DNA from: Bacillales bacterium UBA6120
GTDB taxonomy: Bacteria; Bacillota_I; Bacilli_A; RFN20; CAG-826
Length of the DNA stretch: 64,000 bases
Assembly: GCA_002422535.1 (NCBI GenBank)
Contig: DIVY01000003.1
Location: forward strand, 10,523-74,522
Reading direction: 5' to 3'
Shown here: positions 1 through 64,000 of the stretch, piece after piece
How the letters are laid out: each line of letters starts with the position of its first letter
Position numbering within the stretch: position 1 is the stretch's first letter
Translations under genes and position numbers: made by a program
Notes under the pieces: model-generated
The model's database searches: none
The model's input: only the letters and a program-made list of their open reading frames with translations
What the model was told of the DNA's origin: nothing

Positions 1-1181
1 CCAACGGCGATGACTGAACGACCAGAATAGTCGACCCGTTTTCCTAATAAGTTTTGCCGGAAGCGGCCTTGCTTACCTTTTAAGGCGCTGCTTAATGATT
101 TTAGTTCGCGACCGCTGCCACCTGAAGATAAAACAGGTTTTCCGCGACGGCCATTATCGATGAGGGCATCGACCGCTTCTTGAAGCATCCGCTTTTCGTT
201 GCGAAGCATCGTGGTCGGAGCTTTAATGTTGATTAAGTTCTTTAAGCGGCGATTTCTAGCGATTAATCGGCGATATAAGTCGTTTAAATCACTCGTAGCA
301 AACCGGCCGCCGTCAAGCTGCAGCATCGGGCGAAGATCGGGTGGGATAACGGGCAACACATCAAGAATCATCCATTCGGGACGATTACCCGATTGTCTAA
401 ATGATTCAATAATTTCGAGGCGCTTCGTTAACTTAGCGCGGCGTTGCGTCGTGCATTCGTGAAGTTCTTGTTGAATGGCCGCCCCTTCGCGCTCTAAATC
501 GACTTCGCGTAATAAACGTTTAATCGATTCCGCCCCTTCGCCGAATTCGGCTCCGGTGTGCTTGCTGATAAAGTCAGTCACCACTTCAAAGTTAATCGGC
601 TCGGCGTGGTTTTCAAGTTTTTCAATATATTCCTGAGCCCGGGCGCCTTCATAAGTTCCTTCTAGCGATTCGGCGAATTCTTTGATGACGGCGACAAAGT
701 CGACACGACCCGTCTTTTCATCAATTACTTGACGGTATTTAAGAATTTTGGATGTGCCGGGATTTAAACAAATGAGGGTTGAGCCAGCAAGATAGACAAT
801 TTCTTCTAATTGCTTGGCGTTAATATCGAGTACCAAGGCAATCCGTGAAGGAATGCCTTTGACATACCAGATATGGGCGCAAGGAGTCGCTAATTCGATA
901 TGCCCCATGCGTTCGCGCCGGGCGTCTTTGGTCATGACTTCGACGCCACATTTTTCGCACACGACACCGACATAACGTTGCTTTTTGTACTTACCACAAT
1001 GGCATTCATAGTCTTTGCTTGGACCAAAAATCTTTTCACAGAAAAGACCTTGCATCTCCGGCTTTTGACTCCGATAGTTAATCGTTTCCGGCTTTAAAAC
1101 TTCACCATAAGACCAACTTCTTATAACTTCTGGTGAGGCTAAGCCAACGCGGATTTTGGAAATTCTATTGATATCAAACAT
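1..1181 (-). CDS. rpoC: DNA-directed RNA polymerase subunit beta' (N-terminal ~393 aa; gene continues beyond the window start)
   Basis: Hand translation of the minus strand from the ATG at complement 1179-1181 gives [82 protein letters not shown]. This is the canonical RpoC N-terminus with its Zn finger. The SD AAAGGGGG lies upstream, and the gene starts 17 nt after the rpoB stop. It is absent from the ORF track because it runs off the window edge. Confidence 0.9.
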
Positions 1182-1198
1182 AATTATTGCCGCCCCCT

Positions 1199-4100
1199 TT
1201 ACTCTAAGTAGCTTTCATCGACAACAGGAATTTCAGCAATATCGACGACGCTTTCGCTCGTCATTGCTCGAATCGAAGAGTTGATTTTCCGCTCTTCGGC
1301 TAAAGCTTCTTTCGCTAATGCCTCCATGTCGAGTTCTTGATCGGCTTGATCGTAAAGTCGCACATCGATCGCGAGCGATTGTAGTTCTTTTGTCAAAACC
1401 TTAAATGATTCGGGAATGCCTGGGCGTGGAATTTCACGACCCTTAATAATGGCCTCATAGGTTTTACGACGGCCAACGCGATCATCGGACTTAATCGTTA
1501 ATATTTCTTGTAATGTGTTAGCGGCGCCGTAAGCTTCAAGGGCCCAAACTTCCATTTCACCGAACCGTTGACCACCATTTTGCGCTTTGCCACCAAGTGG
1601 TTGCTGGGTCACGAGTGAATAAGGACCAGTAGCCCGAGCATGGAGTTTATCATCGACCATGTGCACGAGTTTAATCATATACATGACGCCGACAGAAATT
1701 CGTTCATCGAATGGTTCGCCCGTTCGTCCATCGTAGAGGATTGATTTACCATCTTCCGGAACGTTAGCTTCTTTCATAAGTGCGAATATTTCTTCGTTAG
1801 AAATACCATCAAATACCGGCGTAGCAATCTTGAGACCAAGACGTTTAGCCGCTAAACCTAAGTGGATTTCTAAAATTTGACCGATGTTCATCCGGCTGGG
1901 AACACCAAGGGGATTCAACATGATGTCGACTGGGGTCCCATCTGGTAAGAATGGCATATCTTCAACCGGAAGAATGCGCGAAATAACACCTTTATTACCA
2001 TGACGTCCCGACATCTTATCGCCTTCGCTAATCTTGCGTTTCTGGACGATATAGACGCGCACGACTTCGTTAACTCCAGGTGGCAATTCATCACCTTTTT
2101 TACGGGAGAACACCTTGACATCGAGGACGATGCCCGCGCCACCATGGGGGACGCGCAGCGAGGAATCCTTGCCCTCTTTGGTCTTTTCTGAAAAAATGGC
2201 GCGTAATAGTTTTTCTTCGGCGGTTGGTTCAGTTTGTCCTTTGGGCGTAACTTTGCCGACGAGAATATCGTTTTCTTTCACTTCAGCGCCAGGAACGATA
2301 ATGCCGCGTTCATCGAGGAATGCTTTTGATTCTTCGTTGACGTTAGGAATATCGCGGGTAATTTCTTCATTGCCGAGTTTAGTCGCTCGGCATTCAAGTG
2401 AATGTTCTTCAATATGAATCGATGTATAGACATCTTCTTTTACAAGACGTTCGGACATGATTACAGCGTCTTCGTAGTTATATCCATTCCAAGTCATAAA
2501 GGCGATGGTGACATTTTGTCCTAACGCCAATTCACCATTATCCATCGCGGGACCATCGGCGATAATCGTGCCGGCGGTGATGGAGTCGCCCGCTTTAACG
2601 ATGGCTACTTGGTTGATGCAAGTGCCTTGGTTCGAGCGATTAAACTTTTGAAGACGATATGTATGGATTTGGTCTCCCTCGTCAATTACGATTTTGCGGG
2701 AATCGACATAAGTAATTAAACCCGACTTTCTGGCGACGACCGCCAAACCCGAATCGCGAGCGATTGTCGCCTCAATGCCGGTACCCACGAAGGGAGCTGC
2801 GGGCCGTAGTAAAGGTAAGGCTTGCCGTTGCATGTTGGCGCCCATTAAGGCCCGCGTGGTATCGTCATTCTCTAGGAATGGGATACAAGCGGACGCCACG
2901 GACACGACTTGTTTGGGTGAGACGTCGATAAAATCAATGTCGTGAACAGACGCTTTGATGGTATCGCCATCAAACCGCGCGATTACGAATTCATCAAGCA
3001 AATTACCTTCGCTATCGATGCTATCGGTCGCTTGGGCAATGATATATTGCCGTTCTTGTTCAGCCGATAGATAAACTGTTTCGTCAAGGACACGCCCTTT
3101 TTCTTTATCCATGCGCCGATAAGGCGTTTCAATAAACCCATAAGAATTCACTTTGGCATAGGTTGCCAAATTGGTAATCAGTCCAATGTTTTGTCCTTCT
3201 GGCGTTTCAATGGGACAAATTCGACCATAGTGAGAATAGTGAACGTCACGCACATCGAAACTGGCGCGGTCACGTTTAATACCACCGCTTCCAAGCGCCG
3301 AAATACGCCGTTTATTCGTCAATTCGGCAAGGGGGTTGGTTTGGTCCATAAATTGTGATAATGGATCGGTTGAGAAGAATTCTTTAATTTGCGATGTCAA
3401 TGGTTTGATGTTGACCAAACTTTGAGGCGTCACGTTGCTAATATCGGAAATCGACATTTTTTCGCGAATCGATTTGCCCATTTTGGAAAGACCGACGCGG
3501 AAACGATTTTGAATTAGTTCGCCCACGCTATGAATACGACGATTGCCTAAATGGTCGATATCGTCTTTTTGACCAAATCCATCCATGAGATTCATGAAAC
3601 TTGAGAAAGTGGCGACCATATCGGGAATCGTCACGATGCTTTCAGTTAAATTAAGGTCGGTACCAACAATTGGCGAAATAAGTTCTTTTTTCTCGTTATT
3701 GTAAACGCGAACGACATTGACCTTATCATGCGAATTGAGACGGCCAAAGACGGGAAGCGTTACTTCATGAGCGCCGGATTCAAAGAAGCGCTCTTGCTTA
3801 AGACCTTCAATGATTTCTTTCGTCATTAAAGTTCCCTTTTTGAAACGGATTTTTTTCTTGGTGTCGATTAAATCTTCGGCCAAAATCATGCCGGTAAGAC
3901 GTCCATAAATACCGAGTTTTTTTGCATATTTGTATCGTCCAGCGACGCCGAGGTTATACCGTTTGGGGTCGAAGAACTTTTGAAACACGAAATTGACGAT
4001 GCCTTCGGGAGTCCGCGGTTCGCCCGGTTTCATTTTGCTGAAAATTTGCACCAGACCATCAGTAATTGACTTCGTATCGCCATCTTTTTCGAGGGTGTTA

Positions 4101-4756
4101 CGGAGCGCTTCCCGATCTCCAAATAAATCGAGAATTAATTGGGGATCTTCTAAACCAATCGCCTTTAAGAAAATCGTGGCATACATTTTCCGTTGCCGAT
4201 CAATCCGCACGGTTAATACATCTTTAACATCGCTTTCAAATTCAAGCCACGTTCCTCTCATTGGAATGAGGTCAGCTTTATAAAGCAATTTACCGGTTTT
4301 ATCCATTGTTTCCGATAGATAGGCGCCAGGAGAACGACGGATTTGTGAAACGATGACCTTTTCAACGCCATTTATAATAAAAGTGCCGCTGTCAGTCATC
4401 ATTGGAAAATCACCAAGGAAGACTTCGGCATCATTAATAACGGAAGTTTCTTTGAAAATCAATCTTAACGTCACACGTAAAGGAGCGCTATAAGTGGTAT
4501 CGCGTTCTTTGCATTCTAAATATTGATAACTTGGTTCGTCGAAACGAAAATTTAAATACCGTAGCTCGAGGTTACCAGCGTAGTTGATGATGGGAAACAC
4601 ATCTTTCAACGCTTCGTCAAGTCCCTCTTCAAGTAGCCACCGATATGATTCGGTTTGCACTTCGACAAGATTAGGAAGCGGTAATGATCCGCTAATTTTA
4701 CTATAGTCGCGGCGACCGGTACTCATCATCTTAAATTGTTTGATTTGTTTTGCCAT
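1199..4756 (-). CDS. rpoB: DNA-directed RNA polymerase subunit beta
   Basis: 1185-aa ORF beginning [38 protein letters not shown], a typical RpoB N-terminus with conserved motifs throughout. SD AAAGGAG sits 7 nt before the ATG at 4756. Confidence 0.97.
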
Positions 4757-4783
4757 AGCAACGCTCCTTTGTGTTCTGGAATA

Positions 4784-5380
4784 TTAGTCATACGCTTCGT
4801 AAACGTGGTAACCATGGTCACGCTTAATGCGTGTCACATGGTTGTAAATTGTTTTTAGATAACTTGCGGTCGAATCGGCTCCTTGGGCTTTCCGAATGAC
4901 TAGATACAATCGGCCCCCTAGATTAAGATGCTCTTTGGCTTCTTGGAAGAGGCGGTAGATTGTGGCCTTCCCCGTTCTAATCGGGGGATTGGTGACAATC
5001 GTATCGAACTTCTCGGTCACGGAAGCAAATCCATCGCTTACGCGAGCGCCTACGCGCGAAGTCAACTTGGCGACTTTGATATTATTTTCGGCTAAAGCGA
5101 CCGCACGTTCATTGATATCGACAAGTATTGCCTGTAGTTGATTATTTTGGGTGGCCAAGACGATACCGATGGGACCATACCCGCACCCAAGGTCAAGCAA
5201 GCGTTTTCCAAGGGGAAGGGATACTAGTGTCTCCAATAAAATTTGGCTGCCCGCGTCGATATATCGGGAAGAAAAAACTCCGACATCCGTGTGGAAGGTA
5301 TAAGCGTGTCCAGCGATTTCAAACGTCAGAACACGTGGTTTGCTGGTCAATCTTTCGTCATTTTCGAAGTAATGAGCCAG
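4784..5380 (-). CDS. ybxB: Class I SAM-dependent rRNA methyltransferase (YbxB/RsmC-like)
   Basis: Carries the methyltransferase motifs LDLGCGYGPIG and VTNPPI. It sits between rplL and rpoB, as ybxB does in Bacillus. The ORF track starts it at a TTG at 5407, but a strong SD (GGGAGGTG) lies inside that extension, and the only in-frame codon at proper spacing (7 nt) is CTG at 5380 (giving MAHYFEND.., which aligns with YbxB N-termini). The start is therefore uncertain; the ORF-track extent is 4784..5407. Confidence 0.8.
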   Translation of the reverse strand: MAHYFENDERLTSKPRVLTFEIAGHAYTFHTDVGVFSSRYIDAGSQILLETLVSLPLGKRLLDLGCGYGPIGIVLATQNNQLQAILVDINERAVALAENNIKVAKLTSRVGARVSDGFASVTEKFDTIVTNPPIRTGKATIYRLFQEAKEHLNLGGRLYLVIRKAQGADSTASYLKTIYNHVTRIKRDHGYHVYEAYD

Positions 5381-5453
5381 AAAAACGCACCTCCCTAAAA
5401 AGCCCAAAAACCCGCCTTACGACAGGTTTTGGACAATAATCATTTAAGCTTGG

Positions 5454-5837
5454 TTATTTAATCTCAACTTCGGCACCGGCGGTGACAAGAGCTTTCTTGT
5501 GTTCTTCAGCTTCGACGGGTGAAATCTTTTCTTTGATAGCAACGGGAGCGCCATCAACTAATTTCTTAGCATCCATCAAACCGAGACCGGTGATTGCTTG
5601 CACCGCTTTGATAACGGCGACTTTGGATGAGCCGACCGCTTTTAGGAATAAGCTGACATCGACTGGGCCCTTCGGGGCGCTTTCTTCTTCTTCAACAGCA
5701 GGACCGGCAGCGGCAGCGACCGGGGCGGCCGCGGTGACACCGAATTCGGTTTCCACAGCCTTGACTAAATCATTGAGTTCGAGAAGTGTCATCTCTTTCA
5801 ATGATGCGATGATTTCGGCGATTGTTAATTTTGCCAT
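5454..5837 (-). CDS. rplL: 50S ribosomal protein L7/L12
   Basis: 127 aa beginning [34 protein letters not shown], followed by an Ala/Glu-rich hinge and a C-terminal domain. Canonical L7/L12. Confidence 0.95.
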
Positions 5838-5849
5838 GTTATGTTCCTC

Positions 5850-6353
5850 CTAATTGGCAGTTGTTGATTGATTTTGTTCGCTGATGGCCTGAATGGTCGC
5901 CGCGAATTGACGAATTGGCGATTGAATACAAGACAATAGCATCGAGATGAGTCCGAGTTTGCCTGGCAATGAGCTGACGGCTTTTAATTCCGCGGAATTT
6001 AGAACGCGGGATTCAATGACGCCGGCCTTGACTTGCAATTTACCGCTTTTGCGAGCGAATTTGAACAGAACTTTCGCGCCTTCGATAGCATCGGGGCAAA
6101 AGACAACGGCATTTGGACCCGTCAAATGCTCTTCAAATCCTTGATAAGCGAGCTTTTCGCCAGCACGGGCTACCATCGAATTTTTATAGATGGCCATTTT
6201 TGCGTTCATGCCGCGTAAAAGGCGTCGCAAATCGCTTATTTCAGCGACATCCATGCCACGATATTCGACGACGATTAACGCCGAAGTATCCTTAGCAAGA
6301 GCGATGATTTCGTCGACAACGGCTTCTTTTTGTTTCAAGATAGCTTGTTTCAC
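5850..6353 (-). CDS. rplJ: 50S ribosomal protein L10
   Basis: 167-aa L10 homolog. GTG start at 6353 with SD AGGAGGTG 6 nt upstream. Lies directly upstream of rplL. Confidence 0.93.
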   Translation of the reverse strand: MKQAILKQKEAVVDEIIALAKDTSALIVVEYRGMDVAEISDLRRLLRGMNAKMAIYKNSMVARAGEKLAYQGFEEHLTGPNAVVFCPDAIEGAKVLFKFARKSGKLQVKAGVIESRVLNSAELKAVSSLPGKLGLISMLLSCIQSPIRQFAATIQAISEQNQSTTAN

Positions 6354-6507
6354 TATTTACACCTCCTGTTTTAATTTTTATTGAGGCTTCAATATCCAAT
6401 GAGTAATGTCACGATGACTTACTGATAGATTGATCCATTACCTCGGCAACATGATTAAGCTTGCGCCGTTGCTGTCTTTGGTCTATTGATGCGATCAAAC
6501 GATTTTT
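6354..6507 (-). promoter_or_regulatory. rplJ 5' leader (candidate L10-leader autoregulatory element)
   Basis: A 154-nt untranslated spacer lies between the rplA stop and the rplJ start. This is the position of the L10(L12)4-binding leader in Bacillota. I could not verify the structure by eye. Confidence 0.3.
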
Positions 6508-7191
6508 TTAGCGACCAGCGAAAGTAATTTTGATGGCCGGACCCATGGTCGTATGAATGACGGCATTACGAATAAATGAACCTTTGACGGTCGAAGGACG
6601 GGCCTTGACGATGGTGTCCGTTAAAGCGACAAGATTGTCGATAAGTTTATTATCTTCAAAACTAACGCGGCCGATAGAAACATGAATGTTGCCTTCTTTG
6701 TCAAGCCGATATTCGACTTTACCCGCCTTGATTTCTTGAATGGCTTTGGCGATATCAACAGCGACAGTGCCGGTTTTTGGATTTGGCATCAAGCCTTTAG
6801 GACCTAATACACGACCCAATTTACCAATTTCGCCCATCATTTCGGGAGTGGCAACGATAACATCGAAGTCAAACCAGTTTTCTTTTTGAATCTTTTCGAG
6901 CAATTCCTTGCCACCGACAAAGTCGGCGCCAGCGGCTTTAGCTTCTTCAACTTTCGAGGTAATGGCGACAATTCGTTTGGTTTTGCCGTTTCCATGAGGA
7001 AGCACCATCGTGCCCCGAATTTGCTGATCGGCCTTCTTAGGGTCGACATTTAAATTTAAAGAAATGTCAACAGTGGCGTCAAATTTTGTGGTATTCGTTT
7101 GTTTGACAAGCGGGATTGCTTCTTCGAATGTGTATAATTTCGTCTTATCGATCAGCGTGATAACTGAACGATATTTTTTTCCATGTTTCAT
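6508..7191 (-). CDS. rplA: 50S ribosomal protein L1
   Basis: 227 aa beginning [31 protein letters not shown]. Canonical L1. Confidence 0.95.
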
Positions 7192-7242
7192 GATTGGAAT
7201 TCCTTTCTGGTGGTAATAACGGGTGATAGCCCTTCCACGCGA

Positions 7243-7656
7243 CTAGTCATCAACCTTGATCCCCATGCCACGGGCGGAACCTTCGATGATTTTCATCGCC
7301 GATTCAAGATCATAGCAATTGAGGTCGACCATTTTGTACTCAGCGATTTTTTTCAAATCGGCACGCGAAATAGAGCCAACTTTCGTCGTTTTCGCATTGC
7401 TTGAGCCCTTTTCAACCCCAGCCGCTTTTCTTAATAGTCCGGCGACAGGAGCGGTTTTAATCACATAATCGAACGATTTGTCTTCATAAGCCGTAATAAT
7501 AACGGGGACAACTTCGCCGCGACGGTCAGCCGTTTTAGCGTTGAAGTCGGTGCAAAATTTTGGCATAACGATACCCGCAGATGCGAGTTTTGGGCCTGGT
7601 TTGGCTTCGCCACCAGGTAGTTCCATTTTTAATACTTTAGCGATTCTTTTACTCAC
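7243..7656 (-). CDS. rplK: 50S ribosomal protein L11
   Basis: L11 homolog (..PGPKLASAGIVMPKFCTDFNAKT..). The true start is the GTG at 7656 (VSKRIAKVLKMELPGG), 6 nt after SD AGGAGGTG. The ORF-track start at 7665 lies inside the SD. Confidence 0.92.
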   Translation of the reverse strand: MSKRIAKVLKMELPGGEAKPGPKLASAGIVMPKFCTDFNAKTADRRGEVVPVIITAYEDKSFDYVIKTAPVAGLLRKAAGVEKGSSNAKTTKVGSISRADLKKIAEYKMVDLNCYDLESAMKIIEGSARGMGIKVDD

Positions 7657-7760
7657 GCGACACACCTCCTAGTTTTGTGTATAGTCCGTGCTGTGGTCAA
7701 TGGACGAATCACGCCCTTCCACGCCTTGCTTCGGTTTGTAAGCAAACCTATGCGTTTAGT

Positions 7761-7788
7761 ATTATACTATGTAAAATAGATATAGCAA
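7761..7788 (-). promoter_or_regulatory. sigma-A-type promoter for rplK-rplA (-35 TTGCTA, 16 nt, -10 TATAAT)
   Basis: Reading the minus strand: TTGCTA-tatctattttacatag-TATAAT, about 100 nt upstream of the rplK start. It lies downstream of the nusG terminator, so rplK-rplA forms its own transcription unit, as in B. subtilis. Confidence 0.5.
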
Positions 7789-7838
7789 GAAATTTATTTA
7801 TAAATCATCTAATTAGGCCTTGAATATTCAGAAGCAGA

Positions 7839-7868
7839 TTAGACATTTAAGATATTAAGTAATATAAT
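7839..7868 (+). promoter_or_regulatory. sigma-A-type promoter for ktrB (-35 TTAGAC, 18 nt, -10 TATAAT)
   Basis: TTAGAC at 7839-7844 and TATAAT at 7863-7868, about 35 nt upstream of the ktrB start. The SD GAGGAA sits 6 nt before the TTG start at 7902. Confidence 0.5.
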
Positions 7869-7901
7869 CTTTTCATAATTCCAAAGAATGAGGAATTTCT
7901 T

Positions 7902-9245
7902 TTGTTTACCAAACTTAAAATATCACCCTATCTTCTCGTCTTTATCAGCTTTGTGATTTTGATATTTATCGGCACTTTCCTTTTCATGCTTCCCTTTGCC
8001 CACCGCGATATGCAATGGGGTAACTTTGTCAATTCTCTGTTTGTTTCAGCATCTGCCGTTTGTGTGACGGGATTATCACCTTACACCGCCGTTATCGATG
8101 AATTAACGCTATTTGGACAAATTATATTATTGATTCTTATCGCGATAGGTGGTCTTGGCTTTATTACTGTATTCACTTTCTTTGTTACTCTTTCCGGCCG
8201 TCGTATTGGCATCATTGATCGTTTCATTATTAAGGAAGCATTAAGCCTGTCATCAATGAAAGGCGTTATTAATTTTGTCAGAAAAGTAATTTTTATCACG
8301 CTGATAATCGAAGGGATTGGAATTATCCCTTACGCATTTGTTTTAATTCCTCGCTATGGTATTGCCGAAGGTTTGTTTCAATCGCTTTTTCTATCGGTAT
8401 CCGCTTTCAATAATGCTGGTTTTGATCTGCTCGGCAGTACGAGCATGCAAGCATATTCTTCGAACGTTATTGTCAATGTCACCACGATGTTATTAATCGT
8501 TTCTGGCGGTTTAGGTTTTCTTGTATGGTTTGATATTTTGTCAAAAAGGTCGATTAGGAATTGGTCTGCCTATACCAAAGTGGTTTTGACTATGACGGCA
8601 ATTTTAATTCCATTTGGTGCGATTGCTCTTTTGGCCACCGAATGGTCGCAGACTAGTGGCCTCACCATCATGCAGGCGTTATTCCATAGCATTTCCGCGC
8701 GTACCGCGGGATTTTCCACCATCGACATGAATACCATATCTCTAGCCGGTCGCTTGTTTTTAATGATTTTGATGTTCATTGGCGCCAATCCTATCTCCAC
8801 TGGTGGTGGTGTTAAAACTACAACGATATTCATTATCGTGCTTGCAATTATTTCATTCATTCGCGGTAAAAAAGTCCATGCGTTTAAGCGTTCTTTTTCT
8901 GATTCAACCGTCATAAAAGCCATGGCTTTAACTTTTATCGCCGGAGTATTAGTGTTTATGTCCATCATCATCATTGAGCGTTTGGAGTCGGGAAACCCAA
9001 ATTACACACCCGGCCAATTTGATGCGAGCGCCTTCATGTTTGAAGCCTTCTCAGCGTTTGGCACAGTTGGTTTATCGCAAGGAGTCACCCCGTTTTTGAC
9101 TGATGGTAGTAAAATAATACTGGCGATGTTAATGTTGCTTGGTCGTACCGGTCCAATGACGATGTTTGCTATCGTTTCTGAATCGATGAATAAAGCCGAT
9201 AAAATGCACTTCAAGTACATTGAAGCAACGATACCGATAGGTTAA
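7902..9245 (+). CDS. ktrB: TrkH/KtrB-family potassium uptake membrane subunit
   Basis: 447-aa polytopic membrane protein with the repeated pore-loop architecture of TrkH/KtrB cation transporters. TTG start. It is followed 11 nt later by a KtrA-like gene. Confidence 0.85.
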   Translation: MFTKLKISPYLLVFISFVILIFIGTFLFMLPFAHRDMQWGNFVNSLFVSASAVCVTGLSPYTAVIDELTLFGQIILLILIAIGGLGFITVFTFFVTLSGRRIGIIDRFIIKEALSLSSMKGVINFVRKVIFITLIIEGIGIIPYAFVLIPRYGIAEGLFQSLFLSVSAFNNAGFDLLGSTSMQAYSSNVIVNVTTMLLIVSGGLGFLVWFDILSKRSIRNWSAYTKVVLTMTAILIPFGAIALLATEWSQTSGLTIMQALFHSISARTAGFSTIDMNTISLAGRLFLMILMFIGANPISTGGGVKTTTIFIIVLAIISFIRGKKVHAFKRSFSDSTVIKAMALTFIAGVLVFMSIIIIERLESGNPNYTPGQFDASAFMFEAFSAFGTVGLSQGVTPFLTDGSKIILAMLMLLGRTGPMTMFAIVSESMNKADKMHFKYIEATIPIG

Positions 9246-9256
9246 GGAGAATTATT

Positions 9257-9922
9257 ATGAGTAAAAAATCATTTGCCGTCATTGGTTTGGGCCAATTTGG
9301 CCTCGCCATCGTCAATGAACTTGCAACGATTGGTGCCGATGTTATCGCTATCGACCGCGACGAGGAAAGCGTCCGCAAAGCTGCTTTGCATGTACCAACA
9401 GCATTTATTGCCGACGCCACCAGTGAGCAGGCACTGCGCGAACTCGATGTCCACCATGTCACTCATGCGATTGTCGCCTATGGCGATAATATTCAAGCAT
9501 CCATTTTAACGACGGTTATTTTGTCAAACATGAATATTCCTCATATCGTCGTTCGCGTGGATGATGACTACTATGTCCCAATTATCAAAAAACTTGGAGC
9601 AACTGAAATCATCATGCCTCAACGCCTTGCCGGAACCGGACTTGCCAATCGATTGGATGATGAAGATTTTCTCGATTATTATTCGCTTAGCGATAATTTT
9701 TCGGTCGTGAAAATTACGGCTGGACCTAAATTTATTCCCCAATCGATCGTCGCCATTGACCCTCGAAACAAATATGATGTCAACCTCATTTTATTAACGA
9801 AGAAAAAAGTGACCTCCATACCACGAGCGTCCGATATGATTGATCCTGGCGATAACGTCTTTGTCGTGGGAAAACGGCGCGAATTGCGCGCATTCGGAGA
9901 TTTCCTCCAAGGCGACGAATAA
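9257..9922 (+). CDS. ktrA: KtrA/TrkA-family K+ uptake regulatory subunit (RCK N- and C-terminal domains)
   Basis: 221 aa. The N-terminal Rossmann motif AVIGLGQFGLAIVNEL is of TrkA-N type, and the C-terminal segment is a TrkA-C domain. The size fits KtrA (about 220 aa) rather than TrkA (about 458 aa). Confidence 0.85.
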   Translation: MSKKSFAVIGLGQFGLAIVNELATIGADVIAIDRDEESVRKAALHVPTAFIADATSEQALRELDVHHVTHAIVAYGDNIQASILTTVILSNMNIPHIVVRVDDDYYVPIIKKLGATEIIMPQRLAGTGLANRLDDEDFLDYYSLSDNFSVVKITAGPKFIPQSIVAIDPRNKYDVNLILLTKKKVTSIPRASDMIDPGDNVFVVGKRRELRAFGDFLQGDE

Positions 9923-9950
9923 AAAATAGGCCGGTTGTCCGGCCTATTTT
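9921..9950. terminator. Bidirectional rho-independent terminator shared by ktrA (+) and nusG (-)
   Basis: AAAAAA-TAGGCCGG-TTGT-CCGGCCTA-TTTT forms a perfect 8-bp GC-rich stem flanked by an A-run and a T-run. It sits exactly between the ktrA stop (9922) and the nusG stop (9952). Confidence 0.8.
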
Positions 9951-9951
9951 A

Positions 9952-10509
9952 CTAGATTTTCTCGATTTCTCCGAAGTCGACTTCCACTGAGGTCGAGCGA
10001 CCAAAGAAGATGGTTTCCACCTTGATGATGCCGCGTTCTTTATCGATGCCTTGGATAATACCATCAGTACCTTCAAGAGGACCATGAATAACTTTAACGG
10101 GATCACCGATGTTATAACGGTCATACATCCCTTGATCAACCATGCCCATCCGTTTAAGAATTGGTTCCATTTGTTCGGGTGGAACAGGAATTGGCTTAGT
10201 GCCACCACCTGATGATCCAACGAATCCTGTCACCCCCGGTGTGTTACGAACCATGTACCACGATTCATCGGTCATGATCATTTCAATGAATACATAACCA
10301 GGGTAGAGATTTTTCATTCTTACTTTGCCGGTCGGAGTGCCATCTTTGAACACCGGTTCTTCTTGTTCAACCACTAATATGCGCGACACGAATTCTTGCA
10401 ACATCATCGATTCAATACGACGTTTCAAGTTTTCGGCCACTTTATTTTCGTGGCTAGAATAGGTGCTAACAATGTACCATTGCTTTTCTACTAATGCTTT
10501 ATTTTCCAT
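9952..10509 (-). CDS. nusG: Transcription termination/antitermination factor NusG
   Basis: 185 aa with an NGN domain (WYIVSTYSSHENKV) and a KOW domain (GDPVKVIHGPLEGTDGII). Confidence 0.95.
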   Translation of the reverse strand: MENKALVEKQWYIVSTYSSHENKVAENLKRRIESMMLQEFVSRILVVEQEEPVFKDGTPTGKVRMKNLYPGYVFIEMIMTDESWYMVRNTPGVTGFVGSSGGGTKPIPVPPEQMEPILKRMGMVDQGMYDRYNIGDPVKVIHGPLEGTDGIIQGIDKERGIIKVETIFFGRSTSVEVDFGEIEKI

Positions 10510-10518
10510 AAGGTCCCC

Positions 10519-10716
10519 TTACCGTAAAGACTCAAACGCGTTTCGCAATTGTTTTAATAATTCGCCCACGAGTAAATCTTCAAGGCTTAGTACCATGGCT
10601 GCAAAAACAGCGATGGAAACCACGACGATAATTGAAGGTACCAGCACTTCACGCTTCGGCCACCGGACACGACGGCTTTCTTTTAGAACTTCTTGTGAAT
10701 ACTTTTTGATGTTCAT
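10519..10716 (-). CDS. secE: Preprotein translocase subunit SecE
   Basis: 65 aa beginning MNIKKYSQEVLKESRRVRWP, followed by a single TM helix. Sits directly upstream of nusG. SD AAGGAG. Confidence 0.9.
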   Translation of the reverse strand: MNIKKYSQEVLKESRRVRWPKREVLVPSIIVVVSIAVFAAMVLSLEDLLVGELLKQLRNAFESLR

Positions 10717-10727
10717 ACTGCTACTCC

Positions 10728-10877
10728 TTAACGACTTTCTTTATGGATGGTAACCTTGTTGCAACGCGGACAATATTTTTTCAATTCGAAGCGATCATTA
10801 GAGAGACCACGCCGACGTGACGTCTCGTAATTTCTTGCAAGACATTCCGAGCAAATTAAAATGATTTTTTCACGCAT
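10728..10877 (-). CDS. rpmG: 50S ribosomal protein L33 (zinc-ribbon form)
   Basis: Not in the ORF track because it is shorter than 60 aa. Hand translation: [49 protein letters not shown] (49 aa). This is the L33 signature with two CxxC pairs, in the conserved position upstream of secE-nusG. Confidence 0.88.
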
Positions 10878-10913
10878 ATATTTACCATACTATTTAATTA
10901 TTTAAGCGTAAAA

Positions 10914-10943
10914 AATATACCACGAATCTATATTAAATGTCAA
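10914..10943 (-). promoter_or_regulatory. Promoter for rpmG-secE-nusG (-35 TTGACA, 18 nt, extended -10 TGgTATATT)
   Basis: The minus strand reads TTGACA-tttaatatagattcgTGG-TATATT, in the sigH-rpmG spacer. Confidence 0.5.
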
Positions 10944-10965
10944 TTGTTTGCGTTTTAACATTTGG

Positions 10966-11559
10966 TTATTCCAAATCGATTTTATACGCTTTGGCGATTC
11001 GTTCGACCGTCCGTGAAATATGCCGGTAACTTTTGTGAAATATCTTTCCAATTTCCGTAAAAGAATATCCTATTAATCGATAGGCGATAATTGCCTTATC
11101 TTGCGGTGTTAAAGCGTTATTCGGGTCTTCAGCCAGTTCTAACATTGTCTTTTCAGTCACCGCTTTAATTGACTCGTCTTGGTGACCAATAATGTCATAA
11201 AGACAGCCGCCTTCTTCGAGTGCTTCATCAAATGATATTGCCGTATTCAATAAGTTTTGATTGAATGTGTTATATCTTTTGATTTCATTGACTAGGTCGC
11301 GTTCTAGTAAAAAATGATAGTAAGCATCAAAAACAGTTTTTTGGGGATCATAAGAATCGATGGCGTTATAAAGTGATTGCATGGCAATGGTTTTTAAATC
11401 ACCATGTTCTAACCCACAGTAGCGGTTGTCTTTCAACAAACGATAAATGAGTTTATCTTGTTTATTTTTCATTCGGTAAAACAGAATTCGTTCTGCTTCT
11501 TGGTTGCCTTGCCTAATCAAAAAGACGAGTTCATCGTCGCTCACATCAAAGTCAAACAT
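10966..11559 (-). CDS. sigH: RNA polymerase sigma factor, SigH-like (sigma-70 family, regions 2 and 4)
   Basis: 197 aa. The C-terminal region-4 HTH reads LTPQDKAIIAYRLIGYSFTEIGKIFHKSYRHISRTVERI. It occupies the conserved position between rlmB and rpmG, as sigH does in Bacillus. SD AGGAG 8 nt upstream. Confidence 0.75.
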   Translation of the reverse strand: MFDFDVSDDELVFLIRQGNQEAERILFYRMKNKQDKLIYRLLKDNRYCGLEHGDLKTIAMQSLYNAIDSYDPQKTVFDAYYHFLLERDLVNEIKRYNTFNQNLLNTAISFDEALEEGGCLYDIIGHQDESIKAVTEKTMLELAEDPNNALTPQDKAIIAYRLIGYSFTEIGKIFHKSYRHISRTVERIAKAYKIDLE

Positions 11560-11582
11560 AAAAATGTCTCCTGTTCAATCAT

Positions 11583-12302
11583 TTAAAGGGGGAAACGTTG
11601 CGAGTGGATATGACTAAGCAGGACCGCGCTAGCAGCGGAAGCATTGATGGAGTTTATTTGTCCCACCATGGGAATTTGAACAATCACATCGCTATTTTTT
11701 AAAAGTAACGGGGAAACGCCATCGCCCTCAGAACCGACGATAAGCGCGATTTTGCGCTTGTAATCGAAAGATCGGTAATCAATCGCCCCAGCAATGGCCG
11801 TGCTAACAATCCAATAACCTGCTTGTTTTAATTGCTTAATCGTTTGTGAAAGGTTAATCACTTGGGCAATCGCAACATGTTCAATCGACCCGGCCGATAC
11901 TTTTGCGACAGTGGCCGTCAAACCTACTTGACGATCCTTTTTAATTATTATACCGGCTGCGCCAAAGGCTTCCGCATTGCGAATAATCGCCCCGAAATTC
12001 TGTGGATCTTGGATGGAATCTAAAATCAATAGTAACCCGAATGCTTGTGAATCCGCTTGTCGTAAAAGCACGTCCAAATCAATAAAATCATAAGGACGTA
12101 TTACGGCGACAATTCCCTGATGATGCACTCCCACTAAACGATTTAGCCACTCGTTTTCCTGACGTTCTATCACAATGTGCCGTTCTTCAATTTTTTGCAT
12201 CAAATCACGTCCGTTAAAGCCTAGCGCTAGAAAAACTTTTAGGACACGGTTTGATGCTAGCGCTTGCGCGACAGCATTGCGACCATAGATGTATTGTGCC
12301 AT
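11583..12302 (-). CDS. rlmB: 23S rRNA (guanosine-2'-O)-methyltransferase RlmB (SpoU/TrmH family)
   Basis: 239 aa with an N-terminal substrate-binding region and a C-terminal SPOUT domain (LLILDSIQDPQNFGAIIRNAEAFG, IALIVGSEGDGVS). Confidence 0.88.
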   Translation of the reverse strand: MAQYIYGRNAVAQALASNRVLKVFLALGFNGRDLMQKIEERHIVIERQENEWLNRLVGVHHQGIVAVIRPYDFIDLDVLLRQADSQAFGLLLILDSIQDPQNFGAIIRNAEAFGAAGIIIKKDRQVGLTATVAKVSAGSIEHVAIAQVINLSQTIKQLKQAGYWIVSTAIAGAIDYRSFDYKRKIALIVGSEGDGVSPLLLKNSDVIVQIPMVGQINSINASAASAVLLSHIHSQRFPL

Positions 12303-12348
12303 TTATTTGTTTTCCAGTGTCTCAAATATGTTTCAAGTTTATTATGAT

Positions 12349-13113
12349 TTAATATTCTGTCGAAATACGAATTTCAATTGGATGGATTGCTGTTTTAAGT
12401 TCTTCAAGCAAAGCGGCCGAAGTCGCCGTGCTCATGAAGGCAATACGAATTGATACTCGTAGGCATGGTTGGCCACTTACATTGACAATTTGTGACTGAA
12501 AATCCTTTACAGATAAACCAAGTCGCGAAGTAACCATATGGATTTGTTTCAATATCGGTGTTTCCGTCGGAACAACCAAAGTAATCTTGGGAACGCGACG
12601 CGAAGCATAATGTTCAAGCTTGCGGAGGACGATTAGGGTCACAAGGGCAAGAATAGTGGCCATAAATGCGACGATGAAACGTCCAGCTCCGGCGGCGAGG
12701 CCAATTGCCATCACCAGCCACAATGTCGTTGCAGTCGTTAAACCTTTAATGTCGGTTCCCGTTTGAATAATCGTGCCAGCTCCCAGGAAACCGATGCCAC
12801 TTACAACTTGGGCCGCTAAGCGAGCAGGATCACGATCGGGAAAACCAGCGCTAAAGCCATAGATTGATACGACCATGACCAGAGCAGAGCCAACACCGAC
12901 AAGAATATGAGTGCGCAAACCAGCAGCGTGACCATGGTATTCGCGTTCATATCCAATCGCTCCCGTTAGAAGTGAAGCTACTAGCAATGAACATAAAATG
13001 AGCAACAAGTTGCCCCATGGTCCTAATCCATTAAGCCAATCAATCAAATATTGATCAATCGATAAAATATCACCTGAGGATGAACTAAACATTTTAACAA
13101 AAAAGTGGTCCAT
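12349..13113 (-). CDS. MgtC/SapB-family membrane protein
   Basis: 254 aa. The motif GAIGYEREYHGHAAGLRTHILVGVGSAL is typical of the MgtC N-terminal membrane domain, and it is followed by a C-terminal soluble domain. Confidence 0.75.
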   Translation of the reverse strand: MDHFFVKMFSSSSGDILSIDQYLIDWLNGLGPWGNLLLILCSLLVASLLTGAIGYEREYHGHAAGLRTHILVGVGSALVMVVSIYGFSAGFPDRDPARLAAQVVSGIGFLGAGTIIQTGTDIKGLTTATTLWLVMAIGLAAGAGRFIVAFMATILALVTLIVLRKLEHYASRRVPKITLVVPTETPILKQIHMVTSRLGLSVKDFQSQIVNVSGQPCLRVSIRIAFMSTATSAALLEELKTAIHPIEIRISTEY

Positions 13114-13128
13114 AAAATCATCCCTTTC

Positions 13129-14466
13129 TCATAGTAGCCCACGCGCAATTAATTGTGCGCGAATGGTGTCCGAACCTTGATAGTCTTTCGCATCTTTTAA
13201 TTGCTGATATTGAACAAATAATAGTCGATCAGCAGTGCTAAGAATTGGAAATTTAATATCTAAACCAAGTATATTGAACATCATCTTTAATGTAAAGAAA
13301 CAAGAGGCAAGTTTGGGATAATCGCGATGAGAAACGCGTAATTCATGGTTAATTTCTTTAATTAAATCATTGATAGATGTTAAGGCATTACTCGTATTAA
13401 GATCATCGCTTAAAGCGGTCAAAAACGAATCGAGCAATAAAGGATATTCGCCGCCGACATCAAAGTGAGCAAGTTGCAACGCAACGGCGACTTGACGCAT
13501 TGCTAAAGTCATTTTATTAATTTCAACTTTGGCATTTTCCAGGAAAGATTCAGTAAGGTTTACGGGCAATCGATAATGAGTAGCTAGCAACATTAACCGT
13601 AAAGCCGGTCCGCCAATCTCGGATAGCGCTTGCTTAGAACTGAAAATATTTCCGCGCGATTTGCTCATCTTGTCATCATTAAGCGTAATAAAACCATTAT
13701 GCATCCAAACATTTGCTAATCGCGTACCATTTATAGCCATGCTTTGAGCAATTTCGTTGTCGTGATGAGGGAATTTAAGATCAAAACCGCCACCATGAAT
13801 ATCGATTAATTTATCCTTAAAAAGACTATTGATCATCACGGCGCACTCGGTATGCCATCCGGGCCGTCCCTTGCCCCAAGGACTATCAAAAGAAATCCCT
13901 TCAGTTGTTTTTTTCCACAAAATAAAATCGAGCGGTGAGCGCTTTTTAAAACTTTCTTCGACACGAGCACCGATAATTAACTCATCAGTCTTCATATTCG
14001 ACAAATGGCCATAGTCTTGAATCGAGGCGATGTTGAAAAAAACTTCCCCATCAACAACATAAGCGGCTCCTTTTTCAATCAAACGTCCAATGTAATCGAT
14101 AATCTCATTAATAAATGAGGCGACGCGAGGGGTAATTGTCGGAAGTCTTGAATTTAGGGCGAGGACATCTTCTTCATACGCTTTAATAAAAAAATCGGCG
14201 ATTTCACGTTCATTTTTTTGCGAAGATAAGGCTTTTTGGATAATCTTATCATCGATGTCGGTATAGTTGCTGACATACGTGACTTTATATCCCATATATT
14301 CTAAGAATCGTCGTAGTACATCAAAAACGACGACTGGCCGTAAATTTCCAACATGCACATAATCGTAAACAGTTGGGCCACAAACATACATGCTAATATG
14401 ACCCGATTTAATGGGCCGAAGTGTTTCTATTTTGTTTGACCAGCTATTGTAAAGACGTATTTCCAC
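13129..14466 (-). CDS. cysS: Cysteine--tRNA ligase
   Basis: Class I aaRS with a HIGH-like motif (CGPTVYDYVHVGN) and KMSKS. The probable start is the GTG at 14466 (MEIRLYNSW.., aligning with CysS N-termini) with SD GAGG 6 nt upstream. The ORF-track TTG at 14478 lies inside the SD. Confidence 0.93.
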   Translation of the reverse strand: MEIRLYNSWSNKIETLRPIKSGHISMYVCGPTVYDYVHVGNLRPVVVFDVLRRFLEYMGYKVTYVSNYTDIDDKIIQKALSSQKNEREIADFFIKAYEEDVLALNSRLPTITPRVASFINEIIDYIGRLIEKGAAYVVDGEVFFNIASIQDYGHLSNMKTDELIIGARVEESFKKRSPLDFILWKKTTEGISFDSPWGKGRPGWHTECAVMINSLFKDKLIDIHGGGFDLKFPHHDNEIAQSMAINGTRLANVWMHNGFITLNDDKMSKSRGNIFSSKQALSEIGGPALRLMLLATHYRLPVNLTESFLENAKVEINKMTLAMRQVAVALQLAHFDVGGEYPLLLDSFLTALSDDLNTSNALTSINDLIKEINHELRVSHRDYPKLASCFFTLKMMFNILGLDIKFPILSTADRLLFVQYQQLKDAKDYQGSDTIRAQLIARGLL

Positions 14467-14892
14467 AAATAACCTCAATGTGATATTACTTTATCACATA
14501 ATGTTAAGATTACTTCAACGAGTCGTCAAACTAAATCGACACAATCCACATTCCATTTGGCAATATATTCATCAATACCCAATTTTCGTTTAAGCCCGGC
14601 CATATTCATATAACGAATCATACCAAAAATATTTCTCTCGCCCCAGGGACGATTGTGTACGCCACCAAGCGCCCCCGCGCATGCAACGAAACCAGTAAAT
14701 CCGGGATTGTTGCATTTGATTCTCCATGAGGCATCATAATAGATATTCTAAGGAGTTCGGCGTCTTGAATCACTTTCTGGAAACCTTACCCAAACACTTA
14801 TGAATAGGATTTGATAAGTCAAATGTCAATTAGCCTCGTTTCAACTGGTAAACGATTGAGTAAAAGTTCTCGTCCCTTGAGTTGAAAATCGC

Positions 14893-15558
14893 TCACATAA
14901 TACGCCCGTTTGAAGTGACAATATTCAAAAGTTCGATTGGATGATTAACTAAATAATCGGGTTTTCCAGCTCTTAAAAGATTGGAAGACACATAACCCCA
15001 GCCAACTGAAGCGACCGGAATGTTTGCATTTCTCGCTGTAACGATATCAACAAGAGAATCACCTACAAACAAGGATTCGAATGCCATAATTTTGTGCTCG
15101 TTCATAAAGGCAATAAATGTCGTCACGTCAGGTTTTGGTTCGGCTCCAGGAATTTGCCCTAATGTTCCCGAAAAAAGATGAGGAAAACATGCTTCAATTA
15201 ATAACTCGGCGAATTCATGAGGTTTATTTGAATATACAAAAAGACGAACATCGCTTTGTTTTAACGAGTGTAAAAGCTCATTTATTCCTTGAAAGGGCTT
15301 AGTATTGGCAAGTTGAAACTTAATTTGTCGGTCCATGTAAAGTGTTTTAAAGGTTTGATAGTCGCTCGTAGAAAGGTTCTTGCCTTTCAATGCGCGTTTA
15401 ATTAATAGGTCAGTTCCATTGCCAATAAAGCTAATGGCTTCCATATTACTAATCGTGGGAAGATTAAACATTACTAAGACATCATTAAGCGCCTTGGCAA
15501 TGTCATTAATCGAATCGAGCAGTGTTCCATCAAGGTCGAAAATTACATTTTTTATCAT
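14893..15558 (-). CDS. HAD-superfamily hydrolase (phosphoglycolate phosphatase-like)
   Basis: The DxD motif sits near the N-terminus (MIKNVIFDLDGTLLDS), with later HAD motifs (SNKP, GDS..D). The probable start is the ATG at 15558; the ORF track begins at the TTG at 15576. Confidence 0.8.
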   Translation of the reverse strand: MIKNVIFDLDGTLLDSINDIAKALNDVLVMFNLPTISNMEAISFIGNGTDLLIKRALKGKNLSTSDYQTFKTLYMDRQIKFQLANTKPFQGINELLHSLKQSDVRLFVYSNKPHEFAELLIEACFPHLFSGTLGQIPGAEPKPDVTTFIAFMNEHKIMAFESLFVGDSLVDIVTARNANIPVASVGWGYVSSNLLRAGKPDYLVNHPIELLNIVTSNGRIM

Positions 15559-15611
15559 GAGTTTATGATACAACAAAATTTACCATATTATGAAGGTAAA
15601 TAACCCTATCG

Positions 15612-15640
15612 AAGAAAAAACCCTGCAAAGCAGGGTTATT
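15612..15640 (-). terminator. Rho-independent terminator at the end of the S10-spc-alpha operon (after rplQ)
   Basis: The minus strand reads AACCCTGC-TTT-GCAGGGTT followed by TTTTTTCTTC, immediately 3' of the rplQ stop. Confidence 0.75.
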
Positions 15641-15644
15641 TGTG

Positions 15645-16049
15645 TCATTGAACGAAGGCAATTAAATAGATTGGAGCATTATCGCCTTTGCGATTTTGAA
15701 GGCGCAATGCCCTCGTATAACCACCATTACGTGATTGGTAGCGCGGGCCAATTTCACTAAACAATTTGTCAAGCGCAAGCAAGCCTTTCTTTTCGTCAGC
15801 AATATAGTTGCGAACGATTGAAGCAGCGAGTCGCCGTGAATGAAGATCGCCGGCCTTGGCAAAACCAACCAAGCGATCAGACAGTTTGATTAAGTCGCTA
15901 ACCATGCCGCCAGTAACCATGACTTTTTCTTCAACGATAAGTGTGGATACGAGATTGCGAAGTTGCGATTTATGTTTGCTTGAAGTATAGGGGCTCTTGA
16001 AACGGACGCCACCTTTACCATGTACGTTTTTACGTCCTTGTGTTGCCAT
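15645..16049 (-). CDS. rplQ: 50S ribosomal protein L17 (with a ~13-aa basic N-terminal extension)
   Basis: The C-terminal portion is canonical L17 (..GDLHSRRLAASIVRN..GGYTRALRLQNRKGDNAPIYLIAFV). ATG at 16049 with SD AGGAG 6 nt upstream. Confidence 0.9.
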   Translation of the reverse strand: MATQGRKNVHGKGGVRFKSPYTSSKHKSQLRNLVSTLIVEEKVMVTGGMVSDLIKLSDRLVGFAKAGDLHSRRLAASIVRNYIADEKKGLLALDKLFSEIGPRYQSRNGGYTRALRLQNRKGDNAPIYLIAFVQ

Positions 16050-16058
16050 TGTTATCTC

Positions 16059-17021
16059 CTATTCGACACGGAAGCTATAGCCTAACGCGTTTAGTTTTTC
16101 TTTGACTTCTTTGAGTGATTTCTTGCCGAGGTTACGGACTTTCATCATCTCTTCTTCAGTCTTGTCTGCTAATTCGAGGACGGTTTCAATACCAGCGCGA
16201 CGCAAACAGTTGTAAGACCGGACCGACAAATCGAGTTCCACGATTGGTAGTGGTGGCTTTTGGACATCGCCAGTGGTCGGTTCTTTAATAATATTGACAT
16301 CATAGGTGTCATCTTCAAGATCGATAAACCCTTCAAAATGAGCAATCATAATCTTTGAGGCCATCGAAAGGGCTTCTTGTGGTTTCATGGAGCCATTGGT
16401 CCAAATTTCAAGCGTAAGTTTGTCATAACGGGAATCATGGCCTACACGGGTAGGATCGATGGTGTAGCTGACTTTAGTTACTGGTGTGTAGTTGCTATCA
16501 GTGGCAATCACACCAAGCTTGGTCGTCCTTCGATCGCTCTTGTTGCCTTCGCTAGTCACATAGCCACGACCATTGCGGGCAAGCACGCGCATCTTAAGGT
16601 GACCGGTTTCAGTCACTTTGGCGATGGCGAGTTCGGGATTGATAATGGTCACGCCATATGGAAGCGTGAAGTCAGCGGCAGTTATCGTTTTCGGTCCCGT
16701 GACATCGAGTTCAAGTGTTTTCGTTTCCGTACCATCTTCATCGATTTTAATCACGAGATCTTTAAGATTAAGAATAATGGTGGTCACATCTTCAATCACG
16801 CCATCAAGCGCGGTGAATTCATGACGGGCGCCTTCGATTTCAACGGCATAAACCGAAGCGCCGGGAAGGCTGCTTAATAACACGCGACGTAGCGAATTAC
16901 CAAGCGTTAGGCCAAAACCACGTTCCAGTGGTTCTAAGACGAATCGGCCGTAATTGTGGGAACTGTCGAATAACTTTTTAGTAAAGATTGGTTTTTCGAA
17001 TTGCTTAGCGATATAACTCAT
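16059..17021 (-). CDS. rpoA: DNA-directed RNA polymerase subunit alpha
   Basis: N-terminal domain (FVLEPLERGFGLTLGNSLRRVLLSSLPGA) and C-terminal domain (LDLSVRSYNCLRRAGIETV). The real start is the ATG at 17021 (MSYIAKQFEKP) with SD GGGAGG 9 nt upstream. The ORF-track extension to 17072 overlaps rpsK. Confidence 0.93.
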   Translation of the reverse strand: MSYIAKQFEKPIFTKKLFDSSHNYGRFVLEPLERGFGLTLGNSLRRVLLSSLPGASVYAVEIEGARHEFTALDGVIEDVTTIILNLKDLVIKIDEDGTETKTLELDVTGPKTITAADFTLPYGVTIINPELAIAKVTETGHLKMRVLARNGRGYVTSEGNKSDRRTTKLGVIATDSNYTPVTKVSYTIDPTRVGHDSRYDKLTLEIWTNGSMKPQEALSMASKIMIAHFEGFIDLEDDTYDVNIIKEPTTGDVQKPPLPIVELDLSVRSYNCLRRAGIETVLELADKTEEEMMKVRNLGKKSLKEVKEKLNALGYSFRVE

Positions 17022-17041
17022 GCTTCGTTTCCTCCCTGTTT

Positions 17042-17434
17042 CTAGCCACGTGGCTTCTTTGGCGGACGGCATCCGTTATGGGGGACTGGTGTCGTGTCCG
17101 TAATCATATTAATTGCTAACCCCGCCGCTTGTAAACTACGAACGGCGGCTTCACGTCCGGGACCTGGTCCCTTGACGTTAACGTCAACGGTCTTAATGCC
17201 TTGGTCGAGCGCGACTTTAGCGCATGCTTCAGCCGCCATGCCAGCGGCAAACGGCGTTGATTTCCGGGCACCTTTATAACCTAAAGCGCCGGGAGTGCTC
17301 CAAGCGATGGCATTGCCGGAATCATCAGTAATCGTGATGATGGTGTTATTGAAAGTAGCATGAATGTGGGCAGTGCCTTTTGTGAAACTGCGCTTGATTT
17401 TCTTCTTGCGCGTGGTTGTGGTTTTAGTAGCCAT
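17042..17434 (-). CDS. rpsK: 30S ribosomal protein S11
   Basis: 130-aa canonical S11 ([18 protein letters not shown]..). Confidence 0.95.
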
Positions 17435-17452
17435 AAATTGATACTCCTTTCA

Positions 17453-17830
17453 TTAACCTTGCGTCGCCATTTTCTTATTGGCGATCGTTTTCCGTGGACC
17501 TTTGCGGGTACGGGCATTAGTGCGGGTTCGTTGACCGCGCACGGGTAGGCCTTTACGATGGCGCACGCCACGGTAACAGCCGATTTCTTGAAGACGTTTA
17601 ATGTTTAGTGCGACTTCACGACGAAGATCACCCTCGACTTTGAATTTAGCGACTTGGGTACGAATCGCTAACAATTGTTCCTCGCTTAAGTTTTTAACGC
17701 GAATATCTTCGCTGACTTCAGCCGCGGCGAGAATTTTTTGCGCTGTCGTTAACCCAATCCCAAAAATATAGGTGAGGGCGATCACGACGCGTTTTTCATT
17801 TGGAATGTCGACTCCGACAATACGTGCCAT
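17453..17830 (-). CDS. rpsM: 30S ribosomal protein S13
   Basis: 125 aa beginning [26 protein letters not shown]. Confidence 0.95.
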
Positions 17831-17850
17831 ATCTGTGCGTACTCCTTTAA

Positions 17851-17964
17851 TTAACCTTGTCTTTGCTTATGTTTCGGATTTTCGCAGATGACGGTGACGA
17901 CACCCTTGCGTTTAATAACCTTACATTTGTCGCAAATCGGTTTGACTGATGTTCTTACTTTCAT
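17851..17964 (-). CDS. rpmJ: 50S ribosomal protein L36 (zinc-binding form)
   Basis: Not in the ORF track (37 aa). Hand translation: [37 protein letters not shown], the L36 C-x2-C-x12-C-x4-H signature. It lies between infA and rpsM, as expected. SD AAGGAG 7 nt upstream. Confidence 0.9.
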
Positions 17965-17981
17965 AGTTTTGCTCCTTGGTA

Positions 17982-18200
17982 TTACTTATACCTGAATGTG
18001 ATGCGGCCCCGTGTTAAGTCATAGGGGGAAATTTGTACCGTAACTCGATCACCTGGTAAAATGCGGATATAGTGCATGCGGATTTTACCAGAAACGTGGG
18101 CCAGAATTACGTGACCATTTTCTAATTTGACCTTAAATGTGGTATTCGGTAAGGTCTCGATAACGGTCGCTTCCATTTCAATTACGTCTTGTTTTGCCAT
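17982..18200 (-). CDS. infA: Translation initiation factor IF-1
   Basis: 72 aa beginning [30 protein letters not shown]. Confidence 0.95.
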
Positions 18201-18212
18201 AAAACTTCTCCT

Positions 18213-18959
18213 TCACCGGAGCGTCAGGATTTCATATCCTGTCTCCGTCACGACAATCGTGTTTTCGTAGTGCGCGCATAGTTTCCCATCAATCGTCTTG
18301 ACGGTCCATCCATCGGCGAGCACTCTCGTCTCGTGGCGTCCGGTATTAACCATCGGCTCGATGGCTAAAGTCATTCCGGGGCGTAATAGCGGCCCTTGAT
18401 GGGCCATTCCGTAATTAGGAATCGCCGGATCTTCATGCAGATCGCGTCCAATTCCATGTCCGGTATAGTCGCGAGGCAGACTGAACCCGTGACTTTCGAC
18501 GAACACTTGAATCGTGTGACTGATGTCACTCAAGTGGATGCCCGGCTTCACGATTTTCAAAGCTTCAAAGAAGCTAAGTTCTGTGACTTCCACCAATTTG
18601 CGGGCCAGGGCACTACCTTGGCCGACGATAACGGTGCGGGCGGCATCGCCATGATATCCCTTATAATTGGCGCCGACATCAATTTTGACGACGTCGCCTT
18701 CTTGAAGATGATAATCATTGGGAATGCCATGAATTAGCGTGTCGTTGACAGAGGCACAGATGGCTGATGGAAAACCGCCATAGCCTTTAAACGACGGGAG
18801 GGCGCCGCGGCTTAGAATAATATCTTCGGCCATGGCGTCTAGTTCGCGCGTAGTGACCCCAACATGGCAATGATCAGTTAGGGTTTGAAGCACATCGGCA
18901 ACGATGGCGCCTGCTTGCTTCATAAGCGCGATTTCGCGTGGTGACTTGACGATGATCAC
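18213..18959 (-). CDS. map: Methionine aminopeptidase, type I
   Basis: 248-aa MetAP1 with metal-binding residues in conserved context. Confidence 0.93.
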   Translation of the reverse strand: MIIVKSPREIALMKQAGAIVADVLQTLTDHCHVGVTTRELDAMAEDIILSRGALPSFKGYGGFPSAICASVNDTLIHGIPNDYHLQEGDVVKIDVGANYKGYHGDAARTVIVGQGSALARKLVEVTELSFFEALKIVKPGIHLSDISHTIQVFVESHGFSLPRDYTGHGIGRDLHEDPAIPNYGMAHQGPLLRPGMTLAIEPMVNTGRHETRVLADGWTVKTIDGKLCAHYENTIVVTETGYEILTLR

Positions 18960-19615
18960 TAAACATCAACCTCTTGGAAGATTTTCCTTATTATCAGGAA
19001 TAATTCTTCGAAATCAAGCAATCCATCGACTCGTCTGAGTAAGCCTTTATTTTCATAGAAGGCAATCAGCGGTTTGGTGGATACTTCGTAGTGATCAAGG
19101 CGCACGCGTAACGCCTCGAGATTATCGTCTTTCCGCTGAATTAATGGTCCGCCACACACATCACAGACACCATCAACTTTTGGTTTCATGGTATCGACAT
19201 GGTAGGGGGTTCCACACTTGGAACAAACCCGTCGACCAGTGATACGCCGAATAAGTTCGGGTCGCGATGCCGCAAAATCAATTACGGCATTAATAGGACG
19301 ACCAATCTCTTTTGCAAGCGTATCGAGCGCTTCCGCTTGGGGTAACGTTCTGGGAAAGCCATCAAGGAGATATCCTTTTTGGCAATCAGGACGCGACAAG
19401 CGTTCACGCACGAGGCCAATCGTCACTTCATCGGGCACTAAATCCCCTTTATTGATGAAGGTGGCCGCTAGTTGACCTAAAGGCGTACCTTCTTTCATTG
19501 CTTCCCGGAACATGTCGCCCGTGGAAATATGGGGGATGCCAAATTCGGCGATAATCTTTTTAGCTTGGGTGCCTTTGCCAGCACCGGGAGGGCCCAAGAG
19601 AATGATATTCAGCAT
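18959..19615 (-). CDS. adk: Adenylate kinase (Zn-binding lid)
   Basis: P-loop GPPGAGKGTQ. The lid carries four Cys (CSKCG...CDVCG), marking the Zn-binding form. Confidence 0.95.
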   Translation of the reverse strand: MLNIILLGPPGAGKGTQAKKIIAEFGIPHISTGDMFREAMKEGTPLGQLAATFINKGDLVPDEVTIGLVRERLSRPDCQKGYLLDGFPRTLPQAEALDTLAKEIGRPINAVIDFAASRPELIRRITGRRVCSKCGTPYHVDTMKPKVDGVCDVCGGPLIQRKDDNLEALRVRLDHYEVSTKPLIAFYENKGLLRRVDGLLDFEELFLIIRKIFQEVDV

Positions 19616-20964
19616 TACTCTCCGCCTCCTTGTGTCACTTCATCGAAACTCTTTCCAGCGAGCAAACCATCAATCTGGCTATTGATTTCGATGGCGACAC
19701 CGACGACGATAATGAGCCCAGTACCACCAAGGGCCAGCGACTGATCGGGAACGACTTTTAATAATACGAGAACGATTGGCAATGCGGCGATAAATGCGAG
19801 CGCGGCGGCACCAAGCACGGTGACGCGGTTAACGACTTTCTTCACATAACGTTCCGTTTCATTACCGGGGCGAACCCCAGGGATATAAGAACCATTTTTT
19901 TGGAAGTTTTCCGCCAATCGTTGTGGGTTGATTTGTAGATTCGAATAAAAAAATGTAAATAGAACAGTTAGAGTCAGATAAATTAATAATCCCCAAGGGA
20001 ATTGCCATGTCTGACCATTGAACCAAGGCATGGTAACCATTTCGCCGCTGCTAAACAATTTGAGCCATTCGGCCGAAGTATTCGCGCCGGAGATGAAACT
20101 GATAATAACGCTTGGAGCCATCATAATCGAACTGGCGAAGATGACCGGAATAACACCAGCGGAGTTAATTTTAATCGGCAAGAAACTCGCTTGGCTCCGC
20201 TTTTGTCCGCCCCCGCTTTTCCCAGCGTGTTGCACTGGAATCTTGCGCTTGCTTAACTCAACAAACGTCACAAAAGCAATAATTAATAAGAATGAGAGAA
20301 TATAAACCGAGAATTGGAAGATGCCTTGTAATAAGACCGGAGTATCAAGACCGACTGTTAAGGCGACCCAGTTGTTATAAGCGCCTTGAATTTGTAATGG
20401 CAAACTTCTAATGATACCGGCAAAAATGATAACCGAAATACCATTTCCAAGTCCCTTGACGGATATTTGGTCACCGAGCCACATAACGAGCATGGCGCCG
20501 GCTACAAGAATAGTAACGATGTAAGCATAACTCCAAAATGAAGTGTCATTAAGGGTAATATAACTTGTCGTTTCCATGGTCTTGACAATCCCGTATGCTT
20601 GGACTGAACCTAATAGAAGTGTGAGATAACGAGTCGTCATCTCTTTCTTTTTACGACCATATTGGCCTTGTTTGCTAAGTTCCGATAAAGCGGGAAGAAC
20701 GTCCATTGATAGTAATTGCGTAATGATGCTCGATGTAATATAAGGACTAACGCCTAAGGCAAACACCGAGAAACTTTGTAAGGCGCCACCACCAAGAAGA
20801 TTCATTAAGGCAAGGGCGCTATTTTGATTAAAGTCAAGATCTTTAACGGTGACGCCGGGAACCGTAATCGCCGCGCCAACACGAAAGACAAACAAAATCA
20901 TAATCGTGAAAAAGATGCGGTTGACGATTTCTTTATTCTTGAAGATATCAACGATCTTTTTCAT
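19615..20964 (-). CDS. secY: Preprotein translocase subunit SecY
   Basis: 449-aa 10-TM protein in the conserved position between rplO and adk. Confidence 0.95.
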   Translation of the reverse strand: MKKIVDIFKNKEIVNRIFFTIMILFVFRVGAAITVPGVTVKDLDFNQNSALALMNLLGGGALQSFSVFALGVSPYITSSIITQLLSMDVLPALSELSKQGQYGRKKKEMTTRYLTLLLGSVQAYGIVKTMETTSYITLNDTSFWSYAYIVTILVAGAMLVMWLGDQISVKGLGNGISVIIFAGIIRSLPLQIQGAYNNWVALTVGLDTPVLLQGIFQFSVYILSFLLIIAFVTFVELSKRKIPVQHAGKSGGGQKRSQASFLPIKINSAGVIPVIFASSIMMAPSVIISFISGANTSAEWLKLFSSGEMVTMPWFNGQTWQFPWGLLIYLTLTVLFTFFYSNLQINPQRLAENFQKNGSYIPGVRPGNETERYVKKVVNRVTVLGAAALAFIAALPIVLVLLKVVPDQSLALGGTGLIIVVGVAIEINSQIDGLLAGKSFDEVTQGGGE

Positions 20965-20966
20965 GG

Positions 20967-21407
20967 TTAAATGACCTCGATGCGACCGCCGGCGGCCACA
21001 ATGGCGCTTTCAGCCGTTTTGGAAAATTTATTAGCAAAAACGGTCAATTTTTTTGTTAATTTTCCATTACCAAGCACTTTAATGAGCTTGTAATCGTTTC
21101 GTACAAGGCCAACTTCGACAAGGACAGTTGGGTTGACTTCGGTGCCATCTTCGAACCGTTCGAGCGCTTCGATATTGACGACATCATAAATAGTGCTCGC
21201 GTAATTGTGGAAACCACGCTTTGGCAACCGCCGATAAATGGGGTTTTGACCGCCTTCGAAGCCGGGACGAACACCGCCGCCGCTACGAGCGTTTTGACCT
21301 TTATGTCCCTTGCCTGCCGTCTTTCCATTGCCGGAGCCGATGCCGCGACCTTTACGGAAACCGTCTTTGCGGGCGCCGTCAACGGCTTTTAGTTGATGTA
21401 AATCCAT
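20967..21407 (-). CDS. rplO: 50S ribosomal protein L15
   Basis: 146 aa with a Gly/Lys/Arg-rich N-terminus; canonical L15. It starts 15 nt after the rpsE stop, which leaves no room for rpmD. Confidence 0.93.
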
Positions 21408-21422
21408 ATTAATTACTCCTCC

Positions 21423-22010
21423 TTATTTGCCACGGAGGGCTTTGAATTGTTCAAAGGTTCTAAGAGATTGAAGGCCCGCATGCGTTGCCCGAATAATATT
21501 AATGGGGGCGCGACTGCCGTATACCTTGGAATAGACGTTTTTAAGTCCGGCTAATTCTAGTAAAGCTCGGACGGGACCGCCAGCGATGATACCAGTACCA
21601 TCAGGGGCGGGTTTTAAGAAGACGCGGCAAGCGCCGTATTGACCAATTATTTCGTGAGCAATCGTATCGGCGCCGACGAGGGCGACCTTTGCGGTGCTTT
21701 TTTTAGCTTCTTCTAATGCTTTTTTAATGGCATCTGGTACTTCACCGGCTTTACCGGTACCAAATCCATAAGTGCCTTTGCCATTTCCAATAACCACAAG
21801 CGCAGTAAACCGCATGTGTTTGCCGCCTTTAACGACTTTGGTAACGCGGTTAATGGCAACGGTGCGATCTTCATATTCTTTAGGAGCGGCATCGCGGCGA
21901 GGCCGACGATCGTTTCGAGGACGCTGAGTGCGATCAGGACGACGCGCTGGGCGATTTTCTGTCGTTTCTTGTTTTGAAGCGACAACTACTTGTTCATTAT
22001 TTTCAACCAT
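21423..22010 (-). CDS. rpsE: 30S ribosomal protein S5 (with a ~35-aa Arg/Pro-rich N-terminal extension)
   Basis: The core reads [30 protein letters not shown]. The N-terminal extension is ..[23 protein letters not shown]... ATG at 22010 with SD GGAGG 7 nt upstream. Confidence 0.93.
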
Positions 22011-22021
22011 ATGCGCTCCTC

Positions 22022-22378
22022 CTAAAATTTCAGACCGGCTGCGCGAGCAGCTTCGGCCACAGCCTTGACACGACCATGATATAAATACCCGCTACGATCA
22101 AAGACAACTTTAGAAATTCCTAATGCTGTCGCCTTAGTGGCGATGTCGCTACCAACAGCTGTGGCGGCGGCAACGTTATTGCCATGTTCGATTTTAAGTT
22201 GAATGGAACTGCTGGCGGCTAATGTAACTCCAGCGGTGTCATCAATTAGTTGCGCACTAATATTGGCGTTCGAGCGATAGACGGATAACCGGGGGCAGGC
22301 CGCGGTGCCACTAATTTTGGCTCTCACGCGCTCGTGCCGGCGTTGCCGTATCGAGTTTTTATCGATGATTTTGATCAT
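22022..22378 (-). CDS. rplR: 50S ribosomal protein L18
   Basis: 118-aa canonical L18. Confidence 0.93.
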
Positions 22379-22395
22379 TATTGATTCCTCATTTC

Positions 22396-22941
22396 CTACT
22401 TCTTACCGGCTCGTTTGCCTTCTTTGCGAATAATATGTTCGCCGGCATACTTAATACCTTTACCTTGATAGGGTTCCGGTTCGCGGACTGAACGAATATT
22501 AGCCGCTGTTTCGCCCACTGCTTGACGATCGATGCCACTGACAAGTACTTTGGTGGCATCTGGACAAGATAATTTGACACCGGGACGTGGCGTAATTACC
22601 ACTTGGTGCGAATAACCGATATTGAGGCGCAAGCTTCCATCGGGATCAATCATGGCTTTATAACCAATACCAATGATTTCAAGTTTTTTTTCAAATCCTT
22701 GGGACACGCCCACGATAGCGTTATGGAGTAAAGCCCTGACCGTGCCATGGTTTTGGCGATTAACATTGGAATCATCGGCTCGTGTGACATGGGCACTCGT
22801 TTCTTTAACACTAACTTCGATGCCTTGGGGTAAGGTGACTTTTAACGAGCCCTTGGCGCTCTTGACTTCTACTTCATGTTGACTCGGTGTCACCGTGACA
22901 CCTTGTGGGATAATTAAATCCTTTTTACCTACACGTGACAT
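22396..22941 (-). CDS. rplF: 50S ribosomal protein L6
   Basis: 181 aa beginning [17 protein letters not shown]. Confidence 0.95.
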
Positions 22942-22950
22942 AAGCGCCTC

Positions 22951-23346
22951 CTACCACACAAACGCAAGTACTTCACCGCCGATGCCAAGCGTACGCGCTT
23001 GGCGGTCGGTCATAAGACCCTGCGAAGTGGAAATGATGGCAACTCCGAGTCCTTTAAGGACGCGGGGTAAGTGTTCGGCCGTCGCGTTGACGCGCAGCCC
23101 AGGTTTACTAATGCGTTTAATTCCATTAATAACGCGAATATTACCATCCGCGTATTTCATCGTGATGGAAAGTTGCTTTTTGGTGTCGCCGGAAACCGCA
23201 TAGTTCACAATGAAACCTTCGTCCTTTAAGATTTGGGCGATGCGAACTTTTAATTGATTGCTTGGCATCACCACGGTGGCATTTCGCAGCATGTTGGCGT
23301 TGCGAATACGGGTTAGCATATCGGCAATTGGATCTGTCATTACCAT
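22951..23346 (-). CDS. rpsH: 30S ribosomal protein S8
   Basis: 131 aa beginning [18 protein letters not shown]. Confidence 0.95.
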
Positions 23347-23356
23347 AAGGGACCTC

Positions 23357-23542
23357 CTACCAGCTAGCCTTCTTCATCCCGGGAATCTCACCTTTGTAGG
23401 CGAGTTCGCGGAGACAAATACGGCACAGCATGAATTTACTATAGACGGCGTGGGGACGACCGCAGCGCTCACAGCGCGTATACCCGCGGACCGCGAATTT
23501 TGGCTTACGAGCATGACGGACTTTAATTGATGTTTTTGCCAT
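23357..23542 (-). CDS. rpsZ: 30S ribosomal protein S14 type Z (zinc-binding)
   Basis: 61 aa with a [10 protein letters not shown]...CRICLRE Cys4 motif. Confidence 0.93.
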
Positions 23543-23552
23543 GATGATCCTC

Positions 23553-24188
23553 CTATTTTTGGAACGGAACGCCGAGTTCGCTTAGTAAGGCGAAGGCTTC
23601 CGCATCCGTGTTTGCAGTGGTGACAATGATGATGTCCATACCGCGGATTTTGTTAACTTTATCAAAATTGATTTCCGGGAAAATTAATTGCTCTTTGATG
23701 CCAAGGGTGTAATTACCCCGTCCATCGAAAGCGTTTTTGCTCACGCCACGGAAATCTCTAACACGTGGAAGGGCAATGCTGACTAACTTATCGAAGAAGT
23801 GATACATGCGTTCGCCCCGTAGGGTGACTTTGCAACCAATCGCTTGTCCTTCGCGCAATTTGAAGTTAGCGATGGATATTTTTGCTTTGGTAATCACGGG
23901 CTTTTGACCGGTAATTTCAGCAAGTTCTCGAACGGAATCTTCGAGTAGTTTGGCATTAGTGATGGCATCTCCCACGCCGATGTTAATGACGATTTTGTGG
24001 AGGGCGGGGACTTGCATCACCGAGGTGTATCCAAATTTCTTCATCATCGAAGGAACAACTGTAGTGCGATATTTTTCGATTAGACGGGCAGGAATTTTCT
24101 CAGCAACGACTTTTTCTTTTTTGCCGGCGTCTTTTAAAGCGGCTTCAGCGCTTTTCTTAGCGACTGGTTTTTTGGTTTCCGTGGCCAT
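23553..24188 (-). CDS. rplE: 50S ribosomal protein L5 (with a ~30-aa Lys/Ala-rich N-terminal extension)
   Basis: The core reads [43 protein letters not shown] at 24188 with strong SD AAGGAGG. Confidence 0.93.
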
Positions 24189-24197
24189 AATTCCTCC

Positions 24198-24506
24198 TTA
24201 ATCTAGCTGGCTCTTGCTGGCTTTGGTAACGCGGACTTTTTTGCCTTTGATTACGTTAATGCCAACGCGAGTCGCTTTTTTGGTTTTGGGATCAACGAGC
24301 GCCACATTACTGGCGTCGATGGGAGCATAGATTTCCACGATGCTGCCTTCGGGGTTGTTTTGTTTGGGTTTCCGATGTTTCTTATGAACGTTGATGCCTT
24401 CGACAACAACGCGATTAGTTTTAACAGAAACTTTTTGGATGACACCGGTTTTGCCTTTATCGGCTCCGGCGATGACGATGACTTTGTCGCCTTTTTTAAT
24501 TTTCAT
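24198..24506 (-). CDS. rplX: 50S ribosomal protein L24
   Basis: 102 aa beginning MKIKKGDKVIVIAGADKGKTGVI; KOW domain. Confidence 0.93.
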   Translation of the reverse strand: MKIKKGDKVIVIAGADKGKTGVIQKVSVKTNRVVVEGINVHKKHRKPKQNNPEGSIVEIYAPIDASNVALVDPKTKKATRVGINVIKGKKVRVTKASKSQLD

Positions 24507-24516
24507 AGTGTTCCTC

Positions 24517-24891
24517 CTATAGGACTTCGGGCGCGAGCGAGATGATTTTCATCGCGCCTTCGCCTTTGTCGCGAAGTTCACGGGCGACCGGTCCAAAAAC
24601 ACGGGTTCCGCGTGGTGATCCATCATCATTAATGAGGACGACGGCATTATCATCGAAACTGACCGTGGAGCCATCAGGACGACCAACGGCTTTTTTAACG
24701 CGGACAATGATGCCTTTGACGATATCGCCTTTTTTAATCTTGCCATTAGGAACCGCTTCTTTGACAGCGCATAACACGATGTCGCCAATTGACGATGTCT
24801 TCCTTAATGAACCGCCGTAAAGACGGAAGATCCGCACTTTGCGGGCGCCAGAGTTATCAGCGACGACGAGATTGGTTTCAACTTGAACCAT
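24517..24891 (-). CDS. rplN: 50S ribosomal protein L14
   Basis: 124 aa beginning [19 protein letters not shown] and ending [11 protein letters not shown]. Confidence 0.95.
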
Positions 24892-24893
24892 AA

Positions 24894-25178
24894 TTACTCG
24901 ACCTCCTTGATTTCGACGTTTTCAACCGCTTGCTTCAAGATTTTAATGAGTCGGTAACGCTTGGTCGCGCTTAAAGGCCGCGTTTCCATGATTTCCACTA
25001 AATCGCCAAGTTTAGCAATATTAGTTTCATCGTGCGTGACAAATTTCTTGGTATAAAGCACTCGTTTGGAATATTTGGGATGTTGCCGATACGTTTCGAC
25101 GCGGACGACGATCGTTTTATCTGTTTTATCAGAGACGACGGTGCCGACGAAACTACGACGTGAGATTCTATTTTCCAC
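24894..25178 (-). CDS. rpsQ: 30S ribosomal protein S17
   Basis: 94-aa canonical S17. Confidence 0.93.
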
Positions 25179-25192
25179 CTGGATGTTCCTCC

Positions 25193-25393
25193 TTACTTGA
25201 TTCCGAGTTCGCGCTCGCGAATCACGGTGTAAATGCGGGCGATATCTTTTCTAATGGTGGTGATGGTGGCCCCTTTTTCAAGTTGGCCGACCGCTTGTTT
25301 GCGCCGCAAATTGAAGAGCTCTTCTTTGAGGCTATAAACTTTTTGATTTAATTCCGTGACGTTCATTTCACGAATTTCTTTGAGTTTTAACAT
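25193..25393 (-). CDS. rpmC: 50S ribosomal protein L29
   Basis: 66-aa helical L29. Confidence 0.9.
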
Positions 25394-25812
25394 TATTCCG
25401 AGCTCCTTTCCTTGCTTATGACGCGGGTTCTAATGGGAAGCTTGTAGGCGCAGAGCCGCAAGGCTTCGCGCGCCGTGGCTTCGGGCACACCCCCGATTTC
25501 GAACATGACACGATTTTGTTTGACGACAGCGACCCAGTATTCGGGTGCGCCTTTGCCGGATCCCATCCTAACCTCGGCAGGTTTCTTGGTCTTGGCTAAA
25601 TGTGGATAGATGCGAATCCAAATTTGGCCACTGCGCTTGGTATAGCTAGCGAGCACGATACGAGCAGCTTCGATTTGCCTGGCGCTGATCCAGTTGCCAG
25701 ATGTCGCTTGAAGACCATATTCTCCAAAGGACACTTCATTGCCGGCTTTGGATAAGCCTTCGTATTTGATGCCGTGAGGACGGCGGTATTTAACGCGTTT
25801 TGGTTGTAACAT
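25393..25812 (-). CDS. rplP: 50S ribosomal protein L16
   Basis: 139 aa beginning [19 protein letters not shown]. Confidence 0.95.
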
Positions 25813-25817
25813 GTGAC

Positions 25818-26492
25818 TTATTCTCCTTGGCTGGGTTTTTCATCCACTTCCGGGCGATAATCGCCACGGCAAATCCATACTTTGACACCAAGACGACCAT
25901 AGGTCGTGTGGGCTTCTACTTGCGCGTAATCGATATCGCTACGCAAGGTGTGGAGGGGAATCGTTCCTTCTCGATATCCTTCGCTACGGGCGATTTCGGC
26001 ACCACCAAGCCGTCCAGACACAAGTGTCTTGACACCTTTAGCGCCGGCTTTACGAACGGCTTGAATCGTCCGTTTTTGCGCGATGCGGAAACTAGCGCGT
26101 TCTTCGAGTTGTTTGGCGATGCTCATAGCCACAAGTTTGGCATTGAGATTTGGATTTTTGACTTCATTAACTTCAATGGTTAAGATGCCTGATTTAACGA
26201 CTTTTTCTAAGTCCTTTTTAATTTTCTCAATCCGGACGCCATCTTGGCCGTAAACGACCCCAGGTCGACCGACAAATACGAGAACGGAAACTTTGGTGCC
26301 TTTGTCAGTTTTCACACGTTCGATTTCCACATGCGATAATTGGGCATCTTTAAGGTTGGCATCGAGATAACGACGGATTTTTAAATCTTCGTTCAGGAAC
26401 TTGGCAAAATCTTTCTTATTGGCGAACCACCGGGAATTCCATCCCCGATAGATACCGATCCGTAGACCGACTGGATTAACTTTTTGACCCAT
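25818..26492 (-). CDS. rpsC: 30S ribosomal protein S3
   Basis: 224 aa beginning [24 protein letters not shown]. Confidence 0.95.
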
Positions 26493-26504
26493 GTGCGTTG
26501 CTCC

Positions 26505-26846
26505 TTACTTCTCTTTGACGACGCATGTTAGATGCGACGTTCGTTTTAAAATTGATGAGGCTGAACCTTTAGCTCGTGGTAAGAAACGTTTGAGTCGGGG
26601 GCCATCATTGGCATATATCTCGGCGATATATAATTTGCTTTCTTCCATTTCGTGGTTATTAATCGCGTTAGCGGCGGCGCTTTTAACAAGTTTGATAACG
26701 GGGCTGCTCGCCGATTTATTAACATTGTTAAGGATGCCGAGCGCTTCTTTGACGGATTTGCCACGAACGAGGTCGATGACAAGGCGAACCTTGCGTGGTG
26801 TGACGCGAATCGATGTGGCAATGGCCTTAGCTTGTGTTGCTTTCAT
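26505..26846 (-). CDS. rplV: 50S ribosomal protein L22
   Basis: 113-aa canonical L22. Confidence 0.93.
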
Positions 26847-26857
26847 GGGGCGCCTCC

Positions 26858-27166
26858 TTATTTCTTCTTACTGGGCGATGATGCCGATGCGGCTTTGTCT
26901 TCCGCGGTGTGTCCCGTATGCCCTTTGTATGTTCTTGTGGGGGCAAATTCGCCTAATTTATGACCAACCATGTCTTCGGTGACATAGACGGTGATGTGCT
27001 CTTTACCGTTATATACGGCAAATGTGTGTTCGATAAATTGTGGGAAGATCGTCGAACGGCGCGACCATGTCTTAATAATTTCTTTTTTGTGAGCCTCATT
27101 CAGTTTTTCGACGCGCTTTAGTAAATACGCATCGCAGAATGGACCTTTTTTTAAACTACGTGCCAT
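26858..27166 (-). CDS. rpsS: 30S ribosomal protein S19
   Basis: The true start is the ATG at 27166 ([10 protein letters not shown]) with SD GGGAGG 7 nt upstream. The ORF-track TTG at 27181 lies inside the SD. Confidence 0.93.
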
Positions 27167-27181
27167 ATGCTTTCCTCCCAA

Positions 27182-28015
27182 TTACTTGCCGCTTCGACGT
27201 CTGACGATCAGTTTTGTCGAAGCTTTCTTATGCTGACGAGTCTTGACGCCAAGTGCCTTCTTACCCCAAGGGGTCCGTGGCGCATCGCGTCCAACTGGCG
27301 CTTTACCTTCACCACCGCCATGCGGGTGATCAACTGGATTCATAGCTGAGCCACGAACGGTAGGACGTACGCCATACCACCGGTTTTTACCAGCTTTACC
27401 ATAATTGATGAGGTTAAAGTCTTCATTGCCAACAGTTCCGATGGTCGCCCGACATAATTCGAGTACTTTCCGGACTTCGCCGCTGGCGAGTCTTAAGGTG
27501 ACGTATTTGCCTTCTTTACCAAGGACTTGGGCGCTTGTTCCGGCCGCGCGACACATTTGTCCACCGTGACCAGGTTGTAGTTCAATGTTATGAACGATGG
27601 TCCCTTCAGGAATGCTTTTCAAAATCATGCAGTTGCCTGTTTGAATATCAACAGCTTCTCCAGATATAATCGTATCGCCGACTTTTAAATCTTTGGGGGC
27701 GATGATGTAACGCTTTTCGCCATCGGCATAGTTGACGAGGCAAATGTTAGCGTTGCGGTTTGGATCGTATTCGATGGTCGCCACTTTGGCGGGAATCGCG
27801 TCTTTGTTGCGTTTGAAGTCGACAATCCGGTAACGGGTTTTATGACCCCCACCGATGTGGCGAGTTGTAATCACACCTTGATTGTTACGTCCGCCTGTCT
27901 TTACTAGATTGACTAGCAAGCTTTTTTCAGGAGTGCGGGTGGTGATTTCTTCAAATGTCGAGTTGGTCATCGCGCGACGGCTTGGTGTCGTCGGGCGGTA
28001 TGTTCTTATTGACAT
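27182..28015 (-). CDS. rplB: 50S ribosomal protein L2
   Basis: 277-aa canonical L2. Confidence 0.95.
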
Positions 28016-28048
28016 GTTGCTTCTCCTATATTTGAGCCATATGAGGGC

Positions 28049-28399
28049 TTACTCTTTAAATAAGTCCAAGGCTTCGCCCTCTTGGAGCGTGACGATGGCT
28101 TTTTTGAAGCCAGGAACCTGGCCTTGGTAACGTCCGCCTCTTCGCGTGGAATGGGGGCGAACATTGACGATGCGCACGTTGGCGACTTTGACTTTGTAAA
28201 TCGCTTCGAATGCTAGTTTGATTTCGGTTTTGTTGCTGGCCGAATTAACTTTAACTGTGACTTGATTGTGGTTTTGGATAAGCGCCATCGTCTTTTCGGT
28301 TATGACTGGTTGCCCAATCGCTTCGAATTTCTTGACGTCGGTGCTCGTAACGACAGGAGCCGCTGGGGCCGGTGTCGCCGTTTTTTTCGTGTGCGCCAT
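28049..28399 (-). CDS. rplW: 50S ribosomal protein L23 (with a ~22-aa Ala/Pro/Thr-rich N-terminal extension)
   Basis: 116 aa. The core reads ..PVITEKTMALIQ..KTEIKLAFEAIYKVKV..KKAIVTLQEG. Confidence 0.9.
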   Translation of the reverse strand: MAHTKKTATPAPAAPVVTSTDVKKFEAIGQPVITEKTMALIQNHNQVTVKVNSASNKTEIKLAFEAIYKVKVANVRIVNVRPHSTRRGGRYQGQVPGFKKAIVTLQEGEALDLFKE

Positions 28400-29046
28400 T
28401 ATTGCAGGACCTCCTCAAGATAAGCAAGAACTGGTTTCGCCACGACGACGACATCGCTATTGAGCAAGTCGTAGACGCTGACGTTTGTTTGATCGACTAA
28501 TAAGATTTTTTGAAGATTGCGAACACTCGCGTATGTATTCAGTTCGAGTTCCGCAACAACCGCGAGCACTTTTCCTTCGGCTTTGAGCGCTTTTAGTACC
28601 GCCACGGCATCTTTTGTCTTCATCGCGTCGAATTTGAAGTCATCGACCACGATCAGTTGCTTATTAGCGACTTTGAGCGACAAGGCTGAGCGCAATGCCA
28701 AGCGATGGGCTGATTTATTTTGCAATAACTTATAGTTTTGGTTACCAGTCGGTCCAAAGGCGATACCGCCTCCGACCCAAATTGGTGAACGGGTACTGCC
28801 TGCGCGAGCGCGGCCGGTACCTTTTTGACGCCATGGCTTTTTACCACCACCGCTAACTTCATCGCGTTTTTTGGTTTTAGCGGTCGCTTGACGTAAATTG
28901 GCTTGGTAGACTTGGACGGCATCATACATCGATTGTTGATGCGGTTCGATTCCAAACACTTCGGGATTAAGTTTGACGGTTCCTGCTTTCTCACCCGTTA
29001 AAGCGAGCACATCAACCGATAAACCTTTGGTTTTCTTTTCTGCCAT
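28399..29046 (-). CDS. rplD: 50S ribosomal protein L4
   Basis: 215-aa canonical L4. Confidence 0.93.
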   Translation of the reverse strand: MAEKKTKGLSVDVLALTGEKAGTVKLNPEVFGIEPHQQSMYDAVQVYQANLRQATAKTKKRDEVSGGGKKPWRQKGTGRARAGSTRSPIWVGGGIAFGPTGNQNYKLLQNKSAHRLALRSALSLKVANKQLIVVDDFKFDAMKTKDAVAVLKALKAEGKVLAVVAELELNTYASVRNLQKILLVDQTNVSVYDLLNSDVVVVAKPVLAYLEEVLQ

Positions 29047-29058
29047 TGATGGTTCCTC

Positions 29059-29760
29059 CTATTCCGCTTTGGCGGTTTCATCCGCTTTGACGACATATAA
29101 CGGTTTGAGATCGAAGGGGTGACCGAGTTGCTTTTTAACCGCGCTACGAACTGTTAACAAACCTTTTTTAGGTCCGGGGACGGCGCCACGAATTAATAAG
29201 GCGTTTTTCTCGACATCGGTGCCCATAACAACGAGATTAAGAATCGTCGCTTGTTCATGACCATGATGTCCAGCCATTTTCTTGCCAGGGTGAATTCTGT
29301 TATTAGTTCGACCAACAGTGGCCATCGAACCGGCAGTACGGTGGGGATAACCACCACCATGACCTTTTGCTCCGATGGTGTAGTGCCACCGTTTGATAGC
29401 ACCGCTGAAGCCTTTGCCCTTGCTAACGCCGATGACATCGACGACATCGCCGGCTTTAAATAGTGATACATCGATTTTGTCGCCGACTTTATAAGCGGTG
29501 ATGTCTTCAACTTTAACTTCGAACAAATTTTGTTTGGGAGTCGTTCCGGCCTTATTAAAGATGCCTTTTTCAGGCTTGTTGGCGCGGTTTTCTTTGAGTT
29601 CTTCGTAGCCAATCTGAATGGCGTTATAACCATCAGTGGCTTGTGTTTTAATTTGCGTAATAACATTAGGCAAGACTTCAATCACAGTCACTGGATGGGA
29701 TTTTCCATCTTCAGTGAATAGTTGCGTCATGCCGCTTTTACGCCCGACAATCGCTTTCAT
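29059..29760 (-). CDS. rplC: 50S ribosomal protein L3
   Basis: 233 aa beginning MKAIVGRKSGMTQLFTEDGK. Confidence 0.95.
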   Translation of the reverse strand: MKAIVGRKSGMTQLFTEDGKSHPVTVIEVLPNVITQIKTQATDGYNAIQIGYEELKENRANKPEKGIFNKAGTTPKQNLFEVKVEDITAYKVGDKIDVSLFKAGDVVDVIGVSKGKGFSGAIKRWHYTIGAKGHGGGYPHRTAGSMATVGRTNNRIHPGKKMAGHHGHEQATILNLVVMGTDVEKNALLIRGAVPGPKKGLLTVRSAVKKQLGHPFDLKPLYVVKADETAKAE

Positions 29761-29773
29761 GAATTATGCCTCC

Positions 29774-30085
29774 TTATAGCTTGATGTCGATATCGACGCC
29801 ATTAGGTAAATCCAATTGGCGAATAGCCTCGACGGTGTTCTTGTTGTGATCAGTAATGTCGATGAGACGTTTGTGCGTCCGGATTTCGAACTGTTCGCGA
29901 GCATCCTTGTATTTGTGAACCGCACGCAAGAATGTATAAACTTGCTTTTCGGTTGGTAGCGGGATCGGACCAACGACAGTCGCTCCCGTGCGTAAGACAG
30001 CGGCAATGATTTTCTCAACGCTACGATCGAGAATCTTGTGATCATAAGCTTGGAGTCGAACGCGAATCTTCTGTTTCTTAGCCAT
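29774..30085 (-). CDS. rpsJ: 30S ribosomal protein S10
   Basis: 103 aa beginning [20 protein letters not shown]; first gene of the S10 operon. Confidence 0.95.
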
Positions 30086-30213
30086 GAATTACTTTCCTCC
30101 TTATTTCATCAGGCTGTACCGGAGCTCAATGCGAATTCCCTAACACCCGATTCATGACAACGCCTGTCGGTGTGTCAGCAACCTCGCACTTCAATGCGGC
30201 CGATAACATTGAA

Positions 30214-30243
30214 AATATACTCCCCTAGCCTAGTCCAAGTCAA
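30214..30243 (-). promoter_or_regulatory. S10-operon promoter (-35 TTGACT, 18 nt, -10 TATATT) with a ~125-nt leader
   Basis: The minus strand reads cTTGACT-tggactaggctaggggag-TATATT. A tandem TTGAC lies just upstream. It sits about 130 nt upstream of the rpsJ ATG. Confidence 0.5.
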
Positions 30244-30291
30244 GTCATTTATATATAAAGCGCTTAAAAAAGACAGGAATCGGCGCTTTTT

Positions 30292-30939
30292 CTATTTGTT
30301 TGAAGTTGGTGGCCGTTTTAGCATCGCTTCATAACTATAACGACATCCGCAATATGCTTGGCGATAAAGGCAATATTTTTGACACATTTTGCCGGCCTCA
30401 AGAAAGCCATCGGATTTTTTAAAGTCGGAGTGGAAATACTTCACTTTCGGATACTTTTTACTCAAACCTTGACCAATCTTGTTGATTGCTTGTGAATCTT
30501 TGTGGGGCGAGATCGTCATGACGGTAGTAAAAAATTCATAACCGTTTTCTTCGGCGTACTTCATAGATTCATCCATCCGTTTGCGATAACAAACGAGGCA
30601 TCTAGCACCCCCTTCTGGTTCATCCCCAAAGGGTGCTAAATGTTTATTAAATTCATCGTTTTCATAAGCTGTTTTTACAATTTTGACATCGGCTGAAAAA
30701 TCAATATTAAAACGCGACACAAATTCTTCAAGCACCTGATAGCGCCGCACATATTCTCTTTCAGGATAAATATTGGAGTTGTGAAAAATAACCGTTACAT
30801 CAAAATGATCGTGCAAAAATTTTAAAGGGTAGGTGGAGCAAGGACCACAACAAACATGGGCCAACAACCGTGGCTTTCGCCCCTTCAAACCTTCGATGAT
30901 TTTAAGGGCTTCTTTGTGATAATTAATTTTATTTTCCAT
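30292..30939 (-). CDS. queH: Epoxyqueuosine reductase QueH (DUF208)
   Basis: Signature HVCCGPCS plus downstream Cys residues, typical of QueH. The probable start is the ATG at 30939 ([10 protein letters not shown]), which overlaps the queA stop by 11 nt. The ORF-track start at 30987 lies inside queA. Confidence 0.8.
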
Positions 30940-31959
30940 AGATATACATGGCGTCTCCAAAGCTAAAAAAACGATATTCTTGTTCAATCGCGACCTTATA
31001 AGTTGAAAGAATCCTCTCGCGTCCGGCGAAAGCCGACATCATCATGATGAGGGTTGATTTAGGCAGGTGGAAATTGGTGATAATGGCGTCAATCGCTTTA
31101 AATTCATACCCGGGCGTAATGAAGATGTCGGTCTGTGTCCGTTCAGGTGTGAAATACCCCCATTTAGTCATATTAGCCTCAAGCGCACGCGTGGAAGTGG
31201 TGCCCACGGAAATGATGCGACGACCTTCCTGTTTTGCGGAATTTAACGCATTAGCCGTGCTATCGCTTATTTCATATTCTTCAAAATGCATCTTGTGATC
31301 AGTGATATCTTTGACTTTGACTGGGCGAAAAGTGGCGAGGCCAATATGGAGTGTTACATCAACAATGACAATCCCTTTTCTTTCTAATTTGGCCAGCAAA
31401 TCTTGGGTAAAATGAAACCCCGCCGTGGGACCGGCCACCGATCCGTTAATCGAAGCGTACACCGTTTGGTAGCGGTCTTTATCAATTAATTGCTCATGAA
31501 TATAGGGGGGAAGGGGCATTTCTCCAAGCGCTTCAAGGGCTTCAAGAAATATGCCGTCATAGGAGAATTTTAAAATTCTAATTCCTTCTTCTTTTATCTC
31601 AAGGCAAGTAGCTTTTAGTTTACCATTGCTAAAATCAATTATGGAACCTATTTTGATAACACGCGCGTTGCCAACGAGGCATTCATAAGTATCGGGTGCC
31701 ACTTGATGTAGTAATAACACTTCGACGTGAGCGCCAGTGCCGGCTTTTTGGCCAAATAAACGGGCCGGTATAACTTTGGTATTGTTCCTGACAAGCACAT
31801 CTCCTTGATGGAGATAATCGAAAATATCAAAAAAATGTTTATGCTCAATCGCCCCCGTCAGTTTATCGAGAACTAAAAGACGCGATTGATCGCGCTTTTC
31901 GGAAGGATGCTGGGCAATCAACTTTTCTGGTAACTCAAAATTAAATAAATTGATATCCA

Positions 31960-31960
<1 letters not shown>
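30929..31960 (-). CDS. queA: S-adenosylmethionine:tRNA ribosyltransferase-isomerase
   Basis: 343-aa QueA homolog ([19 protein letters not shown]..). Its ATG shares one nucleotide with the tgt stop (TAATG). Confidence 0.92.
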
Positions 31961-33596
<1,636 letters not shown>

Positions 33597-33600
33597 AATT

Positions 33601-33640
33601 CTCCTGGTTTTGATGAAGGTGGTTACCAGATAACACCTTC
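33601..33640 (-). promoter_or_regulatory. preQ1-I riboswitch (type 2-like) controlling queT translation
   Basis: Minus-strand RNA: GAAGGUG-UUAUCUGGUAAC-CACCUUC-AUCAAAACCAGGAG-AAUU-AUG. It has a 7-bp stem, a 12-nt loop ending in GUAAC, and an A-rich tail, closely resembling the T. tengcongensis preQ1-I aptamer (CUGGG-UCGCAGUAAC-CCCAG-UUAACAAAACAAGG). The loop CUGG can pair with the tail CCAG that overlaps the SD, which would occlude it through a pseudoknot. Confidence 0.55.
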
Positions 33641-33646
33641 GTGTTA

Positions 33647-33674
33647 ATTGTAGCCGTTTACGCCGATAAATCAA
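33647..33674 (-). promoter_or_regulatory. Promoter for the queT operon (-35 TTGATT, 16 nt, -10 TACAAT)
   Basis: The minus strand reads TTGATT-tatcggcgtaaacggc-TACAAT-taacac-G, with the riboswitch hairpin starting right there. Confidence 0.45.
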
Positions 33675-33834
33675 AACCTAATATTACGAAGTAACCGCAT
33701 TCAATAAATAACTATAATAATTTTGTAGTGTTCAAAGAATATTTCAGTTAGTATAATTTCAATAGGTAATAGCCTAGTTACGTAAACTGTCATCTTAAAA
33801 AATAGATTAAATATCAAACAAGGAGTTTTATTAA

Positions 33835-34704
33835 ATGAGTCAATTTTTAATTGCTGCTGATTCGTGTTCTGACTTACCACTCGACTTCGTAATTGAACAC
33901 GATATCACCATTATCCCCATGCTTTTTCATTTCAAACAAGAGGCATTTCTCAATTATCCAGACCAACGGGAAATAACCAATCGCGCCTTTTATGACCGTC
34001 TGCGCGACAAGCAAGTCGCTAAAACTTCACAAATAAATCCTAAAGATTTCATCGCCGCGATTGAACCATTTGTGAAAGAGGGAAATGATGTCCTGATAGT
34101 CACTCTTAGTAGTTTATTGTCGGGATCCTATAATTCCATGGTCATTGGTCGCCAAGAGTTGCTAGAAAAATATCCTGATCGAAAAATTATTATTGTCGAT
34201 TCATTGTTGGCCTCTTTAGGAGAAGGGTTTCTCATTTATCAAGCAGTGCTCGCTCGCAAAGAAGGAAAATCAATCGAAGAGACGGGGGCCTTTCTTGAAT
34301 CAATTAAGTTAAAAGATTGTGCCCTGTTCACTGTTGACGAATTGGGAACCTTGCAACGTGGTGGTCGCATTTCTTTGACTAAAGCCATTTTTGGCTCCTT
34401 TTTGAATATGAAACCGATTCTAAAAATTGATGATAGTGGAAGATTGGTTCCTTTTGCCAAAGCGCGCGGAAGAAAAAATGCCATCAGTATCTTGCTTGAA
34501 ACATTTGATAATAAACTCCAAGATGAACGCGCCGTTTTTATTTCGCACGCTGATAATCCCGACGAAGCCGAAAATGTCCGCAACGAAATTCTAAAACGGC
34601 ACCCCAACATCGGCACCATTGTCGTCGGTGAAATTGGTCCTGTCATCGGGGCTCACACTGGTCCCGGGACTATTGCTATCTTTTTCTTAGGCAACCAACG
34701 TTAA
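33835..34704 (+). CDS. DegV-family fatty-acid-binding protein (FakB-like)
   Basis: 289 aa with the DegV/EDD fold signature (IAADSCSDLP.., LSGSYNS..). A TATAAT sits at 33751-33756 upstream. Confidence 0.85.
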   Translation: MSQFLIAADSCSDLPLDFVIEHDITIIPMLFHFKQEAFLNYPDQREITNRAFYDRLRDKQVAKTSQINPKDFIAAIEPFVKEGNDVLIVTLSSLLSGSYNSMVIGRQELLEKYPDRKIIIVDSLLASLGEGFLIYQAVLARKEGKSIEETGAFLESIKLKDCALFTVDELGTLQRGGRISLTKAIFGSFLNMKPILKIDDSGRLVPFAKARGRKNAISILLETFDNKLQDERAVFISHADNPDEAENVRNEILKRHPNIGTIVVGEIGPVIGAHTGPGTIAIFFLGNQR

Positions 34705-34705
34705 T

Positions 34706-36133
34706 TTAACGTTTGCTAATTTCTTCTTTAACTAATTGGGAGGCGAGGCTAGGATTGGCTTTACCTCCCGTTTTTCTCATCACTTGACCGACAATATAAC
34801 CAAAGGCGCGATCTTTTCCTTGTTTATAATCGGCGATTGATTGGGAATTTTCATCAAGAATGGCATTTATTATCGGCAACAAGGTATCGCGATCCGATAA
34901 TTGTTGCATTCCCATTTTTTCAATGAGTACCAGCGGTCGTTCCTTTGTATTAAGCAAGGCAGCGAACACGTCACGGGCTTGTTTATTGCTGATTGTACCA
35001 TCATCGATTAAGCGCAATAATTCAGCCATGCGGTCACTATCAATTGGAAATAATTCCATATCGATCTGATGTTTGTTAAGATAAGCGCTAATTTCGCCAT
35101 TAAGCCAATTGGCTGCCATCTTTGCGGAGACTTTTAGCGATATGAGGGCATCAAAATATTGGCACATGGGAAGTGATGATATCAGGATGCTGGCGTCATA
35201 TTCGCTTAAACCAAGTTTTTCGACGTAACGGCGATATTTTGAATCGGCGAGTTCGGGGCAAGTCGCAATTGCATCGTTAATAAATTGTTCGCTCAGGGTA
35301 ATGGGAATTAGATTGGGCTCGATGAAATATTTATAATCGACAGCATCGGTTTTTAATCGCATCGCTACTGTTTCTTTTAATGCATCATCGTAACGCCTAG
35401 TTTCTTGGACGATTGGATTGCCCGAAAGCAAGACTTCACTTTGGCGCATGATTTCATAATCGACCGCTCTAGCGACATTGGAAATTGAATTGATGTTTTT
35501 TATCTCCACTTTAGTACCAAATTTTTGACTTCCGATTGGTCGTAGCGAAATATTGACATCGCAGCGAAGAGAGCCTTCTTCCATCTTTCCATTACTAACG
35601 CCTGTGAAGGTAACAATCGAGCGGATCCTATCAACATAATCAGCCGCCTCGAGACCGGTTCTAATCTCTGGTTCCGAAACTATTTCCACTAAAGGGATGC
35701 CGGCGCGATTGTAGTCGAGTAAGGTGCAATCATATAAATGATGTTGCATCGCCGTATCCTCTTCTAAATGTAGCCGCGTGATATTGATTCGTCTTTTACC
35801 AAGAGGCGTCTCCACAAATAGATAACCGTTTTTACCAATAGGACGATCGTTTTGCGTAATCTGAAATCCTTTGGGTAAGTCCGAATAAAAATAGTTTTTG
35901 CGGTCGAACCACAGTTCGCTATCAATATCCATATTAAGGGCGTGGCTTACGCGAATGGCATTTATGACCGCTTGCCGATTAACAGTGGGCATCGTGCCGG
36001 GATGGGCAAGATCGATGGGAAGCGTCGCGCTATTGGGGGCTTTCCCATAGGTAACAGGGGCGGGAGAAAACATTTTGCTTTTTGTTTTCATCTCCACATG
36101 TATTTCTAAACCGATGACTGCTTCAAAATTCAT
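34706..36133 (-). CDS. gatB: Asp-tRNA(Asn)/Glu-tRNA(Gln) amidotransferase subunit B
   Basis: 475 aa beginning MNFEAVIGLEIHVEMKTKSKMFS. Canonical GatB. Confidence 0.95.
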   Translation of the reverse strand: MNFEAVIGLEIHVEMKTKSKMFSPAPVTYGKAPNSATLPIDLAHPGTMPTVNRQAVINAIRVSHALNMDIDSELWFDRKNYFYSDLPKGFQITQNDRPIGKNGYLFVETPLGKRRINITRLHLEEDTAMQHHLYDCTLLDYNRAGIPLVEIVSEPEIRTGLEAADYVDRIRSIVTFTGVSNGKMEEGSLRCDVNISLRPIGSQKFGTKVEIKNINSISNVARAVDYEIMRQSEVLLSGNPIVQETRRYDDALKETVAMRLKTDAVDYKYFIEPNLIPITLSEQFINDAIATCPELADSKYRRYVEKLGLSEYDASILISSLPMCQYFDALISLKVSAKMAANWLNGEISAYLNKHQIDMELFPIDSDRMAELLRLIDDGTISNKQARDVFAALLNTKERPLVLIEKMGMQQLSDRDTLLPIINAILDENSQSIADYKQGKDRAFGYIVGQVMRKTGGKANPSLASQLVKEEISKR

Positions 36134-37596
36134 AGGGTCACCTCATGGGGCGCCATTAAATTTTTAAGTCCCGTCAATTTTTCAATTTCTAACGCAAAAC
36201 GCATTACTGTCGCTTCTTCAAACAAACGTCCCATTACTTGAAGCCCAAAGGGCAACCCCTGTTTGATTCCAATCGGCATGGTCAGGCTTGGTAAACCTGA
36301 AAAGTTGCCCAACACTAAATGATTATCAGCAATTAGGTATTCATCGGAAAGTTTATCGGTTTTGTCCTCAAATGAGGGGGCAATTGTCGGGGCCGCGGGA
36401 GTTAAAATCAAATCATAGCTGCCAAGTATTTTGTGTAATTCTTCAACAAGTAAACGACGCCCTTTTTGGGCTCTTAAAAATAACTTTTCTTGGTTTTCTT
36501 GCATCAATGCAAAACTACCAATAATAAAGCGACGCTTAATTAATTCTGAAAAGCCATTCGTCCGTGCCAAATTCATCGCGTCATTATATGTTTTTCCCCA
36601 ATAGGAAGGCCCGAATTTAACGCCATCTAAATTTGCATCGTTACTGGTGGCTTCCGCCGATGCAATCGTAATATAAATCGGGAAAATCGCTTCTAGCAAA
36701 TCTTTTCGCATATGAACGCGGTCAATCGCCATCCCTTGGGAACCTAGCCGATTGACGAGTTCATCAAACGCCTTAATGATGTCTGGACAATGCTTGGAAT
36801 TGTTAATTTCGCTGATGATAGCCACTTTTAACCCCGTTGCCGGTTTTTGCAGCAATGCATGGTAAGGAACAACTTCATAGAGGCTTGAAGTACTGTCTTG
36901 TTCATCGCGGCCAGCGAGGGCTTCAAGCACCAAAGCTGTATCTTCAATCGAGCGAGTGAAAAAACCCACATGATCAAGCGAGGGAGCAAACGGAAAAACG
37001 CCAAAGCGACTAATGCGTCCCCATGTTGGCTTCATGCCCACAAGCCCGGAATAAGCGGCTGGTTTTCTCACTGAATCACCGGTGTCAGAACCAAGCGCCA
37101 ATGGTACGATTCCAGCTGAAACTGACGCTGCACTACCGCAACTTGAACCGCCAATCATCCGCTTGTGCGTGGGATCAAAGGGATTGAAAGTGGTCCCTAA
37201 ATGTCCAGTCGTGCCCGTGCCACCCATCGCTAGTTCATCAAGGGTGGTCTTGCCAATCAAAATGGCTTTTTTGTTTTTTAATTTTTGAATCACGGTGGCA
37301 TCAAATAGCGGAATAAACCCATTTAAAATATTGCTGCTGGCTGTCGTTGGGATATCCTTGGTGGAGAAATTGTCTTTGGCAACAAAGGGGATGCCCCAAA
37401 GGAAGTTTTCGGTTTCGCATTCGCCTAACTTATTTGCCTCATCAATCGCTTCAACTTCGGCAATGTATTCAAATGCATTATCACAATTAGCCTTGGCGCG
37501 CCTAATTGCCTCAAAAACCAATTGTGATGGTGTCACTTTTTTAGCGATATATGCCTCGTGAATCTCCCGAATTGTTAAATCTAGATACGACATCAT
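36130..37596 (-). CDS. gatA: Glutamyl-tRNA(Gln) amidotransferase subunit A
   Basis: 488-aa amidase-signature protein (GGSSCGSAASV). It overlaps gatB and gatC by 4 nt each. Confidence 0.95.
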   Translation of the reverse strand: MMSYLDLTIREIHEAYIAKKVTPSQLVFEAIRRAKANCDNAFEYIAEVEAIDEANKLGECETENFLWGIPFVAKDNFSTKDIPTTASSNILNGFIPLFDATVIQKLKNKKAILIGKTTLDELAMGGTGTTGHLGTTFNPFDPTHKRMIGGSSCGSAASVSAGIVPLALGSDTGDSVRKPAAYSGLVGMKPTWGRISRFGVFPFAPSLDHVGFFTRSIEDTALVLEALAGRDEQDSTSSLYEVVPYHALLQKPATGLKVAIISEINNSKHCPDIIKAFDELVNRLGSQGMAIDRVHMRKDLLEAIFPIYITIASAEATSNDANLDGVKFGPSYWGKTYNDAMNLARTNGFSELIKRRFIIGSFALMQENQEKLFLRAQKGRRLLVEELHKILGSYDLILTPAAPTIAPSFEDKTDKLSDEYLIADNHLVLGNFSGLPSLTMPIGIKQGLPFGLQVMGRLFEEATVMRFALEIEKLTGLKNLMAPHEVTL

Positions 37597-37889
37597 CCAA
37601 TCACCTTGGGTACCTTAATTTGATTATCTTCAACATATGTTGCGTTCTTAAGGATTTCCTTAGTGGGCGTGGGATTAAGCGCCACATCGTCCCGAAGGTA
37701 ATCTGTTTTGGTGTCGTATGGAAATGTCATTGGCGCGACATTATCTAAGTCGGGTATTTTTCCAATCAAATCCATTTGACATAGTAAAATATCGAACTCA
37801 CTAGTCAACACTTCATATTGTTCGTCAGTCATATCGAACAATAGATTTGAAGCCGCTTTTTTTAACACTGCTTTTGTTATTTTTGTCAT
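37593..37889 (-). CDS. gatC: Glutamyl-tRNA(Gln) amidotransferase subunit C
   Basis: 98-aa GatC. Confidence 0.9.
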   Translation of the reverse strand: MTKITKAVLKKAASNLLFDMTDEQYEVLTSEFDILLCQMDLIGKIPDLDNVAPMTFPYDTKTDYLRDDVALNPTPTKEILKNATYVEDNQIKVPKVIG

Positions 37890-37929
37890 TCAAAAAACCT
37901 CAAATTTACTATTTTCAATGATACCATTG

Positions 37930-42098
<4,169 letters not shown>

Positions 42099-42173
42099 AG
42101 CCGGCCTTTCGCGCTTGTATTAGTGTTTATATTTTACCATATTGAGGCCGGTTTTGGTATCTATCCGTGCCCC

Positions 42174-42596
42174 TTATGAAAGACAGCTATAATAATCTTT
42201 GATTTTGGATACTCCCACAATTTGCCTGATAACACATTGATTACGCACACATAAAATAATGGGATATCCAGGGATTACAATGTCATCTTGCTGGCAAACC
42301 TGATCGTTTCTATCGCTTTGATGCCCAAACGAAATTTCACTTGTGGCCTCAACAAAAAAAATGATACTGTCGCTTGAAAGAGCAAGACTAATCATCAATG
42401 GTTTTAACTCATTGCAATACCCGCATGATGGGGAATAAATATAGACATCATACGACGCGTGAGGCTGTTGGAGGATGGCAAAATAGGCGATGTGTAAATC
42501 GAATACATCCCTATAATCATTTAATTTGGGTAGCTGGCCACTATCTTGGAAAAGACTTGTGATGACAAATAATATTAAACTGATTTTTTTCATCAT
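42174..42596 (-). CDS. Secreted thioredoxin-fold protein with a CxxC (CGYC) active site
   Basis: 140 aa with an N-terminal signal-peptide-like hydrophobic segment (MMKKISLILFVITSLF) and the motif YSPSCGYCNELKP. It reads as a thioredoxin-like family protein. Confidence 0.6.
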   Translation of the reverse strand: MMKKISLILFVITSLFQDSGQLPKLNDYRDVFDLHIAYFAILQQPHASYDVYIYSPSCGYCNELKPLMISLALSSDSIIFFVEATSEISFGHQSDRNDQVCQQDDIVIPGYPIILCVRNQCVIRQIVGVSKIKDYYSCLS

Positions 42597-42654
42597 TTAT
42601 TAATAGGTCAGACGCTGAATAAATAGTTGCTTTTGTTAATATCATGATACGATA

Positions 42655-43578
42655 TTGATGATTATGAAACGTGCCACACCAATTAATACAATTACTTATA
42701 TGGCTCTAATGGCAGCCTTGAATATTTTGTTTGCCCTGCTCGCTTCGTTTGTCCCCCTCGCCGGATTGTTTTTGGTCATCGCCTTACCACTTACAAGCGC
42801 TTTAGTTGCCATTAACTGCGACATTCGCTACTACCCCATCTATTTTGTGGCAACATTAGGGTTGAGCCTTCTTGTGACGATGCAACAAATAGAAACGACG
42901 ATCTTCTACATTTTTCCTTCGCTAATCCTTGGGCTAGCGTTTGGTTGGCTCATTAAGATTAAAGGTCATGATATATTAATTCTTATCATCACTAGCATTG
43001 TCCAATTGGCATTGCTTTATGTGACCATCTGGCTCATTAACGGCTTGTTCCAAATCGACTTTTTAAATTCACTTAAGCTTGTGCTCCATTTAGACGCCGA
43101 GTTGCACATCAATACAATTATGCCGGCCATTTTATATGTCATCAGTTTGGCACAAACCACGCTCACATATATCGTCATTAGTCCTGAGATAAATAAGATG
43201 GCCATTAAACACCAACCAAACGCGTTCTTGAACATTTATGTCTATCTCGCGGCGCTTCTTCTATCCTTAATCATCGTCCCGCTGGGACTTTGGATACCAT
43301 CAATAAGTTATATGTTGCTTGGTCCCTTGTTTATGGTTACGGGCACATCTTTGTATGAGTTTATCCAACAGCAAAAATTTAAACCGCTCATCATTGCGTC
43401 GGGTTGGCTTATCATCACTACCTTTCTAGTAGCGATACTATTTCCGCTTCTTGATCCCGTCGTGAGCATTCTCCTTGTAACAATGTTCCCATTTGGAGTC
43501 ATCATTTTAAGAATCATTGATTTCTATTTGCCTAAGTTTATCACTCGCTATAAAATGAAACCACGAGGAAGACAATGA
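42655..43578 (+). CDS. Hypothetical polytopic membrane protein (~8 TM)
   Basis: 307 aa, highly hydrophobic, with no recognisable family motif. First gene of three overlapping genes. Confidence 0.55.
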   Translation: MMIMKRATPINTITYMALMAALNILFALLASFVPLAGLFLVIALPLTSALVAINCDIRYYPIYFVATLGLSLLVTMQQIETTIFYIFPSLILGLAFGWLIKIKGHDILILIITSIVQLALLYVTIWLINGLFQIDFLNSLKLVLHLDAELHINTIMPAILYVISLAQTTLTYIVISPEINKMAIKHQPNAFLNIYVYLAALLLSLIIVPLGLWIPSISYMLLGPLFMVTGTSLYEFIQQQKFKPLIIASGWLIITTFLVAILFPLLDPVVSILLVTMFPFGVIILRIIDFYLPKFITRYKMKPRGRQ

Positions 43579-43832
43579 TCCAGTTTTTCAAAATCATCTT
43601 ATCTGGACTGCTATACATTGTGATTAGTCCCTTTATTGCTGTCGTTTTAGCCCTTTTTCTCGTATATGGCTTGCTGATTTTTGTATTTCTAACTTTAAAA
43701 TCCGTTGTTCTATTCTTTAGTGGGCGCACGATTTTTTCCGATTATCCCGAGGATATCGCAGCTAAGAAAATTCTAGGCCAAATTAAAGCTAAAACGCCAC
43801 TGCCGCCAAGTAACGAGGTAACCCCACAATGA
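43575..43832 (+). CDS. Hypothetical small membrane protein (2 TM)
   Basis: 85 aa. Its ATG overlaps the upstream stop (ATGA). Confidence 0.5.
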   Translation: MIQFFKIILSGLLYIVISPFIAVVLALFLVYGLLIFVFLTLKSVVLFFSGRTIFSDYPEDIAAKKILGQIKAKTPLPPSNEVTPQ

Positions 43833-44470
43833 TTAACCTCATCAGCCTTAGCGAAAAAGAACAACGCTTATTAATCATTTTATTCATTTTGCTTGTGGCT
43901 GTTTTAGCCCTGGCTGGTCTTATTGGGTCTCTCGTTAAGAAAATCATGGCCTTTCAAGCCCGCAAAGTCGACGAAGGCATGAGTTATCTCGTAACGACAA
44001 AAGTCATCAAGGATGAAAAGCATTTTCGCTATATCGCTAGAAAGAAAAATCATCGGTTGGTATTCGCTCAGTTTTTAATTCCGCTGCTGCTCATCGGCCT
44101 TGATATTTTATTCATGTATTTATATATCTTGATAACCGATGATCGCGCTATCCTTAATGAACTGCTAAGTTATGATGGTCGTGGCATGGGAACGCTCTTC
44201 TTCGTGTTTGATTGGGCGAACATTCCGACAGCGACTTTCTTTGGATTAACTTTGCCAAGCGATTGGCCGTCGCTTCTAAACACCCCTTACTTTGTCTTAG
44301 AGGCCTGGCCGAGCTATATCTTTGTGACATTAGGGGCCATTGCTTCCTTATGGCTTTTAATTGCCACTCAAGCATTCATTGCCCGTTCGTGGCGCATTTA
44401 CAGCAAGAGTCGGACGATCTTCATTAAAAGCCTTGATACCATTAACGGACTCGATCAAATTACCCCATAA
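43829..44470 (+). CDS. Hypothetical membrane protein (~4-5 TM)
   Basis: 213 aa. Its ATG overlaps the upstream stop (ATGA). Third gene of the putative operon. Confidence 0.55.
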   Translation: MINLISLSEKEQRLLIILFILLVAVLALAGLIGSLVKKIMAFQARKVDEGMSYLVTTKVIKDEKHFRYIARKKNHRLVFAQFLIPLLLIGLDILFMYLYILITDDRAILNELLSYDGRGMGTLFFVFDWANIPTATFFGLTLPSDWPSLLNTPYFVLEAWPSYIFVTLGAIASLWLLIATQAFIARSWRIYSKSRTIFIKSLDTINGLDQITP

Positions 44471-44496
44471 AAAAGAAAACTAATGGTTTCTTTAGT

Positions 44497-44652
44497 TTAT
44501 AAGCTAGAAATTTTGGCAATTATTTCGTAAATAACGAAACCCAAAAATGCCATATCGATAAATATTAGAAGGCCATTAATGCGCCGCTGCGAACGTTTTT
44601 GTCGTTCCAATTCGAGCAGGTCAGGATCAAGCGGTTCGGGATTATATCTCAT
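44497..44652 (-). CDS. Candidate small membrane protein (51 aa) downstream of asnS
   Basis: Hand translation: MRYNPEPLDPDLLELERQKRSQRRINGLLIFIDMAFLGFVIYEIIAKISSL. It has a charged N-terminal half and a C-terminal TM helix. The ATG lies 8 nt after the asnS stop, with a weak SD (AGGAA). Not in the ORF track (shorter than 60 aa). Confidence 0.3.
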   Translation of the reverse strand: MRYNPEPLDPDLLELERQKRSQRRINGLLIFIDMAFLGFVIYEIIAKISSL

Positions 44653-44660
44653 GATGATTC

Positions 44661-46043
44661 CTAGTACTTAAGCGAACCGGGGTTGCGCGGATATGGTTGT
44701 GTGTCGCGAATATTGGTAATGCCCGTCATATACATTAATAAACGGTCAAACCCAATGCCAAAACCAGCATGAGGCGCGCCACCATATTTTCTTAAATCAA
44801 GATACCATTCCAACCCTTCGCGATTACCAAGCGCTTCCATGCGTTCCGCTAACAAATCAAAGCGTTCTTCCCGTTGCGATCCGCCAACGAGTTCTCCCAC
44901 TTGTGGCACAAGCAAATCGCAAGCGGCCACCGTTTTTCCATCATCGTTTAGGCGCATATAAAACGCCTTGATTTCTTTTGGATAATCCGTCAAGAAAAGC
45001 GGACCTTTAATAATTTTTTCTGTTAAGTATCGTTCGTGTTCGCTTTGAAGGTCCATACCCCAACTAATCGAGGAATTTTCAAATTGATGTCCCGCGGTGA
45101 CGGCTTGTTGCAATCGTGAAATGGCTTCGGTATAAGTCATCCGTTTAAATTTAGCTTTTAATAGCGAGGATAAACGTTCCATCAATGTCGTATCGATCAT
45201 CGCGTTGAAAAATTCCATCTCATCGGGGCATTTTTCAAAAACATATTCAATACAGAAGCGAATGCAATCCTCAATCAGCTCCATGTCGTCGTTTAAATCC
45301 GCGAAGGCGATTTCTGGTTCAACCATCCAAAATTCGCAAGAATGACGCGGGGTGTTGCTATATTCCGCTCTAAAGGTTGGGCCAAACGTATATACATTTC
45401 GAAAAGTTAAGGCAAATGGTTCCACGTGCAATTGGCCGCTAACGGTTAAGACGCCGGTCTTACCAAAGAAGGCTTCGGGTTTTTTCTCATCGACCATGAC
45501 CTTGAATACTTGCCCGGCTCCTTCAGCATCATTGCCGGTAATAATCGGGGTATGTACATAAATAAAGCCACGGCCTTGGAAAAATTCATGAATGGCCATT
45601 GATAAAACGCTACGAACGCGATTTACGGCCGTAAACGTATTGGTCCGTGGTCTTAGATGAGCAATCTCGCGCAAAAACTCAAACCCATGACGTTTCTTTT
45701 GAAGCGGATAATCGTCGGCGCATGCTCCCACTAATTCGCACGATGTTAAATGAAGTTCGAAAGGTTGCTTCATCTCGGGTGTGAGTCGTAATATTCCGAT
45801 GACTCCAATCGACGTGCCATTCCCAAATTTTGTAATATTTTCAAATTGATCTAGCTGATCGCGCGAATAAACGATTTGTAGGTTTTTAAAAAAGGTTCCA
45901 TCATTAAGTTCAATAAAACCGACGCTGCCATTATTGCGATTTGTTCTCACCCAACCAAAAAAGGCGATTAGTTCATCATTTTGTTGCAGTTTGTTTGCTC
46001 GCGCTAGTTTATACAAGTGGGCAATCGTCATTGATGTTGGCAT
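44661..46043 (-). CDS. asnS: Asparagine--tRNA ligase
   Basis: Class II aaRS (AsnS-type) with an OB-fold N-domain. The probable start is the ATG at 46043 (MPTSMTIAHLYK) with SD AAAGGAG 5 nt upstream. The ORF-track TTG at 46061 lies upstream of the SD. Confidence 0.93.
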   Translation of the reverse strand: MPTSMTIAHLYKLARANKLQQNDELIAFFGWVRTNRNNGSVGFIELNDGTFFKNLQIVYSRDQLDQFENITKFGNGTSIGVIGILRLTPEMKQPFELHLTSCELVGACADDYPLQKKRHGFEFLREIAHLRPRTNTFTAVNRVRSVLSMAIHEFFQGRGFIYVHTPIITGNDAEGAGQVFKVMVDEKKPEAFFGKTGVLTVSGQLHVEPFALTFRNVYTFGPTFRAEYSNTPRHSCEFWMVEPEIAFADLNDDMELIEDCIRFCIEYVFEKCPDEMEFFNAMIDTTLMERLSSLLKAKFKRMTYTEAISRLQQAVTAGHQFENSSISWGMDLQSEHERYLTEKIIKGPLFLTDYPKEIKAFYMRLNDDGKTVAACDLLVPQVGELVGGSQREERFDLLAERMEALGNREGLEWYLDLRKYGGAPHAGFGIGFDRLLMYMTGITNIRDTQPYPRNPGSLKY

Positions 46044-46109
46044 AGTGGCTCCTTTAAACAAGTATTACTTTATAAATATATACCGAATGGGGACTAACGA
46101 CAAACGGCT

Positions 46110-47129
46110 TTAGACAAAGTCAGTTATTTTTTCGATCGACCAGCTGGGATCGGCGCCTAACTCTAATGTGGCCTCAATCCCTTGGTTCAAAAGCCGTTCT
46201 CCAAGGATGGCAATCATTGCCGCATTATCGGTACACGCCCACAGCGGCGGGATAATGATGTCGATGTGCTGGGTTTCACCTAGGTGTTTAATATTTTGTC
46301 GCAAGAGACTGTTGGCACTTACACCTCCGGCAAGGACGATTTGTTTCACTGGGTATTTTTTAATGGCCAACGACGTCTTATCAATAATCATGCCAATCGC
46401 GGTTTGTTGGAACGATGCGCAAAGATTTGCGATTTCGAGCGGCTCGCTGATTTGCTCGGCATGGTGAACAAGATTAATAACCGCGGTTTTAAGACCCGAG
46501 TATGACAAATCGAGGCTTTCATCATGCAATGGCCGTGGAAGTTTATAGGTCGGGGTTCCTATTTGCGCCAATTGGTCGATGGGAAGTCCCCCAGGATATG
46601 GCAATCTAAGCACGCGTGCTACTTTGTCATAACACTCGCCCACGGCATCATCGCGCGTCTCTCCAATGATTTGAAACTTAAGATGATCTTCCATGTATAC
46701 GAGTTCGGTATTACCCCCGCTGACAACAATGGCTAGTAAAGGAAAAATCAGCGGTTTAACAAACTCATTAGCGTATATATGCGCTGCCAAATGGTGGACC
46801 GGAATTAGGGGCTTATCATAAATGGCGGCAAGGGTTTTCGCGGCTTGTAATCCAACATGTAATGCCCCAATCAAACCGGGGCCACGGGTGATGGCAAAAG
46901 CATCGATGTCTTTTAACGTAAGTTTCGCGCTGTTAAGCGCCTCTTCAAGCACAATCGAAATGTTTTCAGTATGTAGCCGCGACGCCATCTCCGGCATGAC
47001 GCCCCCGTATTTTTGATGGATGGCAATCTGCGTGGATACGGCGTTTGATAAAAGACGGCCGCCTTTGACGATAGCGACACCAGTCTCATCACAGCTAGAT
47101 TCGATTGCTAATATTGTTTTTTCACTCAT
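46110..47129 (-). CDS. tsaD: tRNA N6-adenosine threonylcarbamoyltransferase
   Basis: 339-aa Kae1/Gcp family protein (ILAIESSCDETGVAIV...). Confidence 0.93.
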   Translation of the reverse strand: MSEKTILAIESSCDETGVAIVKGGRLLSNAVSTQIAIHQKYGGVMPEMASRLHTENISIVLEEALNSAKLTLKDIDAFAITRGPGLIGALHVGLQAAKTLAAIYDKPLIPVHHLAAHIYANEFVKPLIFPLLAIVVSGGNTELVYMEDHLKFQIIGETRDDAVGECYDKVARVLRLPYPGGLPIDQLAQIGTPTYKLPRPLHDESLDLSYSGLKTAVINLVHHAEQISEPLEIANLCASFQQTAIGMIIDKTSLAIKKYPVKQIVLAGGVSANSLLRQNIKHLGETQHIDIIIPPLWACTDNAAMIAILGERLLNQGIEATLELGADPSWSIEKITDFV

Positions 47130-47560
47130 AATTTCTTAACCATAAAATAGGCATTTTCGCCATCTTCATAATAATTTTCTTTTTCCAGCACTAAAGCAAA
47201 TCCGTGCTTTATATAAAAATTATAGGCGATCTGATTGCTAATCCGCACTTCAAGGGTGACTTGCTCGGCGCTCCCGTCTTTCATGCGCCCCAAGGCATCA
47301 TTAAGGATCATTTCTCCAATCCGGCGACGACGATAAACCGTCTTCGTGGCGATTTGGTTAATCGTCGCTTGCTCAAACATAATCCAAAAATCGATGAACC
47401 CTAAGATTTCTTGTTCTTGTTCAGCCACGAAAATAAAGGCAAATGGGTTGTCGTTAATTTCATACTTAAAATGATCGAGTGTCCATGGCAACAAAAATGA
47501 TTCGCTTTCAATCTGGGCGACTTGATCTAAGTCATTCATAGTCATGGGGCGGATAATCAT
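47126..47560 (-). CDS. rimI: Ribosomal-protein-alanine N-acetyltransferase (GNAT)
   Basis: 144-aa GNAT fold, sitting between tsaB and tsaD as in Bacillus ydiD. Confidence 0.8.
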   Translation of the reverse strand: MIIRPMTMNDLDQVAQIESESFLLPWTLDHFKYEINDNPFAFIFVAEQEQEILGFIDFWIMFEQATINQIATKTVYRRRRIGEMILNDALGRMKDGSAEQVTLEVRISNQIAYNFYIKHGFALVLEKENYYEDGENAYFMVKKL

Positions 47561-48141
47561 AAATTTTCCTTCAAATAGACGGGTTTCAAGGCGTGAATAT
47601 TGGCGATGGGCGCGTTATTCGTGCCCAACAAATTAATAAATATATTGATGGGCTCTCCCACCATGTTTAAGTATTCAAGTTGACCACTTATAAGATAGTC
47701 CGGATGCTCTTTAATATAATTCACAACCTCATCATTAGTGCGAATTGTATCTGCAATCATGGCCTTATGTCCTTGATATACGCCAAAATACGAGCGTCCG
47801 CTTCGGGCGTTGATCATACAAATAGTGGGATGATTATCGACGCGCAATATTTCTAAAGAGCTGACCCCAATGACCGGAACCTTCAAAGCAAAGCCAATTG
47901 TTTTAGCAATGGTAAGTGCGATGCGTACACCGGTGTAAGAACCCGGCCCAACTGCAACGTGAACGGCGGATACATCACTAAACGAAAATCCAGCTTGTTT
48001 AATCGAAGCTACGATCTCCGGCACCATCAATTCACTTTGACGTTGCCATGCATAAGTCGAGACCTGATGAATAATCCGGTTATCAAAAGCGATGCCCACG
48101 GATAAATTTGTACTCGAAGAATCAAGTAATAGCTTCAGCAT
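47557..48141 (-). CDS. tsaB: tRNA threonylcarbamoyladenosine biosynthesis protein TsaB
   Basis: 194-aa YeaZ-like inactive Kae1 paralog. Confidence 0.88.
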   Translation of the reverse strand: MLKLLLDSSSTNLSVGIAFDNRIIHQVSTYAWQRQSELMVPEIVASIKQAGFSFSDVSAVHVAVGPGSYTGVRIALTIAKTIGFALKVPVIGVSSLEILRVDNHPTICMINARSGRSYFGVYQGHKAMIADTIRTNDEVVNYIKEHPDYLISGQLEYLNMVGEPINIFINLLGTNNAPIANIHALKPVYLKENL

Positions 48142-48602
48142 AGAGCCACTTCCTTAATTATCTCAAAGAATGGGTAATAGCGTTCTTCGCTTGTTTCAAA
48201 TTCTAAGGTCCGTTTATTATTTGAAATTATTTTAATGGTAATTTTTAAGGCGTTAGCCGGAATAAAAACGGCGATAAATTGCGGCCATTCGACAACCGAG
48301 ATGCCTCCATCGTCAATATATTCTTCAAGCCCAATATCGGCATTTCCATCTTCAAGGCGATAGGCATCAATGTGAAATAATGGTATGCGCCCGTGGCGAT
48401 ATTCCCGCAACAAGTTAAATGTCGGGCTGATGACATGCTCACTTATACCCAAACCTTGGGCGATACCCGAGGTAAAAGTTGTTTTTCCCGCGCCTAAATC
48501 GCCTGCGAGAGCAACGACACTACCTTCAAAGAGAAACGGCGCTAGTTTGCTAGCGATGGATTTCGTGTCATTGGTGTTTTTGGATATTAACTTAATTTTC
48601 AT
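48135..48602 (-). CDS. tsaE: tRNA threonylcarbamoyladenosine biosynthesis ATPase TsaE
   Basis: 155 aa with the P-loop GDLGAGKTTF; YjeE/YdiB family. Confidence 0.9.
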   Translation of the reverse strand: MKIKLISKNTNDTKSIASKLAPFLFEGSVVALAGDLGAGKTTFTSGIAQGLGISEHVISPTFNLLREYRHGRIPLFHIDAYRLEDGNADIGLEEYIDDGGISVVEWPQFIAVFIPANALKITIKIISNNKRTLEFETSEERYYPFFEIIKEVALC

Positions 48603-48736
48603 ATTTGTTGATGAACTAATATATTAACATGTCGAATTGAGTTCGCTAAAGGCAAAATCTTAAATTGTCATGTAAACGCTTTAATTGTGATGATGGTTCT
48701 ACCGCTCCATTCTTGACAACTAATGGGTCACATTCT

Positions 48737-48745
48737 TGGTATAAT
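48737..48745 (+). promoter_or_regulatory. Extended -10 promoter (TGgTATAAT) giving a probable leaderless transcript
   Basis: TG at 48737-48738 and TATAAT at 48740-48745. The ATG of the downstream reductase is at 48752, only 6 nt later, with no SD between them. Confidence 0.45.
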
Positions 48746-48751
48746 CTAACC

Positions 48752-49669
48752 ATGGGAAAAATATGGCAATTAATTATCATCGGCGGTGGTCCTGTCGGCC
48801 TATCCGCGGCTTTAAAAGCCCGGCAAAATAATTATGATTTTTTGCTGCTAGAGAGCCAAGATAAACTAGGCGGTCAGCTAATCGAATTATATCCCGAAAA
48901 GGAAATTATCGATATCGCCGGGCACGAATCCATTCTTGCCAAAAATTATATCGACTGGTTATTAGCGCAATTTGATGAAACCGATAAAGTGCGCTTCCAG
49001 TTACATGAAAAAGTCACAAATCTAACATCGAGGAATGAAGTTATTGAAGTTAACACTGACAACAATACTTATCAAACGCAAGCGGTAATCATCGCCACCG
49101 GACTTGGGGTCTATATGCCAAGGTTACTCGAATGCCGTGGTGCGGAAGGGTGCCAAAATATTATTTATGCACTACATCGTCTTGAGTTTTTAAAGGATAA
49201 ACGTGTCGCTATTTTAGGAGGTGGCGATGCCGCACTTGACTGGGCCCGCGATATTAGTCGCCATACCCCATTTGTAACGTTAATTCACCGTCGTAATGAA
49301 TTTCGGGGCGACATCAACGTAATCCAGAATATTCCCACATTAACAATCAAAAAACCATTTATACCGACGAGTATTAAAAAGGAAAATGACTTCGCCTACG
49401 CTTTGGAAATTCAAAATGTCGAAACTCTTGCCAAGGAATTACTCGAAATCGATTATATTTTTGTAAATTATGGTCACATTCCTGTCAGCGCTTCTTTTGG
49501 CTTAGCTAAGCGCGGACCGGGCCTTCTCGTGGATGACACGATGCAAACCTCGACGCCAAGAATTTTTGCAATCGGCGATGTGTGCAATTATGACAATAAA
49601 AAACGCCGGATTGATGCCGGCATTCAAGAAGCTAATCGCGTGTTTGAAACACTAAAAACGATTATTTAG
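48752..49669 (+). CDS. Ferredoxin--NADP+ reductase type 2 (YumC/thioredoxin-reductase-like flavoprotein)
   Basis: The FAD motif IIIGGGPVGLSAA sits at the N-terminus and the NADPH motif is ILGGGDAALDWA. The length (about 305 aa) is typical of YumC-like FNR. The ORF-track TTG start at 48665 would add 29 residues that overlap the promoter. Confidence 0.85.
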   Translation: MGKIWQLIIIGGGPVGLSAALKARQNNYDFLLLESQDKLGGQLIELYPEKEIIDIAGHESILAKNYIDWLLAQFDETDKVRFQLHEKVTNLTSRNEVIEVNTDNNTYQTQAVIIATGLGVYMPRLLECRGAEGCQNIIYALHRLEFLKDKRVAILGGGDAALDWARDISRHTPFVTLIHRRNEFRGDINVIQNIPTLTIKKPFIPTSIKKENDFAYALEIQNVETLAKELLEIDYIFVNYGHIPVSASFGLAKRGPGLLVDDTMQTSTPRIFAIGDVCNYDNKKRRIDAGIQEANRVFETLKTII

Positions 49670-50180
49670 CACTTGATTTTAAAAATGATTGATAAAGCTC
49701 ATTGACGATTGCAGATTCAAACGGGTACGCCCTTTTTTCTAATAGTTTGAAAACTTGATTTTTGGCAAGATCAATTACTTTCAAAACATCGTCTTCGTAG
49801 TGATACTTCCGTTTATGATGTTCATGTTCCCGTTCGTCAAGCGTTACAATCGTTCCATCGGGAAATAACTTAAAATCGATATCGTAATCGATATAGCGAA
49901 GCATCCCATCATCAAGTATGGTAGGCGAGGCAATATTAATGTAAAAAATAACGCCTTCTTCTTTTATCATCGCAATGATGTTGTACCAACAATCTTTTGA
50001 AAAAAATGAGACTGCCGGCTCTTTTGAAAACCAGCGACGGCCATCATGTTCAATCACGCGCGTCCTAGTACTCGCCGTGATAAAAAATTCACTTGTTTCT
50101 TCAAGCAAAAAATTCGATTCCCAACATCGATGGAGGGAACCATCGTGTTTATAACTTTGAATCTTAATCCAACGTGACAA
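49662..50180 (-). CDS. UPF0374/DUF402 family protein (YgaC/Ntdp-like nucleoside di-/triphosphatase)
   Basis: 172 aa with the motifs IKIQSYKHDGSLHRCWE, GRRWFSKEPAVSFF, WYNIIAM and YIDYDIDFKLFPDG, which match the DUF402 family. Confidence 0.8.
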   Translation of the reverse strand: MSRWIKIQSYKHDGSLHRCWESNFLLEETSEFFITASTRTRVIEHDGRRWFSKEPAVSFFSKDCWYNIIAMIKEEGVIFYINIASPTILDDGMLRYIDYDIDFKLFPDGTIVTLDEREHEHHKRKYHYEDDVLKVIDLAKNQVFKLLEKRAYPFESAIVNELYQSFLKSSAK

Positions 50181-50264
50181 AATAGCTCTTTTCTAAACAA
50201 GCGCCAATATTGACTAGTTGTCCATGCTTATTTTAGCAATTATCAAGCGACTAATGAAATAAAA

Positions 50265-51137
50265 TTAATTTGCGATTTCTTTTAAAAGATTGTTAATTAA
50301 ACCAAGATCAGCAACATAACGGGTCAAACCGGTTTCATTAAGCGGAGTTTCATACACGACACTCATAATGGCGTCTGCGTAAGAAAGCATCAAATAACCC
50401 TTGTCCTCAAACAACACTAGAGTGAAGTCTTCCAAATATTCATTAAGCGGCAATTTATTTAGATGTTTTAGAATGTTTTTGTGAGCTTTTGGCAATTCTT
50501 CGTCAGTTCCAAACACCATGATGCCATCACCACTATCAATCAACTTTAAATCAAGAAGGCCGGGGGCGAGCGGAAGCTTATCGTTGCGCCGAGCATGATA
50601 AATAATGTGGTTTGACTGCCTTTCTTTGGCTTGAAACCGGACAATTTTGCCAAAAAAAGCGACTTCGATTCTTTTATCTTTTTGGACGCGCACCCCAGCA
50701 TCCGCAAGGGCGAAAGGAATATTATCGATTGTTCCCGTCACAAGATTACGACTGATGATACTAACTTCATCTTTTAGTACTTTAAGGGCGCGAATTTCTT
50801 CAAGTTCAAACCCTTGTTCTTCTTTAACCTCGATTTGTTCAAATGGGCGATCGTTATATAAGAAGGCATCCATCGTTTTGTAATAATTGAATATATAGGC
50901 ATATGTTTGCTTGCCAAGCCACTTTTTGACAAGGCGCGAATAGATAAACAAGGCAATAATCAAAATGGCAACAATGATCAGCGCCAGCGTCATGTTTTGT
51001 TCTAATAGCCACAAAAAAGTGGCGCCCATACCTAGGGCAATTACTCCAAGGACGATATTATTAATAAGTTTCGTTTTCTTAAATAGTTTTAAAAATTTTA
51101 GACGATTAGCTTCGACTTGTGCGATTAACTGTTTCAT
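50265..51137 (-). CDS. Hypothetical membrane-anchored protein (two N-terminal TM helices plus a ~200-aa cytoplasmic domain)
   Basis: 290 aa with no recognisable motif. It starts 21 nt after the thiT stop with no terminator between them. Confidence 0.55.
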   Translation of the reverse strand: MKQLIAQVEANRLKFLKLFKKTKLINNIVLGVIALGMGATFLWLLEQNMTLALIIVAILIIALFIYSRLVKKWLGKQTYAYIFNYYKTMDAFLYNDRPFEQIEVKEEQGFELEEIRALKVLKDEVSIISRNLVTGTIDNIPFALADAGVRVQKDKRIEVAFFGKIVRFQAKERQSNHIIYHARRNDKLPLAPGLLDLKLIDSGDGIMVFGTDEELPKAHKNILKHLNKLPLNEYLEDFTLVLFEDKGYLMLSYADAIMSVVYETPLNETGLTRYVADLGLINNLLKEIAN

Positions 51138-51158
51138 AATGGGCTAACTATAGCATAA

Positions 51159-51725
51159 TCACTCACGCTGTTCACTAGTGGGATACATTTTATTGATGCG
51201 CTGAAGCGGTATAAATAGCAACCACATGACGGGAATAGTAATCGCTAGTGGCGGTAATACGACAAAAACCGCATTATATATTAGTGAGCCCCCAAGCGTT
51301 GTTTCATATATCACAATGCCCGAAATTACATGGAATACATATCTGACGGCTACGGCGGCTATAATGCCGAGCGTCAGCCACCCGTAATTAATTAATTTTT
51401 GGGGCCGCTCTTTATCGATTAAAGGCTTGAAGAATGAAATGATGGCTAATGATCCATACGCCAATAAATAGTCGAGGGGATAAGTTATAAAGCCATAGCC
51501 ATCGAGCAGGTTCGTCAAAAGTCCATAGACAATGCCAATGCCGATGAAGCTCTTAACAAAGCCATGGCGTAACGCCAGAATTAAAAGTGGGACCATCGTC
51601 AATGACAGGGATCCGCTTTGTGCGCCTAGGCGAATTTTAAACCCATCGCGGTCGAGTAAGACTGCCAGAGAAACAAGCATGGCGATTTCGGCAATTTCTT
51701 TAATCGTCATTTTCCATTTATTCAT
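51159..51725 (-). CDS. thiT: Thiamine transporter ThiT (ECF-type S component)
   Basis: 188 aa with 6 TM helices. It resembles ThiT/YuaJ (..FHVISGIVIYETT..) and is preceded by a TPP riboswitch. Confidence 0.75.
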   Translation of the reverse strand: MNKWKMTIKEIAEIAMLVSLAVLLDRDGFKIRLGAQSGSLSLTMVPLLILALRHGFVKSFIGIGIVYGLLTNLLDGYGFITYPLDYLLAYGSLAIISFFKPLIDKERPQKLINYGWLTLGIIAAVAVRYVFHVISGIVIYETTLGGSLIYNAVFVVLPPLAITIPVMWLLFIPLQRINKMYPTSEQRE

Positions 51726-51735
51726 ATGCTGCTCC

Positions 51736-51764
51736 TAATAAAAAATCCTTGTCTAGCAAGGATG
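51736..51764 (-). terminator. Intrinsic terminator forming the expression platform of the TPP riboswitch
   Basis: The minus strand reads ATCCTTG-CTAGA-CAAGGAT followed by TTTTTTATT, between the aptamer and the thiT SD. Confidence 0.7.
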
Positions 51765-51765
51765 T

Positions 51766-51850
51766 AAACCTCCGCTAGCATTACCTAGATCAGGTGTGGT
51801 CGATGGCGCACTAGCCATCCTCTCAGCCATGTTGCCCATAGCTCCCATTG
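51766..51850 (-). promoter_or_regulatory. TPP (THI-box) riboswitch
   Basis: The minus-strand RNA contains GGCUGAGAGG and ACCUGAUCUAGGUAAUGCUAGCGGAGG, which match the conserved THI-element cores (CUGAGA; ACCUGAUCUGGAUAAUGCCAGCG). Confidence 0.8.
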
Positions 51851-51870
51851 GATTGTAAATTAATTATACT

Positions 51871-52551
51871 TCAGCCAATGTTATTTTGCCATGTTATCTG
51901 CTCAAGACCTTGACTTTTCAAAAACGCATTGGCTTTTGAAAAGTGTTTGTTGCCAAACCAACCACCACGATTAGCCGCCAATGGCGATGGATGGACGCTT
52001 TCTAAAATAAGGTGCTGAGAATTATTCAACACTCGTTTATATTTGCGAGCGAAGGCTCCCCAAAGCATAAACACAAGCGGTCGGTCAATTTCATTTAAAA
52101 GATGGAGCACATGTTCGAAAAATTGATCATAACCCGGATGTCGGTGACTCAAGGCATCGCTTCGTCTTACCGATAGATAAGTGTTAAGAAGTAGCACGCC
52201 TTGGCGTGCCCATGAAGTTAAGTCACCAAGTTCATAATTCATTGTAACTTGAAGATCTTGTTCAATTTCTTTGTAGATGTTAATCAAACTCATGGGCGAA
52301 GGCACACCTTTAGGAACTGAAAAACTTAAGCCCATTGCTTGTCCCGGTTCATGATAGGGGTCTTGTCCGATAATGATGACTTTTACCTGCTCAAGTGGCG
52401 TCAATTTGAAAGCATTAAAAAGCAAATTGCGCGGTGGATATACTGTATGTTTAGCGTATTCTTCGTCTAAAAAAGCGTGCAAATTCCTAGCATAATCAAG
52501 TTTATTTTCTTGTTTGAAGAATGTTTCCCAATTGGTAAAATGACTATTCAT
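51871..52551 (-). CDS. ung: Uracil-DNA glycosylase
   Basis: 226 aa with the family-1 UDG motifs GQDPYH and HPSPLA. Confidence 0.93.
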   Translation of the reverse strand: MNSHFTNWETFFKQENKLDYARNLHAFLDEEYAKHTVYPPRNLLFNAFKLTPLEQVKVIIIGQDPYHEPGQAMGLSFSVPKGVPSPMSLINIYKEIEQDLQVTMNYELGDLTSWARQGVLLLNTYLSVRRSDALSHRHPGYDQFFEHVLHLLNEIDRPLVFMLWGAFARKYKRVLNNSQHLILESVHPSPLAANRGGWFGNKHFSKANAFLKSQGLEQITWQNNIG

Positions 52552-52616
52552 ATTTATAATCTTACAATGTTATTATTTTACATACTAATGTATAATAATT
52601 AAACGTAAAAATACCA

Positions 52617-53708
52617 ATGAAAATTCTTTTCGTTTTCGCCCATCCGGCGCCATATAAAATCGATTTGTTCAACGGCCTCGCTCCCCATATCGATTTAACC
52701 GTTGTGTTCGAACGCCATTCGAGCGGTTTTCGTCATCCCTATTTTTATGAGCGCACCAACTATAATTTTCGAACCATTTTTTTACGGGGAATCTCAATTG
52801 GAGCTGAAAACCATTTATCGTTTGAATTGATACGTCATTTAAAAAATAACGCCTATGATCTCATCGTCATGAATGGTTATTCCTCGTTTACCGAGATTCT
52901 AACGATAAAATATTTGCAAAGGAAAAAGCGCCCCTATGTGCTTTACGTCAATGGTGGGGTCATTCATGAGGACCCCCGGTGGCGCTTAAACTTAAAAACA
53001 AAATTAGTCAGCGGAGCCACCCATTATTTTTCCCCATCAACTCACGTTGATTCGTACTTACGCCATTATGGGGCGCAGCAAGAACAAATAATTCACTATC
53101 CATATGCCACCATTTATGATGGCGATATCGCGGCAGAGAAAATTTCCCTCAAACAAAAGCACTCTTTTTGGAAGTCGCTTAACATACCTGATGGACCCGT
53201 GTTTATAAGCGCCGGTCAATTCATCGATCGCAAAAACAATATTGGTATCTTAAAAATTTGGTGTGACCGCCCTCAAGATAATCAATTGCTTCTGATTGGT
53301 TCGGGACCCGATGAACTAAAATACCAACATTTCATCACTGAGCATAAAATGAAAAATGTCCACATCATTCCTTATCAAAAAAGGCATAATTTGTTGAATT
53401 TAATGCGCTACGCGACGGGATTCATCATTTTAAGCAAGGAAGACATCTATGGTCATGTAATTAATGAATCGCTGTCGCAAGGTTTGCCAGTCATCAGTTC
53501 AAGGCACGTCACGGCCGCCTTACATCTTATAAAAAATGCGGAAAATGGCTTTCTTGTCGATTTAGAAGACACCGATGCTATAAATAATGCCATTACAACT
53601 TTAATCAAAAAGGATTTGTTTGCTAACTGCACTGCCACCTCTCGCGGCAACACCATTGAAAAAATGGTTGACCATCATTTACAGACATTCGCTAATATTA
53701 AATTATGA
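52617..53708 (+). CDS. Glycosyltransferase, family 4 (GT-B, Glycos_transf_1)
   Basis: 363 aa. The C-terminal half carries the GT4 E-x7-E-like region (..SKEDIYGHVINESLSQGLPVISS..). Confidence 0.75.
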   Translation: MKILFVFAHPAPYKIDLFNGLAPHIDLTVVFERHSSGFRHPYFYERTNYNFRTIFLRGISIGAENHLSFELIRHLKNNAYDLIVMNGYSSFTEILTIKYLQRKKRPYVLYVNGGVIHEDPRWRLNLKTKLVSGATHYFSPSTHVDSYLRHYGAQQEQIIHYPYATIYDGDIAAEKISLKQKHSFWKSLNIPDGPVFISAGQFIDRKNNIGILKIWCDRPQDNQLLLIGSGPDELKYQHFITEHKMKNVHIIPYQKRHNLLNLMRYATGFIILSKEDIYGHVINESLSQGLPVISSRHVTAALHLIKNAENGFLVDLEDTDAINNAITTLIKKDLFANCTATSRGNTIEKMVDHHLQTFANIKL

Positions 53709-54853
53709 CGTTAATCTATTTAACCAATTCAATGCTTTGCGAAGATTTTGATGAGTTGAATAAAAACGCATTAATCAAGGCTAATCCAAGCAATCAAAAC
53801 TTCCATAACCGTCTTATTCGTGCCTTTGCGAAACATCATCAAGTTATCGCCATCTCCTATCGGCCTTTGGCAACATATGGAAAGCCTTCGTTTTTACCTT
53901 ATGCTTGGAAAAAAACAAAGCGAATCACTTATCACTATCTCCCGATTCATAATCGCAAATACATAAAACAGAAACGCATAATTGACGATGGCACCAAACT
54001 TGTGTCAAGAATATTAAAAGCACCCAAAACAACGGCACCTTTACTAATTGTTGATGCATTAAATGGCACTCTAAGGCAATTGGCGAAAAAGATTGCAAAA
54101 AAATATAAATTAAAGACTTTAGCTATCGTCACCGATAACCCGCTTTTACTAAGCGGGGCCAATCAAAAAAAAGCCGAAAGCGCAATTAAAGACATGCAGA
54201 AGTTTGATTATTATCTTCCCATGACACAAGCGCTCGATATTTTAGTAAATCCTTCGCACAAGCCGCACTGCAATATCACAGGAATTTCTGAAGAAAGGCA
54301 ATTTCATTCCAGTTATGACAAACCTTATTTATTTTTCTGTGGCGCCTTGCATGAACGCTATGGGATTAATAACCTGATTCAAGCTTTCATGACCACCGAT
54401 TATGAAATTGAGCTTCTTATTGCCGGACACGGACCCGATCATTACGTAAGGCTTATGGAAAAGAAAGATCCCCGGATTAAATTTTTAGGTCAATTGACGC
54501 AAGGCGACATTTTTAAGTATGAGTCTGGGGCATTGATCAATATTAACCCACGCCCGTTTGACCGCGCTTTAAACGTTTATTCAGTGCCTTCAAAATTCTT
54601 TGAGTACATGACTAGTGGTGCGCCTACGATGTCGACCGAACACGAACTATTGACACCTAAATATGAAAAACTCGTTATCTGGGCGGGATCCGGTTCTCCC
54701 TCCGAATTAAAAACAGCGCTTGTCCAATTTATGGCTCTCTCAAACGCTGCTCGCGATCGTATGGCTAAAAAGGCGAAAGAAACCGTCCTTGCTGAATTTG
54801 GCATTGATGCAATCGGCGATACCCTTAATCAGTTTTTAATGTCGTTAAGATGA
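53705..54853 (+). CDS. Glycosyltransferase, family 4-like
   Basis: 382 aa with a GT-B C-terminal domain (FFCGALHERYGI.., PSKFFEYMTSGAPTMSTE). It overlaps the upstream GT gene by 4 nt. Confidence 0.65.
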   Translation: MTLIYLTNSMLCEDFDELNKNALIKANPSNQNFHNRLIRAFAKHHQVIAISYRPLATYGKPSFLPYAWKKTKRITYHYLPIHNRKYIKQKRIIDDGTKLVSRILKAPKTTAPLLIVDALNGTLRQLAKKIAKKYKLKTLAIVTDNPLLLSGANQKKAESAIKDMQKFDYYLPMTQALDILVNPSHKPHCNITGISEERQFHSSYDKPYLFFCGALHERYGINNLIQAFMTTDYEIELLIAGHGPDHYVRLMEKKDPRIKFLGQLTQGDIFKYESGALININPRPFDRALNVYSVPSKFFEYMTSGAPTMSTEHELLTPKYEKLVIWAGSGSPSELKTALVQFMALSNAARDRMAKKAKETVLAEFGIDAIGDTLNQFLMSLR

Positions 54854-56022
54854 TGTACTAGTTCTTTAACGACTTTTGTTAATGTATGATGTTCCTTAAA
54901 ATACGCCAAATTGCGTGCCCCTAGCGCGCTTTTTTCTTGCTCGGACATACTTAAAACCGCTTGAATTCCTTCGATTAAACCATCTTTTGTTGGGTCCACT
55001 AGGATCCCGCCACCCGCTTGGTTTAAAATATCGCGACCATCACCTTTTAGGGCCCCGATGATTGGACGCGCGTATTGTAAATACATCATTAATTTATTGG
55101 GAATGGTTTTTCCCACATAGCCATCTTGTTTAAGTGGTAGTAGCAAGGCATCAGCGTTAGGGCCATAAGTGGCGGCAACTTCACTCGCAAGTGTTCCATA
55201 GAGATGAATTCTATTTTCAAGATGATGTTCATTAACAAACGCCTTGATGTGGAGATAACGGGATCCTTGACCAATTAAATGTAAATGTAAATCCGTTTCC
55301 CCAAACATCAAGAAGGCTTCTAAAAGCTCTTCAATTAATTGCACTTGACCAAGATTGCCAATATAAACAATGTGGTGTCCTTCTTTAAAGTCAATTGCCG
55401 GACCAGAACTAGTTTCTGTAATTGCCGGTTGTACTAAAGTAAATATCTTATCCCCAGAAATCCCATGCTCTTCATTCATGTATTGCCTGTATGATGGTGA
55501 GCCTACCAGTAACCGGTCGGCACTTTGATAAATTTGTTTTGACCAGTGTTTTAACAGTTTGAAACCTAAAGTATCCCTTCCAATTTGATTGGTAAAAACA
55601 ACAGATTCGGGCCAAATGTCAACGCAGTAAAGTATTAAAGGCAATTTGTGCTTCTTCGCGTATTTAACCGCGGGAACAAGGGAAATTACTGGTGAGAGAC
55701 TCATGGCGAATACAACATCGTAATCACCATGATGATGCCTGACAAAATGGCGACCCAAAAAATAGAATGAAAAATAATTTATTATCAAGGATATTTTGCT
55801 TTGTTTTCGCGCAACGATTGGCAAACGATGGACCTTGACGCCATCGATTATCTCAAATTTTGTCTGGCGATATTCAGGAAGGATTTGACCGAATCCGGCA
55901 TTGGGACGCCCCGTAATAACGGTAACTTGATGACCCATGGCGACTAACTCGCGCATTAAAGGCGTGATTGAGAAATTCTCCGGATAATAGAATTGACAAA
56001 TAGTAAGAATATTCATATTCAA
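54829..56022 (-). CDS. Glycosyltransferase, family 4 (WcaI-like)
   Basis: 397 aa. The N-terminal half reads ILTICQFYYPENFSITPLMRELVAMGHQVTVIT, typical of the GT4 N-domain. The C-terminal GT-B domain reads ..GTIPNKLMMYLQYARPIIG... It is convergent with the upstream GT gene, and the 3' ends overlap by 25 nt. Confidence 0.75.
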   Translation of the reverse strand: MNMNILTICQFYYPENFSITPLMRELVAMGHQVTVITGRPNAGFGQILPEYRQTKFEIIDGVKVHRLPIVARKQSKISLIINYFSFYFLGRHFVRHHHGDYDVVFAMSLSPVISLVPAVKYAKKHKLPLILYCVDIWPESVVFTNQIGRDTLGFKLLKHWSKQIYQSADRLLVGSPSYRQYMNEEHGISGDKIFTLVQPAITETSSGPAIDFKEGHHIVYIGNLGQVQLIEELLEAFLMFGETDLHLHLIGQGSRYLHIKAFVNEHHLENRIHLYGTLASEVAATYGPNADALLLPLKQDGYVGKTIPNKLMMYLQYARPIIGALKGDGRDILNQAGGGILVDPTKDGLIEGIQAVLSMSEQEKSALGARNLAYFKEHHTLTKVVKELVHHLNDIKN

Positions 56023-56120
56023 TAGTTTATCTTTAGTGAACTTGATTTAATAGGCAAATCGCGCGATTTTTCACCAATAATATTGCCATTATGCAAATTA
56101 GTTTATAATATTTGTTAATC

Positions 56121-57041
56121 ATGAATCCCAAATTTCGAAAACTTGCGCCACTTGTAAGAATTATCTTCGCTCCGCTTAGAGCCATCATGCGGTCGTTTTT
56201 CCCAATCACCTATGTCAAATGGCAGTACCGCTATTTAACAAGGCATCGGCTAAATTTAAAACACCCGCGGCGCTATACCGAAAAATTACAATATTTACGG
56301 CTTTTTGTTTACCCATACGATCCAGAGGTGAGTCGCTGCGCCGATCGCATTCGCGTTAGAAATTACTTAATTGAAAACGGCTTAGAAAAATATCTTATAC
56401 CATCACTGGGATATGTTGAACAGTTCCAACAAATTGATATTGGGGCGCTGCCTAATCAATTCGTATTGAAATGCAATCACGCGTGCGCTTTCAATCAAGT
56501 TGTGCTAGATAAGGCTACGCTGAATTCGCGATTGCTAAAACATAAATTCAAGAAATGGTTAAAAACCGATTATGGAAAACGGACCATTGAACGCCATTAC
56601 AGCAATATCATTCCCAAGATTTTAATTGAGGAATATCTTGGCGAGGGCAATACTTTACCGACAGAATACAAAATCCATGTCTTCAATGGCAAAGCTAAAA
56701 ACCTTTATGTGGTTACCGGCCGTGGCGGAGATATTCGCTATACCAATTTCTATATCGATTGGACCCCATTTGATGGGAGCCAATTCAATGGTTGGCGCAA
56801 AGCCGATGAGCCAATTAGCAAGCCCCGTAATTTTGATGAAATGGTGGCTTTGGCGGAGAAATTAGCGGCTCCTTTTCCGTTCGTGCGCGTTGATTTGTAC
56901 AATATTAATGGTAAAATATTTTTTAATGAGATGACGTTTACTCCTGCCAAAGGAACCTTATTGCTGGACGATGATTCCGTTGATTATCAAATGGGGGCCT
57001 GGCTTGACATAAGCGCCTATCAACCACAAGGAAATTCATGA
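56121..57041 (+). CDS. TupA-like ATP-grasp protein (polysaccharide biosynthesis-associated)
   Basis: About 306 aa. Motifs such as YKIHVFNGKAKNLYVVTGRGGDIRYTNFYIDWTPFD and the general length and hydropathy match the ATPgrasp_TupA family found in teichuronic-acid and EPS loci. The ATG at 56121 lies 11 nt after a TATAAT, with no SD. Confidence 0.55.
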   Translation: MNPKFRKLAPLVRIIFAPLRAIMRSFFPITYVKWQYRYLTRHRLNLKHPRRYTEKLQYLRLFVYPYDPEVSRCADRIRVRNYLIENGLEKYLIPSLGYVEQFQQIDIGALPNQFVLKCNHACAFNQVVLDKATLNSRLLKHKFKKWLKTDYGKRTIERHYSNIIPKILIEEYLGEGNTLPTEYKIHVFNGKAKNLYVVTGRGGDIRYTNFYIDWTPFDGSQFNGWRKADEPISKPRNFDEMVALAEKLAAPFPFVRVDLYNINGKIFFNEMTFTPAKGTLLLDDDSVDYQMGAWLDISAYQPQGNS

Positions 57042-57823
57042 AAAATAAACATTCACTAATTGGTCTTTCGCTTTTCGTACTCGTTTCCTGTGGACAAGAT
57101 GTCGCCTATGCCCTTGATAGAACGACTTACCATACTGACGTTTTTGCCGATAACATGTATCAGGACACCGTTTTAACATCAACGCTTGCTCCCGAATACA
57201 TTGCTTCGACGACTATTTACGCTGTCAATCAAGATAATTTAATCGCAGGAGTTACAAATTTAAAAGAAGCCGATCGCATGTATAACAATGCCGTGATAAA
57301 CGATGATGTTTTTATGAAAAATAACAAACTATCGCAGACTATTCCTGAATTAAAGTACGGCTTTGAAAGCAAATTATTCGACGGCATGCTCCATTGTAGC
57401 GATGCGATTCGCGTTAGCAAAAGCCGGCTTCAACTTCAAGAAAGTGGCTTTGGGTACGTATTTCCCAATACTTTAACATCCGGCACATTCACGGGACTAT
57501 ATATAAAAGCCGGCGCTGATACTTTATCAGGCGGGGTCTATATTAGCGATGTCAAAGTATCGCTTTCGTTTTATGAACCCCTAGATGCGATTAATTTTGC
57601 CAAACATGAATTTCAAATGGAAATTGCTAGTGTTCGTCGCAGTGACTTTCCCCAGTTTTATGGATTTTATTTTGATGATGTCGCCAGTGGATTTTCGCTT
57701 GATGGGGTGACCGCCTTCAGCGTCACCTATGATATCCTTGATGCGGCCGCTTCTGCAAGCAATCCTCATTATACCGCCTTGTTTGTTTATGAAATGGTCA
57801 TCGCAAAAAGCGTTTGGCATTAA
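57038..57823 (+). CDS. Hypothetical lipoprotein
   Basis: 261 aa with a signal peptide and lipobox (LFVLVSC-GQD). The remainder is Ser/Thr/Tyr-rich with no recognisable domain. Its ATG overlaps the upstream stop (ATGA). Confidence 0.6.
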   Translation: MKNKHSLIGLSLFVLVSCGQDVAYALDRTTYHTDVFADNMYQDTVLTSTLAPEYIASTTIYAVNQDNLIAGVTNLKEADRMYNNAVINDDVFMKNNKLSQTIPELKYGFESKLFDGMLHCSDAIRVSKSRLQLQESGFGYVFPNTLTSGTFTGLYIKAGADTLSGGVYISDVKVSLSFYEPLDAINFAKHEFQMEIASVRRSDFPQFYGFYFDDVASGFSLDGVTAFSVTYDILDAAASASNPHYTALFVYEMVIAKSVWH

Positions 57824-57830
57824 TTATTAA

Positions 57831-59222
57831 TTAAAAATTCGATTGAGCGACTACATCAGTGGTTCTATTTTTTATCTTACCTTGCCGCCCTTTTTCATAT
57901 GCGTATCCCACGAAGAATATTACTAACAAAAGTATTAATTCGGAGAAATAAGGTGTTTTATAAATGCGCACATCTTCACGAACGAAGGGCGCATATTCAT
58001 ATTGAAACATCGTGGTAAAAATATATGTCAAGGTGAAGGACATGATGATGATTTTGTGGTGTTTAGCATCTTGAGAAAATCTATAATAACTGATGAAGTG
58101 AAACACTGAAAAACCAAGGAACGCTAAATAGCCGAGGAACGCAAAAATGCCACCTTGGTAAAGGGTATCAAACACAGCGCTTTTGGTCGATTCAATGAAC
58201 GAGTTATTGACGATTATCGAATGGAAACCACCGAATGGATGTTGGAGTGCGGCTTGAATCACTTCGGCATATCCAACAACAAGATTATTTCCATATACAC
58301 GGCTTAAGATGGCATTGTTAGCGACCAAATCAACCGCAAAAGGTACTTCAAATGCGAATAGTAGTAAGAAGATGGCCGCTAAAGCGAAAAGTGCGCCAAA
58401 GGCAATAAAGGTGTTTTTAGTAATAGATTTAATACGAGAAGTATTCGGTAAGAATCTAAGGGCTAAAGCCATCAAGATAGCAGGTATCGCATATTTGAAT
58501 ACTGAAAATACGGGTAATAAAATGAGTGATAAGAGCCCTAAACCACCAGCTATAATCCAGGGCAAATCCCATTTTTTCAGTTGTTTGAATGGCACGAATA
58601 AAAGACCGGTTAAAAGCGAAGTTAGCAAGATACCATGACGGGAAAAGAAACTAACAACAACTTCTTTAAATTCGAATCCAAATAACCATTTGGCTTCATT
58701 CGATATAAGATAGGCTTCCCCATCAAAATATAAATTCATGCCCGCAAAACGTGTTACATAAAAGAAGGTATAACGCCACATTGTATAAACTAACGAGATC
58801 GTCAAAATAATCGCCAAACCTGACACAATCACCGCTAGGGCGCGGTCTAATTTGAATTCATCATTTAAGGCCATCGATATCCCAATTAATAGAAAACTAA
58901 TTAGCGAGAAGACCATGGCGATGTTGTCCACGACCGTTTGTAACACAAAATATAGTGGCGAAAAAGCCATAAAAACGCCGAAGGCAAAAAGAGGCAAAAT
59001 AAACATCAGTGACACATTTAGCCAATCTTCTTGTTTGTATCTTAAGATCGTGATAGGAATCAGCGCAAGCGCTAATAAAATCGCCAAATAACGAAAGAGC
59101 ATCCCGTAGTTTGCAAGATTCAAACTCGTAAACAATAACAATTCCATGACGAGAAATACTAATAAGGAGCCATACTTCTTTTGATAGTGTTCGAGCTGGC
59201 CTTTTTTCATTACCAATAACAT
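57831..59222 (-). CDS. Polytopic membrane protein, Wzy/O-antigen-ligase-like (putative polysaccharide polymerase)
   Basis: 463 aa with about 10-12 TM helices and a larger loop in the C-terminal third. The architecture and context fit Wzy or O-antigen-ligase-like proteins. Alternative ATG at 59210 overlaps the upstream stop (TAATG). Confidence 0.5.
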   Translation of the reverse strand: MLLVMKKGQLEHYQKKYGSLLVFLVMELLLFTSLNLANYGMLFRYLAILLALALIPITILRYKQEDWLNVSLMFILPLFAFGVFMAFSPLYFVLQTVVDNIAMVFSLISFLLIGISMALNDEFKLDRALAVIVSGLAIILTISLVYTMWRYTFFYVTRFAGMNLYFDGEAYLISNEAKWLFGFEFKEVVVSFFSRHGILLTSLLTGLLFVPFKQLKKWDLPWIIAGGLGLLSLILLPVFSVFKYAIPAILMALALRFLPNTSRIKSITKNTFIAFGALFALAAIFLLLFAFEVPFAVDLVANNAILSRVYGNNLVVGYAEVIQAALQHPFGGFHSIIVNNSFIESTKSAVFDTLYQGGIFAFLGYLAFLGFSVFHFISYYRFSQDAKHHKIIIMSFTLTYIFTTMFQYEYAPFVREDVRIYKTPYFSELILLLVIFFVGYAYEKGRQGKIKNRTTDVVAQSNF

Positions 59223-60163
59223 CCTTTCTCAACGTGTTCGGCCCCTTTGGGTAATTGTTCTGGTCGCGTCCACGATGAGGTGACAAAGCGGGTCACATGA
59301 CTCCGATTTTCCCATCTTCTCCCCATTATACCAAATAAGAGTTGCGTCGCTCCTCCCGTTTGAATCGCTTGGCGATTCAAGCTTTTTATGAACCAGCATA
59401 ATGGCGTTCCAAAGGCGCCCGCGCCAACAAGGGCGATATCAAATTCATGTTTGACGATTTCCATTTTTAGATAATCAAGCGCTTCAAACCAATTCAAAAA
59501 TCGTTCATCCAACTGGTCGCCAAGTGTTTGGACCGCTTCTACCGTCAACAAGGTAAAATCAGGAAGTACGGTCTCATTAGATATTATCTCGCGCCGCTTA
59601 GCATATTGTTTTTCAATCAATTTAGCAAATGGCGATATGACTAAGACGCGTTTCCCCGCTAATTGAGAGGTCCAATCTCCCATTAGTGGCTCAAACGCAT
59701 TGTATTGGATCACCCGAGCATGGGGAATATATTTTTGGTAGAAATAATCTTCCATATGAATCCCTGAAATTCCAAGAATATCCGTATTGGGTAAATCTTT
59801 AAAATAATGGGAAGCATAATAATTTAAATTGGCATCGGTCGTCGGGAAAAAGCCACCATTGTTTTTCATTGAGAATTTTACCGACTTTTTATAACTATGA
59901 CGCCAACCAAATTGAATTTTTTCGTAATTATTCAAACAACTTAGTTCCGTACCTCCAAACCTGATTGCGGCGAAAGGCAGACCACTTTTAATCGCATCTT
60001 TTAAAACTTTATTACTATATTCTTGGGTGATGCCTTTTTGCCCCGCAAATCGAAGTACCTTCTTTTTGCGGCGAAATAGTTTCCAAAGCAAAACAAACCA
60101 AGTATTCTTCAAAAAATATGCGAAATAAGTCGATTTTTTCTTATAGGGAACAAGAACGGCCAT
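59210..60163 (-). CDS. Hypothetical soluble protein in the glycan locus (possible glycosyltransferase; weak, unverified resemblance to GT-D/DUF1792)
   Basis: 317 aa with no secure motif (AAIRFGGTELSCL, RVLVISPF, DIALVGAGAFGTPL). It is co-oriented with the two patatin genes and overlaps the Wzy-like gene start. Confidence 0.4.
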   Translation of the reverse strand: MAVLVPYKKKSTYFAYFLKNTWFVLLWKLFRRKKKVLRFAGQKGITQEYSNKVLKDAIKSGLPFAAIRFGGTELSCLNNYEKIQFGWRHSYKKSVKFSMKNNGGFFPTTDANLNYYASHYFKDLPNTDILGISGIHMEDYFYQKYIPHARVIQYNAFEPLMGDWTSQLAGKRVLVISPFAKLIEKQYAKRREIISNETVLPDFTLLTVEAVQTLGDQLDERFLNWFEALDYLKMEIVKHEFDIALVGAGAFGTPLCWFIKSLNRQAIQTGGATQLLFGIMGRRWENRSHVTRFVTSSWTRPEQLPKGAEHVEKGCYW

Positions 60164-60164
60164 A

Positions 60165-61385
60165 TTAATTGATTAAACCGAAATGCACCGCGGCAAAAAA
60201 TAATTCGGGATAATGAAGGCCGAGCATTGTCTTCGTCTCTTGTGTCAAAGTTAGACCTTCTTTGGCGATTTGGCGTATCATGCCAAAGCGGATGTTTGGT
60301 TTCATACTCCGTAAACGGAATTGTTGCTCACTTGAGCGCTTTTTAATCCACGTTTCATGTTTAAGATTGGGGGTTATCGCTTGTTCGATTTCTTGTGTAA
60401 ATTGCGGTATTTCATAAATTTTTAACGGATCTAAACCAACGCCTTCGCCAATGATTTCTAAAAACCGTAAATACTTCGTGCGCGTCGTCATCGTGTCGTT
60501 GATCTTTTGTTTAATGGCAAAATTAAGTTCTTCAATTCCGGCTTCCTCAACGATATTCATGATGCGTTTGGCAATGGCGTCGAATGCGCTTGTGATTTTG
60601 AAGGTGTATTTATATCCAAGATATTTTCCAAATTTTTTCATCGTGTCTAGGTATCCTAAACGTGTATTTTTCGCCACGATTTCGCGACGAATCATTAAAA
60701 ATGGTCCTAGGTTATGATAACTTCGAATATAAGTAACCCGTGAATCGTCAACGTATTCGGGATGACTGAATTGCGCATTATTTAAATCGACGGCGATGAC
60801 ATGTTCTGCCCCAAGATTAAAAGCCAAATCAATTGGAAGGCGGTCATGATAGGCACCATCGATATATTGTTCGCCATTAATAACAGTGACGGGAAATGCC
60901 GGATAACAACTTGCGCTTGCTAGCAGATATTGGGATATTTCCTCTTTTTTTGTTTTCTTTATATTGATGTCTTTGCCACTGATTTTAGGATAAGTGGCGA
61001 CCGTGACGCCAAATTCAACGGGCGACTGAACTAGCTTATCGACATCGAGAAATTCTTCTATCAGCGATTTGAACGGGCTGATGTCAATCCCTTTGTTCTT
61101 GACATAAGAGGCGATGAATTTCAATAATTCGCGTTTATCGCTTCTTAGAATTTCATCAAGGTCAAGATTGATACCATGCTTCATGATTTTTTTCAATTCG
61201 ATATTGTGCCAAAGTTTTTCAAGCGTCGCTAAATCTTCACTGGCCATAATCGCGCCATTTAAGGCACCAATGGAAGCGCCAGTGATGACTTTATATTTAA
61301 TCTTCAACTCATTTAAGGCTTGGAAAAAGCCGACTTGGTAGGCACCTTTAGAGCCGCCACTTCCCAATGCGATACCGATTTTCAT
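60165..61385 (-). CDS. Patatin-like phospholipase (paralog 1)
   Basis: The N-terminal patatin domain has the oxyanion hole GSGGSKG, the nucleophile elbow GASIG and the catalytic Asp in DGAYHD. A C-terminal helical extension of about 180 aa follows. Confidence 0.8.
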   Translation of the reverse strand: MKIGIALGSGGSKGAYQVGFFQALNELKIKYKVITGASIGALNGAIMASEDLATLEKLWHNIELKKIMKHGINLDLDEILRSDKRELLKFIASYVKNKGIDISPFKSLIEEFLDVDKLVQSPVEFGVTVATYPKISGKDINIKKTKKEEISQYLLASASCYPAFPVTVINGEQYIDGAYHDRLPIDLAFNLGAEHVIAVDLNNAQFSHPEYVDDSRVTYIRSYHNLGPFLMIRREIVAKNTRLGYLDTMKKFGKYLGYKYTFKITSAFDAIAKRIMNIVEEAGIEELNFAIKQKINDTMTTRTKYLRFLEIIGEGVGLDPLKIYEIPQFTQEIEQAITPNLKHETWIKKRSSEQQFRLRSMKPNIRFGMIRQIAKEGLTLTQETKTMLGLHYPELFFAAVHFGLIN

Positions 61386-61402
61386 CGTAAGTCCTCCTTT
61401 AT

Positions 61403-62680
61403 TTAAATGTTAATTGTCCGATTGAAATTTTTATTGATTAACCGAAGCATCATGTATGTCAGTGAGTATTTGGCTTTCTTTGTTGTCCAAAGAGGAAGCG
61501 CTGATTCATGATACTTTTTTTCTAATACATATTTTATCGCTTCAAGTGCCGTCTTTTCATCTTTTGGTGAAAGATGTTTGCCTAATTGTATTTTTTTAAG
61601 AATGTCGATAAGCCGATGATTATCAAGAACGGACCATAATGTGCGATAAAGAAGGCGCGCTAGCTCATCAACTTTGTAAATTGGAGTTGGATCATATCGT
61701 AATGTTTCCGCTAAAATTTCGAGGCCCCGAAGAAACATTTGCCCCTGTTTCATTTTGCCGCCCGTATGTCGTTTAAGTAATACCATAATTTGATTGCTGA
61801 TATTTGAAAAATGCGTATCAATCGTCGTTTGCAACTGGTTATCAAGATCAATTAATTCATCATATGGAAAGAAAGTGTAGCGATAACCGATGAAGCCTCC
61901 TAATTTTTTCATGGCATCGTTATAGCCTAGCTTTTGATTGCGATCAATGATTTTTTGCGTAAAATTAAACGACATGCCAAGATTCCACGACGGCTCGATA
62001 TTAATTACATCACTTCTTCGGTTCAATAAGGGATGCCAATTAATGCGATAAAATAAATTAACCGCGATGACTTTGGTAGCCCCTAAATCAAATGCAAACT
62101 GAATCGGCAATGAATCTTTATAACCACCATCGATATATGTTTTTCCCTTAATTACTTTGACAGGAAATAATGGCCAAATGGCAGCGCTAGCAAATAGCCA
62201 ATCATACACTTCATCATCAGGGACATCTGCCAATACTACATTATGTTGTTTTAATAACGGCAGCGAGACGGTCACGATTCCATACTTTACTTTGGCTTGT
62301 TTTATTTCTTTAGGACTAATGTTCGCTTTAATAAGATCTATAAAAGGGGAAATATCGGCGCCTTTATTTTTGATATAGCGCTTTGTAAATGTAAAAATTA
62401 GTCGTCGCTGATATTTGAAAGTTTTGACTAATGCCTCCCACTGTAAATTGATGCCGTCTTTCATGACCTTCTCAGGACGGACATTTTGCCATAAATTTTG
62501 TCCTTCAACGTATTTATCAGCCGCCCAAAAAGCGCCAATTAAAGCCCCAATTGATGTTCCTGTGATGACTTTTGGTTGTATATTAAGTTCGCGAAGTGCT
62601 TGCCATACACCCATTTCATACGAGCCTAATGAGCCTCCGCCACCTAGGGCAATTCCCATTGTCTTAGTGCTATCATCCAT
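61403..62680 (-). CDS. Patatin-like phospholipase (paralog 2)
   Basis: Motifs GGGGSLGS, GTSIG and DGGY. Its architecture parallels the adjacent paralog, with a patatin domain plus a C-terminal extension of about 200 aa. Confidence 0.8.
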   Translation of the reverse strand: MDDSTKTMGIALGGGGSLGSYEMGVWQALRELNIQPKVITGTSIGALIGAFWAADKYVEGQNLWQNVRPEKVMKDGINLQWEALVKTFKYQRRLIFTFTKRYIKNKGADISPFIDLIKANISPKEIKQAKVKYGIVTVSLPLLKQHNVVLADVPDDEVYDWLFASAAIWPLFPVKVIKGKTYIDGGYKDSLPIQFAFDLGATKVIAVNLFYRINWHPLLNRRSDVINIEPSWNLGMSFNFTQKIIDRNQKLGYNDAMKKLGGFIGYRYTFFPYDELIDLDNQLQTTIDTHFSNISNQIMVLLKRHTGGKMKQGQMFLRGLEILAETLRYDPTPIYKVDELARLLYRTLWSVLDNHRLIDILKKIQLGKHLSPKDEKTALEAIKYVLEKKYHESALPLWTTKKAKYSLTYMMLRLINKNFNRTINI

Positions 62681-62744
62681 TGTTTCATTATATCATGACA
62701 GCCAATATACACGTGGATGCTATAATAATTTAATCGAGGTATAT

Positions 62745-64000
62745 ATGGAAATCAACAACATTATCGAATCGCAACAACAATATTTTAAAACAAATTGCAC
62801 CTATGAGGTCTCTTTCCGCATTGACGCTTTGAAAAAATTAAAGGCCAATATGTCACTAATGGAAGCGGACATTAGCGCGGCTTTAAAAATTGATTTGGGA
62901 AAATCTGAGGAAGAAGCCTATCTAACTGAAATCGGAATGGTTCACGAAGAAATTAGCTATATGCTTAAGCACATCAAACGTTTTGCCAAGGACAAACGAG
63001 TCCCCACACCATTGGTAAATTTTTATGGAAAAAGTTTCAGGCGTCCCGTCCCATACGGCAATGTATTAGTTATGAGTCCCTGGAACTATCCGTTTTTATT
63101 AGCCTTGGGTCCCACGGTTGATGCCATCGCCGCCGGTAACACGGTCATTATCAAACCTGGATCATACGCCGAGGCGACTGGAAACATTATCAAGAAACTT
63201 ATTGAGGCTACGTTTGAATCAAAATATGTCGCTGTCGTATTAGGTGGCCGTAACGAGAACCAAACATTGCTTGATAATAAGTTTGATTACATCTTCTTTA
63301 CCGGTTCAACAAGCGTTGGCCGTTATGTTATGGAAAAAGCATCGGCCCACCTGACACCGGTGACGTTAGAGTTAGGAGGTAAATCTCCCGCCATTGTCGA
63401 TATGACCGCCGACTTGAAAATCGCCGCGCGCCGCATCATATTTGGAAAACTGATCAACTGCGGACAAACTTGCATCGCTCCCGATTATTTGATTGTTCAT
63501 AAACTAATAAAACAGCAGTTTATTGAGCTTTTAATCAAAGAAATCGAACGACAATATGGAAAAGATTCACTCAAAGAAAATCGTTATGGCAAAATCATTA
63601 ATCAAAAACATTATGACCGCCTCGTTAGTTTGTTTCAGGATGAGCACCTTGCTTTTGGTGGCCGGCTTGACGCTGAAAAACTCAAAATCGAACCTGTGCT
63701 ACTTGATGAGGCAACATTAGACTCAAGGGCCATGAATGAGGAAATATTTGGTCCCATACTCCCAATATTGACGTTTGAAACGACCGAAGATATCCTCGAT
63801 ATCATCGATAAACATCCAACACCACTTGCCCTTTATTTATTCACCAAAGATTCTGTCAGAGAAAAACAAATATTGACTCATGTTCCCTTCGGTGGGGGTT
63901 GTGTCAATGACACGCTTGTTCACATAGCCACCACGAGTATGCCCTTTGGAGGCGTGGGAAATTCGGGGATGGGCAGTTACCATGGTTATGAAGGATTTAA
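62745..64000 (+). CDS. Aldehyde dehydrogenase family protein (class-3 ALDH-like), truncated at the window end
   Basis: An open frame runs from the ATG at 62745 (SD GAGGT 4 nt upstream) to the window end. It begins MEINNIIESQQQYF and contains ELGGKSP, the catalytic-Cys context GQTCIAPDY and EIFGPILPI. It is not in the ORF track because no stop falls inside the window. Confidence 0.85.
   Translation, partial: MEINNIIESQQQYFKTNCTYEVSFRIDALKKLKANMSLMEADISAALKIDLGKSEEEAYLTEIGMVHEEISYMLKHIKRFAKDKRVPTPLVNFYGKSFRRPVPYGNVLVMSPWNYPFLLALGPTVDAIAAGNTVIIKPGSYAEATGNIIKKLIEATFESKYVAVVLGGRNENQTLLDNKFDYIFFTGSTSVGRYVMEKASAHLTPVTLELGGKSPAIVDMTADLKIAARRIIFGKLINCGQTCIAPDYLIVHKLIKQQFIELLIKEIERQYGKDSLKENRYGKIINQKHYDRLVSLFQDEHLAFGGRLDAEKLKIEPVLLDEATLDSRAMNEEIFGPILPILTFETTEDILDIIDKHPTPLALYLFTKDSVREKQILTHVPFGGGCVNDTLVHIATTSMPFGGVGNSGMGSYHGYEGF

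Follow-up and report, generated by a model that had tools for sequence, protein, structure and literature searches.

A likely class I preQ1 riboswitch of type II signature in front of queT in an uncultured Bacilli lineage

The closest described relatives of the element reported here are the class I riboswitches that bind preQ1, 7-aminomethyl-7-deazaguanine. Their division into types follows definitions from 2023-2024 Wedekind-lab papers. Type I carries UC before the 3´ strand of the P1 helix, and type II carries AC at this site and governs queT genes (PMC11625349). Type III, which occurs in yhhQ leaders of gamma-proteobacteria, combines UU with AC and exhibits an AAGG tail and a short loop made up of pyrimidines only (PMC11625349; also PMC10622847). 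The type II aptamer of Thermoanaerobacter tengcongensis (Tte), with the published sequence CUGGGUCGCAGUAACCCCAGUUAACAAAACAAGGG, is composed of the segments CUGGG-UCGCAG-UAAC-CCCAG-UUAACAAAA-CAAGG (PMC10639078). C15 of Tte pairs with preQ1, whereas U6 and A29 read the ligand edge; G5-C16 forms the floor of the pocket and C7.G11-C30 its ceiling (PMC7641330). A-minor contacts were also observed in the A-rich tail of the solved preQ1-I structure (PMC7641330).

Here we describe a 40-nt element in the window, which is the whole 64,000-nt stretch of DNA analysed. The element is located on the minus strand in front of the queT-tgt-queA operon and is very probably a class I preQ1 riboswitch with the type II signature that acts on translation. 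It is best described as a genuine but ordinary member of the preQ1-I (type II-like) family that falls below the Rfam threshold. We infer its ligand identity, its OFF direction and its transcription start site (TSS), and take the binding geometry by homology from the Tte structure.

The leader and its operon

Positions 33640..33601 on the minus strand read GAAGGUG-UUAUCUGGUAAC-CACCUUC-AUCAAAACCAGGAG and are followed by AAUU and the AUG at 33596..33594, which places the operon start codon 4 nt 3´ of the element. The hairpin, the loop ending in GUAAC and the CAAAAC tail that a first-pass annotation had described at this site were all found, and its parallels to Tte in the loop end and the tail agree with the published sequence (PMC10639078). 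The features of the leader and of the operon are the following.

33640..33597, minus strand: leader RNA, GAAGGUGUUAUCUGGUAACCACCUUCAUCAAAACCAGGAGAAUU
33634..33640, minus strand: P1 5´ strand, GAAGGUG; the top G33634 is the equivalent of Tte G5 (pocket floor)
33630..33633, minus strand: loop L1, UUAU; U33633 is the equivalent of Tte U6 (ligand edge contact; role from PMC7641330)
33626..33629, minus strand: P2 5´ strand (anti-SD), CUGG; G33626 is the equivalent of Tte G11 (ceiling)
33622..33625, minus strand: loop L2, UAAC; C33622 is the predicted specificity base (Tte C15), and the A before it is the type II signature
33615..33621, minus strand: P1 3´ strand, CACCUUC; C33621 is the equivalent of Tte C16
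33608..33614, minus strand: L3, the A-rich tail AUCAAAA; A33608 is the equivalent of Tte A29 (ligand edge contact)
33604..33607, minus strand: P2 3´ strand, CCAG; C33607 is the equivalent of Tte C30
33601..33605, minus strand: Shine-Dalgarno sequence (SD), AGGAG, by direct reading; its AGG is inside P2
33090..33596, minus strand: queT, 168 aa, from ATG 33596 to the stop TAG at 33092..33090; Pfam PF06177, 141.7 bits
31960..33084, minus strand: tgt (queuine tRNA-ribosyltransferase), 6 nt 3´ of queT; Pfam PF01702, 520 bits
30929..31960, minus strand: queA, sharing one base with the end of tgt; Pfam PF02547, 446.6 bits
33669..33674, minus strand: -35-like hexamer TTGATT from the promoter scan, weak on its own
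33647..33652, minus strand: -10 hexamer TACAAT; predicted TSS at ~33642-33639, the base of P1

By direct reading, P1 comprises 7 bp and P2 4-5 bp, and the loop of 12 nt contains five purines. CUGG (33629..33626) is complementary to CCAG (33607..33604), with a possible extra U.G pair (33630/33603). This helix overlaps the SD as the first-pass annotation had stated, the AGG of AGGAG lying within P2. Nearest-neighbour energies amount to -9.0 kcal/mol for P1, -7.6 kcal/mol for the loop/tail duplex and -7.4 kcal/mol for the SD paired with a generic 16S 3´ end. Taken by itself, the window gives the element modest statistical significance; single-sequence folding gives the hairpin an MFE z-score of -1.08, and 3.6% of shuffled loops attain a loop/tail helix of 6 pairs. 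The significance of the element comes from comparison with its relatives, not from the single-sequence fold or from the promoter match.

The third position of L1 and position -4 of L2 (within 33622-33633, minus strand) can also pair, which lengthens P1 in the ligand-free MFE structure. These two positions change together between UUA...UAAC (the window and loci L085 and L090) and UUG...CAAC (L001, L086 and L088), and the co-change is absent in L002, L003, L087 and L094. The pair may represent a weak alternative helix of the apo state that hides the anti-SD.

ATG 33596 is taken as the true start of queT because QueT homologues comprise 160-172 aa and the identical protein is publicly called at 168 aa from this ATG (ENA ERZ27315036 k141_8421). 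A mechanical ORF of 194 aa, which begins at TTG 33674 and runs through the element, was rejected as the real queT on the length of the homologues; its TTG coincides with bases 1-3 of the -35 hexamer TTGATT. The over-extended queT ORF reported at first pass does span the element, but it is confined to the mechanical list, and gene callers use the 168-aa form. The tgt gene is probably co-transcribed with queT, and the queT-tgt order is also found in relatives, which are uncultured Bacilli and Acholeplasmatales-like and Erysipelotrichales-like MAGs. A divergent DegV gene is located upstream of queT.

The hexamers of the promoter are arranged as TTGATT-16-TACAAT at 33674..33647 (minus strand). Such sites are as numerous in the region as expected from shuffling, and the match therefore carries little weight by itself. 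In the closest relatives, L085 and L090, the -35 hexamer is kept as TTGATT/TTGATA at the 16-nt spacing, and a TAnnnT -10 box is positioned 5-6 nt upstream of a 7-nt P1 in 11/11 leaders of the CUGG lineage to which the window belongs, which supports the early proposal of a promoter with its TSS at the hairpin base. Among all 61 distinct leaders aligned, 32 carry a -10 box within 3-10 nt of P1 (mode 6 nt), often with an extended-10 TG. The conserved position of the -10 box suggests a TSS at ~33642-33639, and the aptamer would thus begin at the 5´ end of the mRNA.

Homologous leaders and the Rfam models

Rfam 15 was scanned with the 64-kb window at gathering and with segments of 401 nt and 76 nt at E<=10. 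No match to PreQ1 (RF00522), preQ1-II or preQ1-III was obtained in the window at gathering or in the two segments at E<=10, so the minus-strand RF00522 hit by which the first-pass annotation was to be checked did not appear; these scans gave noise alone (snoRNA, U2 and Poribacteria-1). The absence of an RF00522 match at E<=10 on 76 nt implies that the window copy scores below ~10-11 bits or was lost in the filters. RF00522 comprises 45 positions with a gathering score of 39 bits, and its consensus carries the type I signature (PMC11625349), UC 5´ of the P1 3´ strand. Together, these three properties leave little room for type II-like loops.

Related loci behave in the same manner. None of 40 related queT loci (0/40) yielded any preQ1 class at gathering, a scan in which the purine, glycine and tRNA models do fire on those loci. 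Matches over the full RF00522 model were recorded below threshold for the leaders of L079 (25.8 bits, local E 5.8e-4), L064 (25.8 bits) and L024 (23.9 bits), and these sub-threshold full-length matches are the sole control for queT leaders, with no positive control at gathering. Because canonical-looking relatives reach merely 24-26 bits and 0/40 loci reach gathering, the Rfam miss reflects a problem of sensitivity and not a refutation. The position of the window element below the RF00522 gathering threshold is read as model bias combined with short length. Just downstream of queT, a purine riboswitch (RF00167, 65.8 bits) is present in L006 (3647-3744) and a glycine riboswitch (RF00504, 61.4 bits) in L163 (1090-1178).

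For the comparison with relatives, 80 genome loci, 18 loci encoding the closest QueT proteins and 80 metagenome loci were taken. One leader architecture is common to ~60/80 genome loci and ~35/62 metagenome loci and is always located directly upstream of queT. Its 5´ part consists of a P1 strand (5-8 bp in the helix, with an invariant UG/CA top), UU(N), CCUUG and (C/A)NUAAC; its 3´ part consists of the P1 3´ strand, an A-rich tail and CAAGG(AG), and the start codon follows after 0-10 nt. Roughly half of the homologues occupy a ~40-nt spacer between prs (confirmed by Pfam) and queT and have no promoter of their own. In the window, genes of queuosine synthesis or salvage likewise lie downstream, queT-tgt-queA following the element. 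The first-pass annotation had named an RF00522 miss, joined with orthologous queT leaders lacking the hairpin-and-tail arrangement, as grounds against itself; the miss occurred and the orthologous leaders have the arrangement.

A covariance model, R1, was constructed from 16 leaders of one loop architecture, none of them from the lineage of the window and with QueT proteins ~50% identical to that of the window. With both strands of the window searched (128 kb) and filters off, its best match is exactly 33601..33640 on the minus strand over the full length of the model. This match scores 23.2 bits (E 0.0012, R1 E-values being rough) compared with 11.4 bits for the runner-up, the A-rich SD region of degV. 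Applied to 416 kb of genome loci, R1 gave 59 matches at E<=1, and 59/59 are queT leaders; no match fell in the genome loci that had been scored as lacking the element. Within 74 kb of metagenome loci, 35/37 matches at E<=1 are queT leaders.

In many relatives, queT is located directly 3´ of prs (ribose-phosphate pyrophosphokinase), and the element occupies the spacer; examples are L009 (1543-2445), L013 (1541-2449) and L017 (1470-2426). Several loci depart from the common arrangement. A Prs protein with the C-terminal extension ...HNESGTSLPPEYLAFY occurs in L004, L011, L017, L019, L025, L029 and L034, which are loci without the element. L097/L098 (QueT 69% identical; 280-400) have an AT-rich leader from which the element has been lost. 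Loci L129-L135 share a different conserved leader (...uuuuuuaguuuugauaaaaguuugaggcaauaaaaacuuuuaaaggag...) ~90 nt upstream of queT, for example, at 310-400 in L129. No Rfam family matched this leader, and the best score, 19 bits, was given by an unrelated sRNA. The leader may represent a divergent preQ1-II or a further element that responds to preQ1.

Pairing was evaluated on a final alignment of 61 distinct leaders, which was built on the anchors UG followed by UU, AC followed by CA, and the AGG that comes first after the A-tract; gaps were filled with N. The anchors are our choice, and identity to CCUUG, rather than pairing, determined where the P2 5´ strand was set. A plain MAFFT alignment of 49 leaders was discarded for pair counting because the P1 5´ strand was shifted wherever the length of L1 differed, and the CM-fitted alignment A4 was not used for P2 because a covariance model without a pseudoknot term puts the P2 strand of the window one register off. 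In the final alignment, 90.2% of the cells of P1 (7 pairs) and P2 (5 pairs) are paired, compared with 25-55% when the 3´ partners are slid, and 0/500 shuffles equalled the observed pairing or covariation score. An H-type pseudoknot, the P1 hairpin combined with a loop/tail P2, was thus found in the window and across the 61 leaders. Five of the seven P1 pairs changed on both sides, and of the two uppermost pairs, one is U-A in 61/61 leaders and the other G-C in 60/61. P2 alone is paired in 98.4% of cells, compared with 19-63% when slid.

At the P2 column 17/47, 48 leaders have U-A and 10 have G-C. The G-C group comprises the window together with its nearest relatives, whose QueT is 68-99% identical, and carries (U/C/A)CUGG/CCAGG rather than CCUUG/CAAGG. 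This double change was seen in one lineage and may represent a single evolutionary event. The closest relative with a different leader, L085 (197-236; QueT 93% identical), combines UCUGG with CAAGG and contains one G.A mismatch in P2. Metagenome leaders add further, independent states, CCUG/CAGG, in which one pair is lost on both strands (L159, L161 and L177), and the wobble forms CUUUG/CAAGG (L144 and L146) and CCUUG/CAGGG (L147).

Larger variations were observed in the loops. A hairpin (GACAGAGCUUCUGUC) is inserted in L2 of L147 (308-363), and an insertion of ~35 nt is located in the A-rich L3 tail of L118 (313-386). The loops of L046, L049 and L071 contain CCUC (or CCUCU/GCCUC), for which the best partner is GAGG/GGAGG of the SD; in this pairing the register of P2 moves 3 nt downstream. 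Two of these leaders, L049 and L071, differ further in that ACC replaces AAC before P1.

The queT leaders of this uncultured Bacilli/Acholeplasma-like clade might be regarded as a distinct subgroup of class I that is systematically missed by the single PreQ1 model of Rfam. Such a subgroup would join the UU and the full Watson-Crick SD occlusion of type III to the AC/G-C-ceiling pocket of type II, would drift in P2 by compensatory changes and would tolerate hairpin insertions in L2/L3. We consider this grouping unlikely. If it were true, the affinity, the discrimination between preQ0 and preQ1 or the switching behaviour might be different in the CUGG/CCAG lineage.

Ligand pocket and predicted control of translation

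Aligned on a 5-bp P1 core, the window reads AGGUG-UUAUCUGG-UAAC-CACCU-UCAUCAAAA-CCAGG, and each ligand-contacting position of Tte has an equivalent. A U opens L1 (U33633 for U6), an A ends L3 (A33608 for A29), and G-C pairs form both the floor (G33634-C33621) and the ceiling (G33626-C33607). The specificity cytosine, Tte C15 or Bsu C17, is present as C33622. All columns that contact preQ1 in Tte are invariant or at least 90% conserved in the 61-leader alignment. UU after the P1 5´ strand and C before the P1 3´ strand each occur in 61/61 leaders, the A preceding that C occurs in at least 90%, and the A-tract columns before C-x-AGG are invariant or at least 90% conserved.

The queuosine-precursor transporter operon is most likely shut off at translation. 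A leader of ~45 nt would start at the base of P1 and fold into a hairpin of 5-7 bp (P1) with an A-rich tail. Upon preQ1 binding, the loop CUGG is expected to pair with the tail CCAG, closing the H-type pseudoknot (P2). The ligand would be sandwiched between the top P1 pair, G33634-C33621, and the P2 pair G33626-C33607, with C33622 as its Watson-Crick partner and with U33633 and A33608 reading its edge. P2 would then bury the AGG of the SD AGGAG, 4 nt from the AUG, and ribosome loading on queT should fall when the precursor is sufficient. Expression of tgt and queA would probably fall as well, through coupling or a shared mRNA. The energies of -7.6 and -7.4 kcal/mol indicate that P2 and the ribosome compete on roughly equal terms, a balance that the bound ligand may tip towards P2.

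A ligand other than preQ1 could be accommodated by the same fold. The lineage of the window or the whole clade, salvage-dependent uncultured Bacilli, might sense preQ0 or another 7-deazapurine imported by QueT. Class I aptamers vary widely in preQ0/preQ1 discrimination (PMC10622847), and the L2 of the window lineage is two nucleotides shorter (4 nt) than in most of the clade, with G-C instead of U-A as the second P2 pair from the pocket. However, the changed P2 pair has no contact with the pocket, the equivalents of U6, C15, A29, G5-C16 and G11-C30 are all unchanged, and L2 UAAC is the same as in Tte, which binds preQ1 at nanomolar affinity (PMC10639078, PMC7641330). A change of ligand is quite improbable.

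The same conserved positions weigh on the proposal that the leader senses no metabolite and is a ligand-independent structure for constitutive low translation or for stabilisation of the mRNA 5´ end, which we regard as highly improbable. A hairpin at the extreme 5´ end could guard against 5´ exonucleases, P2 could form without ligand, and an element of this type would be consistent with the missing Rfam match. Nevertheless, the unpaired UU, AAC and A-tract are as conserved as the helices and coincide with the ligand contacts of the solved preQ1-I structures, and the element is exclusive to queT across hundreds of kb. Moreover, prs-queT operons contain the element at internal sites, at which there is no 5´ end.

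Control by translation rather than by transcription is indicated because the leader lacks a terminator, the SD is part of P2, and half of the homologues are located in prs-queT spacers without a promoter of their own. In a scan of the leader, the stretch from the aptamer to the start codon showed no terminator stem, attenuator or U-run. Termination is the mode of action of B. subtilis queC, the best-known riboswitch of type II (PMC11625349), but a terminating, Bsu-like preQ1-I riboswitch is hardly credible at a site where just 4 nt separate the SD from the AUG and the P2 3´ strand is the SD itself. The sequestration of the SD claimed at first pass is consistent with both the coverage of AGG by P2 and the terminator-free leader. 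A chance hairpin in an AT-rich intergenic region, with which the z-score of -1.08, the 3.6% of matching shuffled loops and the promoter-like sites at shuffle expectation would agree, is effectively refuted by the position and architecture conserved with covariation at ~100 independent loci.

A translational preQ1-I riboswitch at this position would be a regulatory RNA over queuosine-precursor salvage (queT-tgt-queA) in a probably salvage-dependent uncultured Bacilli lineage, and it is invisible to an Rfam gathering scan. Dozens of homologous queT leaders are equally invisible and would be recovered by a subtype-specific covariance model. The natural P2 variants (CCUUG/CAAGG, CUGG/CCAG, CCUG/CAGG, the wobbles and the L085-type mismatch) constitute a ready-made mutational series, which could be used to examine how the strength of SD occlusion tunes a very small translational riboswitch. 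The understanding of preQ1-I riboswitch function is unchanged, and the value of the element is mainly in annotation.

Comparison with described preQ1 riboswitches

In Bacillota, SD occlusion at queT (COG4708) is also the mode of control exerted by the preQ1-II (RF01054) and preQ1-III (RF02680) riboswitches. They differ from the window element in that they are about twice its size and exhibit HLout pseudoknot folds and other pockets.

Type I of class I, represented by the Carnobacterium antarcticum riboswitch with two stacked preQ1 molecules, has its general fold, its UU motif and an A-rich tail in common with the window element. In contrast, UC precedes the P1 3´ strand in type I (PMC11625349), whereas AC is found in the window and in at least 90% of its relatives. 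Type I was therefore rejected, and binding of two ligands is not expected in the window.

Type III, as in the E. coli yhhQ leader, has the same UU after the P1 5´ strand and the same AC at the specificity base. It likewise occludes the SD by Watson-Crick pairing, binds a single ligand and acts on translation. Conversely, type III has a pyrimidine-only loop of ~9 nt, three P2 pairs with base triples, and an AAGG tail in which the first A reads the ligand; it is almost confined to gamma-proteobacteria, upstream of yhhQ, whereas the window element belongs to Bacilli and is located upstream of queT. The 12-nt loop with five purines, the tail CCAGG and the queT context in an uncultured Bacilli lineage led to the rejection of type III.

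The closest likeness is to type II of preQ1-I (Tte and B. subtilis; RF00522), which is likewise an H-type pseudoknot with a 5-bp P1 core, AC and a G-C ceiling. The AC of the window precedes the P1 3´ strand directly (UAAC before CACCUUC), and the type-2-like assignment of the first-pass annotation is borne out by this AC, the purine-containing 12-nt loop, the G-C ceiling and the queT context. L2 of Tte (U12-C15) is identical to the UAAC of the window, and the tails match as ...CAAAAC-xAGG in the window and ...CAAAAC-AAGG in Tte. The SD is located in the P2 3´ strand as in Tte, and the association with queT is that of type II. Certain discrepancies were observed. P2 comprises four Watson-Crick pairs and a possible U.G pair in the window, compared with two canonical and two non-canonical pairs in Tte. 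L1 comprises 4 nt (UUAU) rather than the 1-2 nt of type II, and P1 of the window can be extended to 7 bp.

Follow-up and report, generated by a model that had tools for sequence, protein, structure and literature searches.

A DUF2232/YybS-type membrane protein encoded with two conserved partners: a candidate composite ECF S-unit from a Bacillales bacterium

What do three overlapping membrane-protein genes do together, and does the thioredoxin-like (trx-like) gene that diverges from them belong to the same system? The locus that raises this question lies in a stretch of 64,000 nucleotides from Bacillales bacterium UBA6120, analysed as a whole and referred to here as the window. A sequence-only reading had proposed four open reading frames (ORFs), and all of them are present at the coordinates that it gave:

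42174-42596, minus strand: trx-like gene, 140 aa, C58-G-Y-C61
42597-42654: divergent trx/ORF1 intergenic region, 58 bp, presumed promoter region
42655-43578, plus strand: ORF1, 307 aa; DUF2232/YybS-type, ECF S-component fold
43575-43832, plus strand: ORF2, 85 aa; hairpin (2-TM) membrane protein
43829-44470, plus strand: ORF3, 213 aa; 3-TM protein

The two ATGA stop/start overlaps described by the same reading are also in the sequence (43575-43578 and 43829-43832), and through them ORF2 is translationally coupled to both ORF1 and ORF3. Shine-Dalgarno-like GAGGAAG and GAGGT are found shortly 5' of the ORF2 and ORF3 starts, respectively. As that reading anticipated, standard annotation calls the members of the trio hypothetical proteins. 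Judged by homology, the trx-like gene and ORF1-3 are nevertheless real genes and not chance ORFs, because protein-level homologues of each were found in many metagenome-assembled genomes, with tblastn identities that reach as low as about 30% (26% for ORF1 and 24% for trx). Translation of ORF1 probably starts at ATG 42664 and not at TTG 42655, because its homologues begin at MK..TP. A weak sigma-70-like match on the plus strand (42546-42573) falls within the 5' end of trx. Searches across the whole 64-kb window revealed no riboswitch or other Rfam match and thus gave no substrate clue from RNA; no metabolic neighbours hinting at the ORF1 substrate were found either.

ORF1 is a DUF2232/YybS-type protein with an S-component fold

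ORF1 had been described as a protein of about 8 TM helices with no recognisable family motif, and neither description holds. The structural model shows about 10-11 helices, and ORF1 matches the Pfam family DUF2232 (PF09991) with 22.9 bits (E=5.6e-5, residues 22-139 only), a whole-protein score that is below the Pfam gathering threshold of 27.8 bits. The same Pfam model is matched by 14 of 21 members of the ORF1 family, the best of them with E=1.2e-8, and genes at the orthologous position in three related loci (L028, L032 and L034) have PF09991 on record. When the ORF1 family alignment (A1) was compared with the member from L034, hhalign returned a probability of 98.7% over 210 columns. By profile comparison, ORF1 is a divergent DUF2232/YybS protein.

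The six-helix fold that characterises S-components is seen in the ORF1 model, where helices 1-6 (approximately residues 9-182) make up the S-core and are followed by four C-terminal helices; Foldseek searches against the PDB with this model gave no significant E-value (at least 1.0). Helix 1 (residues 9-32) contains the segment A17-L-M-A-A21, an AxxxA motif of the small-xxx-small type. In the A1 alignment conservation is at least 90% at A17 and A21 and complete at A20, and distant members of the family retain [AGS]xxx[AS].

We consider it probable, although not strongly so, that ORF1-ORF2-ORF3 is an operon for a composite substrate-capture (S) unit of an energy-coupling-factor (ECF) ABC importer, with a substrate subunit that resembles those of vitamin transporters. 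ORF1 would be the S-component proper, a DUF2232/YybS-type protein whose six-helix S-core is extended by four C-terminal helices. If it behaves as characterised S-components do, it would bind its substrate outside and then topple against the EcfT scaffold of an EcfA-EcfA'-EcfT module that is shared and encoded elsewhere in the genome. ORF2 and ORF3 would be lineage-specific accessory subunits, kept at a fixed ratio to ORF1 through translational coupling, and may assist ORF1 much as CbiN assists CbiM. For such a unit we infer that the three proteins physically form a complex, that it depends on an ECF module and that it transports inwards. The energising module itself can only be postulated, because neither an ecfA or ecfT gene nor an ABC signature or ABC-type Walker A motif is present in the 64-kb window. 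We considered the canonical place for ecfA/ecfT after rpoA-rplQ and rejected it; a HAD hydrolase, cysS, MgtC and a SpoU methylase are encoded there instead. Genes for T or A components are likewise missing from the flanks of the trio, both in the window and in 34 related loci. The window also encodes QueT and ThiT, and their presence would imply that an ECF module exists elsewhere in the genome.

The trio might, however, work without an ECF module. ORF1 would then be a solitary S-component-type transporter, as BtuM and solitary BioY are, or an S-fold scaffold or sensor of the kind represented by MreD and 5TMR domains, with ORF2 and ORF3 as its translocation or signalling partners. We regard this as rather unlikely. 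AxxxA in helix 1 serves EcfT docking and has disappeared from the receptor and MreD branches (PMC11109136), yet ORF1 has kept it. Genetic studies of YybS in B. subtilis and S. aureus connect DUF2232 to ecfT and ecfA. That no ECF genes lie nearby is to be expected, because linkage to ecfAAT is not the norm for group II S-components.

Two partner membrane proteins and conservation of the trio

The products of ORF2 and ORF3 match no named family or known fold among those searched. ORF2 combines an invariant P-E-D motif with a variable tail. Its sequence is conserved in five relatives, with K6, G11, P19, Y31 and P58-E59-D60 invariant, and hhalign matched it with 96.8% probability to the middle gene of a non-syntenic locus (L025). 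Searches of ORF2 against Pfam, NCBIfam and PADLOC showed no significant match; DUF5966 (E=0.04, only two of six members) was rejected as noise. ORF3, previously described as “multi-TM”, can be specified as a protein of three TM helices with an N-out/C-in topology according to the positive-inside rule. Its extracytoplasmic loop is rich in aromatic residues and includes a beta-hairpin, and a cytoplasmic juxtamembrane helix bears a near-invariant IAR(186) motif. Like ORF2, ORF3 has no Pfam or NCBIfam match above noise, and it is also without a fold match; no homology of either protein to CbiN, EcfT or any other protein was detected. A profile search of 1.84 billion proteins with ORF3 returned only stand-alone proteins of about 200 residues. 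The family comprises about 216 clusters, and in its longer members the C-terminal extensions consist solely of Q/N/P-rich low-complexity sequence and add no fused domain that would be informative.

The order DUF2232 gene-ORF2-ORF3 is identical in every related locus with upstream sequence, including loci without pcrA/asnS synteny. It persists in L025/26 and L028, although the flanking genes there differ completely, and in L027 and L031, where little flank was fetched, and it is retained down to approximately 20-25% identity. In all 13 gene calls ORF2 and ORF3 overlap or are separated by no more than 1 nt, and a DUF2232 gene lies upstream of the ORF3 homologue in every context examined. The earlier suggestion that the trio is a functional unit is thus borne out, in that it is a genuine and conserved operon. 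Most of the trio loci are syntenic (pcrA / trio / asnS), and independent evidence of linkage comes from two or three lineages only.

A stronger version of the composite S-unit is possible, and we put it forward tentatively: ORF2 and ORF3 may represent two new families, both of them obligate in a DUF2232 S-unit of three proteins, with ORF3 acting via the invariant Arg helix on its cytoplasmic side and the aromatic loop on its extracytoplasmic side. In such a unit ORF3 might serve as a gate for the loading of substrate, or might even take over some of the coupling function of EcfT.

Alternatively, ORF2 and ORF3 could be functionally unrelated small membrane proteins that share the DUF2232 operon only because this lineage inherited it that way. 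Common descent indeed accounts for much of the co-occurrence in the syntenic loci, and neither protein has a detectable link to ECF components. Nevertheless, we find this explanation improbable given that the order of the trio survives wholly different flanks and deep sequence divergence, that the ORF2-ORF3 overlap is universal and that stand-alone ORF3 homologues are found with DUF2232 upstream.

The divergent thioredoxin-like gene

The identification of the divergent gene product as an extracytoplasmic CxxC thioredoxin-fold protein is upheld. Its score against PF00085 (20.5 bits) is just below the cut-off of 23.5, and the family profile matches PDI/TXNDC5 and thioredoxin domains in the PDB (E=2.7e-8). 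C58, C61 and the cis-Pro P112 are invariant, as befits a Trx fold with its CxxC and cis-Pro loop, and the dipeptide between the cysteines varies (GY, SY, GH, SH). A lipobox Cys is found in orthologues and is lost in the protein from the window, which has a signal anchor or signal peptide; the ancestor was a lipoprotein. The family is narrow, with 30 clusters, all from uncultured Bacilli. The gene is upstream of pcrA and in the same direction, and no minus-strand intrinsic terminator is predicted in the 75-bp gap between them, in agreement with the sequence-only reading. Co-transcription with pcrA-ligA-gatCAB is probable.

That reading went further and suggested that the secreted CxxC protein and the trio belong to one extracytoplasmic module, for redox chemistry, bacteriocin maturation or immunity, in which the membrane complex is the partner for redox or transport. 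The divergent adjacency of trx and ORF1 across 58 bp is kept in the window and 16 distinct related loci, CxxC and cis-Pro are invariant, and the trx-like protein has a weak PedC/BrcD-like match (E=0.0056). However, ORF2 and ORF3 contain no cysteines, and the only one in ORF1 (C55) is non-conserved and located in a K/R-rich loop that is predicted to be cytoplasmic; therefore, a thiol-disulfide relay is not possible. The co-occurrence of the four genes also breaks down. In ten fetched loci that include the whole ORF1-upstream interval and represent seven distinct ones, an intact trio is present and trx is absent (L022-L024, L025/26, L028, L032/33 and L034); no trx was found in L027 and L031 either, but these contigs begin inside ORF1 and are not counted as absences. 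The trx-less loci include deep pcrA-adjacent ones (L022-24, L032, L034), and trx is restricted to one sub-lineage. In L013 trx and ORF1 are no longer neighbours, as a gene for a 409-aa protein has come to lie between them. Furthermore, the divergence of trx is 2-3 times faster than that of the trio, as seen in L001, where the identity is 31% for trx versus 52%, 74% and 78% for the trio. The redox-partner idea was rejected on the cysteine content and the distribution of trx across loci. ORF1, for its part, is a confidently assigned remote homologue of a known transporter family and has no conserved trx linkage, the outcome that the sequence-only reading had itself named as speaking against a partnership.

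The bacteriocin and immunity variants fared no better: the score against TIGR01295 (PedC/BrcD) is 16.6 bits with a cut-off of 120, there is no C39/ABC exporter in the region and no ABC ATPase motif within the 64-kb window, no Cys-rich peptide ORF is found at 42-45 kb and no peptide precursor in the region, and PADLOC returned zero matches. Taken together, a joint module of trx and trio is highly improbable, and since trx is not a partner of the trio, no new redox system is implied. The trx-like gene is a lineage-specific add-on outside the functional unit of the trio. Its product would be a separate extracytoplasmic thiol-disulfide oxidoreductase, the gene having been gained or kept in one sub-lineage only, between pcrA and its promoter region.

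Significance and comparison with known systems

DUF2232/YybS proteins are widespread. They have been reported to be essential in several bacteria and to affect cell-wall homeostasis and sensitivity to beta-lactam or lipid-II antibiotics (bioRxiv 10.64898/2026.05.13.724699). A YybS-like S-component that is hard-wired to two strongly conserved partners would place extra constraints on the substrate and operation of the family, one of them being the conserved extracytoplasmic loop of ORF3, and would add two unnamed membrane-protein families to the ECF repertoire. If the obligate three-protein S-unit proves true, transport in uncultured Mollicutes-like Bacilli would include a new architecture, whether ECF-type or ECF-independent, and the unit would offer a handle on the substrate of the widespread and sometimes essential YybS family.

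The trx-like protein resembles the ResA, StoA and BdbD-type lipoproteins of Firmicutes and PDI a-domains in its Trx fold, CxxC and cis-Pro, in the lipobox or signal anchor at the N terminus and in a length of about 140-150 residues. It differs from them in forming a narrow family of its own, with a variable CxxC dipeptide and no CcdA, DsbB or VKOR partner identified nearby, and by its TIGR01295 score it is not a member of PedC/BrcD.

Compared with group II S-components (RibU, FolT, BioY, ThiT, QueT), ORF1 has four additional C-terminal helices and dedicated, translationally coupled partner genes. It shows no sequence relation to the QueT and ThiT of the window itself (hhalign probability <1%); dissimilarity in sequence is expected among S-components.

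To be active, a CbiM-type S-component depends on CbiN, a small TM protein (2 TM) with a gene of its own (PMC7689651). CbiMN and NikMN are similar to the trio in that an S-component gene and genes for small TM partners are adjacent and co-expressed. In contrast to these systems, ORF2 and ORF3 match no CbiN or NikN model in Pfam or NCBIfam. While CbiMN is encoded in one operon with its own CbiQ/CbiO, as is typical of group I, the trio is without T or A genes. CbiN acts through an inter-helix extracytoplasmic loop, which is essentially missing from ORF2.

The closest counterpart is B. subtilis YybS, which has been proposed as the S-subunit of an ECF transporter (bioRxiv 10.64898/2026.05.13.724699). 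ORF1 and YybS belong to the same family by profile (307 aa in ORF1 versus 290 positions in the PF09991 model), and both combine an S-component-like fold with a gene that is unlinked to ecfAAT. ORF1 represents a divergent branch below the Pfam cut-off, and yybS adjoins gdpP-rplI, whereas the ORF1 gene does not. Finally, while no additional partner genes have been reported for B. subtilis YybS, ORF1 is always followed by two further membrane-protein genes.

Gene layout and conservation of the operon

The thioredoxin-like gene (trx) and the three overlapping membrane-protein genes (ORF1-ORF3, the trio) were all found where the sequence-only reading had placed them, including the CGYC motif of trx:

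42174-42596, minus strand: trx, 140 amino acids, C58-G-Y-C61
42655-43578, plus strand: ORF1, 307 amino acids
43575-43832, plus strand: ORF2, 85 amino acids
43829-44470, plus strand: ORF3, 213 amino acids

Both ATGA stop/start overlaps reported to join the membrane-protein genes (ORF1-ORF2 and ORF2-ORF3) are in the sequence, and the internal starts have ribosome-binding sites, since the ORF2 start codon is preceded within a few bases by GAGGAAG and that of ORF3 by GAGGT. The four ORFs are real genes, because homologues of each protein were found in many metagenome-assembled genomes (MAGs); alignment of homologues suggests ATG 42664 (MKRATP...) as the true start of ORF1. The divergent intergenic region between trx and ORF1 is short (58-67 bp). 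Unlike ORF2 and ORF3, neither gene has a recognizable Shine-Dalgarno sequence in 42597-42664, and their transcripts may be short-leader or leaderless. A 51-residue ORF with a C-terminal transmembrane (TM) helix (44497-44652, minus strand) adjoins asnS on its upstream side and converges on ORF3. It has no family match, is kept at 53-71% identity in the related loci L001 and L008-L011, and its relatives are called as a 51-60-residue gene by gene callers.

A species scan using one genome per species identified ORF3 homologues in 17 species, all of them uncultured Bacilli MAGs. Contexts of distant representatives were added, and all 34 loci (L001-L034) were then searched with HMMs of the four families. 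The order ORF1-like, ORF2-like, ORF3-like is present in every one of these loci that has upstream sequence, bearing out the proposal that the overlapping genes are a conserved unit; the ORF2 homologue of L027 was identified by hhalign alone (84% probability). Most of the loci lie in one syntenic block (pcrA / trio / asnS-tsaD-rimI-tsaB-tsaE) and are therefore not independent. The trio is also kept between unrelated flanks in L025/26 (MntP-trio, aroA, fba) and L028 (trio-HTH-MntP), and on the short contigs L027 and L031, for which little flanking sequence was fetched. The ORF2-ORF3 junction is a 4-17 nt overlap, an abutment or a 1-nt gap in 13 of 13 independent gene calls, and ORF1 and ORF2, which overlap by 4 nt in the window, are 2-74 nt apart in relatives. 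Identity between L001 and the window is 79% for both pcrA and asnS, 78% for ORF3, 74% for ORF2 and 52% for ORF1, ORF3 thus being conserved as strongly as the two housekeeping genes. Order, junctions and rates together form the pattern expected for subunits made in a fixed ratio, from which we infer a physical ORF1-ORF2-ORF3 complex.

Some of these loci have further features. A manganese-exporter gene (MntP) adjoins the trio in L025 (4217-4774, plus strand) and L028 (2823-3392, plus strand), with neighbours otherwise unlike those of the pcrA/asnS context; either the two lineages share it by ancestry, or it hints weakly at function. The operon may have an additional member in one sub-lineage, where the ORF3 homologue is followed, with a 14-nt overlap at its 3' end, by a fourth gene (152 amino acids, no Pfam match; L034, 8116-8574; L030, 708-1166; both plus strand). 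Several MAGs among L008, L010, L015, L017, L018 and L021-L024 bear the clearly Bacilli-type syntenic block under public labels such as Staphylococcaceae, Bacteroidaceae, Lachnospiraceae, Coriobacteriaceae, Gemmiger, Slackia or Parabacteroides; these labels are probably taxonomic bin mislabels.

The divergent thioredoxin-like gene

A profile of the trx family hits PDI/thioredoxin domains at E=2.7e-8, with C58, C61 and the cis-proline P112 invariant, and most orthologues have a lipobox (ITSC, LSGC, LGSC or IGGC). The lipobox cysteine is replaced in the window protein (ITS-L, residues 14-18) and missing from the L001 orthologue; these two proteins are probably signal-anchored (uncleaved signal) or secreted, not lipid-modified. 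Given the fold match, the invariant CxxC/cis-Pro and the lipobox or signal anchor, trx is, as judged from its sequence, an extracytoplasmic thiol-disulfide oxidoreductase. The suggested bacteriocin-maturation role failed: trx is not a PedC/BrcD protein, reaching 16.6 of the 120 bits required. A consensus scan of the 75-bp trx-pcrA gap found no minus-strand terminator, in agreement with the earlier observation and with read-through into pcrA-ligA-gatCAB, and trx would be transcribed together with pcrA.

Redox partnership between trx and the trio did not hold up. The trx family is narrow (30 clusters). L022-L024 lack the gene and have only about 76 bp between pcrA and ORF1; by HMM search it is also absent from L025/26, L028, L032/33 and L034, and it was not found in L027 and L031, whose contigs begin inside ORF1. 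In L013, a gene for a 409-residue ATPase-like protein (3275-4504, minus strand) breaks the divergent pair, and in L001 trx is only 31% identical, versus 52-78% for the trio. ORF2 and ORF3 have no cysteines, and the single one of ORF1 (C55, in a K/R-rich loop) is not conserved. Because of these absences, the L013 insertion, the low identity and the lack of trio cysteine pairs, we are confident that trx is not a partner of the trio. Since pcrA directly faces the DUF2232 gene in the deep relatives L032 and L034, the simplest history is insertion of trx upstream of pcrA in one sub-lineage, loss elsewhere being the alternative.

ORF1 and its two companion proteins

The sequence-only reading saw no family motif in the trio, which stands for ORF2 and ORF3 and falls for the ORF1 family. 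While the window ORF1 itself is below threshold for PF09991 (DUF2232; 22.9 bits versus 27.8), this model is matched by 14 of 21 family members (best E=1.2e-8), its positional counterparts in L028, L032 and L034 are annotated as PF09991, and profile comparison of ORF1 with the L034 protein gave 98.7% probability. The AlphaFold2 model built from the family alignment is confident (pLDDT 85, pTM 0.82). It had no Foldseek match with a significant E-value; the sole geometrically good matches, likewise not significant, were TmRibU (TMt 0.69, probability 0.92) and other S-components, the substrate-binding subunits of ECF importers. In the model, helices 1-6 form an S-core followed by four further helices. 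Helix 1 holds A17-L-M-A-A21, with A20 invariant and A17 and A21 at least 90% conserved, and the most distant members keep its small-xxx-small pattern. ORF1 is very probably a DUF2232/S-fold protein.

ORF2 and ORF3 gave nothing above noise against Pfam, NCBIfam and PADLOC. ORF2 is a tight hydrophobic hairpin with an invariant P-E-D after helix 2 and a tail of 25 to ~80 residues, often acidic. The ORF3 model (pLDDT 76) has three long helices; the positive-inside rule predicts a short N-terminus outside and a K/R-rich helical linker inside. Its predicted outside loop is conserved and aromatic (TLFFVFDW...FFGL.LPSDWP) with a beta-hairpin, and a predicted cytoplasmic helix with the motif QAFIAR(186)SWR follows TM3. 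Among 57 diverse members, conservation reaches at least 90% at both R186 and Y163. Searching 1.84 billion representative proteins with the ORF3 profile yielded 216 clusters of the family (163 at E<=1e-10), all of ~200-270 residues, the longer ones adding only Q/N/P-rich tails; database names, if any, are "hypothetical protein [Bacilli bacterium]".

A candidate composite S unit

Two canonical S-components are also encoded in the window:

33090-33674, minus strand: QueT, solitary S-component (E=3.9e-41), adjoining tgt, queA and queH
51159-51725, minus strand: ThiT, solitary S-component (E=1e-19)

As both are solitary, the organism probably uses a shared ECF module of the group-II type. Neither ecfA/ecfT nor an ABC-type ATPase motif is present in the 64-kb window, where the sole P-loop belongs to TsaE and the usual ecfA1A2T slot after rpoA-rplQ is occupied by genes for a HAD hydrolase, cysS, MgtC and a SpoU methylase.

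We somewhat favor a model in which ORF1 would bind a substrate and work through the shared energizing module (EcfAA'T), with ORF2 and ORF3 completing the S unit. The AxxxA motif of helix 1 mediates EcfT docking and is lost in non-transporter S-fold proteins (PMC11109136). According to a 2026 preprint, one B. subtilis phenotype is suppressed whether yybS, ecfA2 or ecfT is lost, and co-folding with EcfAA'T puts YybS, a DUF2232 protein, in the place of the S-subunit (10.64898/2026.05.13.724699). The main rival, which we consider possible and less probable, is that the trio acts independently of ECF, either as a solitary transporter of the S type, for which BtuM and BioY are precedents, or as an S-fold scaffold; the retained docking motif speaks against it. 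A coincidental operon is unlikely: common synteny could account for most loci, and the trio persists between unrelated flanks. The redox module of trx and trio, suggested by their divergent arrangement, is highly improbable.

The ORF1 family itself is already known and recently interpreted: the preprint concludes that YybS is an S-subunit linked to cell-wall homeostasis, with no substrate assigned to it (10.64898/2026.05.13.724699). In the literature searched we found no description of an ORF1-type protein constantly accompanied by members of two unnamed, well-conserved families of membrane proteins. In the proposed unit, ORF2 and ORF3 would play the part that CbiN has beside CbiM (PMC7689651), though neither is homologous to CbiN. 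The trio is a useful lead on YybS function and unsurprising in kind.

Follow-up and report, generated by a model that had tools for sequence, protein, structure and literature searches.

The nine genes at positions 52617 to 62680 of the window, the 64-kb stretch of DNA analyzed here, form a genuine, if rather ordinary, gene cluster for a cell-surface sugar polymer, and in a group of uncultured Bacilli the locus is inherited vertically and keeps one chromosomal position. At its core are two protein families that have no Pfam or NCBIfam model, a membrane protein with a WaaL-type predicted fold and its lipoprotein partner. Joined by a TupA ligase and a GT-D-like enzyme, they make up a strictly conserved module; all that is known of the lineage comes from metagenomes, human-gut contigs among them. 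We favor the view that the locus assembles a cell-surface glycan or glycoconjugate with the membrane protein in a Wzy-like role, and we consider this mechanism, taken as a whole, somewhat probable. The nine genes and the neighboring aldehyde dehydrogenase gene are as follows.

52617..53708, + strand: GT4a, a GT-B family 4 glycosyltransferase of 363 aa (Pfam Glycos_transf_1)
53705..54853, + strand: GT4b, a glycosyltransferase of 382 aa with a GT1/GT4 C-terminal domain (Glyco_trans_1_4, Glycos_transf_1)
54829..56022, - strand: GT4c, a GT-B family 4 glycosyltransferase of 397 aa (Glyco_trans_4_4 and Glyco_trans_1_4)
56112..57041, + strand: TupA-like ATP-grasp ligase, a predicted amidoligase acting on a sugar carboxylate (PF14305)
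57038..57823, + strand: lipoprotein of 261 aa with a CBM-like beta-sandwich and an invariant loop (lipobox, predicted fold)
57831..59222, - strand: 12-TM WaaL/Wzy-fold membrane protein of 463 aa, a predicted outer-face glycan polymerase or ligase
59210..60163, - strand: GT-D-like predicted glycosyltransferase of 317 aa (PF22882, NF040628)
60165..61385, - strand: patatin-like phospholipase 1, 406 aa (PF01734)
61403..62680, - strand: patatin-like phospholipase 2, 425 aa (PF01734)
62745..64000, + strand: class-3-like aldehyde dehydrogenase (ALDH), which runs off the window end (translation)

The coordinates and strands of all nine reading frames agree with the first-pass annotation, as does the spacing it described, with overlaps of 4 bp between the co-directional GT4a and GT4b, 25 bp between the convergent GT4b and GT4c, 4 bp between the lipoprotein start and the TupA stop, and the TAATG junction at which the GT-D and WaaL-fold genes overlap. 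The lipoprotein and WaaL-fold genes are convergent with a 7 bp gap, and gaps of 1 bp and 17 bp separate GT-D from patatin 1 and patatin 1 from patatin 2. Translation of the WaaL-fold gene likely begins at the ATG at 59210 within the TAATG overlap (for a product of 459 aa), and that of the TupA gene likely at the ATG at 56121. Counts of predicted promoters and terminators across 51.7-63 kb came near those of shuffled sequence (37 versus 35.6 and 14 versus 10.2), so the scan yields no operon boundaries, and no Rfam family matched anywhere in the 64-kb window.

The three family 4 glycosyltransferase calls held up, with a Glycos_transf_1-type C-terminal domain above the Pfam threshold in each protein. 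GT4a matches Glycos_transf_1 at 74.8 bits (E 7.6e-21); GT4b matches Glyco_trans_1_4 at 38.5 bits and Glycos_transf_1 at 31.9 bits (GT4 domain E 1.7e-9); and GT4c matches Glyco_trans_4_4 at 51.2 bits and Glyco_trans_1_4 at 44.8 bits (GT4 domain E 2.4e-13). No specific NCBIfam equivalog reached its cut-off for any of the three. GT4a occurs in 29 of 32 dereplicated relatives with enough flank, accompanied by GT4b and at times also by GT4c, which is the most variable of the three genes and is missing in many outgroup loci.

The 317-aa protein had been called unclassifiable, and we now predict from weak HMM matches that it is a GT-D-like glycosyltransferase. It scores 31.5 bits against PF22882 (cut-off 27), over residues 226-273 only, and all 11 of its homologues match this family. 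NF040628 (GT-D_rel) spans residues 54-250 at 20 bits, below the cut-off of 75, and also matches 11 of 11 homologues, all under cut-off (best E 1.4e-6). The protein is 49-82% identical between lineages. Through PF22882 and NF040628 it shows HMM kinship to dGT1 of Streptococcus parasanguinis (DUF1792/GT-D, PDB 4PFX), although a PDB profile search with it returned no match, the solved GT-D chain included. In GT-D (DUF1792), an Asp-X-Glu motif coordinates Mn2+ (PMC6493773). The window protein, unlike dGT1, has no D-x-E, nor does the homologue alignment contain a conserved D-x-E column; it has instead a [DE]-[FY]-D motif, conserved at columns 243-245. The serine-rich-repeat adhesin and accessory Sec genes of the dGT1 setting are also absent near the window GT-D gene.

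The TupA-type ATP-grasp assignment proved sound. The protein matches PF14305 at 128.6 bits (cut-off 25, E 3.7e-37) over profile positions 2-238 of 241, is 58-70% identical across all lineages, and in 36 of 37 dereplicated loci its gene adjoins that for the WaaL-fold protein. The characterized TupA-like member, Cj1438C, forms an amide at the C6 carboxylate of GlcA (PMC11800379), and the family is predicted to put amino acids on surface polysaccharides (PMC13419641). By analogy, we predict that the window ligase amidates a sugar carboxylate, most likely that of a uronic acid. It shares PF14305 and a surface-polysaccharide locus setting with the C-terminal domain of Cj1438 from Campylobacter jejuni and with WemR-type amidoligases, but it is a stand-alone protein of 306-309 aa that lacks the GT2 fusion of Cj1438. 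A PDB profile search found no solved relative, and no UDP-glucose dehydrogenase is encoded in the window.

The polytopic protein had been described as Wzy- or O-antigen-ligase-like, a description that stands at the level of fold and fails at the level of sequence. The window protein has no Pfam or NCBIfam match; the Wzy_C (PF04932), O-antigen ligase and EpsG models match 0 of 45 diverse relatives at E<=0.01; and a PDB profile search relaxed to E 10 still missed WaaL. With Pfam, NCBIfam and PDB profiles all empty, we rejected an assignment to any of these families by sequence model. The predicted structure has the features of the WaaL-type fold, with about 12 TM helices and an extracytoplasmic domain between late TM helices, and Foldseek against the PDB returned the ligase WaaL as its closest solved structure. 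Because WaaL is the only clear match of its superfamily among solved structures, the fold cannot tell a ligase from a polymerase. The protein is 12-13% identical to the O-antigen ligase WaaL of Cupriavidus metallidurans (PDB 7TPJ/7TPG), from which it differs by an extra beta-hairpin insert after TM5 and by its host, a Bacillus-class bacterium that, judging by its taxonomy, presumably has no lipid A acceptor.

For catalysis by WaaL and PglS, three Arg and one His have been proposed (PMC12800693). Among 159 members of the WaaL-fold family, only E27, K213, N312 and K390 are conserved polar residues, and no family-wide Arg/His signature was found, with loop alignments across the family being unreliable; R308, H328, E345, D352 and E416 are common in the close clade. 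That no such signature was found counts against our favored reading of the locus, as do the weak HMM matches and missing D-x-E of the GT-D-like protein. The family comprises 288 cluster representatives among 1.84 billion. Of 20 clusters examined for a named or cultured carrier, every one was either unnamed or a "Bacilli/Firmicutes bacterium" MAG, and a GTDB scan found the family in 7 of 185,579 species, all of them MAGs.

The lipoprotein call was confirmed by a lipobox L-V-S-C at residues 15-18, matching L-[ASTV]-[GAS]-C, within a hydrophobic segment at residues 7-25. All 24 close and all 10 distant relatives share the Cys of this lipobox (MKNKHSLIGLSLFVLVS-C18). The body is modeled as an invariant, well-folded beta-sandwich that resembles CBM/glycan-binding modules, and an invariant Ser/Lys/Cys-containing loop is left unplaced by AF2. 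Its gene lies beside the WaaL-fold gene in 39 of 39 dereplicated loci, with reading frames that often overlap; in outgroups this overlap is 4-29 bp, which suggests translational coupling. We conclude that the lipoprotein is an obligate partner of the WaaL-fold protein.

The first-pass annotation had taken the block for an accessory island that would vary across strains. Its GC content of 0.385-0.407 is like that of the flanks (0.394-0.414), and the block sits between pfk and ung-thiT even where GT-D is only 45-57% identical; we therefore rejected a mobile or accessory island. No integrase or transposase was found among the genes of the locus and the relatives' annotated flanks. The outgroup order is GT-D > WaaL-fold > lipoprotein > TupA < Wzx < (GT4c) GT4b GT4a, followed by ung and thiT, and this gene set has the composition of a Wzx/Wzy-type locus. 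In dereplicated loci with the WaaL-fold gene, at least one GT4 gene is present in 29 of the 32 with enough flank, Wzx in 13 of 32 and a patatin in 14 of 37, and the GT-D-like gene is nearly always next to the core. The core is retained without any GT4 in loci of the L002 type and even without GT-D in three others (L006, L017 and L018), where the trio of WaaL-fold, lipoprotein and TupA genes has no glycosyltransferase gene within 8 kb. A core that lacks GT4 or GT-D is odd for a repeat-unit polymerase and counts against our favored reading; a trio standing alone fits an enzyme that is independent of one locus-encoded repeat unit.

The flippase gene does not simply lie beyond position 64000, as the first-pass annotation had suggested it may. 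In outgroups, Wzx sits between TupA and the GT4 genes, and this slot is empty in the window; neither the window nor any locus of its clade contains Wzx (MOP/Polysacc_synt). An initiating phosphoglycosyl transferase, a chain-length regulator and an LCP ligase were found neither in the window (the nine genes and ten other large ORFs) nor in the relatives' annotated flanks, and the first two could lie elsewhere in the genome. That the clade loci encode no priming enzyme, flippase, chain-length regulator or LCP ligase also counts against our favored reading, and the lipid-carrier pathway is therefore one that we infer. Like Wzx/Wzy-dependent O-antigen, capsule and EPS loci, the cluster combines a cytoplasmic glycosyltransferase set, a decorating enzyme and one WaaL/Wzy-superfamily polytopic protein, and in outgroup loci also a MOP-family (Polysacc_synt) flippase. 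It differs from them in that no relative has an initiating transferase, chain-length regulator, tyrosine kinase or LCP ligase, the window clade has no flippase, and the polytopic protein matches neither Wzy_C nor EpsG. Two further differences are that the polytopic protein has an obligate lipoprotein partner and that the cluster passes vertically at a stable site, unlike a serotype island that varies.

In the mechanism we favor, the three GT4 enzymes and the GT-D-like enzyme would extend a lipid-linked sugar unit on the cytoplasmic face, after priming by an enzyme presumably encoded elsewhere. The TupA-like ligase would join an amine or amino acid to the carboxylate of what is most likely a uronic acid, as its characterized relative suggests. 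A Wzx-type flippase, whose gene has gone from the locus in the window clade and which would be supplied from elsewhere, would turn the unit over, and on the outer face the WaaL-fold protein and the CBM-like lipoprotein would move the glycan en bloc off the lipid carrier. For the WaaL-fold protein, we only narrowly favor Wzy-like chain polymerization over ligation to a final acceptor.

Ligation defines an alternative that we hold as a tentative possibility, in which the WaaL-fold protein acts as a ligase or O-oligosaccharyltransferase and a glycan made largely elsewhere goes to a terminal acceptor, either a membrane glycolipid (as a lipoglycan) or the neighboring lipoprotein. If the lineage should prove to be wall-less, this would favor the lipoglycan form. 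Its nearest solved structure is indeed a ligase, the trio outlasts all GT4 genes and can do without nearby glycosyltransferases, and both the strict adjacency of the lipoprotein gene and the invariant, unplaced loop of its product would suit a dedicated acceptor. In PglS/ComP and TfpO/PilA, the transferase gene adjoins the gene for such an acceptor. The arrangement here is similar, with a WaaL-superfamily membrane enzyme gene directly beside the gene for a secreted or anchored protein, but in place of a pilin the neighbor is a folded lipoprotein of CBM-like type. PglS has itself been modeled on WaaL (PMC12800693). Against ligation, the match to WaaL does not discriminate between the two activities, the conserved Arg/His catalytic set was not found, the beta-sandwich looks more like a glycan-binding module than a passive acceptor, and outgroup loci with Wzx and three to four glycosyltransferases contain no other polymerase candidate. 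A bolder version, which we think quite improbable, makes the trio a self-contained, undescribed outer-face glycoconjugate ligase that would pass an amidated glycan to a membrane glycolipid (a lipoglycan-type anchor) or to its own lipoprotein, with the patatins of the window clade recruited into the operon to tailor the acyl chains of the anchor. Most improbable of all, to our minds, is that the core makes no glycan but a peptide-type or teichuronopeptide-like polymer, assembled by the ATP-grasp enzyme and then exported or anchored with the help of the membrane protein and lipoprotein. TupA takes its name from teichuronopeptide synthesis in Bacillus halodurans, and the occurrence of the trio without glycosyltransferases and the failure to find a WaaL-type catalytic signature would agree with such a product; however, GT4 genes surround the core in 29 of 32 dereplicated loci with a GT-D-like gene nearly always adjacent, the membrane protein has the fold of lipid-linked-glycan transferases, and the biochemically characterized TupA-like domain (Cj1438C) acts on a sugar carboxylate. 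If characterized, the module would show how these uncultured Bacilli make their surface glycoconjugate. The WaaL/Wzy superfamily would gain a second point of reference, very distant from the first, and TupA-type sugar amidation would gain a genetic context in Gram-positive-type bacteria.

Both patatin calls were upheld by PF01734 (90.1 bits for patatin 1 and 93.3 bits for patatin 2; cut-off 27.7). The G-x-S-x-G serine, D-G-[AG] aspartate and Gly-rich oxyanion loop are retained in each (GASIG/DGA with loop GSGGSKG in patatin 1, GTSIG/DGG with loop GGGGSLG in patatin 2), from which we predict that the two are intact lipid acyl-hydrolases. They are paralogues with 37% identity. Neither has a signal peptide, TM or hydrophobic segment above threshold, and on this ground patatin 1 is probably cytoplasmic. 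Their best NCBIfam match is RssA, and they share the patatin domain and Ser-Asp dyad motifs of RssA-type bacterial patatin-like phospholipases, but at 63.7 and 45.8 bits they fall far below the 272-bit cut-off, and they differ by an extra helical C-terminal half of ~200 aa and by being tandem paralogues. We rejected a role as anti-phage defense effectors, since in PADLOC they match only a generic phospholipase effector model, at just 13.7 and 17.2 bits; the other four proteins scanned gave no match.

The patatins and ALDH were inserted late between pfk and GT-D, and only in the window clade: group B loci read pfk > GT-D directly, and those of the window clade read pfk ... ALDH < Pat > (Pat >) GT-D. 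Patatin 1 is found in the window clade only, and relatives with one patatin keep the patatin 2 copy. A patatin adjoins GT-D in all 14 dereplicated lineages of this clade, with a junction of 1 to ~90 bp in nearly every member. The patatins are probably co-transcribed with GT-D, and such short junctions fit an operon, which leaves room for a functional link.

The first-pass annotation had gone further and coupled the patatins to the polymerase-like gene. The shared strand and tight spacing on which it relied are real; functional coupling is weakened, since 23 of 37 dereplicated relatives with the core lack patatins. It had also reasoned that patatins kept beside ALDH in genomes without the glycosyltransferases would be unlinked to the glycan genes. 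This was half borne out: the pair persists without GT4 in L002-4, L013/14 and L028-33, but the patatins there still abut GT-D and the WaaL-fold gene. We consider it unlikely that the patatins are working parts that act with the WaaL-fold protein, whether by remodeling or cutting the acyl chains of a glycolipid anchor or by freeing lipid-linked glycans. The spacing of 17 bp and 1 bp on one strand, the intact catalytic motifs in both copies, and an adjacency to GT-D that outlasts loss of GT4 and of ALDH (in L005, ALDH is missing and the patatins are still next to GT-D) argue for such a role. However, the patatins are dispensable for the core, and they lack signal and TM segments, whereas the active side of the WaaL-fold protein and its lipoprotein partner lie outside the cytoplasm. 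The family is also broad (1111 matches), and in the one outside context examined, in Dielma, a relative stands alone with no glycan neighbors. No paper in the full-text literature joined patatin-like proteins with glycosyltransferases, lipoteichoic acid or glycolipids. Moreover, ung, thiT and pfk are just as stable neighbors, and adjacency in this lineage thus reflects frozen synteny; with gene order frozen, tight pairs such as patatin-GT-D and ung-GT4a are weak evidence for a common function. The ALDH gene, which is divergent from patatin 2 and whose full-length orthologue in L001 best matches an MdlD-type ALDH (420.6 bits, below the 550 cut-off), is a neighbor that lies outside the glycan module.

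Translation bore out the coordinates and strands of the nine open reading frames that the first-pass annotation had placed in the glycan locus (window 52617-62680), and the genes are closely packed. Genes GT4a and GT4b overlap by 4 bp, GT4b and GT4c are convergent and overlap by 25 bp (window 54829-54853), and TupA ends 4 bp inside the lipoprotein gene. The lipoprotein gene converges on the gene for a 12-TM polytopic protein, with 7 bp separating their stops (window 57823-57831). The gene for a 317-aa protein overlaps the polytopic gene and starts 1 bp from the end of patatin-1, which lies 17 bp from patatin-2. Neither convergent pair leaves room for a terminator. The most probable start of the polytopic gene is 59210, because this position combines the TAATG junction, Shine-Dalgarno spacing and agreement with a near-identical 459-aa database protein. 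For TupA, ATG 56121 is the most likely start because homologues begin MxNP. The right-hand neighbor, a class-3-like aldehyde dehydrogenase (ALDH) gene, begins at 62745 and is cut short by the window's end. No glycan-related genes were found elsewhere in the window.

Pfam confirmed the three GT4-type glycosyltransferases, the ATP-grasp protein of TupA-like type (128.6 bits) and both patatins (90.1 and 93.3 bits), and none of the nine locus proteins reached an NCBIfam equivalog cut-off. The polytopic protein has a WaaL-type fold, and the lipoprotein is CBM-like. The 317-aa protein, previously called unclassifiable, matches PF22882 above threshold (31.5 bits against 27, over residues 226-273 only), as do all 11 homologues tested. 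The GT-D fold domain model NF040628 aligns with residues 54-250 in the same 11 of 11, below its cut-off. Yet the D-x-E metal motif, a defining feature of DUF1792 (PMC6493773), is absent, and a profile search of PDB sequences gave no match; we therefore call the protein GT-D-like on these profile matches. Its family has a conserved [DE]-[FY]-D ahead of a Gly-rich loop.

The polytopic protein and the lipoprotein are rare. A word-indexed search of 5.8 billion proteins returned 24 relatives of each, and a profile search found 288 members of the polytopic family among 1.84 billion representatives. A close relative is carried by 7 of 185,579 GTDB species. With few exceptions, the named carriers are metagenome-assembled genomes (MAGs) of uncultured 'Bacilli' or 'Firmicutes/Bacillota bacterium'; the exceptions are a few MAGs labeled 'uncultured Staphylococcaceae' or 'Bacillales bacterium'. 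The patatin family is broad, with 1111 matches that include Erysipelotrichaceae, Paenibacillus and Helicobacter.

Using the polytopic and GT-D-like proteins as anchors, we gathered 93 related loci, mapped their components with HMMs and dereplicated them at 95% GT-D identity into 54 lineages. After dereplication, the lipoprotein accompanies the WaaL-fold gene in 39 of 39 cases and TupA in 36 of 37, while any GT4 is present in 29/32, Wzx in 13/32 and a patatin in 14/37. Four arrangements recur.

Gene arrangements among the related loci (> and <, gene orientation)
Outgroups (GT-D 45-53% identical; human-gut contigs included): GT-D > WaaL-fold > lipoprotein > TupA < Wzx < (GT4c >) GT4b < GT4a < ung > thiT >
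Group B (GT-D 55-57%): pfk > GT-D > WaaL-fold > lipoprotein < TupA < GT4c/b/a, ung, thiT
Window clade (GT-D at least 64%): (pfk) ALDH < patatin > (patatin >) GT-D > WaaL-fold > lipoprotein < TupA <, then GT4c/b/a-ung-thiT or zero GT4 (L002-4, L013/14, L028-33)
Minimal form (L006:2022-5066, L017:8001-11289, L018:8001-11618): WaaL-fold, lipoprotein and TupA only, beside rlmH

The three minimal loci have no glycosyltransferase within 8 kb; in L006, TupA is 60% identical to that of the window and the membrane protein only 27%. From these arrangements we conclude that the functional core consists of the WaaL-fold protein, the lipoprotein and TupA, nearly always with the GT-D-like protein, and that it can do without the GT4 genes, which are usually present. 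They also overturn the proposal of an accessory island: the genes form an old, vertically inherited block that occupies the same site between pfk and ung-thiT and has the GC content of its flanks. Nor is the region beyond 64 kb the place of the flippase, as the first-pass annotation had thought possible. In the outgroups Wzx lies within the locus, between TupA and the GT4 genes; the window clade has nothing in this slot, and Wzx is missing from group B loci as well.

In the outgroups, the lipoprotein gene runs in the same direction as the WaaL-fold gene, with an overlap of 4-29 bp (L016-L020, L043-L078), whereas in group B and the window clade (window 57038-57823) it is inverted and its overlap is with the TupA stop; the lipoprotein and WaaL-fold genes stay adjacent in both orientations. 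Conservation in the lipoprotein peaks at residues 107-139, a stretch that contains invariant G108, S111, K112, G116, C120 and G137 and has pLDDT <50 in the AF2 model. This stretch may serve as an interface or an acceptor loop, or it may form a catalytic site.

The first-pass annotation had also proposed that the patatins are coupled to the glycan system. In translation, both retain a loop rich in Gly, the serine of G-x-S-x-G and the aspartate of D-G-[AG], and they are paralogues (37% identical). Where group B has GT-D directly after pfk, the window clade has an insertion of ALDH plus a single patatin or two; patatins are absent from group B and outgroup loci. The patatin-GT-D junction is short throughout the clade (1 to about 90 bp) and persists where the GT4 genes have been lost and, in L005, where ALDH has been lost, so co-transcription with GT-D is likely. 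However, 23 of 37 lineages with the core have no patatin, and the genes ung, thiT and pfk keep their neighboring places just as stably, which implies that gene adjacency in this lineage is a matter of frozen synteny. Neither patatin has a signal peptide or membrane segment, whereas the lipoprotein and the predicted active side of the WaaL-fold enzyme lie outside the membrane. The annotation had named conservation beside ALDH without glycosyltransferases as what would show the patatins to be unlinked to the glycan genes; this is borne out by half, since patatin and ALDH do persist without GT4 but still abut the GT-D and WaaL-fold genes. In the one outside context examined, that of Dielma fastidiosa, the patatin has no glycan partners. 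An integral role in the glycan system thus seems decidedly unlikely. The likeliest reading makes the patatins lineage-specific, either as a passenger of the operon or as a unit for lipid turnover, and insertion with conserved synteny mostly explains the interest they had attracted. Separately, they gave no match to defense-system models.

The core suggests a pathway in which an enzyme encoded elsewhere would prime a lipid-linked unit, to be extended by the GT4 and GT-D-like enzymes. The TupA-like ligase would amidate a carboxylate of this unit. A characterized homologue, Cj1438C, forms an amide at the GlcA C6 carboxylate (PMC11800379), and the family is predicted to put amino acids on surface polysaccharides (PMC13419641). 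The amidated unit would then be flipped and transferred en bloc at the outer face, where the WaaL-fold protein would act jointly with the putatively glycan-binding lipoprotein. We narrowly favor a role for the WaaL-fold protein in polymerization, because no other candidate for a polymerase occurs in those outgroup loci that carry Wzx and 3-4 glycosyltransferases. Ligation of the glycan to a terminal acceptor strikes us as rather improbable, but it is a serious rival because the core trio persists without locus-encoded glycosyltransferases and because ligase or oligosaccharyltransferase genes can adjoin the gene for their acceptor. With polymerization or ligation, the locus belongs to a known kind, Wzx/Wzy-type or ligase-type glycan loci that include an amidoligase as decorating enzyme. 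The novelty lies in how the parts are combined: an unmodeled WaaL-fold family is joined by a lipoprotein that is its obligate partner, by a TupA ligase and by a GT-D-like enzyme, and the set keeps to a single chromosomal site in a lineage of uncultured bacteria.

Several observations concern the wider loci. Directly upstream of GT-D, L019 (5954-6319) and 16 other outgroup loci encode a small membrane protein (~121 aa, no family model), often then an ABC ATPase; the small protein may be a further part of the ancestral module. In the one outgroup genome represented by L019, lipid-metabolism genes (acyltransferase, ACP, DegV, FakA, PlsX) lie directly upstream of the module (positions 1-6000), a placement that may be coincidental. 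Marine metagenome contigs L080-L092 carry distant GT-D-like genes (28-31% identity) without a WaaL-fold partner, as two facing copies in L081 and L084.

Elsewhere, no Rfam family reached its gathering score across window 1-64000; the scan found neither a tRNA nor a ribosomal-protein leader, and the thiT-like gene (51159-51725) is not preceded by a TPP riboswitch. Between 16000 and 30000, GC rises to 0.47-0.49, against about 0.40 elsewhere, with strongly negative AT skew; judging by its gene sizes, this stretch may be the S10-spc ribosomal protein operon, including secY and adk. At 50265-51137 (reverse strand), a 290-aa protein with no Pfam match keeps its place between thiT and neighboring genes in related contigs, at 35-47% identity.
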